NCBI GenBank assembly: GCA_965655095.1
Contig: OZ296659.1
Coordinates: 7,998,001-8,062,000 of the forward strand
Reading direction: 5' to 3'
Length of the DNA stretch: 64,000 nt
Source of the DNA: Haplodiscus bocki
Lineage: Eukaryota
Part shown: positions 1 through 64,000 of the stretch, one piece after another
Layout: the number at the start of each line of letters is the position of its first letter
How positions within the stretch are numbered: position 1 is the first letter of the stretch
Program-made: the position numbers and the translations under genes
Notes under the pieces: model-generated
Database searches by the model: none
Told to the model about the DNA's origin: nothing
The model's input: only the letters and a program-made list of their open reading frames with translations

Positions 1-213
1 GAAGTGTGCATTGTGATGGATTTCGTAAGCCAACACTGAAACATCCATATACTTTTGTCAGGTTTCCTGAAGAGGTATCTTTAATAATTCTGATCTTTGA
101 CTATATTGGACGAATATCTAAACCGAAGAATCGTTATTGGTTAGAAATTGATGATTTCTGTGAAAATACTGGAAAAAACACTGAAAAAAATTTAAACGTT
201 TGTCAGTCTACAT

Positions 214-2562
214 GATCACCTTTTGAACATTGCTCCCCTGTTGGCTCCCGATTGAGATGTTGGCAATTTCATTGCATTATTTGGCTTCTCGCGTTAATTT
301 TCCAGTAAATATGGAATATAATTTTCCAATTCTTTGTTTGTACAAAGTATTTTTACCTTTCTTCTGAAGTTTTGTCAGTCTACAACCTTTAAGTATAGAT
401 TTCCTGAAAAGATAACCATACCGAGTTCTCTCGGGCGTGGATTTTTTAAATAAACCACGTCAAAAAAACTTCAATGATTTACAATACTCTGAAATTGACA
501 AAAGTCCTTGAAAAACATTTCAACATCTTGATGGCCCTACTGATTCTACTTCCAAAAAGAGTAGCTGGAAAATTCGAAAGAAAACTATGACTAAAAATCA
601 AGAATCAATGCCTCAAATATCGGAATTTTTTGAACTGTCAATCTCAATAATATTTGACAAAAGTTAATTTCAAATGATTGAAACTCAGAATATTATTACT
701 CTTCCCTCAAGTTAACTGCAAAACACGAAAGTGTCATATGCAAACTTTCCTCTTGACAATAACCATCAGTTATGACCCAAACCAGAAAATATTGTTTATA
801 ACTACCTTCCTCCCAAAACCACCCTCCCTCATTTTCATAAGTTTGACAATAATATCATTCCATAAAATATGATGATATCATATCATCATACCATAAAGTA
901 TGATCAGACCAACAACACTGAAAACTACCTTAAAACATGATTTATTGAACAATACTGGAAATTGTCATAAATTATGATCAAGATCCAAATTGAAAAAATT
1001 TAAATATAAGTTTCACCATTCCTCATTTTTCTGAGATTACGATATCTTTCATTTTTTCAGTGTTCATCTCCGAGTCAAGGTCTTCTTTTTGCTGCATTAA
1101 TTTCTTTTTTGATTCTGAAAAACAAACTTCCAATTTAACTTTTTTTTAAGTTTCCTTGCTGGAACAACTGTGTCAAAAGTCTGAAATCTGAAACTTTTTA
1201 ACCCTTTATTCTTCTCACAGTTTCCTTTTGACTGCAATGTTTCCTCTGTGCAATTTGTGCATATCAACAAATTGAAAACCCCAAAACAGATACCTTCATT
1301 TTTATTCTTAAAAAAATTCTCAATATTAATGCCTCTGAAAAAGTTTTGGAAGTATCACTTCTTTCCACTGATTTTGAACATCAGGTTCTGATGATCACTG
1401 TGCCTAATGAAAACCAAGGACTTGTTTTGCCACACAGCTCGTTCTTTGACTTATTCAGAAAACTACTGTTTTATTGAAGTTAAGATACCTTTATATGGTG
1501 AAATCTAAGAACTCCGAATGATGAAATGGATATTTAGGGAGCCCTTATTAGTGATCTTTAAACTGTTATACATGATTCGAAAACCTCGCAAAAAATAAAA
1601 TTTCTGTACCCAATTCTTCAAAATCCCCGAAGAGGAAAAACAAAATTTTAACTGATCCTGCATTTTTGAATTCAAATGTAATTCCTCCTACTTTGGAAGC
1701 ATCAACCAAACCTGATCTACATAGAGATAGTTCCTTAACAACTCAGTTATCGAATGATTAGTTCCAATCCACACCTCAATTGACATTGCTCTTTTTTGGT
1801 TTCAACACCGTATAAACTTCAATTAAATCCAAATCGCTAAATTTATCATTACATCCCGTATGCGTCTAAGCCATTAGTTCCATATGAGCACTAGACTGCA
1901 AACAATCAAAAAAATTTTCACTCTGCAAATGATATTTCTACGACCTTCTGTGTTTGATTTACAAACTGATTCGAATCCGATTTTCCAATCTGTGAATAAA
2001 AAACGTGTCCATCATGAGAGATAGAAACGTTTTTGGGGTATTCTTCCCTCCATTTTCACAAAAAAATTCATCTTTCAAAACACAAGTTCATCGCTCCATT
2101 TTTACTTCGTTTGTTCCTTAGTTTGAAAAGTTCATATCAAATTGGCTTGGTGCGAATTTGTGAGTTGTGATCCTTCGAAACGATACTATTTATTTACCTC
2201 AAAAAATTTTCCTGTTAAACCTCTGATCATTCCACAGCAAAGTCTTATATCCACTGAATCTGCACCCACAGATCATGACTGCAATCCAGCAACAGATGCT
2301 CAGCCATGTGCACATTTGTCAAAAGTTGTGACCGCCTACTGAATGATAAAACCCAAAAAAAATATAACACTCTTGCTTCACAACACTATTCATTTAGTGA
2401 ACTCATTTTTTGACTGCTCGACCAGCCGTCTTTATCTCGAGAAAGCCTTATCGACATAATACAAATGCAGGTTCTCAACCTGTTTCCTAAGCTCAAGTTT
2501 GTTCTTTTTGCAAAAACATATGAAAAATATTCTGAAACTGAAGATGTCAAGGATCAATTGAC
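214..2562 (+). repeat. Direct duplication, unit 1 (~2.35 kb; partner 3678-6023)
   Basis: Near-identical sequence at offset ~3464; ORFs 678..872 and 4142..4336 translate identically. Confidence 0.97.
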
Positions 2563-4050
2563 GAATATCTAAACTGAAAAATCGTTATTGGTTAGAAACT
2601 GATGCTTTCTGTAACAATGCTCGAAAGAACACTGAAAATTTTTTAAACGCATACTGACAACTGTATTTCTTTATACCAATTCACCATTTGGAACAACCAC
2701 TCCAACTTTATCAGGACCTAAATTTGTCTCACAAAGAACACTTTTTGTAAAAAACAAATACAATTTCATACAACTCAGTATCCTGATTTGTATGTCACTT
2801 ATCGTGAAGGTTTCAATATAAAAACTGGAAATGAAGAAACTAAGTGTTGTTGATGAAGATTCATCGTTCAATCAACACCCAAAGTCTTTACCATTAGTTT
2901 TTGACTCTGTGAAAAATTTTTGTTACTTTTCTCCACTGAATGATTCAAATAGCTTCGGTACTGTAGACTATGATGCTCAAATTAATACAAAGATGAATTA
3001 TTCTATCAATCATGTTTTTAAATCTATGAGTATCCAAGAACTAAATACATGACATCATATCTGTGAATTAGAACGAACACAACTGCTAACTATATTAGCA
3101 ATGTCTGTTCAAAATCCTCAACTCGCTGGTTATCATTTAACTGGAAACCGTGGTAACTTTCTTTATGTGAAAGCCTCTTTTACTTGGTTATATGATTGTC
3201 CTCAAAAACTGTCACCTCTGTATGAAGCTGATAAATGCTTTGATCGTATACCAAAATACTAACAAGATACTGTAATTTACATCGATCGAATAACAAGAAA
3301 AACTGTTGATTATGCCACACCTACATCCTGTGATAACAACCCACAGAATGATAGCATTAGATCTTGATACTGATGAACACTTTGCGCTGACACCTAAACC
3401 TGTAATACGAGCTATTCCAATGCTCCTTGGATCAAAACAAGTTCAATCTGCGATAAACCCAGATATTCTCACTGCACAAGAAGCTCCAATTTAGTCCAAT
3501 TCTGAAGTATTAAATTTTAAGAATCGTGTTCTATTCACGAAACACTCTGATATTACACTGAAGCTTCCGGGGAAAGCCATTTTGAATGACTTTTTAGCTA
3601 CCTCTGAACGAATTCCATTTGATTACTTTTCACTTCATAATAGAAACCGGTTTAACCTTTTGTGGGTCGATCTTTTTGATCACCTTCTGAACATTGCTCC
3701 CTTTTTGGCTCCCGATTGAGATGTTGGTGCTTTCATTGCATTATTTGGCTTCTCGCGTTAATTTTCCAGTAAATATGGAATATAATTTTCCAATTCTTTG
3801 TTTGTACAAAGTATTTTTACCTTTCTTCTGAAGTTTTGTCAGTCTACAACCTTTAAGTATAGATTTCCTGAAAAGATAACCATACCGAGTTCTCTCGCGC
3901 GTGGATTTTTTAAATAAACCACGTCAAAAAAACTTCAATGATTTACAATACTCTGAAATTGACAAAAGTCCTTGAAAAACATTTCAACATCTTGATGGCC
4001 CTACTGATTCTACTTCCAAAAAGAGTAGCTGGAAAATTCGAAAGAAAACT
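2558..4050 (+). pseudogene. env: Envelope glycoprotein, C-terminal half (class III, chuvirus G / herpes gB-like), disrupted
   Basis: Reads ELNT*HHICELERTQLLTILAMSVQNPQLAGYHLTGNRGNFLYV..WLYDCP..SPLYEADKCFDRIP, then hydrophobic segments (FIALFG.., GI*FSNSLFVQSIFTFLL) near 3730-3840; has stops and frameshifts. Confidence 0.7.
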
Positions 4051-6023
4051 ATGACTAAAAATCAAGAATCAATGCCTCAAATATCGGAATTTTTTGAACT
4101 GTCAATCGCAATAATATTTGACAAAAGTTAATTTCAAATGATTGAAACTCAGAATATTATTACTCTTCCCTCAAGTTAACTGCAAAACACGAAAGTGTCA
4201 TATGCAAACTTTCCTCTTGACAATAACCATCAGTTATGACCCAAACCAGAAAATATTGTTTATAACTACCTTCCTCCCAAAACCACCCTCCCTCATTTTC
4301 ATAAGTTTGACAATAATATCATTCCATAAAATATGATGATATCATATCATCATACCATAAAGTATGATCAGACCAACAACACTGAAAACTACCTTAAAAC
4401 AAGATTTATTGAACAATACTGGAAATTGTCATAAACTATGATCAAGATCCAAATTGAAAAACTTTAAATATAAGCTTCACCATTCCTCATTTTTCTGAGA
4501 TTACGATATCTTTCATTTTTTCAGTGTTCATCTTCGAGTCAAGGTCTTCTTTTTGCTGCATTAATTTCTTTTTTGATTCTGAAAATCAAACTTCCAATTT
4601 AACTATTCTTTTAAGTTTCCTTGCTGGAACAACTCTGTTAAAAGTCTGCAATCTGAAAGTTTTTAACCCTTTACTCTTCACAAATTTTCAATTTCACTGC
4701 ATTGTTTCCTCTGTGCAATTTGTGCACATCAACAAATTGAAAACCCCAAAACAGTTACCTTCATTTTTGTTCTTAAAAAAATTCTCAATATTAATGCCTC
4801 TGAAAAAGTTTTGGAAGTATCACTTCTTTCCACTGATTTTGAACATCAAGTTCTGATGATCACTGTGCCTACTGAATACCAAGGACTTGTTTCGCCACAA
4901 AGCTCGTTCTTTGACTTTTTCAGAATACCACTGTTTTATTGAAGTAAAGATCCCTTTACATGGTGAAATCTAAGAACTCCGAATGATGATATGGATTTTT
5001 AGGAAGCCCTTAGTAGTGTTCCTTAAACTGTTATACATGATTCGAAAACCTCGCAAAAAAAAATTTCTGTACGTAATTCTTCAAAATCCCCGAAAAGGAA
5101 AAACAAAATTTTAACTGATCCTGCATTTTTGAATTCAAATGTAATTCCTCTTACTTTGGAACCATCAACCAAACCTGATCTACATAGAGATAGTTCCTTA
5201 ACAACTCAGTTATCGAATGATTAGTTCCAATCCAAACCTCAATTGACTTTGCTTTTTTTGGTTTCAACACCGTATAAACTTCAATTGAATCCAAATCGCT
5301 AAATTTATCATTACATCCCGTTAGCGTCTAAGCCATTAGTTCCATATGAGCACTAGACTGCAAACAATCAAAAAAATTTTCACTCTGCAAATGAATTTTC
5401 TACGACCTTCTGTGTTTGATTTACAAACTGATTCGAATCCGATTTTCCAATCTGTGAATAAAAAACGTGTCCATCATGAGAGATAGAAACGTTTTTGTGG
5501 TATTCTTCCCTCCAAGTTCACAAAAAAATTCATCGTTCAAAACACAAGTTAATCTCTGCATTTTTACTTCGTTTGTTCCTTAGTTTGAAAAGTGCATATC
5601 AAATTGGCTCGGTGCGAATTTGTGAGTTATGATCCTTCGAAACAATACTATTTATTTACCCCAAAAAATTTTCCTGATAAACCTCTGATCATTCCACAGC
5701 AAAGTCTTATATCCACTGAATCTGCACCCACAGATCATGACTGCAATCCAGCAACAGATGCTCAGCCATGTGCACATTTGTCAAAAGTTTTGACCGCCTA
5801 CTGAATGATAAAACCCAAAAAAATGTAACACTCTTGCTTTACAACACTATTCATATAGTGAACTCTTTTTTTGACTGCTCAACCAGCCGTCTTTATCTCG
5901 AGAAAGCCTTTACGACATAATACAAATGCAGGTTCTCAATCTGTTTCCTAAACTCAAGTTTCCTCTTTTTGCAAAAACTTGTGAAAAATGTTCTGAAATT
6001 GAAAATATCAAGGTTCAATTGAC
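3678..6023 (+). repeat. Direct duplication, unit 2 (partner 214-2562)
   Basis: Direct alignment with 214-2562. Confidence 0.97.
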
Positions 6024-7790
6024 TGATTTACAAAAAAACGTTTGCCCTAACCCAGTTTTTGGAAAAATTTTTCCACGATACCAGGCAAAGATTTCTGAAT
6101 TATCTGACATTGAATTTCTGAGAAAGTTCTTCACGGATATCATGCTGCATGTTTTTCATGCTCAAATTTGCAACTGCGTCTGGAAACAGTGCAACATTCT
6201 TCTCATGAGTTGCAATCTGCTATCACTTTACTGAAACAGGTTTCTATTCCTAATTTCTCCCCCAAACAATGACACTGGAAAGATTTCAATATTGAAACAT
6301 TGCCATACAAGTATTAAAAAAACTTTCTGTAAAATTTTTGACTGATTATCTCTGAAGAAAAAGCTAACTCCTGGAAAAAATCTAATGAAAATTCTGAAGT
6401 TTATGTTTAGAGATACATCTCTCATATCGGCCTCAAGATGATGTATACTTCATCACTTGGCAGTCACAATCAAGCTGCCAAACTCTTCTCATCTCAATTA
6501 AATGATCTAAGTGACTCTGATTCCCTAATCAACAAGCTGTTAATTCATCTACTCAACAAAAATCATTCACTGTCTACATTTCATGAGGTCAAAAAGACTG
6601 ATACTGAGAACTTCAAAAATGAAGTCACCACTGTCTTCACACCAACAGAAACCAATAATTCTTCTGAAACTGAAATATCCGCAATACCAGACCTTCTTAG
6701 CCCCTCATTTGTACTTTAGCAATTCTGAAAAGTTCGCACATGAAACTGCCACTCACTATTCCTCACTGAAATTTTACGTTGATGACGATTTCTTCGCCTA
6801 AAATGACACATTACAAATCAAACAAGAATTCCCTGATTATCTTTCTTCCTACGCTGCAACTATTCTACGGAAAAATCCCTCTGCATTGATGGCTAATTCA
6901 ATTCATGATTCAATTTCAACCTACCCTAATCCGCAGATTGATTAGAATTCACCAGAAAAAAAATGTACAAAAAAACATTTACCCAATACTTCATAAACTT
7001 CCCTCGGAAAAGTAAAATGAATCCAAAGAATATGTCTACCTTTATTACTCAGAAATTTTTAGAATACTGGTATTTCTTGAAGGTGGACTCTGTAACTCTA
7101 TTAACAACAACTCTGTGATATTGTGGTAAATTTTTCTCAAAATTTCACAAAAACTGTTTTCACTGATTTTCAAAAGCACACTTCTTATTTATGAATTGAT
7201 ATATTAACTTCTGTAATCTGTTCCCCTGGTAGTGGCTCACTGGCTCCTCAGCTCACTGGAACTGGGTCAATGGCTCTCTGGTTCATTGAGTACTGGCTCA
7301 CTGGCTCATGACATGTCACTGAATCACTGAATCTCTGGATTTCAGGACTTCTGGCTTTCTGGAGTTCTGCATTTCTGGTGCCCTGGCTCTGCTTGCTCTG
7401 TTCTACACTCACGCGGTCTGCATTCAATCGCTCTCTTCTCCGAAGAGATGTTCTCTCAGAAGGATTTATTATATTCCATTGGCATAGATATGAATGTAAT
7501 TAAAGCTGTTTATCTGAAAAAACGTTGATGTTTCAACACAAATTCTGCCACCGCTCACTATATATCCACCTCGTTAGACAAAAGCCTATTTCAATCTGGC
7601 TCCAAGGTCTTTTTTGACGCATTTTTGCTCAACTGATTCTGATCACACTGATTCACTATGAGTCACCCGCATTTGAGTTCCGATGCAAGCCAAAATCGAC
7701 GCGCGATCCTGTGAAAGCTTCCCCCAGAAAAATGGTTCATACATTTAATTTGGACTCATTTCACTGACACTTTTCACAAATTTTGTTCAA
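4050..7790 (+). pseudogene. Remnants of long accessory ORF(s) downstream of env, unknown product
   Basis: Blocks conserved with the diverged minus-strand copy (e.g. NPIFQSVNKKRVHHE..KRF at ~5435-5495 vs 11150-11220; ORF 11303..11683); same sense as env. Confidence 0.45.
7228..7400 (+). repeat. Degenerate 9-bp tandem repeat (GGCTCACTG-like)
   Basis: ggctcactg/ggctctctg/gaatcactg/ggctttctg units recur with a codon-multiple period. Confidence 0.7.
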
Positions 7791-8370
7791 TCTATAGTCC
7801 CCTATCCATATTTTTAAAACTCTTGTTAAATTTATGATCACCCTAGTGTTTCTTGAAAATTTTTTCATTGACATTATTTACCCAAAGTGCTACCTGTGTA
7901 AATATAAGTGCCTTGTGCGCCCTGTAAATATTCACCTCTAATTTCTTTTTCGCTCAGTGACGTTTAATGAATTCATGTTAGAAGAAAGTGAAATTATAAA
8001 ACATACTATAATTATTTTTCCAAACCAAAACTTTTTTACTTTGAAGGCTTTTCCCAAATATTCTCTGAAAGCCGAGTAAAAATGTCAAAAGAAGAACAAA
8101 AGTCCTGAAAATTTTTACGGAACACCCGTTCGAAGCTCTTTCAATTTCGATGAAAGAATTTATTGACCCAACTTCCGAAGAGTTCAAAATCAATATGAAA
8201 TTCCCGTAAGTTTTCATGTTTTTAGGTTTCAACTAGTCAATTTTTTTAACACCTGCTAAAATATTTTTTCAATTTTTTTCAGCAAAGAAAGCACAATTAA
8301 CAAAGGGCGCACAGTCAGCAACACAAAAATCAAAGCTTTGTCTAAACACTTCCAAGAAATCATTCACTTC

Positions 8371-8390
8371 AAAAGAGTGAAGAGTGGGAA
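8371..8390 (+). promoter_or_regulatory. Probable polypurine tract
   Basis: aaaagagtgaagagtgggaa followed by c-TG, ~640 bp upstream of the inferred LTR end. Confidence 0.45.
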
Positions 8391-8391
8391 C

Positions 8392-9035
8392 TGCTCATTT
8401 TGTAACAGTGACATAGACTAAAGTTGAAATGTTTTTTTTACATGTTAATGTAACTTGGTCACAATACGTCATCCACTGCAAAAAACATTGATAATTGATA
8501 GTCTATAAATGCCTCGCACCTATAATAAAAGGTCCAACCCTTGACACTTAACTGAGAAAACTAGTTTAACCCAGTGACAACTCCAATGAACAAGAAAAAT
8601 TTTGAAAAAACGAACCTTCCTACAACTGAAACAAATCACTAAGAACAAGACTTTGACGAGACCATGATAAAAACTTAAAACTGAAATCCCACTGAAACGT
8701 GCTAACAATTTTATGAACATGCACTAAATTTCAATCTTTACATTAAAAACCCCCTCGAATGTAAGACATATACATTTAGAGAAGAAGTTCCTGAAACATC
8801 CTTGGACAAAAAGCAATTGTGTTTAAAGTTCCTATTTATCACTTTTCATGAATGTTTGTGGTCTAGATATCTATCTAGAGTTGAAGAATTATCAAAGTAG
8901 AGAATAGTGGTTTTCTCAACAGAAGTAATAAGAAATCTTTAAAAAATCAAACTACTCGAATTAGATCGAGTCCACCTTATGTGTTTTAATAATTTAGCTG
9001 GCAGCAACTAAGAACATCTCTATAAAGTTAATACA
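8392..9035 (+). repeat. 3' LTR of copy A (start approximate)
   Basis: Ends ...taaagttaataCA, matching ...taaagtttaataCA just before the PBS of the minus copy (59384); 8780-8940 aligns with revcomp of 59510-59670. Confidence 0.6.
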
Positions 9036-9039
9036 ACAA

Positions 9040-12000
9040 ATACATGTCATTTCATATGAAAGACAGAACTTAGCTTGCTGAGGTGATCATCAAACATGAA
9101 AATGATTATCATCAGCTCAGCGTCAGAATTAATTTGAGCTTACGCGCTGAAATGGCAACAAGTGAGCAATCTAGTCTGAGTGCTGATTTTTTTTTGCAAA
9201 AGGAGCCATTTTTGAGACTTTCAGTTCCTTCTTTGCAAAACGAGCAAATTTCCAGCTTTCCAGATCTTTCAAACTAGAATTTCTTTGTTTTCTTCAAAAA
9301 CTTCAGTCACAACATTGAATTGTTGCTCAAAGTGCTTTCGCTGCCGAAAAAAAACAGGAGGAAAACTCTAACAAAAGTGAAAAAAAGATAGAATTGACAA
9401 GTTTGAATTTGGAAAAGAATGAGAAGACTTGCAAAAAATCAAGTTTAAATTGGAATCTCAGAATTTGGTTTGATAAAATCGCTTTTCAAAAACGGAGTAC
9501 CTTCAGCAAAATGATTGTTAAAAACCGTTTCCGAGTTTTGGTCCATAAATTGACAGTTTTGAAGTTTTAATTGTATTTCGTATGGCTTTTCAGAGATTTT
9601 CTCAGAGAAGAAAAGTCTTTGTTTGGACAAATAAACTTTCTGAAATTTTTTGATTTCACTTTGTTCTATCAATTTTCACGGAAAAACAGTCAGTTGCAGG
9701 TTTGTTTGCGAAGTTTTCAGGATTGCTGATTTATCTCTGAGGGGATGAAAACTTATGTTTTCAGGAAACTTCAATTTCAGATGATTTATCACTATGAGTC
9801 CGAGTGAAAACATTAATCATCTCATTTTTCAATTTTTCAACATCAGTGTTATTTTTATCATGGAGGGTATCCAGCCAAGGGTTTTGAATTTTCAAGTGAA
9901 ACAGCAGAGGATTGATGAGAGGATCGGAAGCAGTTTGATCATCTAACTGAGGTGAGAAACCTTCGAAAGGAGATGAACATGAAAACGATGGAAGTTTTTG
10001 CTTTATAAAAAAGTTTTACAATCTTCTGGTTTCTCCTTCAGAGCATGAAATGCCTTGTTGAAGTGGACTCTGAGTGTAGCAATTTGAATTTTTTTCCGAA
10101 TTTTGAAGAATTGGCGGTTTGATGGAGGAAGCCAGGCGCAGATGTTTACATCACTTGGAGGCTAATATGAGAAGAAAAAAAAGCAAATTTTGTTAAAATT
10201 TAGAGTTTGAGATGTCTTCAGTAGTTGGGATCATAAATGATGAGAAAGGATTAGATTTAATTTTTTCCGATGTTTTTTCAGAGAATAAAGAATTTTCCAC
10301 AGGTTTAATAAAAAGAAACGGAAAATACAATTATAACCTAAATAGGAATTTTTCAATTGGGAAGAATTTTCAGTATAATATTTTTGAAGGAAGATTACTT
10401 TTGAAAACTAGTTTTAGTAATATGACAGCAGATTGCATTTTCCTAGACGAGTGTTGCTTTGTTTTCAGACGCCATTCCAAAACTGAACATGAAAAAAAAA
10501 TCTGCAACATGATGTCCGCGAAGAAGTTTCTTGAGATTTTCAATGTCTGATAAATCAGTCATGCTTGGTTTGCTTCAAATATTTCTCGAAATTGCTCGAT
10601 GAAGTAAAACATTTTTTGAAATTCTCTCGATTGATCCTTGACCTCTTCAGTTTCGGAACTTTCTTCATAAAGTTTTGCAAGAGAGGTAACTTGAGCATAA
10701 GATTCAGATTGAGGAATAGGAAACGAATAATGTCATTAGTGGACAATGGTTTTTTGATTCGAAAGCAGTTGATTCAAGAATCACACAAGGAATATTAAAA
10801 ATGAATATTGTTACAAAGTAAGATTAAAATATACTTTCAGTGCTTTGTCATTCACTGGATAGTCGAAGATTTTCGAAAATATTGGATTCCGTTGAGCAAC
10901 TGTGGTTGGAATGCAGTCAGAATCTAAATGTGCAGAAGCAGTGGAAATCAAACACTCATTGGCAACGATCAGAGGTCTATCATGTAATTTTTTGGAGTAA
11001 ATATATAGTATTGTTTCAAATGATCTTAGTTTCGCAGTTAAAAATTTGTATATGCAGGTTTTATTTTATTGAATAAATGTAATGAAACTGGCGAAGTAAA
11101 ATTTTATGCTACAAGATGAATTTTTTTGTCGTAATTGGAAAATACTCATCCAGAAAACGTTTAGATGTCTCATGATGGACACGTTTTTTTTTCACAGATT
11201 GGAAAATTGGATTCGAATCAGAGTATGTAAATCGAAAACGGAAAGTGATAGGAAGTTCCTTCGCAGACTGAAGATTTTTTGATGATTTTTAGTCCTTCAC
11301 TCTTATGGGGATAATTTTTTTGACGCATATGAGACTGAAAGATCATTGCAGCGATTTGGATTGAATTGAATGTTATACGGTGTTGGGACCATATATAGCG
11401 AAGTTCGTTGAGATTTGAGTTGAAATTTTTCAGTTGACAATTGAGATGTTAAGGAAGCATTGTTATGTATTTCAGGTCTGGAAGATGGCTTCAGAGTAGA
11501 AGGCATTTGAAGATTTGAAAAATTGTGTTTCTTCGTTAGGGAATTAGATGAATCAGTTTCAGGAATTTTAAAGTTTTGCGGAGTTTCTGCACGTTTTTTA
11601 AGTGGTAAAGGAGCGATGCTAGACGTTCCCTGAGTTTCCATTTCGTCATTCAGAGAAGTCTTAGAAACATGTAAGAGGTCCAAGTTTCACTGAAAGCTGT
11701 GCTATTTCGCGAAAAATCAGAGAGCTAGCTTTGCGTTGACACAGTACATTTATAATTATTAGAAACAGTGTTCACAAGAACTTGATGTCCAAATTCAGTG
11801 GAAGGAAGTAGAGTTCTCAATGTTTTGTCAAACTTACTTAAGAGGAAGCAATTCATTTTAGAACTTACAAGCTGAAACGGAGGTATGTGTTACATCAACT
11901 GGATGGAATTCTGTTTGGTCATTTGTACTAGACCAAATTTTTCAAGCAGGAAACTTATAAAGTATGGGATCAGTTTTTCAGAAATGGAGTTTTGCAGAGT

Positions 12001-14680
12001 GAATGAAAAATTTGCCCGAGTAGAGGCTCAGAACAATTCACAGAGCAAAAAATGTTTTCAGAGTTTTTCAGTGTGAGAGGAGTTAAGTTGATAGTTGTAT
12101 TTCAGAGTCTGAAAGAAGAACTCTCTCAAACGAAACACAGAGAAAGAATGAAGGGATACCGGGTCTCAAAAAAAATCAGAAAATCATAGTTTTTAGTCAT
12201 CTTCATCAAACATCTATAACGATTTTGAATGTCAGTGGTAAATTTTTTCAATTGCAGTATTGTTGCTTTGATCATATTTCATGCTAAAAATAATGAAAAA
12301 ATTTGATACAGAGGAAGGGTAGTTATGGGTGATAAGTAGTTTCAACAAACGTTTAGAGAGTAGTGTCATAGAACTGGATCATAAATGATGATGTTACCTG
12401 ATTAATATCCAGAGAAAAAATTCCAGTCGACACTTTTGTGTTATGCAGATAGGTTGATGGAAAAAAGACTCCTCTCATCTTTAGTTAATTTAAAATGTAT
12501 TTTGTCACTTAATATTGGTTGATAGTCGGAGCTGTCAATAGCGGTGATAGAGATGGTCGTTGATCATTCACAGCAGAACTGAAAATGTTTTCACAGGAAG
12601 AAAAACTTTTCTCATTTTTGCTCGATGCTTGTTTTAGTGGATCGAGCATCAACAAAATTTCAGTTTCTTCCAGAAACTGAAAGAGCAGAAGGTAATTTGT
12701 TTTTTTCAGTTGAATCCGAAGGTGAATGTAGGATTACGTCGGTACCAAAAAAGAAATCATTAGCTACGGGATTTATTGGTTCAATATAGTATAAAATTCT
12801 TCAAAAGTATTTGGCTCAGTGTTATAGACTTCGAAACACGTGAAATTGGTTTCAGTTCAATTTTACTACCGTGGCAACTGTTCCAAACTTTTCAGTTTCT
12901 GTTTTCAGATAGAACTCTTTGTTTTCAGAAGGTTGAAATTCTATTTAGAAAAAAAAGCAGATTTTAAAAATCAAAATCCAAGAGATACAATCTATGATGA
13001 ACAAAAAAGAGTACTTTTGATGACTCCAAAAGCTTTCTATGAGCAACTCTTTTCAATCTGGATGAGAAATTCTGTTCATATCAAATTCAATGAATTTTTT
13101 TCATCCTCCGGAGAAGAATGTGATGGAGGGAGGAGACAAAAATATTTTCTGGGTAGTGATTGTAGATCAAATTTGGTTCAAGTCCTTCTACTGGAGGCCT
13201 ATGATTGATCATGACGCAGAGAGCAATTTGATTGGTTAGCGAATGACGATGGAGAGTCGTATACAATCTCCACGTCTAGACGATCGTGTACTTCACGAAT
13301 TTTGTGGAAGGATTGAAACTTCGAAGATTTTCGTTTATAATGCAAAATTTCAGAATCAAATTTTGATCGATAGGGAAGATGATTATTATCATCTAAGTTT
13401 AATCATTTGAATACTCTTTATCAAATATAATTGATTTATCATCATTTTCATTACAGAATGGGTCAACACCAAAAACAATGTCATCAATTTCGGAGTTGTC
13501 CTATGAAGCAGATGAAGTTTTTTGAATCATGCCTCATTCATCAAACTCATGAAATACTTCAGGGTTTTGTACATTGTTTCACTGAAAGTGAAGATATAGC
13601 AAAACTTGTTTAGGATAATATGGAATCGATTGGTTTCCAGGTGTGTTAAATTTTTTCCCTCTTCTGTCAAAGGTTCATACGTGTTTTCTGTAATCTTGCT
13701 TATAATTTTGAAGCGACTAATATGAAGTGGTTTCAGTTCATCCGAAAAAAGAACAGCTCTAATTCTTCCATGTTAAACAAATGACTTCAGCGGTAACTGT
13801 ATATCAAAACTAGGTGTGTTTTGCATTGCATATGCCAGAGTTATTTTTTTTCATTGCGTTTTGATATACTTTCGAATAAATTTGCAGTATCGCAGTTCCA
13901 GTAGCGAAAAACCCAGTAGAAAGTGGTTTTAACACGATGCTTTGAAACGACGGACTTGAATCTGTTAATTGGTAATGAGAATGAGGAAGTAAATCAGAAC
14001 ATCATCGTGCAGTACCTTCAAAAAACAGTGTTCGAGGAAGATTTGATTGAAAATTCAGTGGCCTACGCAGTTTCGTATGAAAAAATGTTTCATTTGGTGA
14101 GACATGCAGAAGTGACAATGGTTGAGTTAGACGAGCGTAAGTGACGAAATGTACTTGAAAGGACTAGTTACCAGCAGTTTCATGTAGATACAATCGCAGA
14201 TGGTTTCCAAGATTTTTATTTTCTCTTCAGCTAGTCCTAATGTCCAAAAAGCTTCTGGCATTCTTGCAAAATGACCAATAAAAAACAAAGTTTAGCACTT
14301 TGCCGTTTGAAAAATGAAAAAATCAGTTGTTCCTCCATCTGTAAATAGATTTTGAGGACGACCAAAGTTTGAAATCCAGTTGCGAAAAAATGAGTTTACA
14401 GCGCAATGATACTTGCTTTTTGGAGTTGATACAGTTACAATTTAAGTGCCTAAATGATCAATGTTTACATAAATGTAATGATTACCTTCAGAAGCAGGGT
14501 TACTATGGTTTAAAAAGGTTGACAATTGCGAGAACGGTAAAATTGCTACTTTGTTTTGATTCACGTTTTTTGTATTTATCCTTTTGGCAATCAATGCATT
14601 CTTGAATGGAAAATGATTGACTTTTTTGCAAAAACGGAATGTATTACTTTCGATTACATATGAACCGTGCAGTATGCTGG
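9040..14680 (-). mobile_element. Gypsy-like copy B: integrase 3' part and accessory region, env deleted
   Basis: 13600-14680 aligns with the integrase at 49800-50900; 12720-13600 aligns with 48920-49800; 9060-12690 is reverse-homologous to the post-env region of copy A. Confidence 0.8.
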
Positions 14681-14714
14681 TTTGAATTTTGAATCAAATC
14701 TGATGTCTCAGAAT

Positions 14715-14720
14715 CATGAA
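14715..14720. repeat. Left 6-bp target-site duplication CATGAA
   Basis: catgaa immediately before AGTAGTG; identical to 33414-33419. Confidence 0.92.
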
Positions 14721-15084
14721 AGTAGTGTACAAAAACGCATATGACACCAGCCGCGTGCGCCGCACATACTAACAAAAAATTAAAAAAAATAAGAAAAATT
14801 GCATAGCAGAGTCCCTACACAGAGATATAATTATAGAATGGAACCCAAAAGAAAAAATAAATACTTATCAATGCGGTAGCACAGGTTATAAAAAAAGTAT
14901 GTGAAATTGTGAAATTGTGTTAAATTATACTGTATTAATGATGTGTAAGAATAATCTAAAAATTAACAAAAAGTAAACAAGTACCCTGTGTAGGATAACT
15001 CTGTAATGAATTTTTTATTTTTCTATTTTTTGTTAAAATGTGCGATCTCTTGCGACTGATGTCGTATGCGTTTTGTACACTACT
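14721..15084. repeat. Terminal ~364-bp unit with its own ~105-bp inverted arms
   Basis: Starts agtagtgtacaaaaacgcatatgacac and ends gtcgtatgcgttttgtacactact; a second AGTAGTG follows at 15086. Confidence 0.9.
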
Positions 15085-15269
15085 TAGTAGTGAAATTTAT
15101 AGAATCACATGAAAAGATTTTTAACCATTCAGCTACAACTGGAACACGCAAAACAGTTTTTCCGTGCAATTTATGTATCAATTAGATATATACATGAAGG
15201 AAAAGCTTTTTCAACTACATATATTTCCCCATCTACCTCAACATATAACAGATAAAACATTACAATGGA

Positions 15270-15415
15270 GAAAACACTGAAACTTACACTTGAAATTACA
15301 CTGAAAATTACACTGAAAAATACACTGAAAACTTCACAGGAAATTACACTAGAGTGTACACTACAGTGTAATATTTTGTGTAAATCACACTGGCAGTGTC
15401 GTTTTCAGTGTAATA
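15270..15415. repeat. 11-bp iteron-like repeats (TACACTGAAAA) leading into an imperfect palindrome
   Basis: About 7 direct acactgaaa-type units, then ttacactagagtgtacactacagtgtaa and inverted cagtgt units; mirrored at 32725-32875. Confidence 0.8.
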
Positions 15416-15439
15416 CGTTTTCACCATGTCAGCTTAATG

Positions 15440-16180
15440 TGTGACATATCAGTCGATAGGCCATTAAAAAATTAGCCTACCCTGAAATATTGAATCCAAT
15501 ACCTTTTAGCACCTTTGAGAAAATTGATTGTTAACACCTTGCTTAAACATGAAGAGATTATAATATTTTGAGCGACAACAAAGTGTGATACATCATTGGA
15601 TAGCCCAAAAAAAAGTTCGTTTACATTGAAAATTTCAACCCTGTATCTTTTGTAATCCTCGAGAAAACTGACAAAATCAGTATTGTTACCACCTTGCTTA
15701 AACATGTAGAGATTATAAAATTTTGAGCTACAACAAAGTGTGATATATCATTCGATAGGCCATTAAAAAATTAGTTTACCCTGAAAATTTCAACCCTGTA
15801 TCTTTTACAATTTTCAAGAAAACTGACAAAATCTGTATTGTCGACATACCTTAAACATGTAGAGGTTATAAAAGTTTGAGCTATAAAAAAGTGTGTTATA
15901 TCATTCAATAGCCCAATAAAAATTTAGTTTACGCTGAAAATTTCAACTCCGTATCTATTATAAACTTCGAGAAAGTTGACAAAACCAGTATTGTCGACAT
16001 ACCTTAAACATGTAGAGATTATAAAAGTTTGAGCTACAACAAAGTGTAATACATCATTCGATAGCCCGTCAAAAAACTAGTTTACCCTGAAATTTTCAAC
16101 TTTATTTTTATTTTAATTTTCGAGAAAGTTGACAAAGTCAGTATTGTCGACACACCTTAAACATGTGGAGATTATAAAAT
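15440..16180 (+). repeat. 153-bp tandem repeat in left TIR (~4.5 units)
   Basis: cttaaacatg anchor at 15542, 15697, 15850, 16003 and 16156. Confidence 0.95.
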
Positions 16181-16202
16181 TACATCGAATTAAAATTATA
16201 AA

Positions 16203-16711
16203 ACTATGTTAAATTATAAATGATTGATTTCTCTTTATTAGATAGATTATTATCATGATTTCTTGCATTTCTTTCTCCCGGTAAAATCTATTTTTCAGGC
16301 TCATCGTTATTTTTAATGTGCTAGTCTTTTCAGAAGTTTGTTTTTACTTTTACAAACATTTAATAGGATTAGTTTTCTATATACTTAGGGATCATACGAC
16401 CAAACTCTCGAAAAGGTGATCAACCAGATTCAACATTACTTTTAACAAAAGGTTTAAAACTATTTAAATAAAAAATATTTTCTCTATGAATATCCGTTTT
16501 TTAAAATGTCTTGTAGTTCATCAACCGGAATTGTAATAAACAATTTAGCAACATTACTCAAGACATCAACTAGTTTTTATATATTATAATCTTCAAATTC
16601 TTCAACCAATATTCTTTTAACACATCTTAAGTTTTCAGAATCAGTATCATTTGTTTCAACAGTAAAATCAGGTTTGTTCAAACAGTATAATACATCATAT
16701 ATCGTCTCCAT
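16203..16711 (-). pseudogene. Polinton hypothetical gene (METIYDVLYCLNKPDF...), disrupted
   Basis: ORF remnant 16577..16765; its tail (..LSNKEKSIIYNLT*) resembles the reading at 32000-32140. Confidence 0.4.
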
Positions 16712-16739
16712 TTTTAAAGTAAAAAAAATCGAATATTTA

Positions 16740-17275
16740 TGTGTCAAAAGCAATTTGGAAGCCAATTATAATCAAAATCCTCAAAATTTTCTTCAAAAAA
16801 ATTTCCTAAAAGTTTTCTTTAAACCATTGATTTTGGTTGGGCCAAAAACGTGAAAATGTCATATCTTTAAGATGGGATATAATTTTTAATACTTATTTCA
16901 TCAACTTCATCGTTTGTACTACTCATATCGAATGTATCTAGGAAATCAAGTGATGGCACTATTACTTCTATTGGTAATTCATTCAAGCTTGGCAGGAAAC
17001 AAATATGGTCTCTGAAGTGTAATTGTGCTCGGAACAGAAACCTTATCTATAAACATTTCACCTTTTCCACATAACACATACAGTAATGTTATCGAATTTC
17101 TTTTTATGATTATTATAGTGTGGTTGAATGATATCTTTTAATTTAAAAAATTCTTTGTTTTTACATTTTATTCATTCATAATCAGATTTGAAAGTTATTT
17201 TTGTTTCTTTGATTCTTCATGTTTATTTTTGTTTCGCTTTTTTATTTTGAATAGACAAATATTACATTCTCCCAT
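16740..17275 (-). pseudogene. Polinton zinc-finger-containing gene, disrupted
   Basis: TAAATG start on minus strand; MGECNICLFKIKKRNKNKHEESKK (CxxC...H..SKK). Confidence 0.45.
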
Positions 17276-17349
17276 TTATAAAATTATAATTTTTATAATT
17301 ATGTGAGTTTTTCAATTTCAAGTTATTTAATTCTACTAATTTTTATTCT

Positions 17350-17544
17350 TAAATCTTTATCTATATCTGTTACTGTAGCACCCATTGAATTTATCAGTTT
17401 TCTGAGAAATGGATTCTGAATCAAAGTATCATATCCTATCTTTGATTGAGAATTATAAAGTCATCTCTTATATCTATCTAACATATCATTTTTTTCAATT
17501 CGTACTTGCGGATCGTTTTTAATTACATTTATGAAATCATCCAT
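17350..17544 (-). pseudogene. Small Polinton hypothetical gene (MDDFINVIKNDPQVRIEK...)
   Basis: TAAATG start on minus strand; internal stop. Confidence 0.35.
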
Positions 17545-17605
17545 TTATCAAATGGAGAATATTGGGATCTTATATATATCATTTTAAATAATCTTATCTG
17601 AATAA

Positions 17606-17800
17606 ATGAATACTGAAAGTGGTATTTACGAAGTTATATATTGTGCTGACGTAAATGAATACAGGGTATATTGTGAAATTTGTGATGAACTTTGTATTGA
17701 AAGGTATTATAAAAATCATCTTGAATCATGAACTCACACAAATAATTTCTATAAAAGACAACAATTAAAATATTTCAAACAAACTTGTATAAATAAATGA
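17606..17800 (+). pseudogene. Small C2H2 (U1/matrin-like) zinc-finger protein
   Basis: MNTESGIYEVIYCADVNEYRVYCEICDELCIERYYKNHLES*TH. Confidence 0.55.
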
Positions 17801-18334
17801 AGCTTCATTGTGAGAATTGCGCTAAAGTTATGAATGAAGAATTTAGAAAAAATTATCTCGAATCCAACTACCATTGTTCTTTAGTTATTTCAATTATGGA
17901 GATATATTAAAGGCACACCATCACCTATCAAAATATATAATATTATAAAAAATTATCTCAAAATCCACTTTGAAAAAAATGAAAAATATAAAGTTATACT
18001 TTTGCTGAAGTTATTAACACCATCAAATCAAATTAAGTATATTAGAGTCCAACGTTCTAGTTATTATAAAATACGTTTGCCAAATACAATTTTCTTCTCC
18101 AGAAAACAACTTTATTCTCAAATTTTAGAATCAGGAATAACCTTTGCTAGTCTTTCAAAAAACGCGTCATTTGAATATTATCTCACTCAACTGAAATCAA
18201 TGCTCGATTGGAAGCTAATAGCAAAAATAGATAAAGATCCTAAAATTTTAACTATAATTGATTATCGCCTTTTTCGTTACTCCCATCCTTTAATTCGAGA
18301 ATATTTCGATACTTACATAGATCCGTTTTGTTGA
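17797..18334 (+). pseudogene. Polinton hypothetical protein with N-terminal zinc finger
   Basis: MKLHCENCAKVMNEEFRKNYLESNYH, continuing after disruption into ORF 18002..18334. Confidence 0.45.
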
Positions 18335-18339
18335 AAAAA

Positions 18340-18534
18340 ATGTATATAACAAATGTTACTGATTATGATAATACGACTGATGACTATAATGATAGTTTAT
18401 CAATAAATATCAATTGTACTCTGAGTGAAACTAAAATTGTTAAAAATTTACCCACATTATTAATAACAATAGCAAGCGGCTTATCATTTTTTTGTTTGAT
18501 GAGTTTGATGGTGTACACCTTAATTAGACTTTAA
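18340..18534 (+). CDS. Small single-pass membrane protein with 4 N-glycosylation sequons
   Basis: MYITNVTDYDNTTDDYNDSLSININCT... then LLITIASGLSFFCLMSLMVYTLI. Confidence 0.5.
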   Translation: MYITNVTDYDNTTDDYNDSLSININCTLSETKIVKNLPTLLITIASGLSFFCLMSLMVYTLIRL

Positions 18535-18549
18535 TTCAATGAGAAACAA

Positions 18550-19275
18550 AAGGAGACTTTTTCATACCTAAAAGACCCAGTTAGATGTATCATATCTGGT
18601 CCATCAAACGTTGGAAAGTCAGTATTCTTAACAAATTTAATTTTATTTTTTATTAACGAATACAGTAAAATATACATCTACTCACCAAGTCTTGATCAAA
18701 ATTTATATCAAAAATTAATAAAATGTTTTAGTAATTATATACCTATTCACATAATCCCAAATTTTCTCAATGAGGAAGATATTGATGTAGTTATTAAAGA
18801 GATAGTTAATAAAAAATACTTTGAAAAATCAGATACTGAAATAGAAAAATATGAATTAATAGAAGAATTAAAATATCCTCAAGATATTGAAGATGGTGGA
18901 ATAATTATACTGGATGATTTCAATGAGAAAGAAATGAATGATCTTCGTGTACGAGCAATGTTTAAGAGATCAAGACACAACAATTTATCTATATTCATTA
19001 TCAACCAAGATTACTATGAATCTCCAAAGAGAACTATCCGAGCTAATGGTAATATCTACCACATATTTCAACCAAACAACTTCACAGATGTTTAAAATCT
19101 CAATCAGGATAAAGCTTCAATGGACTTGACACTAGATGAATTCAAATACTTAACTAGCACTTGTTGGGATAAACAATATCAACCCCTTACTATTGATATG
19201 ACTAAGGATAAATATACAAGTCGTCATCGTTTGGGATTAAATAGTTTATTCGTTCCAAACAGCAATCCGTTTTGA
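18550..19275 (+). pseudogene. A32/FtsK-like DNA packaging ATPase
   Basis: Walker A GPSNVGKS (18598-18621), Walker B IIILDD, RSRHNNLSIFIINQ motif; start codon lost and one internal stop. Confidence 0.93.
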
Positions 19276-19284
19276 ATGGAATAA

Positions 19285-20124
19285 ATGGGTATTTATTCTA
19301 ATGTAACTGAACAAGATTTAATTCTTTTACGTAAAGTAGCTGAACAACAGAAGAATCAACGAGCTCTCAAAATTAAAAATAGATATTTAAAACAAACTCA
19401 TGATATCAAATTGGCAGAATCCCTCAGTCCTATAACTAGAAAATTATCAGAAGCTAATGAGACTGCTAAAAACTTAGGTTTTTTAATTGAAAAATCACAA
19501 CCTGAAAATAATATACCTCAACCAGCCATTGAACACACTCCACCCCGTCAACCAATAGAAAACAGTGAGGGTGTGATACCTGATGTAGAATTAGAAAATA
19601 CATTAATGAATATAAAAAAACAGAAAAGTTTTTTTAATATAGAAGAAGGAGGTAATGGTGATATTATTTGGGATGGACTTCCAGTTGAAAAAAACAGTTG
19701 GTAATAAACTTAAAATTATTGAGAAGATTTATATTATAAGTGATGATCTTCAAAAGGTTTTTTAATAATACATCTAACACACCCCTGAAAAACTTAAATG
19801 ATAAAGATAGAGAAATAAAAAAACAATATAGAAAGTCTTGAGTTTAAGAACTTTAAAGCAATACGTGGTGAAACTAAATCCGCTAGATATAATAATTGTT
19901 CTAAAAGCAACTTTAAAGATCTTGTGAATAAATCTAATTCGGAAGGCCCTTCAAACATAATGGATATCTATACTAGACTTGAAAGCCTACTTGGCTTAAG
20001 ATTATCAGGCCATACCAATACTCTAACAGAAGCATCAAACTTATTAGATGAATTATACAAGAGAGGAGAATTACAAAACAAACAGCAATTTAGAAATGCT
20101 CTTGATAAATTTTCTACCCAATAC
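19285..20124 (+). pseudogene. Polinton conserved hypothetical protein (coiled-coil N-terminus, helical C-terminus)
   Basis: LAESLSPITRKL near the N-terminus and PSNIMDIYTRLESLLGLRLSGHTNTLTEASNLLDELYKRGEL at the C-terminus, motifs recalled from Polinton structural-cluster genes; frameshifted. Confidence 0.6.
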
Positions 20125-20922
20125 TTGGAGCTTCCTAGTAATTTATTAGAACAAATAGCTTTCAATACAAGACCTATGATAGAAGAGCATATGTTAGTTG
20201 TTATGGATATATCTACTCATGAAGATCACTTATCTCACCCACTACAAACTATTAACAAACAATATAAATTAGTTGTCACTTTTCCAACTGGTTATAATGG
20301 TACTTTCAATGATACAGAAAAGAATATTAAATTTTATTTCGCAAACTCATTGAGTGATGAAGATGGTTTTATTCAAATACTAATTCCCAAAAGCGCTTAT
20401 GAATTAGAATCCTTATACAATGAAATCAGGATGATGATTATCGAAGAAGAGCATTACACTGACGCAAAATTTTCAATTACAATCAAACCAAATTTTTCAA
20501 CACTTGGATCTATTCTAGAAGTATCTACTCCAGGACCAGTAATTTCATTTGTACTCGATGACAGTATAAGAGACCTTTTAGGATTCAATGCAACCAAAAT
20601 AAAAAAAATAATATTATCTATCACCTAATTCCGGTAATATTCTATCATTTGATAATATTTTTCTCGAAAGTGATGTCGCTCAAGGAATGATTTATAGAGG
20701 AAAAGAAGTATAAAAATTCATAGTTTTACCAAGGATGCCAATCTTGGTTATAAGTATATCGAAAAATTCAGAGGTGGCATTCAATGGTATGTGATGGAAA
20801 AAGAAGATATTATTTCAAGTGTTTGTTTCAAATTAAAAAATGAAAATAATCAACTAGTATCATTTAACGGATACAGTATAACTTTTCGTTTATCAATCAA
20901 AGAATTGTATATTTCAACATAA
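20125..20922 (+). pseudogene. Minor capsid protein (penton, single jelly roll)
   Basis: IPKSAYELESL, IRDLLGF, IFLESDVAQG, KLKNENNQLVSFNGYSITFRLSIKE pattern typical of Polinton penton; lies directly before MCP. Confidence 0.8.
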
Positions 20923-21070
20923 TAAATGCCAAAGATAAAATCAAGATTACATTCTAATAAACACAAACCCAAAATGAACCAAGAACTGAATAATACTAAA
21001 TCAAATTTACTCCAAATTTTTAATCTTTCAAACAAAAATAACTATCAGGAGATGGTTCCACTGTGTATAA

Positions 21071-22362
21071 ATGAGCTTAGAAGATTTTTAATCATTAGAT
21101 AATGAACCGATTGATAATTCAATCATTAAAAGAGATTTTACAAAAGTATACCATAGGCAAGGTGATCAATTGAATCAATCAGATCAAAATATTGAATTTA
21201 TTTTCAGTGAGAAGAAGAATTATCATCAAATAGGGACTAGTTATTTAAAATTTATTATTACAGTACGGAAAAAAGATGGTACAAATTTCCATTATGATGA
21301 TCCAATTCGTTTAGTAAATAATGCTTTTGCATTTTGTTTTAAAGAAGCTCATTTAAGTACTACAATCGGTTCAGATATTGAAAATAATAAATTTGGTGGG
21401 CCAGTATCTACTATTATGAGAGTGATATCGAATAAAAATGGTGATTTTTTATCCCAAATTGATAATATTATTGAAAAAGATATCTCAATTATTGAATGAC
21501 TTGCCGACCTTCCACCTCAAATTGGAGATACGCCACAACATAAAATGTTAATAAACAATCATACTGATGCGAACAAAGGTGAAATTAAAAGATATTTATG
21601 TTTAGAATATACTTTTGAATTCGGCAAAGTTTTAAAAAGGTAACTAAAAGTTTAGGCTTTCGTCTTATGTTTAAAACAAATGACTCACAGAATATCATAT
21701 ATACATCTCTGGCTGATATTATAAATGTGAGTATTTAATAATTTGTAACTATAAGTACCGAATTTAATACCAACTATTGAAACTCAGTTAATGTTTAATG
21801 AAGCTACTCGAAGTATTTATAAGTTTTCTTTTGATGATTGATATACAGCAAAACAAGTAATGTCAGATAAGATTACTCAAGCGCATATTGGGAGTGCTCA
21901 ACAAGTCAATAGTCCTAAATAATTAAATGGCGCTCACCAAACACGTACTAGAGCGGACACTCGTGACAAGAATAATAATACTGCTTGATTTGATAATCTT
22001 GATCTTCAAAAAAATTTCGTTGAAATAGACGGTCAACTATACCCACGAGATAGTGTTATTATAAAATATGAACAAAATGAATAAAAAGAACAATATAAAT
22101 ATTTGAAAGCGTTTTTTAGAGAATATGTTGGTGAAGAATTAATGACACCATATGTATCTTACCCCGATATGAAAACAAATTACTCTATCAAAAAAATAGA
22201 TTTAGGACAACAACCTGATCATATAACACCTAAAACAATTCAACTGTTCCATGAATATGGTGCTGATCTTAAGAACGCTAAGTTTTTTTAATATTACTCA
22301 GACAAAGAGAAATAGAACTTGTAAGCGATGGAATTAAACTAATTGAAGTTAGGGTTATATAA
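21071..22362 (+). pseudogene. Major capsid protein (hexon-like double jelly roll)
   Basis: DNSIIKRDF..VYH...LNQ..NIEF..SYLKF...IRLVNNAFAFCFKE....DIENNKFGGPVSTIM; ~430 codons with stops. Confidence 0.82.
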
Positions 22363-22365
22363 TAA

Positions 22366-22747
22366 TTGAAAATATTAAATTTTAAAGATTTTCGAAAAAA
22401 AATATAATTTGAAAGATGATACTATGAACGAGTTATAACTGCAAAAACATTATAAATATCCTATATACTCCCGAGTGTCAAAACTGTATTCAAACAAAGG
22501 ATTTGTAAATATTGACGATGGATCTCAACAAGGCTCTCACTGGACAACTTCTTACGTTAAGAATAATAAATCATATTACTTCGATAGTTTTGGTGGTCAG
22601 GCAGATAAGTTTCTACTCAAACAAATACCTAAACCAAAAATCTATCATAAATATAAACTTCAAGATATAAATTCTAAGTTATGTGGCTCATTCTGCTCAT
22701 ACTTTTTTTTAATTGAAAGAATGAATTATTACGATGCTGTTTTATAA
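22366..22747 (+). pseudogene. Adenain-like cysteine maturation protease
   Basis: VNID....GSHW, YYFDSFG, LQDINSKLCGSFC catalytic motifs. Confidence 0.93.
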
Positions 22748-22766
22748 ATGTATTTTGATTAATTAA

Positions 22767-33419: not shown

Positions 33420-35200
33420 CTATTACAGTCTTTTTCCATCGGCTAATTGAATGTGAGGAAAGAGCAAATGTTCTTTAGAATACTATGGAATCAAATTATT
33501 TTTGTGTGTGTGAAACGCTTTTTTGTCTTGCGTCAGAGTTCACATGTGACTTCCAAAAGATTGGTAAAAATTTCGAATGAACCTTTACGAAGTGGTTTTC
33601 ATTTGTCCAAAAACTGATTGATTTCAAAATTTTGATGAAAAACAAAGGAGTACAGTGGTAGTGGTTTAACAAGATTGAGTGTGTTCTGCAATATATAATC
33701 AGGAGATTTCTTAGCGCCTTTGGATAGACTTTTGGAAAAGTTTGCAGCATTGATGTTTCAATAGCGAGCAACCAAGTAGAGATTGGTTTCATCATTATGC
33801 TTTTAAACAACGAATTTATATCAGAGGGTTGGTAATGAGAATGAGATGGTAAATCAGAACAGTATTGTGCAGTACCATCACGAAATGGATTTCGAGATGA
33901 AATTTTTTGAAAGATGAGTGGAATATGCGGTTGCGTAAGAAAGATTTTTTTCATAAGTTTAAACATGCAAATAAGACAATAGTTGCGTATTGAGGGCATA
34001 AAAAAGAAATGCAGTTGAATAAACTAGTTTCCAGGTGTATCATCTAAAAGCACTGGAAGATGGGATCCAAGATTTTTGTTCCGTATTTCAGCAGGGCCAT
34101 TTGTCCAAGGAGCATGAAAAGTCTTTGGAGAGTGTCGAATACTAAAAAGTGTACAGCAAATTGCGACATCAGAGTGGAGATATTCAATTCCTTTATGTGT
34201 AATCAGATAGTCAGGAGGACCCAATTTCGATATCCAGTGTTGAGTTAATGAGTCTACAGCGTACTGAGCAGTGTTTGTTGGAGTTGATACAGTTACAGTG
34301 TATTTGCTGAAGTGATTAAAAATTACAATACTGTAATGATTTCCTTCAGCGGCAAAGTTACTATGGTTTAAAAAAGTTGACAATTTCAAGAAGGGTAAAA
34401 CTGCGACTTTAATTTGATTCATATTTTTTGTTTTTACCCAATTGGCTATCAAAACGATCATGGAAGAGAGTTGATGGTGTTTTTTGCAGAAATGGAAGAT
34501 ATCCTTATTGAATAAAGTCCTATTGCGCAATATGCAGATTAGTATGAAAGTGTTCTTGAAATTTATCAAAGGCAGAGTGAAAGAATGTCAATGGTAAGCG
34601 TAGGCGAGATTTCTGGTGAGAAACGCTACCGACGGTACACTGTGGAAGTTTTTCATCATTTTCCGGAAGATCACATTCATTAGTTATCAGCTTAACTTTT
34701 TCATATTTACACAGATGTGGAAAAAACCGATGATAATCCAGCAAGCATGGACTACCAGTAATAATTGGTATTTTTGTCACAAGACATAATTTTCAGTCAT
34801 CCATTCAAACACAATTTTTAGAACGGGATCTTTTTTCCATCTTTCAGTACTGTTTCAAATATCAACGGAGTATCAGGAGATCAAACGAATTCAAAAACTT
34901 GAGATATTTTGTTTGAGGAATGATGGATCAACCATTGAAACAATCAATGACTGCTTCATTACAGATGGATTTGTTTCATGAAACGCGTTTGCAAGTGTAA
35001 ATTTTCATTTTTGAGAGTTATTATAATTTTCAGAGGTGGAAAGGTTGTTAATCAGTGATGAATCGCGGTAAGAACCGATCATCATCTTGTGGTAAATGTT
35101 GTTCAATAGGATTATTGTTATCAGTGATATCAATAACAATAAAAGTTGCAGACTGTTGTAGTAAGGTTTCGGTATTTTTCGTATTTGGTTATTTATCTGC
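33420..35200 (-). mobile_element. Gypsy-like copy C: integrase fragment (Polinton insertion target; continues at ~14685-14714)
   Basis: ORF 34024..34569: GNHYSIVIFNHFSKY..HWISKLGPPDYLITHKGIEY..APWTNG; the flanks join to match 49720-49820. Confidence 0.88.
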
Positions 35201-35203
35201 TAT

Positions 35204-35510
35204 TTGTTAATGTTTTACCTGTTATATGTTGAGGTAAATGGAGAATTATATGTACTTGAAAAAGCTTTTCGTTTCTGTATATATCTTTTTGATATATGAA
35301 GTGCACTGAAAAAACTTTTTGCGTGTTCTAGTTGTAGCTGAAAGATTAAAAATTTATTGATGTAATTCTATAATTTCACTACAAAGAAGTGTACAAAAAG
35401 GCATATGACATCCGTCGCGAAAGATCGCACATTTTAACAAAAAATAAAAATATAAAAAATTCATAGCAGAGTTATCCTACACAGGTTAATTGTTTGTTTT
35501 ATATTATTTT
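35204..35510 (+). repeat. Orphan copy of Polinton right-TIR segment (32881-33185)
   Basis: Direct match including gcatatgacatccgtcgcgaaagatcgcacat and tcatagcagagttatcctacacagg. Confidence 0.93.
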
Positions 35511-36049
35511 CATATTCTCAAAAAAATCTATTTTGATTTTGACACAACCCTATAGTTGCAATGGTTTTATCTTTGTGTTGTAGAGACCCTATTCGTGGGT
35601 TTTTTTCTACTCTACGGCTCCCTATTTTTCCTTTCCCACGCCGTAAGTCTTAAAGTCAGAACTTGAATTTTCCTTTGCATAGCGTCTTTCGAATTTAAGA
35701 TGCTGCCTTCTGAGGTGACTGCGTGAAACTTAGTAAGGCCTCATTTGTCAACTAAGAGAGTTCTTAGATCGTATTGAAGTCCGTTTTACCTATCAAAACT
35801 GTTTTGTCTTGCAAGACATAAAAGTAAAATTGTATGATCAGTATTGATCAGACATTGTGCGCGAACGTCGATTGTTCACAGTTTTGCAATCCTTGTCCTA
35901 AAAATATTTTTCTTCGACACTCTCCCAACTTTAAAATATCCCTTATACGGACAGCTTCATTCGATTTCTTCTAGCAACGTTTTGCTTGAACGCAGTTTGA
36001 AAAATTTTCTCTAATTATACCCACAACCTTTTAGTTGCAGGCAACTTAT

Positions 36050-38990
36050 TGAAAAATTATTGTTTTACGAAGGACGAAACAGAGCACTTATTACTTATTA
36101 CTTTCAGTTTTACTGAAAATTCTTTATAAAATTCAACAATTTGTCTGCCTTTTGAAGAAGACAGTAATGATCTTTGTTCATTTCCTCTTATTAGAGAACA
36201 CCATGATTCCTATTTACATTATATCCATTTTAAGACTTCTGAATCAAGATATGCCGATAAACATTTCACTGTAGTTTTTAACCCGGTCAAAATGAACACT
36301 GGAAACGTTTCGCAGACAAAAAGTCCAAGAGCTGTTTATTTAACTATTCAGGATGTATTTGTACTTTTTCTAAATGAACTGCATGATGCTAATGAAATTT
36401 CAAAACACCCGATATTTGTTTCCTCAGTAGTTGAACAACTCGGTAACAAAAAACATCTGTTTGAACTTTCCGAAATAGAAAAAATTAAAGAACCTAAAAA
36501 TCGATTCGACTGGCTGGGGCGAGATCCTGTTCAAATGAATGCTTTTCAGTATACATTCTTCTCCCATTTAATTGTTTTGGAAACTGTAACAATACACAAA
36601 ACAAATTCTTTTCTCTGATTTTGAGGGAATGTTTCCGATATTTTCATCAACTTCTCTGGAATACTTTAGTGCAATTTGTAATAAACGTTTTGCAAACCAT
36701 TTCACTCAACATTAAGTTTTTCCGCTTTTGATTAAAACTGAAAATGTTCATCCAAAGGAACTTAACTTACTCCAAATTAATACAGAAAATATTTTCCAAA
36801 GAAAAATTCTACCCAATATGATTGCACAAGCAATCACTGCAAACAGACCTGATGATCAAGTTGTCAATGAAAATACATTCAGTTCAATCAGTGATCACTA
36901 AAAAGATTGTGGTCAACAAGCACAACAAAACACCAGTACTGGTTTCCAACCTCAAAAAGAAACATTTTCGGTTTTTTAAACACAAATATTAACAAGACTG
37001 AACTCATTGACAATATTACTCCTACAGTCGTCACTGGATTCTCAATTGAAATCAATTCTACTCTGATACCAGGTACTACAGAACCACTGCAAATTCTCAC
37101 AAAAGACCTTCGAAGCAATTCTATTATTCGCAAAGATCCAAACACATATGAAAAGTTTCACATCTCAAAATAAATCTTCTGGTGTAACCTCTCATCAATT
37201 TCAATTTCAAAACACTGCAAAATTACCATTTTCTCAATTTAATAGAGCCGAAAGGAAAATACCAACGCATAATACATTTACTGATTGAATAAATCAAATA
37301 CAAATTAACCAAACTGTGAAAAATCAAACAGAGAAATCAATTGATCAAACCTTTTCGCTAAACACAAAAAATTTAAATGTTCCAACTCTGTCAAGAATCC
37401 CTGACTCCACTGAAAGTTGGTGAGACTTACTCAATGTGTAGCAGCAACAATGAACCATTCCAAACAAATACTATTCTGAAGGCCTCTGCAAATCTATCTC
37501 AAACGTTAAATCAACCACCCACTGCAGCTAATAAATGTCCTTCAGCGACCTAATTTTCATCATCTTGCACTGTAAATCCAATAAACAGTTCTTCTGTATA
37601 AACAAAAAGAAAACATTACTGTATTTTTTGTTACATTGAGCAAATCTGTGAAAACCTTTGTTGGACTTGACCATCTTTATACTCATGAAAAATATGTAAA
37701 TCAAACTAATGCAAACATTATATTTTTTGTGGGAGAACCATCTCTCGAGCTTTTACCCTAAAATCAATTGCAAAAACGAAGATTCGTACGTTTACAATGT
37801 TCTTTACCTGGAATCGCTGTAAGCTGGTTCTACGTGACTACATGATGTAAGTTACAACAATGGCTAGTCTTCCTTTGTATCTGCATTTAAAAGGTACTTT
37901 TCATTACAGAAATCGGCACATCACGCATAAGTTGAAGCTCAAGTTTTCACGAAAAAGAAATTGAAAACGAACGTCATTATGCTGGGAAAGTTCAAAATTT
38001 AGTTGAAAAAGGCTGGTTTAAAGAATCCGCTGCAAATATTAACCTCCAATGTAATGAATTTTTTGCTAGAAGACTACCAAAAGCACTGAAAGACTATGCT
38101 CATAAACGACAAGTCAAACAAACATCTACTGTCATGTGATTTTCCACTCCGTTTTTTACACTGGATAAATTTGTTGACGCTGAAGATATTACGAAAAAAA
38201 ATTCTCTTATTCTTGCTCTAACACTGGAAATTAATAATGTAACATTAAATTATGAAGCTCAAAATTTTTTGGCTGAAATTCCTGATTCGAATCCAGAAGT
38301 CATGTTCTCACAAACAACTGATCTGAAAAATAGGAGTAAACCTCAGTTGGGGAAATACTATGATTCTTGTCATAAAGCCAATCATTCTGTCGCATTTGAT
38401 TCCGCAAACAACGCAAAGAAGAAGAAGAAAGAAAACAGAAGTCTCAATTTCGATCGACATCACTTGTGAAATCATTTACTCAGTTTTTCAAACCACACCA
38501 AAATCAAACTAATTGAAAAGAACAACCTTCTTCATATTATGTATATTTTTGTTTTCACGCAATAGTTATGATTGAAGAAGTCCTTCATTTTCAAGAAATC
38601 GAGAGTCTCCCTATCGATCTTCTCGTTTTAGATCACTTTCATTTTCTCGTGATGGACGTGAAAAATCTCGTTCTCGATATCGTTGCCGTAATAGAGAAAT
38701 CATATCTACTCGAGCTCCATCCTATTGAAGATTACTGAATTTTATAACCGACGGAGGTATTCCAGATATCTCAACTATTTTTAAGCAAAGGAATCACTTT
38801 TTTCTTGAACCAACTCCCGATATTGACAGTACTTTAAAAATTATTAATCTTCATATTGACCTGTAACAAGACCACGATCAGGTTCTGCCTCCAAATCTAA
38901 AAGATTTCGTAATAATGTACAACCACGTTCCTCTGAAACTCGCCGCCACTCTATTGAAAAAATTTCAAAGTCGAAAGACAAAATTGAATT
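36050..38990 (+). pseudogene. gag: gag with long N-terminal extension (copy D)
   Basis: KSPRAVYLTIQDVFV block; capsid-like LVEKGW..ESAA.IN..C...RLPKALKDYAHKRQ; degenerate zinc knuckle (~38355-38410); Arg/Ser-rich tail. Confidence 0.65.
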
Positions 38991-41900
38991 TAATATGTAT
39001 ACCATTGAAATGAAAAAGCAACAACTCCAACAACTTGGTTTCATAATCTGTATATTCATTCTGAAAACGAAAGCTACTTTCAAGAAAAAGTTACCTTGAA
39101 GCGTAGAAACTGCTTTTCCATTAGATAAAAGTGCGTCTAATTCGTTATTCAAAATACCAACCCAAACGACAAACACTTAAGTGTTCAATTTTCGTAATCA
39201 TGATCAACATTATACATAACCGATATTGATTGTTGCAAGGGAATCTGAAGTTCCAATTTAACAATGTATTTCTGTAACTTGTTTCTCACCGATACAAACA
39301 AAATCAAGATGATCTATGATTAGTTTCGATGTGGTTGATATCAAAGACAAAAGTGTCCGAACGACATCCGTGAAAAATAGATACAAAACATTATTATCCA
39401 AGTCTCACCATGAATTTCAAACATTCATTCAATGATGAACCCACATTTGCGCATTCTATCGGACTGAATGATAAGAACCTTGAAGTCTTTTCATTTATTT
39501 ATCAAATAACTTCAAAAAGGCCGCCATACAATGAACGCAATATTGTTCAAACTTTACATTTTCCACTGAGAAATTCAAAAACTTGTCGCTTAAGACTAAA
39601 AATCATGAACCAAAATTTGCTGAAAAGACTCAAGCTCATTTTCTGCCGAATTTGAAATTATACTTTTCCCTTTTGGAAATTTTATCGAAAAAATCATAAA
39701 ATTCATACTCAGTAATACTTAAAAGTAATACTATGCATATCGCTATACTTCCAACTGAATCATTAAAATAAATAGAAATTCCTACTACCACTGTGAAACC
39801 GTCTCATTATAGCAATTTTGATTCAAATACACTGAACCATTCCACAGATCATACCTACCATCCTGAAATAACTGAATCAACTAACGTTCTTTATCAAGAC
39901 ATGAAACAATTAAATATTTCCTTGGAAGTTAACCAAAATGATTTGTATGAAGATCCAAGTTTTAACGAAACTGTCTGTGATGTAAAACCGTCTTTAAAAA
40001 GATATTCACGAATTTTTCCACCTTTATCATACTCTACAGAAAAATTTAAGTTTCTGAAGAAATTCCATTTTGTTTTCAACTCTGCAAACTTCTTGTTGAA
40101 ACCAAAAACTTTTCTGCCACTGATCGTGTTGAAGTCGGAGCAATTTCTACTCCACCTCCGATTAAATTGAAGTCTGATGCTAAACTGCAAACACAAAGTC
40201 CTACTAAACTTCCAGTTCATTATCGGCACAAATTGAATACTTCACTGGATGATCGACAAAAAATTGGAAACATAAAACAAATTGGTTCAATGTCTCATAA
40301 AACCTACTTGGGCAACTACTTTTCTGAATCCATTGATTATCATATAAAAGATTAATTCTATCAAACTTGGATTGGACTCTAAATATCTCAACTCAAACAC
40401 TGATGGAGCATCCAAATTTTGACCCCTGGAACCTTAAGCAACACATTTTGCTAGGGTAAATAAAAATCTGAATCTGCAGTTGATCTTATGTAGGCTGATG
40501 CACATGCTACATTAGATGACCAAGCTGTTAAATTAACTGGATCTCCATCTGGTGATAAATTTTGCTTTCATCAGAAGTTTTGATGGTCTCGGAGGTCTTC
40601 CAAAGTTTTTATTACATCAGATGACTCTTTTTTTAAAACATTTGATCCGTAAAGGATCTGCACTGGTTTATATTGATGATATTCTACTCATTTCAAACTC
40701 CAAACCAAGTATGCTACAACTTATCACGCAACTTCAGGATGTTGTTTGAAAAAATCTGCAGTTAGCTCCTGAAAAAAGTTTTTTTATGCTTCTCTCTGTA
40801 AATATGCTAATCATGAAATTGGTTTTAGTATTGTTGAATCAATTTAATCCAGAATAGCTGCAATTCGTAAGATTATCCGTCCGACTACAAAAAGTGAACT
40901 GACGAGTTTCATTGGACCAATGAACCTCTATTTTAAATATTCTCAAAAACTTCATATGAAAAACATGCCTCTGTATGATTTACTTCATGATTGTAATAAA
41001 GTTCACTGGATTATTAAACTGGAAACACTGTTTCCACAAATTAGAACTTCTTTTCAAAAAAAAGGTACTCTGACACCACCCAATACAAACCATTCATTCT
41101 TTATTACTGTAAATTCTTCTTTCATTGGTATAGGCTGTTTCTTATTCCAAATTAAAGTTTACTACTAATGAACAAAAACTGTTTACTACTTATCTTGGAT
41201 TATTCGGTTTTGTATTTTCGGTAACCATATATGAACAAAAAAATTTGGCTCTGATCATTTAATTCAATTAAAGTTTTCGATGCTTATAAGCCAATCCTTA
41301 GCTGTTTCACTAAGAAAGAAAAGCTTCCTCCCTTTTTCTATTTTTCACACCTGCAGTTACCCAAATTTCAAAAAAAAACGTAAAATTAATGAAGAAGGAA
41401 GAACTTTTTTGTAGCTGATTTGTTAACCCGATGTTTTAATCAAAAAGAACTGCAACTGAATCAAATAAAACACACAAAGTTACTTCTGCAAAGTCATTAT
41501 GCAAAACCGACATATGGTAACCAAATGAAACCTGTACACTATTCGATGAGACATTAAAGTTTACTTCCTGCACAAAAAGGCGATTGTCATCTTATTTTAG
41601 CTGACTTCGGAAATTTTCATCGCTCCAATCATATTATTGACCAAACAAAAAATATCTTAATTGAACCACTAGATTGAATCTCTCTTGAAGCTGTCAAACC
41701 ATCTCAAAGTCAATTGAATAATACAATCCAGAAAGCTACTAAAACATTATTACAGCAATCTGCATTTTTGATTGACACCGCTATCACTGATGAAGATGAT
41801 CCTTTTCAAAAATTGTTGCACAAATGATGATCCTTTCTCCCCTGATTTTTCAATGATTATCAACCCACCTACCCTTGACTAAAAAGACTCTCAAAATGAC

Positions 41901-43230
41901 AATTAACAGCTGCAAACTAATCATGGAAGAATACCATCTGTAACCAAACAATCATTGAATAATTCATTCTTTGGTTCATCGTTCTTTAAAAACACATTTG
42001 AAAATATAGTGTTCTTTTCACCCTCTGATACTCCTTTGAACGTTGAATCAAGACTGCCATTCAAAAAAAGAGATACTAATTTGAAGATTGTAAATAAAGG
42101 GATCACTGAAAAATTACGTCCTGTTGTAAAAACACCCCTATAACTGCTAGTCCATTCTTGCCAGAACATTATCAATTATCTCCAAATCTGTTGAGTAATG
42201 GAAAGGCTAAACTAAAAAAACCCGAACTCTGCAAAAATATAAAAAATTCCATAGTACACTAATGATAAACTTTCTTCTCAAAAATCTCGCTCACGCTTAC
42301 CACTGATTTTGTTTCAGTCTGCATTTGATAAAATTCATGAAAACGCTTATGCTGGTCTGCATTTTGCACATTAAAATTTTCATCAAATTTATTGTATTCC
42401 ACTTCTGCAAAAAAGACAGTCGATTCTCATTCGCGAATTTTTTGATTGCCAATTGGATAAAACGAAAAAAAATTAAGCAAAACAAAGCTGCAATCTTCCC
42501 CTTCTCGAAACTGTCAACTTTTCTCAACATTGGTGTTTTTTATGGTTACTAAAGGTTCAGTAAACCTTGCTTCTGAAAGAAAACAATACCTTCATGTAAC
42601 TTCCGATCATTTTACGATTTACATTGCAACTGTACCAACTGCAAAAAAAAATCTCAATACAGTGTAACTTCCTGAATTAACACTGGAAATCTAAGTTTGG
42701 TCGTCCTCAATATCTGATTACACATAGAGGAACTGAAAATTTTAATTCGGAAACGGAAAATAAATGCTGTATTGTCTGTAATTTTCCTTTTTCTTTGAGA
42801 ACTTCACTTTCCGCGGGGACAAATGGATTTGTTCAAGCACAAAAAAAGTCTTGGAACCCATCTGCGACTATTTTTGTACGACTTGCTTAAGAATTGGTCT
42901 ATTCAAGAACATTTCTTTGATTACGCTCACAATTCTCAACCATTATCACGTCTGCTTTTTCATACAAATCTATATGAAGAAGTTTTTCATACGCAACCGC
43001 ATAATCCAATGAATTTCCAGTCAAACCTTTCTCGAAACATTTTTCGTGGAAGTACTCTAGGAAATCGTTCTTGTTTGCTTCCTCCTTCTCATTATCAAGG
43101 AATTGACTTATATCGGTTGTTTCATAGCAATAAATTGAAACCAATTCCTGCTTGGTTCCTTGCTATAGAAACAGCACTGCTGCATTTTTTTTCGAAAGTA
43201 TATCAAAACGCACTTTTATGTACATGTTTA
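38990..43230 (+). pseudogene. pol: pol (PR-RT-RH-INT), copy D
   Basis: GSALVYIDDILL (YIDD at 40669-40680); integrase KFGRPQYLIT.RGTE and LGTHLRLFL..NWS..FFDYAHNSQP. Confidence 0.88.
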
Positions 43231-43879
43231 CATATGTTTGTTCCTTTTTATAAAATGGAAGAACTTCACCTTTTTTATTCTCCAAAAAACTGGAACTTCC
43301 TACTGATGCGTCACTGATTTTTACTTCTGAAAAAAAGGTAAATGGTTCGTTTCCTTTCCCATTTATGGGTTATCATATTTTTTTCTGTAATTCTGTTCGG
43401 CGAAGTGGCAGCAAGCAACAGTCTTCTGTTGCAAGACAAATTGTTGCGTTTTTGAAATGGTTTTTCTTCTAACAGTTCATAGACCACAAAAGTCATCAGC
43501 TTCCCAAATTGCAATGATTCTAAGACAAGTAATCAGCATTTGGTTTGGAACCACTTTTTCCAATGTTCAAAAGTTGACAGCGAATTCACAACAACAGTAA
43601 CAGGAAGATCACTCTGCTCCTCAAAGACCCATAAAAATTCTGTTAGCACGTCGGTTTAGAAATGTAAAAAACTCTCCAAGCGGAGAAATTCAGCTGCTAA
43701 AAGCCGCAGTAGTAGTGTTTTATCCATTCTGACCGGAGATTATGTTGTGCAAACGGGCTTGTTTGAAACGCATTTTCTGAGAAACTGTTCTACTTGCACA
43801 TCCTCATCACAAGTTCAGCACAAAAAAGACACGCGGAGGTGTGTTTTTTTGACGAAGGAGAAAAGATCATGTTTATATC

Positions 43880-45890
43880 ACTAAATTGATTTAATTTAGA
43901 AGCTGTCAAACCATTTTAAAGTCAAATTAAAAAATACTAAAACAATATTACAACAAATTGCAATTTTGAGTGATACCGATATCACTGATAAAGATTGTAC
44001 GATTGAAAAAAGGATAGCACAAAATGAAGGTCCTTTTTCTCCTGGTTTAGCACTGATTAACAATGCATCTACCTCCGAAATTCATAAGGACTCTCAAAAA
44101 AGAAAAATGATAACTGCAAACTATTCATGAAACCTATCTTATGTATTTTAACAGTGATTGAATATTTCATTGTTTGATGCATCCATTTTTGCATTCAAGG
44201 AGTTCTTGAATTTTTTCACCTTCTGGAACTCATTTGAAAGTTTGAATTTTATTGAAATAAGAAATAGAGGAACCTTTTTGAAGTTTGCGTGTATATTGAT
44301 CACCGAAAATTCAAGTCCTGTTGAAAAACACTCACTTTAACTGTCAGTCCTTTCTTGCTGGAACATTATCAATTTTTTTTCAAAACTTTGTATTGATAAA
44401 AGTACTAAACCGACATTTTTTAAAACCCAACATCTGAAAAAGAGTGATACTTTTCCACAGTACACTGATGATTACCTTTCTTCTCGACTACCTCGTTTAT
44501 GCTTACCACTGAATTTGTTTCGTTATGCATTTGATAAATTTCATGAACACTTTCATGCTGGTCTGCACATCGCGAAACTTATTTTCAATCAGTAATTTTG
44601 TATTCCAGTTCTGCAGAATCAATTGTTGATTCTGATTCAAGACTTTATTGATTTCCAAATGGATAGAAACAAAAACTTGAAACAAAACAAAGCTGCAATC
44701 TCATCTTTTTGGAAATTACCAACTTTCTTTAAACCATAGTATTTCTTTGGATTCTAAGGGTCCAACAAAACATGCTTGTGAAAGAATTAATTACATTTCT
44801 GTAAGTGATGATCATTCTAGCAATTTTATTTCAACTGTACCAACTCCAAAAAATAATGGTCATTACGCTGTACCTTCTTTTTTTCACCTCTGGATTGCAA
44901 AATTTGATATTCCTCAATCTCTCGATACCTGATAAAAGTTAGAGAAACTGAATATCCTATTTCTGAAAAGGTAACGTGCTGTACTCTGTCCATTTCTCGT
45001 CAATCTCCAAAAACTCAACTACTCCTTGGACAAACGGACTTGTTGAAGTACAAAATAAAAATGCTGGAAACCATCTGAGATTTTTTCGATATGATACCCC
45101 TGAAAAATGGTCTATCCATGTACATTTCTTTGCTAAAGCTCAAAAAACTCAACCATTATCACTTCTGCATATTTCACCACACGAAACAGTTTTTCATACG
45201 CAAACACGTATTCCACTGAAGTTTCAACTGAATCTTTAACGAAATCCACTCCGTGAATGTAGTGCACCATACTGTTCGCATTTGCCACCTCATTCTCATT
45301 ATAATTCAACCGACTTAGATCCGTTGTTTCATGGCATTATATTGAAAACAGTTTCCGTTTGGTTGCTCGCTATTGAAACAGCGAAATTGCAAATTTATTC
45401 AAAAGTAAATCAGTCTGCTCTGAAAAAATTCTCCTTCATATACAAAGCAAAATTCACCGAAAATTGAAAAACCATTACCGCTGAATTCAACTGTTTTACA
45501 CCGAAATTTAAGGCTGTTTAATTTTAGGATGAACTGAAACCACTTCGTAATGGCACTTTCAAATTTGTTAAGAAGCCTAAGGGAGCCACGTTTGAACTTT
45601 TGACACAAAAAGGAAAAACATTTCACGCACAATGGAATCTTTTGATTCCACGTTATCCTAATAAACCTCTGCACTTTCTTCACAATAAAATATACAGTAA
45701 ACTAAGTACTGAATTTATTCAAAATTTTGAAACTACAGACTTGATTCAAATTGATTTACAAAACTTCATACGAAAAATTCTGAACTTGACATTAATGTTT
45801 ATGATGATGAACCGTGCTATAATGACGGTGATGATCAATCAATTGTGTTCCATAATTAAATATACGAGTCCTTAAAATCAGATGATAAAC
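43880..45890 (+). mobile_element. Gypsy-like copy E: RH-INT linker and integrase fragment
   Basis: Parallels 41680-43200; HAGL, DSKGP, PWTNGLVEVQNKN.GNHLR motifs. Confidence 0.87.
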
Positions 45891-45919
45891 AGTATTGAAC
45901 CTGTTCTTATTCAAAGACT

Positions 45920-47622
45920 GTTGGGGTAGCTTCTAATGCAGGTTCATGTGTCAGTACATAGTTCACATTATTGTCAGGATCTGAAACCATGACATTCTTA
46001 GCACTAATACCACAAGATATAGAGGTAGCTTAATTGAAAGTTGGTCTTGTTATTGGATCAATAATTTTTACATTATGTTGATAGTTTAATGGTACGCCAT
46101 CAAATTATTTATCAGTTTCAAACAGAGGTGAAGGAAAATGAGGACCGTCAAATAACCAAGCAATAGACCCTTCTACATAGAGAAAGTTACTACGGATTCC
46201 TGCTAGAAGGTAACCAGCAAGATGAGGATGTTGAACAGACACTGTTAAAGAGTTAGCAATTGCGTTGGCTCTAGTTCCCAGATATGATAAAATGTATTCA
46301 GTTCTTGAATAGTCTTAGACTTAAATACATGATTGACAGAATAATCTATCTTTGTGTTTAGACGAGCAGCCTTGTCTACAGTACTGAATTAAATAAATTT
46401 GTCGAAGGAGGAAAAAACTTTTTTTACAGAATCAAAGACCAATGCTTAATGGCGAAGACAATGACTGTTGACTAAATGATGAGTCTTCATCAACAACAAC
46501 TGGGTTTTTGTTTCCAGTGTTCCCATTGAAACCCTCACGATAAATGACAAACAAGTGAAGACATTGAGTTGTGTACATTTGTGTCAATTTTTACGGAAGA
46601 AAAATTTCTGGGTAAGTTTCCAGTTTTGATAATGTTGGTGTGGTAGTTCCCAGTGTTGAATTAGTATGATGAAAAACAGTTGGCAGTATGCCTTCCATAT
46701 TTTTTCCAGTGTTCTTTCCAGTAAAAAAGACATCAGTTTCACCAATAACGATTTTTCAGTTCAGACATTCGTCCAATGAAGTCAGAGATATGGACTATTA
46801 AACATAAATCTCCAGGAAACCAGGCAATAGTAAATGGATGTTTCAGTGTCTGTCCACAGGAACCTTCAGAAAGCAGACATGGAAGGATATGGCCTTCAAG
46901 TATTAGTTTATCTGGTTAATCATCATAACTCAGAGAGGTTTCTTAATGATTTAATGACCAATTATCTTGATCAAAAAGATGTTCGTTATCTTCTGAATGT
47001 CTTGATTTTGAGTTTTCAGTACCAGTATTGCAATCATATTTTTTCGCTTGATAGGTGGACCAGTATGTACAGTATTCAGTTTGGTTACATTAAAAGATGT
47101 TTGTTTTTTTCATGTCGAACTTGAAAACTCAGTCAATCAAAAATTGTTGAAGGGCCGTTGTAGGAAGTCTGATTAAGCTCAGAACTATCCGTACAATTAA
47201 GGTTTGGGATAAAAGTCTCACAAAATTTTTGATCCACGTCTTTAGGTAATGACATGGAGTTAGTACACCAGTCATTACGATCACGTCTATACGGTTGGTA
47301 TGCGCACCATGAGCACAAAAGACCATGTGCTTTTGAACTGTTGCAGAGCAGTGAAAGGCTTGACTTCTCTTCGCCATAGCACAAAAGGAGACAGAACCAA
47401 ATTTTCTTGTAATTTCAATTTCAGAGGGAACTTGGGTACCTTCTTGTACTCGAGTTAAACTAAATTGTCTCAGATTGTGCTCTTTCTTGTTTCGAACAAC
47501 CATAATGAGTAGCTAGGATTTGAGTTAGCCTAGGATCATCCAGTTGATATAAAACTTTCAGAAGTGATTGTAGTAACAGTGTGCAGCAAAGAGGAAATTA
47601 TCACTACAGAAAATAAAATCAT
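45920..47622 (-). pseudogene. env: Envelope glycoprotein, N-terminal two thirds (class III, chuvirus G / gB-like)
   Basis: Signal peptide MILFSVVIISSLLHTVTT; ILATHYGCS..HNLRQFSLTRVQE.TQVPSEIE; Cys-rich AFHCSATV..FC; LTVSVQHPHLAGYLLAGIRSNFLYVEGSIAWLFD. Confidence 0.72.
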
Positions 47623-49499
47623 AGTTTTCAGAAAGTAGTTTTTTACCTTACACCAGAGATTTGGTTGACGAAAATCATACATCCCCATCGATGGTTAAAA
47701 GGAGGTTCGTCAATGGATTTACTCTGTAATTTAGTCACAACAAAAGGACTCTGAAAAGTACGGTGGTTAGTTTGAGTTGAGGTTGTAATTGAATGAGCAT
47801 TTTATCCAGTGAATTTGACAGTTACTTCGAAATCTACCTCGGTTGAAGTTTGATTTAACCTTGTCAATTCTCGATTACTAGTAAACGGGGGAATTTTGCA
47901 GACTTTTGTTAATTCTGTTTACCGGGAGAAAGTGATTACTCAGATCATGTCTGGGTTGATTGCTTCTTTGATTACCAAGTCTCAGTGGATAATGGTATGC
48001 ATCAGGTGTAGGAGGTCTAGAGTTTTCTTCTAGCGTATGATTTGGAAGATCAACAGTATTGATAGCACTCGGAGAAGTGACTGATTCTTGGTCTCTAATT
48101 AGACAAGTAGATCTTGGGTACGCGTGAACAGTAAAAGAAGCTTCAATATCAGAAGAAGGTCTCAAGGAAAGTCGAAAAACAGAGAAGAAGAAGAAGGAAG
48201 TTTTTCAGAAGTAGATGAATTAGGTTGCGCGTGTTAACGCAAAAATGCACAGATTGAAGTTGATGTTGATCTTGTTTGAGAGGAAGACGATGGCTGTATA
48301 TGTCCTGATCCCAGATTGTAAGAATGGTTTAATATTTGAGGGTAGGCTGTTAATGTAAGATTCAATGGGACTTTAGGTTCCCAAATCCGAAAATCATCAA
48401 CAGAATATGTAGAGAATAAACTCGAAAATGATTTTATGAAAATAGATAAAACAGCGAAAATAATTCCGAGCTAATATTGGAAGCAGTGTTCAGATTAGGT
48501 AGATTTACCGAAAGTGATGGTTCATCAATTTTTTCCCGCAGAGTAGAAATCTTCGGTTCATTACAGAAACTAGCGTCAAGTGACTTTGGCTCTTTGAATG
48601 ACTTTGAATATCTAACTACAGCTTTAGTAAGAGGCGGAGGCGGTAATGGAAAATGAGGAGGATCTGTATCAGACGGTTCCGGGATTTAAATAAGTCCAGG
48701 GGGACTAAACGGAGTGTTAGTCGGAGCTACTGGTAACGGGAGAAGGGGAGGTCTTTGAACAGTTACAGTAGGTCTGAAAAAGTCTTCATAGAAAGAAAGA
48801 AATTTTTCCAAATTGCTCAAAGTCTGTTTTGTACATCCAGTATTTATGAACTTTGAGTTTGTTTCCGCCAGTGGTAGAGCAGTGAAATTTTAAACTCAAT
48901 TAATTTCGGAATTGAGTTCAAGATTACGTCTGTATTAGAAAACAAGTTACAGCCTGTTAGTTACAGGATTTAAGGGTTCGTCACAATATGAGTTTCTTCA
49001 AAAATAACTGAAGCGAAGTTATCATTTCTAAAAACTTCAATTGGATTTCATTTTTCTTATACTACAGCAGTGTTTGTTTGGATGTTTGCAATTTCAGTTT
49101 TCAAAGAAAGTTATTCAGATTGTTTTATTTCTGTTTAGAATAGATAGCAGTCTCTTAAAAGCAGAATAGAGGAGATATAATCTATGACGAACAAGAAAAA
49201 GATTACTATGGATATTTCCATAGGTTTTTTATGATCAACTCTATGCAGCTTGATTCAATCTCTAGGAGCAATTTTCTTCAATTGATCTGTGGTGGAATTG
49301 AGTTTTCATCCGGAGAAGAAAGTGATGGAAAGAAAACAATTTTTTCCTCAGTAGTGGTCGTACATAAAAACTTGTTTCGATTATTTTTATCGGAGGTTTG
49401 TGGTTGATTTGATATCAGATGGGAGTTTGATTGGTTAGCGAAAAACATAAGAAAGTCACAAATAGTATCAGTGTCGGCAAGATCAATTTATGCAGGAAA

Positions 49500-52400
49500 T
49501 TTATTGAGGGATTGAAATTTTGGCGACCTTCACTTTAGAAGAGATTTTCACTATCAGATTTTTATCAAGAGTGATAATAAGTATTATATTTTGATTTTTT
49601 AGATTTGTATACTTCAGCACCAAGCAAAATTGACTGACCACCATCGTCATTACAGAATGGGTCATAGTCGAAAACATTATCATCAATTTCACAGTCTCCG
49701 TATGAAGTAAATAAATCTATTTGAATCAAATCTATTGTATCAGGATTATGGTATAATTCAGGATTTTTTCAAAGCATATTTGAACCTGACGAAAGAACAA
49801 AGGTTCTTTAAGATAATATGGAACCAACGCTTTCGATTGCGTGAAATATTTCTCCATCTTGTGTCAAAAGTTCATACATCACTTCCGTAAGCTTGTTAAC
49901 AATTTTGAAAAGATGATTACGAAGTGATTTCAGTTGATCCGTTATTTGAACAGCTTTAAACCTTCGGTGTAAAACAGATGACTTCAGCGGCAAGAGTTTT
50001 TTAAGGTTGGGTGATTTTTGCATTGCATATGCAAAATAAAATGTTTTTTCAGTGTGTGTTGATAAGCATTTCAAAAAATTTGCAGCACTGCTGTTCAAAA
50101 AGCGAGGAACCAATTAGAAATTGGTTTCAACGTAAAGCTTTGAAGCAACAGATTTTATAGCTTAGCAACAGAAGTGAGGAGGCAAATCAGAACAGTATTG
50201 TGCAGTTTATTCGCGAAATGGACTTTGAGAAAGGTTTGTTTGAAAACTCAGTGGAATACGCGGTTGCGCATGAAAAACTTCTTCATATAGTGAAATAAGC
50301 AGAAATGATAATGGTTGAGAATTGTGAGCAAAAAGAAAAACGTCTATTTGAACAGACCATTTTTCTGGGGTGTCGTGTAAAAACATTCGCAGATGGGTTC
50401 CATGATTTTTTTGAACTTGAACAAGTCTATTTGTTCTAGGAGCATATGAACATCTTAGAGAATGACGAATTTTAATCGGTGTACAGCAAATTGCCATTTC
50501 AGAATTAGGATCTTCAGTTCCTTTATCTGTAATCAAGTATTGAGGACGACCAGTTTTAGAAACCCAGCCCCAGCGTTGAATTAAGGAAGTTACACTGTAA
50601 GCAGATTTTTCATGGAGTTGGTACAGTTGCAATGTAAAAGCTAAAATGACCAACAGTTACCTGAAGGTATTGATTTCCTTGAGAAACAGTCTTTATTGGA
50701 CGATTAATTTGCAGAGAAACACTGTGGGTGAAAACGGTTGACAGTTTTGAGAAGGTTAATTTTGCAGCTTTGTTTTGTTTCAAATTTTCGTTTTTATCCA
50801 ATTGGTAATCAATCAGGTCATGAATGAGAATCGAGAGTCTGTTTTACCGAAAAAGATAACAATAATATTGCTTAAAATCATATCTTGCAAAATGCAGACC
50901 AGCATGAGAGTGTTGATGAATTTCATCAAATGCAGAATGAGACAAATTCAGTGGTAAGCATTAGCGAGCTTTTGAGAAGAAATGTTATCATTAATATACT
51001 GTGGAAGTTTATCTTTTCTTTGGAGCTTGGGTTTTTCTAGTTGAATATTTAAAATTTTATACATTATACAGGTTTGGAGATAAATGCTAATGAACTAGCA
51101 GCAACGGACTAGCAGTTATAAAGGATGTTTTTAGAGCAAGAGTGAATTTTCAGTGATCCATTTATATACAGTCTTCATTTTAAGATTTTTTTTTCTGATA
51201 ATTTAGTATTGTTTTGATGTTCAGTGGAGTATCAGAAGGTAGGAAAGATTCACTATTTTTAGATGTGTTTATAACGAACGATGGATCGAAGAATGAATTT
51301 CTGAAAGATTGTTTGATGGAAGATGGATTTGTTTCATGAATAGTTTGCAGTTGTGAAACTTCAATTTTAGAGTCATTCTTTTTTTTCACGGAAAGATGTA
51401 TTTATTAGTCAGTGAAAAATGAAGGAAGGAAGGATCATCTTTTTATGGTATGCCTTTCTCAAAAGGATCATCTCTTTCAGTGGTTTGGGTGTCATTGAGA
51501 CTTGCAGATTGTTGTAACACAGTTTTAGTAGTTTCTTTGATTTGTTTTCTTTTTTGACTCTAAGTTGCTTTGACAATTTCGACGGAGACCGAACCTAGTG
51601 GTTTAAATATGATGTTTTCTCATCTGTCAAAAATACGAAAGGAGACTTGAAAGTTTCCGAAGTCAGCCACAATAGGATGACAATTGCGCCTTTGCGAAAG
51701 AAATACACTTTCATTTTTGACCAAACAGTGTGCAAGTTTGATTTGGTTATCAAATGTCAGTGTTGCAAAGCGAATTTGCTGAGGTAGATAGATGTTTGTG
51801 TTTTATTTAAATCAGTTGCTGTTGTTTTTGAGTAAGGGGCGACTTAACATAGCAGCTGCAAAAGACTTTTTCCTTTCGTAAATAAAATGCGGAAGTTTTC
51901 AAACTTGCCTAAATGCATCTGTGAAGTGTGAAAAGTTTGAGGTTTTTTCTCGGTGAGACAGCTGGTGATTGGTTTATGATCATTCAAAAGAATAACGAAA
52001 TGATCAGAGCCATTGATACTTTGTTCGTATAGCGTCGGTGATTATACGATTCTTTTTACTTCAGGATATGTAGTAGACTTTCTGTTCAATAGTAGTAGAA
52101 TTTAGAGAAAAAGATAGCAAACAGTATCAAGTTGTCGTTTGTCTTTCGTTTGGTGTGAGACACAGCCTTTGCCAGTTAAGGAACAATCTACGGCAAAAAG
52201 GAATGGATGGTTTGTAATGGGTGGTGACAGAATAACAACTTTGTCATTGAAAGTTTCAATTTGTTGAAAAATTGTTTCCAGTTCAATATTTAAGTGGAAA
52301 AAATATTATCAAAGAACTAAGTCATTCAAAGGCTTCATTTCAACACAAAGTTTATCAAATATTCTAGAATGGAAGTTCATTGAGCCAATGAACTTCGTCA

Positions 52401-54324
52401 ATTGAGCCTTGTATTTTGAGATGGAAATTTTATGAATTGCGGCTATTTCGGACAAAATGTAAAAAAACTAATTTCAAATCCAAGTTATTTCACAGTGAGA
52501 ATCAAAAAGAAGGATTTTTCGGGAGCTAAGTGCAGTTTTTTTAACAATATTTTGAAGTTGTGTGATTAGTTGCAGCATATGTGGTTTGGAGTGGAATAAC
52601 ATCAAAATAAACCAATGAAGATCCTTGACGGATCAAATGTTTGAGAAAAAAGAGACTGATGTGGTAAGAAAACGTTTGGAAGACCTCCGAGGCCATGAAA
52701 ACTTCTAATGAAAGCAAAAAGTTATCATCAGATGAAGATCCAGTATATTTGATAGTCTGATCATCTAATGTAGCGTTTATATATGCGTATTTATGATCAA
52801 TTGCAGATTTACATTCTTTTCTTGTCCTAGCAACTTGTTTTGTTAAAGGTTCCAGTGGTCAGGATTCAGATGCTGGATCACTGTTTTGTTGAGATGTCTA
52901 GCATCCAACACAATTTTAAGAGAATCATTCTTTTTTTATGACAATCAATTGATTCAGAAAAGAAGTTCCTGAAAATGGTTTTTCTTGAGGCGTTGCACCA
53001 ATTTGCACCCTTTTTCCAATTTTTGTAGATCATCATATGAAAGATTCAATTTGTCCCGATAATGTATAGGAATTGTAGTGGGTCTTTGTGGTTGCAGTTT
53101 AGCATCAAGTTTCAATCTAATCCCAAATGGAGTAGAATGTTTTCCGATATCATTACAATTTATAGCATGACAGTGTTTAGTTTCTACAAGAATTTTACAG
53201 AGTTGAATTTTTCAGGATCATTAAATTAGGGTTTTGAAAATGATTTTTCTTTAGAATTTTCAACTCTTCCTCGGAGTATGGTGAAGGCGGAATAACTCGT
53301 GGAGCTAAATTTTGAGACGGTTGTACATTCCAGACAATTTTGTTAAATGTTGGATCTTTATAGCATCAATATGATTACCTTCGGAAAAATTGTTTTTGAT
53401 TGGTATTTTGATAATGAACATTAATTGCTTCAGTTTTTTCAGGATGGTAGGTTTTAATCACCGTTGAATCAGTTTATTTAAGTCATTAGTTCTATAAGTA
53501 TATGGCTTCACAGAGGTAATAGGAAATTCTTTATGTTCTATATTTCAGGTTGGTAGTGTAGCCGTGTGCATGGTATTATTTTTAGTAAATACTGAGCAGA
53601 AATCTTCAGAATTCTTTGATGAAAGTTCCATAAAGGATAAATATCGTTTCAATTTTGAGACAATTTGAGCTTGAGGCATTTCAGCTAAAAACCGTTCAAG
53701 TTTTTCACTCTTAAGCAATATAGTTTTTGAATTTCTCCGTTCGAGGTGTCAGGTTTGTACAGTATTGGGTTCAAAATGTGTTGCCCTTTTTGATTTCGTT
53801 TGATAAATAAATGAAAAGAAGGGAAAGATTTTTTTCAGTCTGTGTGGTGAAGGAAGCAATTGTGGCGTGATCATTGAAAGAATGTTGGACATTCATGGTG
53901 AAATCCTGAATTGGAATGTTTTGTACGTATTTTGCAAAGAATGGCGTTCCAAGAATACTAAATTTTATATCCGCTGCAGCAAAAGAATCTTGGAACAACT
54001 TGATTTTGTTTCTATTGACGAGAAACAAGTTACAGGAATGTTCTGTTCACTTGGAACCTCATATTGGTTTGCAACATTCACTTTTTGTGACGTACCATGT
54101 TGATCATGGAAGCAACCCTTGAACCCAGTTATCATCATTCACGTTGGTGTATCAAGTAAAAAATTAAATGAACCGCTATCCAAAAGAAAAGCGGTTTCAA
54201 GCCTTGAAGGTAAGTGTGAATCAGTTTCGCTTTGAGAATGAACATACACAATAATAAACCAACTTGTCGGAGATATAGTTTGTGTCGTTCCAGTTGTAGA
54301 CATATAAACTTCAATTTTCTTCAT
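49500..54324 (-). pseudogene. pol: pol (PR-RT-RH-INT), copy F
   Basis: Protease FLLDSGS (ORF 54139..54324); RT block 52300-52950; integrase GRPQYLITDKGTE and AHNSQPLS. Confidence 0.88.
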
Positions 54325-54329
54325 CGACT

Positions 54330-57300
54330 TTGAAAAGTCTTCATTAGGGTCGTGATGATTTTCAGGGGACTTTGGTTGTACATTACTACCAAATCTTGTA
54401 GATGTGGAGGCAGATCGTGGACGTGGTCTTGACGGAGGTCAGTAAGAAGAAATATAATTTCTAAAATAATGTCGATTTCCAGAGTTTGGTCCAGAAAAAG
54501 AACGATAGCAGTTTTTTCTGACAGAATAATAAAATCTAGTTTTTCTTCGTTGGTTATAAAATTTAATGTGTCCTGAAATTGATGGAGTTTGATTAGAATT
54601 GAATTCTCTGCCACGATAACGTTTTTAAGAACGAGAACCTTCATGTTCATCACATGAAACTGAAAGTGATGTATTAGAAGAGGATCAATTTGGAAAATTT
54701 GGATTTAATGATCTTGAACAATTTTATGACTCATAAATATTTCAGGATCAATAGTTTACAGGATTGGATGAAGGTTGTTCGTTTGGATGAAATTGATTCT
54801 GGTGTCCTTCCAAGTATTGATTAAAGGATTTCACAGGTGATTTAGAACAAGAATAATATTCCCGTTTTGTTTGTTTGTCTTCGCGCTGTTTGAGAAAACA
54901 GTTTGAGATAAAGTGATTGGATCTATGAAAAGAAATACAGGTTTTCCGAAACTGAGGTTAGCTTTTTTATTCGGTTGTTTGCGTGAACGTGACTTTAGGA
55001 TTTGGATCATAATTTTCAGCGGATATCTTTTTAATTTCAACTTTTGATGTTACATTGTTAATTTCCTGTGGTAGATCAAAAACACGAATCTTCTCACTTG
55101 TTACATCTTCACCATCAACAAGTTTAACCAGTGTCTGAAGTTTACCGGATAGCAGTGCACTCCATAGTAGTATACACCAGAGCAGTGTATCTATGCTTGA
55201 CTCACCGTTTATGAGCAGTCTTTTAGTTTTTTGGCCTAACCTTGAGTGGAAATTTCATTACACTTGCGTTTAATAGTTGAAGCAGATTCAGTACACATGC
55301 CTTTTTCAACTAAATGATGAAGTTTCAGAGCTTAATGACGTATGTACTCAGTATCTTTTTACGTTGAAAGTTGTGCTTCAACTTCTGCGTAGGATGCAGT
55401 TTTCGGTGAAGATAATTATTTTTTAAAATGTAGATACAAATGCAAGTCAGTCTTTTTTATAGCTTTATTGAAGTCACACGAAACAGCCTAAAAGAAATCC
55501 AGATAAAGAACGTTGTACTCATGCAATTTTTCGTTTGTGCCATTGAATAGAAGGTATTGGAGCAAGACGTTGTTCCCCCATAGTCAAATACACGTGTGCA
55601 TCAAATTGATATAAAGTTTTTCCGGGAGTATTTTGATGGTCAAGTCCAACCAAAGTTTTTTTTACAGATTTGTTCATTGCAACAGAGAAAACAGCAGTGC
55701 TTTTGTAATTACAGGAGAACTGTTCATTGGATTTGAAGTGGAACATGATGAAAATTATGTTCCTAAGGGACTTTCATTAGCTGCGATGGGTGGTTGATAT
55801 AACGTTCCAGATGGATATGCAGAGGCTTTCGAAATAGTAATTGTTTGGAATTGGTTTTTGTTGGTCCTACTCGATGAGTAAGTATCACCGACATTCAGCG
55901 GAGTCAATGGAGGTCTTGACTGAGTAAGAACAGTTGTAGCTACTGTATTCAGCATAAATGTTTAATCATTTGATCTACTTGTTTGATTTTTAACAGTTTG
56001 GGTATTTTGAAATTGGTTAAGATAATCAGTAAAAGGATTTTACTTTGATATATTCCTATTGATTTCATTGAGTTGAGAAAATGGTAATGCTGCAGTGTTT
56101 TGAAAATGAAATTGATTAGATGTTTCACCAGAAGGTTTATCTTGAGATATACACTTTTCAGATGGTTTTGGATCATTATGAACATAAGAACTGCTTCGAG
56201 TAAATAAATAAATCTTGGACCTTTGGGAAAATGCAGTGGTATCGTAACACCTGGTATCAGAGTCGAAGTGGTTGCATTAGAGACCTCAGTGACGTCATTG
56301 GGAGACATTTTTTCAGTGATTCCAGTATTGTTTATCTTTGGATTTAAAATAACAGAAATTGTCTCTGTTTAAGGTTGAAAACCAGCACTGGTATTTTTTG
56401 TGAATTTTGAGCACTAAATCTTTTTGGTGGCCAGTGATTGAATTGAAAAAATTTCGTCAAAATTGTGGTCAATAGATCTATTTGCAGTGATTGCTCCTGT
56501 AATGGCTTTGGGTAGAAGTTCGAGTTGGGAAAAAACTTCAGTATTGATTCGGAGTAAGTTAAGGTATTTTGGATGAAATTTTTCAGTTGTAACCAAAAAC
56601 GGAATTACTTAATGTTCAGTGAAATGGTTTGAAAACTTTTTAGTACAAATTGCACTGAAGTGTTCCAGATAAGTTGATAAAATAATCGGAATTTTTTTCT
56701 CAGAAACAGAGATAAGAGTTTAATTTGTGGTTTTGTTACACTGTCTAAAACAGATAAAAGGGAGAAAAAAGTAAATTGGAAAGCATTTGTTTGAACAAGA
56801 TTACGCATTAGCCAGTGGTCTGGATTATTAGGTTTCTTAACTTTATCTAAATCAGAAGTTTCAAAAAGGTGTTGTTTGCTCCGGAGTTCATCCTTTGCAG
56901 AGGCAACAACAATAGATTGTTCTAAAAACTCATATTAGTTTCTCGCAGTTTATTCAGAAAACGTACGAATACATCCTGGATGGGTAAATAAATATATCTT
57001 GGACTTTTTGTCTTCAAAAACCTTCCAGAATTTTTCTTAATTGGGGTAAAAACTACAGTAAAAGATTCATCGGCATAACTTGATTCACAAGTTTAATATT
57101 GATTATATTACAAATAGGAGTGATGGTGTTCTGTAATCAGAGTATTTGAATAAAAGTCATTACAGTTGTTTCCGAAAAGCAAAGAAGTTGTTAGATTATG
57201 AATACAATTTTTGGTAAAGCTAATAGCATCCGTAATAAATTTCCATTTTTGTCTTTTTCTAATGACGTGAAAGGTGAAAGCTGTAAGAAAGTAAAGTGCA

Positions 57301-57973
57301 GATCTTGCAATGTGTTGCGTTGGTACCTCTTCTGATGTTGAAGGTATCATTTTAGATGTTTCCAGTGTATAATAATCATATTGGATTTCACTATCAGGTT
57401 GATTCGTTGGTTGTATCAATTGATTACGTTCCAGTTCTTTTTTTCGTAGTAATTCATTTGAGCCTCGATTCTTTTTTCATGTTGAAACCATTAACGTTCT
57501 TTTTCAGCTTGAGTTTGGTATATTGACAAATCTCTCAGAGAATTGTGGTTGCAATTCTAATGATGGATTTTGTGCTTGTTCAGTAGATATCTCAAAGCTG
57601 GAAGGTTCTGAGACTTTCAGTCATCTGATATGTCGGAGGACTTATGATTTCCAGTTTCGACACTTCGGTGATGTTGTAATCCTAAACGTTCACTATCAAC
57701 TTGAGTTTGTTCTAATGGAAAAATTTCAACGAACTTTTGTCGCAATTCTACTAATGGATTTTCTACTTTTCCAGTAAGTATCTTAGAATAAGAAGGTTCT
57801 GCGACTTGCAGTGGATTATTTTGTGTACTTTCAGTTGGGTTTGTATTTGGCTCCACAGAAGTTTCAGCTTGAAGAGGTTCCGTATAATTCTCAGTGAGGC
57901 GGTTCTGAGCATCATTTTCATTTTTAGATGGAATTTCTGAGTGTGAATCAGTCGTTTGGTGTCTTTTTGACAT
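54330..57973 (-). pseudogene. gag: gag with long N-terminal extension (copy F)
   Basis: Starts MSKRHQ..; capsid-like GLDHQ.TP...LYQFDAH..MGEQ..QWHKRKIA; knuckle KTCISFHRSNHFISNC near 54900. Confidence 0.65.
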
Positions 57974-59362
57974 GATTTCATGACTTTACCGGAGAGTTAG
58001 GACTTATATAAATCCAGAAGTTTTCAATAAACAATACAAGTATTCTTCAAACAATTCTTCGCAAAAAATTGAATGAATCATGTTCAAGATTGTTGTATAT
58101 GTATATACAAATCCAACAGCCAGGAATGATGAAAGAAAATACGATGTGGTTATAAAACAATAAATAATCAGAAAGTTGCGCTTAACCAAAAGATTGTTTT
58201 CAAAAGTGAGAAAATTATTTGAAACTGTGTTCAACCAACGGACTGCTAGCAGAGTTTAAACTAGGTTTTCCGTGCGAAAGACTTTTTTAGAGGTGGGAAT
58301 AGTGAAAGGAGAATACACTTTCAGGACAGGGAATGGGAAACTATGAACAATCAAGGTTCGCTCACAATGTCTCTTCAATACTCATCGTAATTTTTTACTT
58401 TTACATTTTACAAGACAAGAGAAGTGCGATAGGTAGAAGGGAATTCAGAACTATCTAGGAAATCTTTCGGTTGACCAATAAGTTCTAACTAAGTTTTAGG
58501 CAGTCACCTTAGTAGTCAGCTACATAAAAATCCAAAGCCGTTAAGCAAAGAAACCTTCAGGTTTCGATTTTACGTCTTACAGGCTCGAAAAGGAAACATA
58601 GCGAGCCACAGAGTACAAAACTACCTACAAGGAACATTTTTACAACGAAAAAAGTAGGACCAATGCAACAGTAGACTTGTGTGAAAAACGATTTTTTCGA
58701 CAAAATGAAATGGTATGATCAGAAAAAGGCAAAGAAATTTGCATATAGGAAGTTTCAAAGTTAATAGTATGAACTATAGGAAAAAGAACCAAAGAAGATA
58801 GTAACAGAAACTTCAGAGGGAAAAATATTGTTTACAGAGATGAGGTATGAAAATTTCAGGGAGTTATAAAATTTTTTGTCGATGTTAACAGAAAAAACGG
58901 TTAGCAAAAAATGCAAAATGAGGGAAACAGAATGGTAAAAAATAAAAGCTGCCCAGGACTCGAATAGTAAAAACAAATGGTCCAGTTTACGATACTAGAA
59001 TGGATTAGACTCAGAGTCTACGCGGGATTCAGTTACGAAGAGTCACAGCGAATAAAAATGTAGAAAAGTTGGCCAATTTTACAGTTTAAACGACTTTCGA
59101 AGTTTAATATCCGAAGGACTCGGAATTTAGAGTCGAAGCAATTATCAAGTGTGAAGCAGAAACGAAGTATACACTCCAAAAGACTGGAAGGTCAAAATTG
59201 AAAAGATTGGTCGAAAATTGAAGAAAAGTTTTTTTTGATTTTTTGAACTATTGGAAAAAAACGTCCAAAAATTGGAGAAAAAGATAGGAAAGTAAATGTA
59301 AAAGAAAGAGAAACAGCAGAACTTTTGAGAGTGAAGTAAGAGACGTTTGACGAGGATGAAGT

Positions 59363-59380
59363 TTCTCTGTTTTCGCACCA
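59363..59380 (-). promoter_or_regulatory. Primer-binding site (degenerate, possibly tRNA-Phe type)
   Basis: Minus strand reads ...aataCA aat TGGTGCGAAAACAGAGAA directly after the LTR end. Confidence 0.5.
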
Positions 59381-59383
59381 ATT

Positions 59384-59700
59384 TGTATTAAACTTTAAAA
59401 GATGGTAAATTGCTTGCTAGCTGAGGCAGTTTGTTACTAAGTAGGGCGTTTTCTAGACTTGCTTTAGTTGATGTTATTTCTCTGACTTCCATACGCTAAC
59501 TCTTTATAACGTTTCGCAGTAGTTCCCTTGAGAGAAAAATTTTTGTCTACTTGGATAACACTTTATTTCTAACTTGATATCTCGATCAAAACATTCATGA
59601 AAATTCATAAACAAATGACAATTATGAACAAAGTTACATTTGGTCCAATGATATTTCAGAAATTTTTCTCTAATTTTAAATTTGTAACAGCAGAGAAGGA
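59384..59700 (-). repeat. 3' part of the 5' LTR of copy F
   Basis: Homologous to 8770-9035; truncated by the satellite. Confidence 0.6.
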
Positions 59701-59704
59701 AACC

Positions 59705-62700
59705 CATAATTAGCGCATGGAAGAAGCCCGTGTGAAACAACGATTCGAAATTGCTGTGAGAGCTAGCTCATGGAAAACGGTCTGCCTAAGTCACCTGCAA
59801 GAGGCTTGCCGAAAAAATCCCAGCAAAAAATGTACGTAGGGGTAAAAAAGGGTCCAGCAGAAAGGCGTTCTTAAAAAAATTGCGCAAACTGGTGCCCAGA
59901 AAAACACGTTGTCAAAAAAAACGCACGGAAAAGCCGGTACGAGTTAGTCCAGTGAAAACTGTGTGCAAAGAGCCGCATCAAAGCATTTGCGGAAAAGCAT
60001 CTGCAGAAAAGCGTGCGGAAAAAACCAGCAAAATAGCTCACTGAAAAATCCCACGTGAAACAGCCTATGGAAAAACTTCTGCAGAAAAAAGCTTAAAAAA
60101 CCTCTTGCAACAAAAACCAGCAAAGGAATGTAGATATAAAGCGTCTGCAGATACCTCGAGGACGAGTTCCATCTAAAATGGTGCACAGAAGCTCTTGAGA
60201 AGGGCACACGAAAGATATTCGCTTCCGGCCCACGGAAGCGCATGGAAACATTTTTCGTAGACAAACGCATGGGGAAAGACACGAAAAATAACACGCCGAA
60301 GCATCTTTTCAGAAAAGGCACACAGAAAAAGATACAGAGCTACCGCACGGAGAAAGCTCGTGTGAAAAAATGCATAGAAAAACTTCTGCCTAATAGGTCC
60401 TTGAAGAACCTCTGTGAACAATGCACTGGATACAAGATCACTGAAAAAGCCTCAAAACAAGCCGAGCGTTGAACAGCACAGCAAAACAGCGAACACAAAA
60501 ACCTGCAGCAGAATAGTGCATAGGAAGCGCCACGGCGAAAAAGGTGCTCGTAAATAGCGCCAAGCAAAACACGGCCTAGGAATTTTATATCATCAGAGCC
60601 AGTGATTCACAAAATGAAAAAACCTCTGTAGTTGTTTTTAGTCAGAACAGCAAACGCAGAGAACCGTTAAAAAATGAACAGAAGAAAACACAGAAACAGA
60701 AATTTAGCCCACGGCGAAACCGTCACAAAAAAATCGCATGGAGAAGGCCAGTTTTACACAACACACGGATAAGTATTCAGAGTAGTGCACACCAGATTTT
60801 ATAAAGAACAGCGCATGGAAAATGTTCCCTCCAAATCAGCGCACTGAAAAAGACACAGAATTTTACCTGATGGAAGAAGATGGGATGAAACAACAATTGA
60901 AAACTCCTCTGGGAAACCGTCCAAGGAAAAATGTCAGCAGAAAGCCCCAACAAAAAAAGCAACTGCAAAAAAGTGCGTAGAAGAATACCCATTTCAAACG
61001 CAAAACGCCCCTGGAAACTTTCGCACGGAAAAACATTCGCAGAATATCAAGCCGATAAGGTCAGCCAACGTAGCACGTGGAAAAGGTTCCAATGAAATAG
61101 CGCACGGGAGAAGTTTCTGTCGAGTAGTGTAGGAAAAACCCTGCAGAAAACGCAGAGGGGAACTTCAGCGAAGTATGCGCGGAAAAAAGAACCCACTGCA
61201 AATAAACTCCCCGGAAGCGGAAAAGAAGACAAGGAATCGCTCCAGCAAAGAAGCGCAAGGAAAAACTCCAGCAAATTAGCCTATGGGACCTGTACAGTTT
61301 AGTAGCCCACGAAAAAAGCCCATCAAAAAGGCGCACAGAAAAATAGTTCTGCACACTAGTGGAATAAAAGCAAGCCGGTCTAAAGAAGCGGTCTGAAAAA
61401 AATCCCACAAAACGTTGCGCCAAAAAAAATCCAACAACGGAGTTCGCCAAAAAATCTTCTGCGAAAAAACGTTTTTACTTTTATCTGCAAAAACAATCCC
61501 TTCCAAAATTCCCCGGGAAAGAAGCTCTGCAAAAACCGTTCCGTAAAGCGGTTCAACCAGAGTGCATGGAAAAAAGCCCATCAGAAAGGCACGACGAAAA
61601 AATAGAAGCAAATTAGCCTTCAGAAAAAGGTCTTCAAAAGAGTGCACAAAAAAATTTTTTATGAAGTACCGCTAAGAAAAAAGATTCTGCGGGTTACTCC
61701 ATGGAAGAAACCGCTGTTAAAAACAGCACAAAAGGCATTCTGCAAATTGGTGCTCGGGAGAAACTTCTTCATAAAAGTGCGCTGGAAAATTTCATGCGCA
61801 ATAACGGACTGAAGAAACTCTGCGAAAGAAGGCACGGAAAAAAACGGTAGCAAAATAGTGCTCGGCGGAAGCCTAAGTGAACAGCGTACCGAGAAAACTG
61901 TTGCGGTATAGCGCTTACAAAAATTCAAAAATTTCCGGGGAAACTCCGTAGCAAAAATACTCTGAGAAAAAGCTCGGCAAATTAGCGACTGGAGATTAGC
62001 CAAAAGACAGACGCCCAAAAAAACCTATCGAAATGGCGCACGGACAAAACCCCAACAAAGAGAGCACGCAAAAGAAGCCACGGCAACTGATAGTACGAAA
62101 AATCTTCTGCGAACTAGCCCGCAGAGGAGCCCTGCTGCTTTTTGTTTGAAGAAACCACTACAAAACAGTTCAGGAAAATAAATTGTGCAGTGAGGAACAC
62201 AGAAAAACTTCTGCCAAATACCGTGCGGTGAACCCCTTTAAAAATGGATGTAAAAGGTTTTAGCAAGAAAAGCACTGAAAAAAGCACACCTAAAACGAAA
62301 CTGCCAAATGTGGATAGAAAAACTTCATCAAAAAGCTCCAACGAATTTGGTTAAGGCATAAAACTCTGCAAATTATTGCATCGAAAGCGCTCCAACCTAT
62401 TAGCGCATGGATGAAGGCCCATCAGGTTTACGCTTTGAAAAAATCCCAACAAAACAGCTTGCGTAGAAAAATCATAAAAAGAGGGCAAAAGAAGCCTTCA
62501 CGGAAAGGCCTGAAAAAAATGCGAGGACACTCAGGAAAATGGTTCACGGAAAAGCCACTGGAAAACCTAACATGGAAAAACAATTTTGAAAGAAAGCAAA
62601 GAAGAAGGAAGGCTAGGCAAAATTGCGCTCGGATAATGTCCTAACAAAAAGCGAAGAAAATAGGCTGTGCAAAGTGGCGCATAAAAAAGACCACAAAACA

Positions 62701-63618
62701 CGTTTGCCTAAAGAATTCAAACATAGGAGTGAGCAAAAACGTCTCTGATAGAAAGTGTGCGGGAAAAAACCCTGCACTGCTGAGCGCGGGAATAAACCCG
62801 GCAGAAAATGCACTTCACGGAAAGGCTTCTGCCTACTTGTGTACTGGAAAACTGCTGCAAAATTGAGCTTTCAAAAAGAGTCAGCAAACTGGCGCACAAA
62901 GAAGCTCCAGGAAAATAGTAGAAGCAAAACGGCCCAGCGACTTGAAACACGGGAATTGGCATTGCGAACTCTCACACGGAGAAATCTGCAAAACAACGTG
63001 GGGAAGAACGCCAAACAAATTAGCGCGCAGAATTGCCTTGTGCGGATTGGACCACAGAAAGAGTTTTGGCTCGAAAGTACCCAAAATGCCCTTCAGAAAA
63101 CGCAGGTAAGAACCCCAGCAGAATAGGCGCAATGTATTTAAAGCTGGAAGAAAGCGCGTAAAAAAACGTCAGTGGAACGTCCCGGCGAAAAACGCAAAGA
63201 AAAACCCTCAGTAAACTAGCTTTTGGAGATTGTCTCACCTTAATCGCGCATGAAAAAGCCCATCAAAGTAGTGCAGAGAAAAAGTCTCTCTGCATAAGAG
63301 CGCGATAAAAGAAGCCGCTGTAAAGGTGCGTTCGAAAACAAATTCCCTCAGGGTAGTTCACGGTAAAAACCCCGCAAAATAGTGCACCGAACAAACTTTT
63401 GCAAAAAAGCGCTGACAGAAAGATCGGAAAAATGCAGAATCAAAAATTCCCACAGAAAAAATATTTGAAGAACACCTTACGACTACGGTCCAGCCAAACA
63501 ATGAATCGTATAAAGCCCGTCAAATTGGCGCACCGAAAAAGTAGCAGCAAAAAAGCACGCAGAAAATAACTTTCGAAAGAAGGCACAAAAAGGTTTTCTT
63601 GAAGTAGCGTAAGGAAAG
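59705..63618 (+). repeat. Highly degenerate ~26-28-bp satellite/minisatellite, A-rich on + strand
   Basis: Recurrent (at)agcgca(c/t)ggaaaaa.ccc..gcaaaa units, e.g. at 59711, 60011-60090, 60238, 60811, 61098, 61561, 62401 and 63245. Confidence 0.7.
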
Positions 63619-63818
63619 NNNNNNNNNNNNNNNNNNNNNNNNNNNNNNNNNNNNNNNNNNNNNNNNNNNNNNNNNNNNNNNNNNNNNNNNNNNNNNNNNN
63701 NNNNNNNNNNNNNNNNNNNNNNNNNNNNNNNNNNNNNNNNNNNNNNNNNNNNNNNNNNNNNNNNNNNNNNNNNNNNNNNNNNNNNNNNNNNNNNNNNNNN
63801 NNNNNNNNNNNNNNNNNN
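63619..63818. other. Assembly gap (200 N)
   Basis: Run of exactly 200 N, typical of a scaffolding join. Confidence 0.99.
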
Positions 63819-64000
63819 AATGTAACAGCTTACATTTCAAAGTGCAGCTAGCCTCTGTCACTACGTGATGCCGTTACTCTATCCAATATGACCTAAGGGA
63901 GTGTTTTCTTTTGCAGTAACCTATATGAAACGATATAGAAGCCATTATGTTCGATTACTTCCCTACTCACGATATGAACACAAGTACATTATAGGATCAT

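Follow-up and report, generated by a model that had tools for sequence, protein, structure and literature searches.

A self-inverted end module in a large clade of Polintons from Haplodiscus bocki: a probable fold-back origin

Polintons of a large clade in the genome of Haplodiscus bocki carry at their ends a self-inverted unit, in which the tip of the element (the outer arm, a) faces an inverted copy of itself (the inner arm, b) across a spacer. Judging from the sequences compared here, this unit appears to be a fixed end module of the clade and is probably a fold-back origin that restores or protects the protein-primed end. Target-site duplications (TSDs) lie at the outer tips, the two arms evolve in concert while retaining a patch of mismatch, the polarity of the unit is fixed, and there are loci at which an arm or a flank has been copied. 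The element that led to these observations lies in a stretch of 64,000 nucleotides (contig OZ296659.1 of assembly GCA_965655095.1, positions 7,998,001 to 8,062,000), referred to below as the window.

The Polinton in the Window

By the features tested, namely PolB, integrase, ATPase, a DJR capsid, TIRs, (AGT)2 tips and a 6-bp TSD, the element in the window is a Polinton, albeit a decayed one (Table 1). Its broken PolB covers 99% of a 1,283-aa sister ORF at 65% identity. Pfam DNA_pol_B_2 gave no match for this type of PolB, but does match the type found with the AAT ends described below. The maturation-protease-like look of 22439-22744 was noticed by eye only, a Pfam match being absent.

Table 1. 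Features of the window, with positions counted from its first nucleotide.
Feature	Position	Strand	Detail
Decayed Polinton/Maverick, 18,693 bp (18.7 kb)	14721..33413	+	TIRs, TSD, ATPase, MCP, integrase, PolB matches
Left target-site duplication CATGAA	14715..14720	n/a	6 bp
Right target-site duplication CATGAA	33414..33419	n/a	6 bp
Left TIR	14721..16007	+	87% to 32146-33411, ~1.29 kb
12-bp repeats within left TIR	15255-15350		
153-bp repeats at left TIR	15542-16181		
Left outer arm a	14721..14822	+	(AGT)2 tip and outer-type GC-rich patch at arm positions 27-45
AT-rich spacer (fold-back loop)	14823..14985	+	Inverted form never found
Left inner arm b	14986..15084	-	Inverted tip copy with its own conserved patch at 27-45
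Variable 1-nt spacer and subfamily variant of inner motif GTCGTG, not a terminus	15085..15092	+	
Right inner arm b	33062..33161	+	
Right outer arm a, tip decayed	33323..33413	-	
Packaging ATPase fragment	18535..19092	+	Pox_A32, E 1.7e-9
Major capsid protein (MCP), broken	21071..22288	+	94% cover, 65% identity to a sister copy matching a DJR-like domain
rve integrase, broken	26738..27576	+	70% identity to a sister copy matching rve
Protein-primed PolB, broken, endonuclease VII-like motif type	28124..31959	+	Family-B motifs by eye
Orphan partial copy of right end	35208..35510	+	Inner TIR, arm b, part of spacer

The inverted arms that an earlier note on this DNA had described at the left end are borne out, with 14721-14822 and 14986-15084 being 79% alike over 105 columns (local score 91; the highest score was 30 among 300 shuffles and 25 among 105 flank windows). 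As single-strand DNA, the first 364 bases of the element fold at -61.2 kcal/mol (z -10.3). The junction strings given in the same note for the left end, the right end and an orphan copy also read exactly as written. Its claim that each end offers three terminus-like sites was not confirmed, as the inner AGTAGTG at 15086 matches the terminus over 7 bases and then stops; this string is intact at the left end only, with variants at the right end and in the orphan, and the right outer tip has itself decayed (2 changes in 10). The orphan was said to mirror the ends, which is true of its junction string and untrue of its outer arm, absent from 35208-35510. It matches the right end at 93% and the left end at 86%, and is a partial local copy of the right end.

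What stands inside the inner arm across the family is a different motif. GTCGTG follows after 1-3 variable bases, exactly in 57 of 110 a/b units and with at most one mismatch in 92 of 110, while an exact AGTAGTG follows in 1 of 110, the left end of the window. The "second AGTAGTG" of the window is a point variant of this conserved inner motif and no terminus. A pattern search for the conserved motif returned 470 matches. The inner arm lay directly before the motif in 82 of the 100 matches listed (by eye), and the remaining 18 comprised 14 AAT-type end modules, three units with a short insert and one other TIR-like sequence. Among these 100 of the 470, there was no inner-motif site adjoining host DNA, no family member beginning at the inner site and no clean loss of the inner arm. 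The junction itself is hypervariable (17 spacers of 0-5 nt in 112 units, with many different inner flanks). The possibility that the spacer was copied from the present flank was considered and rejected, the first base matching in 19 of 57 cases with no clear excess.

The surroundings of the element hold other repeats. Old repeats, 66-72% alike and in both orientations, enclose it (12555-14640, 33414-35180 and 41634-51636), and a frame in this repeat field (34024-34461, minus strand) has a weak rve match (E 0.0013). A 2.35-kb direct duplication lies elsewhere in the window (213-2562 and 3677-6023, 96% alike), and the TIR contains a weaker second self-inverted stretch (15307-15414, 72% alike) formed from the 12-bp repeats.

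Concerted Evolution and Polarity of the Arms

The fold-back end is family-wide, with 1,032 exact outer tips and 968 inner-type tips; a single pattern set returned 88 a/b units vs. one a/a and one b/b, in samples that were pattern-selected and with listed rows weighted toward the first chromosomes. Unit length ranges from ~280 to 600 bp, with wide differences between subfamilies. Whole units also occur on two contigs from a single public metagenome, which shows that the structure was not created by this assembly.

Despite this divergence between subfamilies, the two arms of one unit match each other. Over positions 47-96 of 136 a/b units in 10 sequence clusters, similarity between a unit's own arms is 0.84 vs. 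0.51 across clusters, and the unit's own inner arm is closer than any foreign outer arm in 130 of the 136. Tip variants were common to the unit's own inner arm in 130 of 234 cases, compared with 37.5 when all units were shuffled and 67.4 (maximum 84) when shuffling was kept within clusters. The trend is reversed in the patch at positions 27-45, where own arms agree at 0.63 but outer arms with one another at 0.77 and inner arms at 0.85. New sequence specific to a subfamily is present on both arms, and such shared multi-base tracts point to copying rather than stepwise compensation. Twenty-seven paired elements, six pairs in which no unit was detected having been left out of this four-arm test, showed 163 single-arm changes, three end-specific changes common to both arms and none shared cross-wise. 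Given this excess of single-arm changes, the arms mostly decay separately after insertion, with the matching arising in the replicating lineage and mostly before insertion. The unit as "just an old internal palindrome", the deflating option of the earlier note, is too simple for arms that are continually re-matched.

Spacer orientation is fixed, being the same in 166 of 167 units; the one exception, L177, was mis-oriented by the script, which leaves no true inversion. Four candidates for flip-flop (L155, L157, L198 and L235), in which the outer arm has an inner-type base, proved to be ordinary ends, position 27 not being strictly arm-specific. As there is no flip-flop, classic rolling-hairpin resolution is unsupported. 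The two strands of the arm duplex differ slightly, the 3' hairpin having the lower value in 113 of 136 units (-39.1 vs. -36.9); this difference is small and was given no weight.

Footprints of Fold-Back Copying

In six units the outer arm has been copied from the inner arm, private changes included. These are L242, three tandem copies at C12:13.44 Mb (C12:13445859) with their TSD kept, and two junctions at C1:197.0 Mb, with L062 as a partial case. At C1:197.0 Mb (197.007 Mb) there is a body-[b..b]-body junction for which the left end of an element served as template. The left outer arm of that element is cut at ~position 45, and the junction contains an inverted copy of the inner arm from this end, together with ~40 bases from the inner TIR that run into an internal gene. 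At L237, 42 bases of the outer host flank lie inverted just inside the inner tip, after which the body resumes. The reverse conversion is commoner: 24 of 167 units have an outer-like inner patch, and paired elements show it at either end, while no element among the units examined was seen with the inner-type patch at both outer ends. This asymmetry makes the outer patch look required. The footprint loci are chromosomal, and the copying at them might be host-made. Together, the concerted arms and these fold-back rearrangements lend support to the fold-back end that was among the possibilities raised in the earlier note.

Larger rearrangements were also seen. A part of an element is tandemly triplicated over 13.4 kb at 99.9% likeness, with a fold-back junction (L261-L266, C1:196.99-197.04 Mb), where the copy number is possibly an assembly effect. 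Outer host flanks are mutually inverted over hundreds of bases in L082/L083, L058/L059, L061/L063, L008/L009, L006/L017 and L210/L211; these are either Polinton-linked inverted duplications or assembly effects. Polintons are also nested in the end modules of other Polintons (L158/L159 at C1:113.88 Mb; L279/L280 at C5:1.138 Mb). The insertion at C1:113.88 Mb, which has its own TSD, creates a true tip-to-tip junction at the inner tip, and that at C5:1.138 Mb lies inside an AAT end. At L239, an AGT unit is fused to the remains of an AAT module. Nested and fused end modules of this kind are a possible route of end swapping.

Two End Types, Two Polymerases and an Armless Sister Clade

Tip and gene types were compared in 23 stretches, 15 with AGT tips and eight with AAT tips. 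One PolB type, with an endonuclease VII-like motif, accompanied the AGT tips in 15/15. The AAT tips came with a DNA_pol_B_2-type PolB in 6/8 and with the AGT-type PolB in none, two being without a body in the fetched DNA. The tip thus goes with the PolB type, which is the behaviour that a protein-priming origin should show, and because of this co-segregation outer arm a is the likely, if putative, priming origin. The endonuclease VII-like motif was considered as an arm-specific feature and rejected, being present in all 15 AGT elements with or without the arm and in none of the eight AAT elements. Trees of the integrase (INT) and ATPase fail to sort AAT from fold-back AGT elements, although both are poorly resolved. 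The PolB tree was built without 10 of the 23 rows (the eight AAT, C2_134 and C1_11.9), the INT tree without two and the ATPase tree without three.

The second end type has an (AAT)2 tip and 6-bp TSDs (L116-L131, e.g., C2:46.52-46.54 Mb). In 13/13 AAT ends there was a short terminal hairpin, the sides of which covary, as well as an inverted tip further in; two of the 13 keep a remnant of the AGT inner tip. Elements with these ends combine another type of PolB with near-identical ATPase and integrase genes. A sister clade, by comparison, has AGT tips and the same PolB type without the inner arm (25/25 tips). No fold signal was found at its ends (z -2.1 to +1.0 in 10), and TSDs were perfect in seven of eight pairs. 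Its capsid and ATPase are very different, and it forms a separate branch of the PolB tree (100/100). Since this armless clade transposes, the fold-back is dispensable for the AGT-type PolB.

Two polymerase genes deserve mention in their own right. The PolB at L168:6633-9365 (C1, 176.19 Mb) carries an intein (Intein_splicing, E 2.6e-10) that includes a LAGLIDADG homing endonuclease, and a 1,453-aa ORF beside an AAT-type end (L171:972-5330) is weakly PolB-like (19-23%), perhaps representing a third polymerase lineage. No relatives of the ATPase were found in the viral contig collection.

The transposing sister clade bears on the most serious alternative, which we regard as doubtful, namely that an inverted duplication of the tip was fixed in a successful ancestor and has since been perpetuated by template switching, the element gaining nothing from it. 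Occasional erasure of the inner patch (the 24 units noted above) would agree with such a neutral history, as would the report that the arms of any inverted repeat can be made alike through template switching, selection playing no part (PMC8604942). However, the same process can also invert the spacer (PMC8604942), and of these two outcomes homogenisation alone is seen here, with inversion in 0/167. The inner patch, untemplated by the outer arm, is conserved more (0.85) than the outer patch (0.77) across clusters, which a neutral duplication would not lead one to expect. The neutral reading also sits poorly with the arm having been kept directly at 82 of the 100 inner-motif matches listed, the other 18 showing no clean loss, and with the hairpin and inverted tip that the AAT ends possess as well.

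Solo Units and the Mobility of the Module

A TSD (at most one mismatch) flanks the outer tips in 19 of 23 element-sized pairs (16.5-21.2 kb), whereas no a/b unit has its own TSD (0/136, of 167 units gathered). The self-moving MITE proposed in the earlier note is not what these counts describe, the duplications belonging to the outer tips of whole elements. Solo units were sought by two routes, first as inner-type tips without their usual neighbour (104 matches, 100 listed, with unique-looking ones fetched) and second as units with an outer-type patch on both arms. This pattern-limited search found four solos with TSDs (L025, L161, which is the same as L181, L289 and L307), all with the outer-type patch at both ends. 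Of the two absences that the note took together as its refutation, one holds: solos do occur, although they look like by-products, while members starting at the inner site numbered zero among the 100 inner-motif matches listed.

Solo LTRs are left behind by direct-repeat recombination. L025 changes from inner type beside the loop to outer type toward the tip, and a full element 18 kb away has the same TSD and 53 bases of flanking sequence in common with it, a pattern that fits recombination between the directly repeated left-inner and right-outer arms. For L289, with an arm match of 102/102, and for L307, recombination and the integration of a copy-back product are equally good explanations, and L161 could also be a unit with an outer-like inner arm that moved alone. 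The four solos come from different subfamilies and none has multiplied, four unrelated cases against ~1,000 tips in this pattern-limited search. They are rare by-products and not a MITE family.

These observations also make it improbable that the unit originated as, or remains, a non-autonomous mini-replicon, derived from a Polinton by copy-back or internal deletion, which inserted at a Polinton end and became fixed. In its favor are the four solos with TSDs, one at 102/102 arm identity, the targeting of Polinton ends by nested insertions (C1:113.88 Mb, C5:1.138 Mb) and the 17 junction spacers in 112 units with their many different inner flanks. However, every solo is outer-type at both ends and solo a/b units number 0/136, L025 shares TSD and flank with a whole element, and the solos are scattered over subfamilies and unmultiplied, with no inner-site starts among the 100 matches listed.

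Composite transposons and IR/DR elements have inner and outer ends, and the inner arm could by analogy be a second integrase-binding end rather than a replication structure. Inner tip positions 1-12 are indeed conserved about as well as the outer ones, and several deletions or insertions break within three bases of the inner tip (L100, the L006 group, L240, L247 and L158). We give this reading very little credence, however, as the end type tracks PolB and not the integrase, a/b units have no inner-tip TSDs, and the long subfamily-specific tracts on both arms need copying beyond a common binding site. Least credible of all is a relic head-to-head junction of two concatemer termini, for which there are the 7-mer at 15086 and the one true tip-to-tip junction at C1:113.88 Mb; similarity at the former ends after 7 bases where the family motif is GTCGTG, and the latter is a nested insertion with its own TSD, which leaves the end-to-end relic of the earlier note unsupported as a general origin.

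A Proposed Fold-Back Origin

Returning to the preferred reading, a fold-back origin, the outer arm would serve both as origin and as integrase end. A displaced or nascent single strand would pair its tip locally with the inner copy. By folding in this way, a displaced strand would make its 3' end double-stranded again with no need to reach the opposite terminus, 18 kb distant. The partner arm would also offer a template for rewriting or repairing a tip that is damaged or nascent. The copying described above may reflect intra-strand template switching during replication by the element's own PolB, with an active origin marked by the outer-type patch and a silent one by the inner-type patch. Switching back would have left its scars in the variable 0-5 nt junction and in the deletions that start at the inner tip, and the solos would be by-products, either of recombination between left-inner and right-outer arms or of the integration of copy-back products.

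A more elaborate version, which we put forward tentatively, combines protein priming with hairpin assistance. A freed 3' end would fold on the inner copy, giving a local panhandle that doubles as a backup terminus, and the fold would be resolved by the nuclease domain of PolB. The outer-type solos would be copy-back mini-genomes that had integrated, and so would represent the first defective-interfering forms for an animal Polinton. The origin hairpin and polymerase would be swapped as one module. As hairpin resolver, the endonuclease VII-like domain in PolB is a candidate only.

Relation to Known Systems

Parvovirus rolling-hairpin ends are terminal fold-backs with a fixed mismatch, and in the adenovirus panhandle the pairing of the ends rebuilds a duplex origin. 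The Polintons described here differ from the former in showing no flip-flop and from the latter in that pairing would be local (360 nt) rather than end to end.

The closest working analogy is found in Streptomyces telomeres, where fold-back repair of protein-capped ends has been shown; the end sequence there pairs with a copy lying further inside, and tips that have been truncated are restored through fold-back extension (PMC5449611). A similar repair of the tip from its internal copy is compatible with the sequences seen here. However, the Streptomyces process is bacterial end patching by Tap/Tpg after internal initiation and involves short packed palindromes, and we claim no homology (PMC5449611). 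Halocafeteria virophages and PLVs, as far as the excerpted preprint describes them, carry short terminal palindromes for which a hairpin-priming model has been proposed (bioRxiv 10.64898/2026.07.28.741278). They share with our elements a self-complementary sequence adjoining the TSD of an integrating element of this lineage. Their palindromes are of 52 nt (with screen gaps of at most 10 nt) and mostly occur without pPolB (bioRxiv 10.64898/2026.07.28.741278), whereas the ends described here have ~100-nt arms, a long loop, a retained mismatch patch, pPolB and copying footprints.

Among animal Polintons/Mavericks, (AGT)2 termini and 6-bp TSDs were already known (PMC8097293), as were PolB swaps and nuclease insertions (PMC10748475; PMC11071308). 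Our elements resemble those in the portions of two accounts available to us in size, 6-bp TSD, long TIRs, (AGT)2 tips and a PolB/integrase/ATPase/MCP gene set, and in having two PolB types swapped on a common gene set, one with an inserted HNH-type nuclease (PMC8097293; PMC10748475). They differ in the inverted inner copy of the terminus, which those portions do not describe. The TIRs of nematode Polintons are reported there to have stayed conserved when PolB was swapped (PMC8097293; PMC10748475); in the elements described here, a change of PolB goes with a change of tip module. Turnover of replicative end modules has been proposed for PLVs, and the idea of a joint turnover of terminal repeats and replicase is common to that proposal and to ours (PMC11296320). 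However, the PLV model, in the part of the paper accessible, couples replicase, integrase and repeats (PMC11296320), while here the tip follows PolB and the integrase trees do not sort the ends. A literature search, which covered neither Repbase nor supplements, turned up no animal Polinton described as having a long inner tip that lies across a loop and evolves in concert with the outer one. For chromosome exit and the start of replication in Polintons, the literature found, in its available parts, offers models only.

Set against this background, a clade-wide and continually re-matched fold-back end points at a cis-acting Polinton origin. The armless relatives act as built-in controls, as does the second end type, which goes with a different polymerase within this genome. 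When Polintons swap polymerases, the terminal module travels with the polymerase.

Follow-up and report, generated by a model that had tools for sequence, protein, structure and literature searches.

A decayed Ty3/gypsy family of about 19-20 kb with a chuvirus/gB-like envelope gene and three extra reading frames in Haplodiscus bocki

HSV/gB-type env genes have been described on Ty3/gypsy elements across metazoans (PMC13524379; Chary & Hayashi, eLife 2026). This survey lists 1,512 env-carrying Ty3/gypsy elements, 221 of which are of the HSV/gB type, with env mostly co-diverging with pol. A subset of 114 such elements was found with the chuvirus-like glycoproteins of mosquito BEL/Pao elements as bait, and the same glycoprotein was found to adjoin gypsy pol as well. 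A second source, PMC10084718, gives the Gypsy associations of this glycoprotein as only fragmentary. Because Gypsy elements with a PF24664-type env have been published, the view taken in a sequence-only reading of the present locus, that such captures occur mainly in BEL/Pao elements, is outdated, and a Gypsy element with a gB-like env is not a new route to infectivity. With regard to size and gene content, PMC6431247 reserves the term giant for transposons with an internal region of >20 kb, mentions other LTR elements in which additional genes lie downstream of env or separate it from pol, and interprets the planarian gypsy elements Burro and GYPSM1 as proviruses that meddle with host pathways.

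Here we describe an element in a 64-kb stretch of contig OZ296659.1 (the window), whose positions are used throughout. Gypsy elements with a gB-like env being already known, what is new here is a set of three extra frames in regions formerly taken for a spacer and a 3' region. We consider it highly probable (roughly 85%) that the element is what remains of one member of an old family of HSV/gB-type ancient errantiviruses, now extinct, whose members were 19-20 kb long and had a complex gene set.

Element structure, gag-pol and env

Self-comparison resolved the window (part of a 1.5-Gb assembly) into nested, inverted and duplicated repeat fragments with no complete single copy. Several pieces belong to one family and are 63-75% identical to each other; several integrase-region fragments of this family are also scattered elsewhere in the window. 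The copy considered here (45890-59689, minus strand) is a decayed, 3'-truncated Ty3/gypsy element, in which an LTR is followed by what is probably one gag-pol frame and then by an env of the PF24664 family (Table 1). The open-reading-frame list contains no frame of at least 150 codons within 45920-59700. The second copy (2554-9036, plus strand, partly duplicated) represents the 3' half of the element.

Sister copies were collected by taking 12 of 41 non-self DNA matches to env with ~15 kb on each side. Pol DNA was present upstream on the same strand in 11 of the 12 and a 3' LTR in 10, and in five of them LTR DNA was found at both ends of gag-pol-env, so the linkage of these genes within one LTR pair, on which the sequence-only reading depended, holds in other copies. 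Two additional copies picked by RT both had env downstream. Direct LTR-LTR matches in four sister copies showed identities of 80.1% (282 bp), 78.5% (172 bp), 73.2% (310 bp) and 72.8% (276 bp). LTR-bounded spans were ~19.2 kb and 21.7 kb (~19.1 kb without a 2.6-kb internal duplication), and 17.1, 16.7 and 16.3 kb in copies with deletions; adding the 11.7-kb 5' half in the window to the 3' halves of five copies (7.9-8.2 kb) gave 19.6-19.9 kb. The full element is about 19-20 kb long, with an internal region of about 19 kb. This is the total proposed from the sequence alone, although two of its parts have to be revised: the LTR is 306 bp rather than ~0.64 kb, and env, whose intact relatives are 876-918 aa long, corresponds to ~2.6 kb (876-883 aa) rather than ~2.1 kb. 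The jumbled state of the window, where no copy is complete, might be taken to mean that env is a chance neighbor (a viral insertion or nested piece) and that the length is an artefact of summed unrelated fragments. This reading, to which we attach hardly any credence, is refuted by the sister copies, in which gag, pol and env are collinear and enclosed by matching LTRs on four different contigs.

The 4-bp flanks, compared by eye, agreed at three of four letters in all three readable family copies, and a 4-bp target duplication was also seen in five of six young copies of other families, suggesting that the target duplication of the window's family is 4 bp. Direct LTRs with TG...CA ends and a short target duplication (one mismatch in the 4-bp flanks) are as expected for Ty3/gypsy elements. 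The TGGTGCG start after the LTR is common to the window's family and three younger families of the same genome; no entry matching this stretch was present in the tRNA table of PMC13524379.

We located pol domains by tblastn, with intact pol proteins from co-resident families as queries. This gave the Ty3/gypsy order PR-RT-RH-IN on the minus strand (PR being weak alone), as had been read from the sequence. Among natural pol fragments, two matched RT_RNaseH_2 (PF17919) above the Pfam cut-off, other matches were to RT_RNaseH (PF17917), rve and, weakly, SH3_Tf2-1 (PF24626), and the majority had no Pfam match. An RT relative, P0377, which is 61% identical to a family copy, had Ty3 RT as the best of 12 PDB sequences (E 2e-21), followed by what we take to be a caulimovirus-type polyprotein and then by foamy-virus Pol. 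As judged by sequence, RT, RNase H and integrase are of the Gypsy type, in agreement with the initial assignment. The PR-RT-RH-IN order is common to BEL/Pao and Gypsy elements and cannot by itself separate them; Peptidase_A17 and DUF1759 are BEL/Pao markers. A BEL/Pao element of the Anakin type, which would share its env family with that described for mosquito BEL/Pao elements (PMC10084718), is nevertheless very improbable, as the Pfam models matched are Gypsy-type, the best PDB match is Ty3 RT, and neither marker was detected in the pol or gag pieces scanned.

Coding regions of these decayed copies were assessed by shared stops, defined as stop codons common to at least half of the aligned copies, with stop-free runs counted in codons. 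The count recovered the known genes (stop-free over 623 codons in gag, 490 in RT, and 361 and 265 in env), and the longest stop-free runs in non-coding controls were 92 codons (leader) and 75 codons (before the 3' LTR). There was no shared stop over 573 codons across the gag/PR/RT junction, and gag-pol is therefore probably a single frame.

Env is located downstream of gag-pol on the same strand, with a hydrophobic start near 47620 and the motifs ATHYGCS and FSLTRV, instances of the AxHYxCS...FSLxxV pattern noted before. It matched residues 47-605 of P0123, a natural intact relative of 883 aa (E 1e-89), and stops at ~45890, short of the anchor. The clean CELER...WLYDC...DRIP text and the C-terminal hydrophobic anchor, also noted in the sequence-only reading, are found in the copy at 2554-4280 on the plus strand, the anchor in that copy only. 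Three of five env fragments as well as P0123 (E 3.6e-26) matched PF24664 (Monjiviricetes_fusion). In the Atlas, the feature neighbors of P0123 were PF24664, herpes gB and rhabdovirus G clusters (0.92-0.94), with a recognition score of 1477, which is below the strong-evidence level. A PDB profile search with the env alignment returned nothing credible (two chance matches with E >1), and a JGI metagenome scan with P0123 detected no relative. Class III fusogens are trimeric proteins with a signal peptide and a C-terminal anchor. At a threshold of 1.6, a hydrophobic C-terminal segment was found in three of four env relatives and an N-terminal one in two of four, the hydrophobicity of the anchor being only mild (peak 1.69). 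By these comparisons, env is homologous to chuvirus/gB glycoproteins, as had been suggested, and has a predicted signal peptide and anchor; its putative class III assignment rests on family membership.

Table 1. Features of the element and of related copies in the 64-kb window
Feature	Position	Strand	Basis or remark
5' LTR, 306 bp, TGT...ACA ends	59384..59689	-	71% to 3' LTR at 8760-8945; sister-copy LTR pairs
Primer-binding-site-like stretch, begins TGGTGCG, 3 nt past LTR	59369..59380	-	
5' leader, ~1.4 kb, non-coding, ATG-poor	57990..59368	-	longest shared-stop-free run 92 codons
Decayed gag-pol, ~8.7 kb	49243..57981	-	tblastn and shared-stop count
PR	~54260-54170	-	tblastn E 0.07 (weak alone); FLLDSGS motif readable there
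RT	53205-52467	-	tblastn
RNase H	52458-51862	-	tblastn
Integrase with SH3-like tail	50972-49868	-	tblastn
Short frame, ~54 codons, N-terminal hydrophobic stretch	49059..49221	-	shared ATG in 9/13 copies
ORF-X, 473 codons without shared stop	47630..49064	-	
Decayed env (PF24664, class III-type fusogen by family)	45890..47690	-	ends after ~residue 605/883
Inverted integrase-region fragment, same family, abuts truncated env	43843..45888	+	self-comparison
Second copy: env C-terminal half with hydrophobic anchor, partly duplicated at 191-2573	2554..4280	+	
ORF-Y1, 429-458 codons without shared stop, shared ATG at 4790	4781..6270	+	
ORF-Y2, part only (272 codons in sister copies), shared ATG near start	6480..7070	+	
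3' LTR of second copy	8760..9036	+	
Third copy: leader and gag-pol, 71% identical to copy 45890-59689	35508..43214	+	self-comparison

Extra frames between pol and env and after env

Three additional sense frames, ORF-X between pol and env and ORF-Y1 and ORF-Y2 after env, contained no shared stop over 473, 429 and 272 codons, respectively, while the other sense frames in these regions had 22-54. The former spacer and much of the former 3' region, treated as non-genic in the sequence-only reading, were once coding, and the layout of the element is LTR, leader, probably single gag-pol frame, short hydrophobic frame, ORF-X, env, ORF-Y1, ORF-Y2 and LTR. No homologs of the three frames were found in PDB or Pfam, an ORF-Y1 piece had no match in the Atlas, and none of the extra frames matched the accessory genes of younger co-resident families. 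A homolog search with ORF-Y1 returned eight proteins, all of them short, family-like pieces, and nothing outside the family. There was no clear excess of third-position divergence in gag, RT, env, ORF-X or ORF-Y1, and only ORF-Y2 had one (0.33 vs 0.25); as the RT and env controls also lack this signal, codon-position divergence is no validation of the extra frames.

Pro, Ser and Thr are abundant in ORF-X, which has no shared in-frame ATG. The 1.5 kb upstream of the env start contain only two shared ATGs, both out of frame, and shared ATGs, counted in any frame, are as sparse around ORF-X (3.7 per kb) as in the leader (3.6), compared with 13-21 in gag, RT, env and ORF-Y1. Just before the ORF-X region, a shared ATG begins a frame of 54 codons whose start is hydrophobic.

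LTR elements are transcribed from the 5' LTR, reverse transcribed from a tRNA primer and inserted by integrase with a short target duplication. In the ancestor of the family, Gag particles would have budded through Env-bearing membrane and entered neighboring cells, with transfer most plausibly from soma to germline, which is the likely life style shared with the Drosophila errantiviruses gypsy and ZAM. Env may have been translated from a subgenomic RNA, whose ATG-poor 1.5-kb upstream part would let ribosomes scan to the env start; the same part would also encode ORF-X, the start of which could be provided by splicing, recoding or a non-AUG codon. PSAP, an ESCRT late-domain motif, occurs at one position of ORF-X and is intact in only five of 12 sister copies. 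A function of ORF-X as a budding adaptor through this motif is a tentative and somewhat doubtful proposal. ORF-Y1 and ORF-Y2, by analogy with the similarly placed MATH genes of younger families, could have been accessory host-modulating genes, a possibility with a fair claim to attention even if the odds are slightly against it. Taken together, the three genes lacking homologs and the coding leader with its scarcity of ATGs hint at expression and budding along retrovirus-like lines.

Decay of the family and its co-resident relatives

A genome-wide search for env yielded 4,860 candidates, 150 of which were scored. None of these 150 was intact, and the longest open env frame was 362 aa. Env copies were 71.6-78.3% identical to each other (66 pairs, median 73.7), approximately the same as the identity within LTR pairs (73-80%), and the intact copies that the sequence-only reading had proposed to look for were not among them. 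The window's family inserted at least 150 times in one old burst, decayed neutrally afterwards and is dead in this genome. The description of the lineage as probably infectious can thus apply, conditionally, only to the ancestor and to intact relatives. Intact relatives of the window's env exist in other assemblies, some in clusters of 424-1,758 members, and recent multiplication is suggested for them. A search of sequencing runs listed four runs from one study, with no RNA run among the matches listed, and no report of the family was found in a literature search whose scope excluded subscription papers and Repbase.

The same genome contains at least five other PF24664 env families, which are 11.6-21.2 kb long and have LTRs that are 95.6-100% identical. 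Family (a), with a 1,847-codon pol and a length of >19 kb, accounted for ~44 of 108 scored RT matches (counted by eye); its LTRs were 99.9-100% identical over the 1.4-1.5 kb examined, and it carries a sub-threshold macrodomain match, an antisense frame and a TRAF-type MATH gene after env. Its relative, family (b), is 21.2 kb long (LTRs 95.6% identical), family (c) is 12.6-12.9 kb long (LTRs 99.8-100%), and family (d), of 11.6 kb, has a borderline macrodomain match at the end of gag. Family (e) has a 721-aa env and LTRs that are 98.8-100% identical; two of three copies examined were non-autonomous, with gag joined to an integrase tail and followed by env and MATH. YPDL is present at the start of two younger-family Gags. 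We also observed that mitochondrial COX1 of the host is read by table 5 (TGA Trp, AGA/AGG Ser, ATA Met and AAA Lys at conserved sites) and that host Wnt genes occupy at least three loci. This code places the host among invertebrate animals other than cnidarians, ctenophores, sponges, ascidians, echinoderms and most flatworms. Searches for cuticle families of arthropods and nematodes gave 0 matches, a weak negative as they had no positive control.

RT of the window's family is 34-43% identical to those of four co-resident env families, which are 50-64% identical among themselves; the corresponding values for env are 26-29% vs 35-82%. On these figures the window's family is an outlier to all co-resident families in RT and env alike, and such matched divergence is the pattern that would be expected from long co-descent; the claim of an independently evolved lineage is unsupported. 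The same anatomy could in principle reflect a class III glycoprotein captured separately from a chuvirus-like RNA virus. In a quick env tree, which had several long branches and included no named viral sequence, the env of the window's family and its relatives fell into a separate clade on a long branch (SH-aLRT 100), apart from the one with the five co-resident envs, and the env of this family is longer by ~150 aa and scores lower against PF24664. A separate capture is quite improbable, however, as RT is an outlier to a matching degree, all four intact copies checked in the nearest RT families carry a PF24664 env, and env mostly co-diverges with pol in PMC13524379. Consistent with this, no relative was detected among viral contigs in one scan (IMG/VR, 727-aa env), which detects close relatives only. 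Descent within the HSV/gB-type ancient errantiviruses is the reading we prefer.

Comparison with described elements

HSV/gB-type ancient errantiviruses resemble the window's family in having a Ty3/gypsy pol, GAG-POL-ENV between LTRs, a chuvirus/gB-related env and an invertebrate host (PMC13524379). They are 9.3-13.0 kb long, according to the 16 entries with LTR coordinates among 30 of the 221, compared with 19-20 kb for the window's family, which differs further in its three extra large frames and in having no intact copy in the genome. Intact, recently multiplied copies are an inclusion rule of the survey and no feature of the clade; the co-resident families have such copies and the window's family does not. 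In addition, the window element has a 1.6-kb pol-env gap and an 11.5-kb span, exceeding the prefilters described there (1,000 nt gap, 10,000 nt). Elements that are long and have genes between or after pol and env do not pass these filters, and therefore complex errantiviruses may be under-counted. The words accessory and TRAF were not found in the main text, and an acoel is named in neither the text nor the supplements.

Burro and GYPSM1 (PMC6431247) are likewise giant gypsy elements in which env homology is combined with accessory domains, MATH_TRAF_C among them. However, Burro is >30 kb long and its env forms an in-frame fusion between gag and pol, whereas env of the window's family is a separate downstream gene, and MATH is found here in co-resident families only and is absent from the window's family. 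With an internal region of ~19 kb, the latter also remains below the >20 kb of giant transposons. The mosquito element Anakin (PMC10084718) shares the Chuviridae-like glycoprotein but is a BEL/Pao and not a Ty3/gypsy element. The small hydrophobic frame after pol occupies the position of some lepidopteran sORF2 genes (PMC11952523); gypsy/ZAM and MDG1 sORF2 elements have an F-type env or a 63-107 aa myristoylated FAST-like protein. We did not adopt the 54-codon frame as a FAST/sORF2 protein, as it is shorter, begins with its hydrophobic stretch and has no Gly-2.

A bolder possibility, which we regard as rather unlikely, is that, in a host group outside the published survey, complex class III errantiviruses have radiated that are still mobile and carry accessory genes of their own (macrodomain, TRAF-type MATH and antisense frames), and that ORF-X of the window's lineage would be an independent matrix-like protein that recruits ESCRT and is expressed together with env by leaky scanning of a single RNA. 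The mitochondrial code, the three Wnt loci found and the lack of cuticle matches make an acoel one tentative guess for this host group. If true, this would be an invertebrate parallel to complex retroviruses. An extinct family and no fewer than five younger ones with env coexist in a single genome, and among the younger ones a non-autonomous gag-env-MATH form has multiplied; such a genome offers a natural system for asking whether env and accessory genes are under selection and whether they are expressed next to the germline. The window element would have worked like a gB-type errantivirus and, by every structural feature tested, appears to be one, its family being large, deep-branching and extinct here among living relatives with accessory genes of their own.

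A Polinton/Maverick-like element and rearranged gypsy pieces

A decayed Polinton/Maverick-like element lies inside the window, and its 1.3-kb terminal inverted repeats are 87% identical and include 153-bp tandem units. More Polinton-like genes adjoin sister copies of the window's gypsy family and sit directly upstream of the window (stretches L066, L067, L081, L082 and L046 of the same assembly); matches among them included an adenovirus-type protease (PF00770, E 7e-4) and rve, and capsid- and ATPase-like pieces were seen by eye.

The integrase segment of the window's gypsy family was duplicated repeatedly, and one sister copy (L075/L076) contained approximately eight tandem 1-kb units of it. 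Directly after the 3' LTR of the second window copy, some of the 3' region was present again in inverted orientation. A separate, strongly A-rich repeat at the window end was duplicated internally at 62%, its region included an assembly gap of 200 N (63619-63818), and the 7 frames scanned in this repeat gave no Pfam match.

Features of the window and of other stretches of the assembly
Feature	Position	Details
Polinton/Maverick-like element, decayed	window 14714-33418	18.7 kb; terminal inverted repeats, Pox_A32 ATPase, polymerase-like pieces
Pox_A32 packaging ATPase, in this element	window 18535-19095	E 2e-9
Polymerase-like pieces, in this element	window 28328-31875	by eye
Integrase-segment fragments, window's gypsy family	window 12520-14677, 33416-35218, 41634-45888	
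3'-region part and inverted copy, second window copy	window 7976-8303 and 9037-9671	
A-rich repeat	window 59800-64000	AT skew ~0.4, GC 0.43
Young non-autonomous element	L032/L033 = G000:C3:9857694-9871359	gag + integrase tail, env, MATH
Young non-autonomous element	L035/L036 = G000:C6:16810509-16825050	gag + integrase tail, env, MATH
gag-pol-env families, intact or near-intact	L114-L117, L043-L045	19-21 kb, LTRs 1.4-3.1 kb
Mutually similar post-env frames	L040 5891-6976; L119 3463-5013; L115 6464-7081	

Gene content of other env-carrying elements

In the two young non-autonomous elements, the integrase tail was fused to gag and PR, RT and RH were absent, and both kept a TRAF-type MATH gene and an intact 721-aa env. 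Among 121 matches, several dozen had this env in unbroken form. In the long gag-pol-env families, pol and env flanked an antisense frame of 223 codons, env was followed by a frame of 206 codons and by a MATH gene, and pol gave a weak macrodomain match. Post-env frames of three younger families were weakly similar to each other (E 1e-6 to 1e-10) and had no Pfam match; they represent an unnamed accessory gene family.

Host genes

Only three Wnt loci were found in the host genome, one of which had an unbroken 300-codon match. Mitochondrial COX1 was located on contig C6626 and read in the table 5 code.
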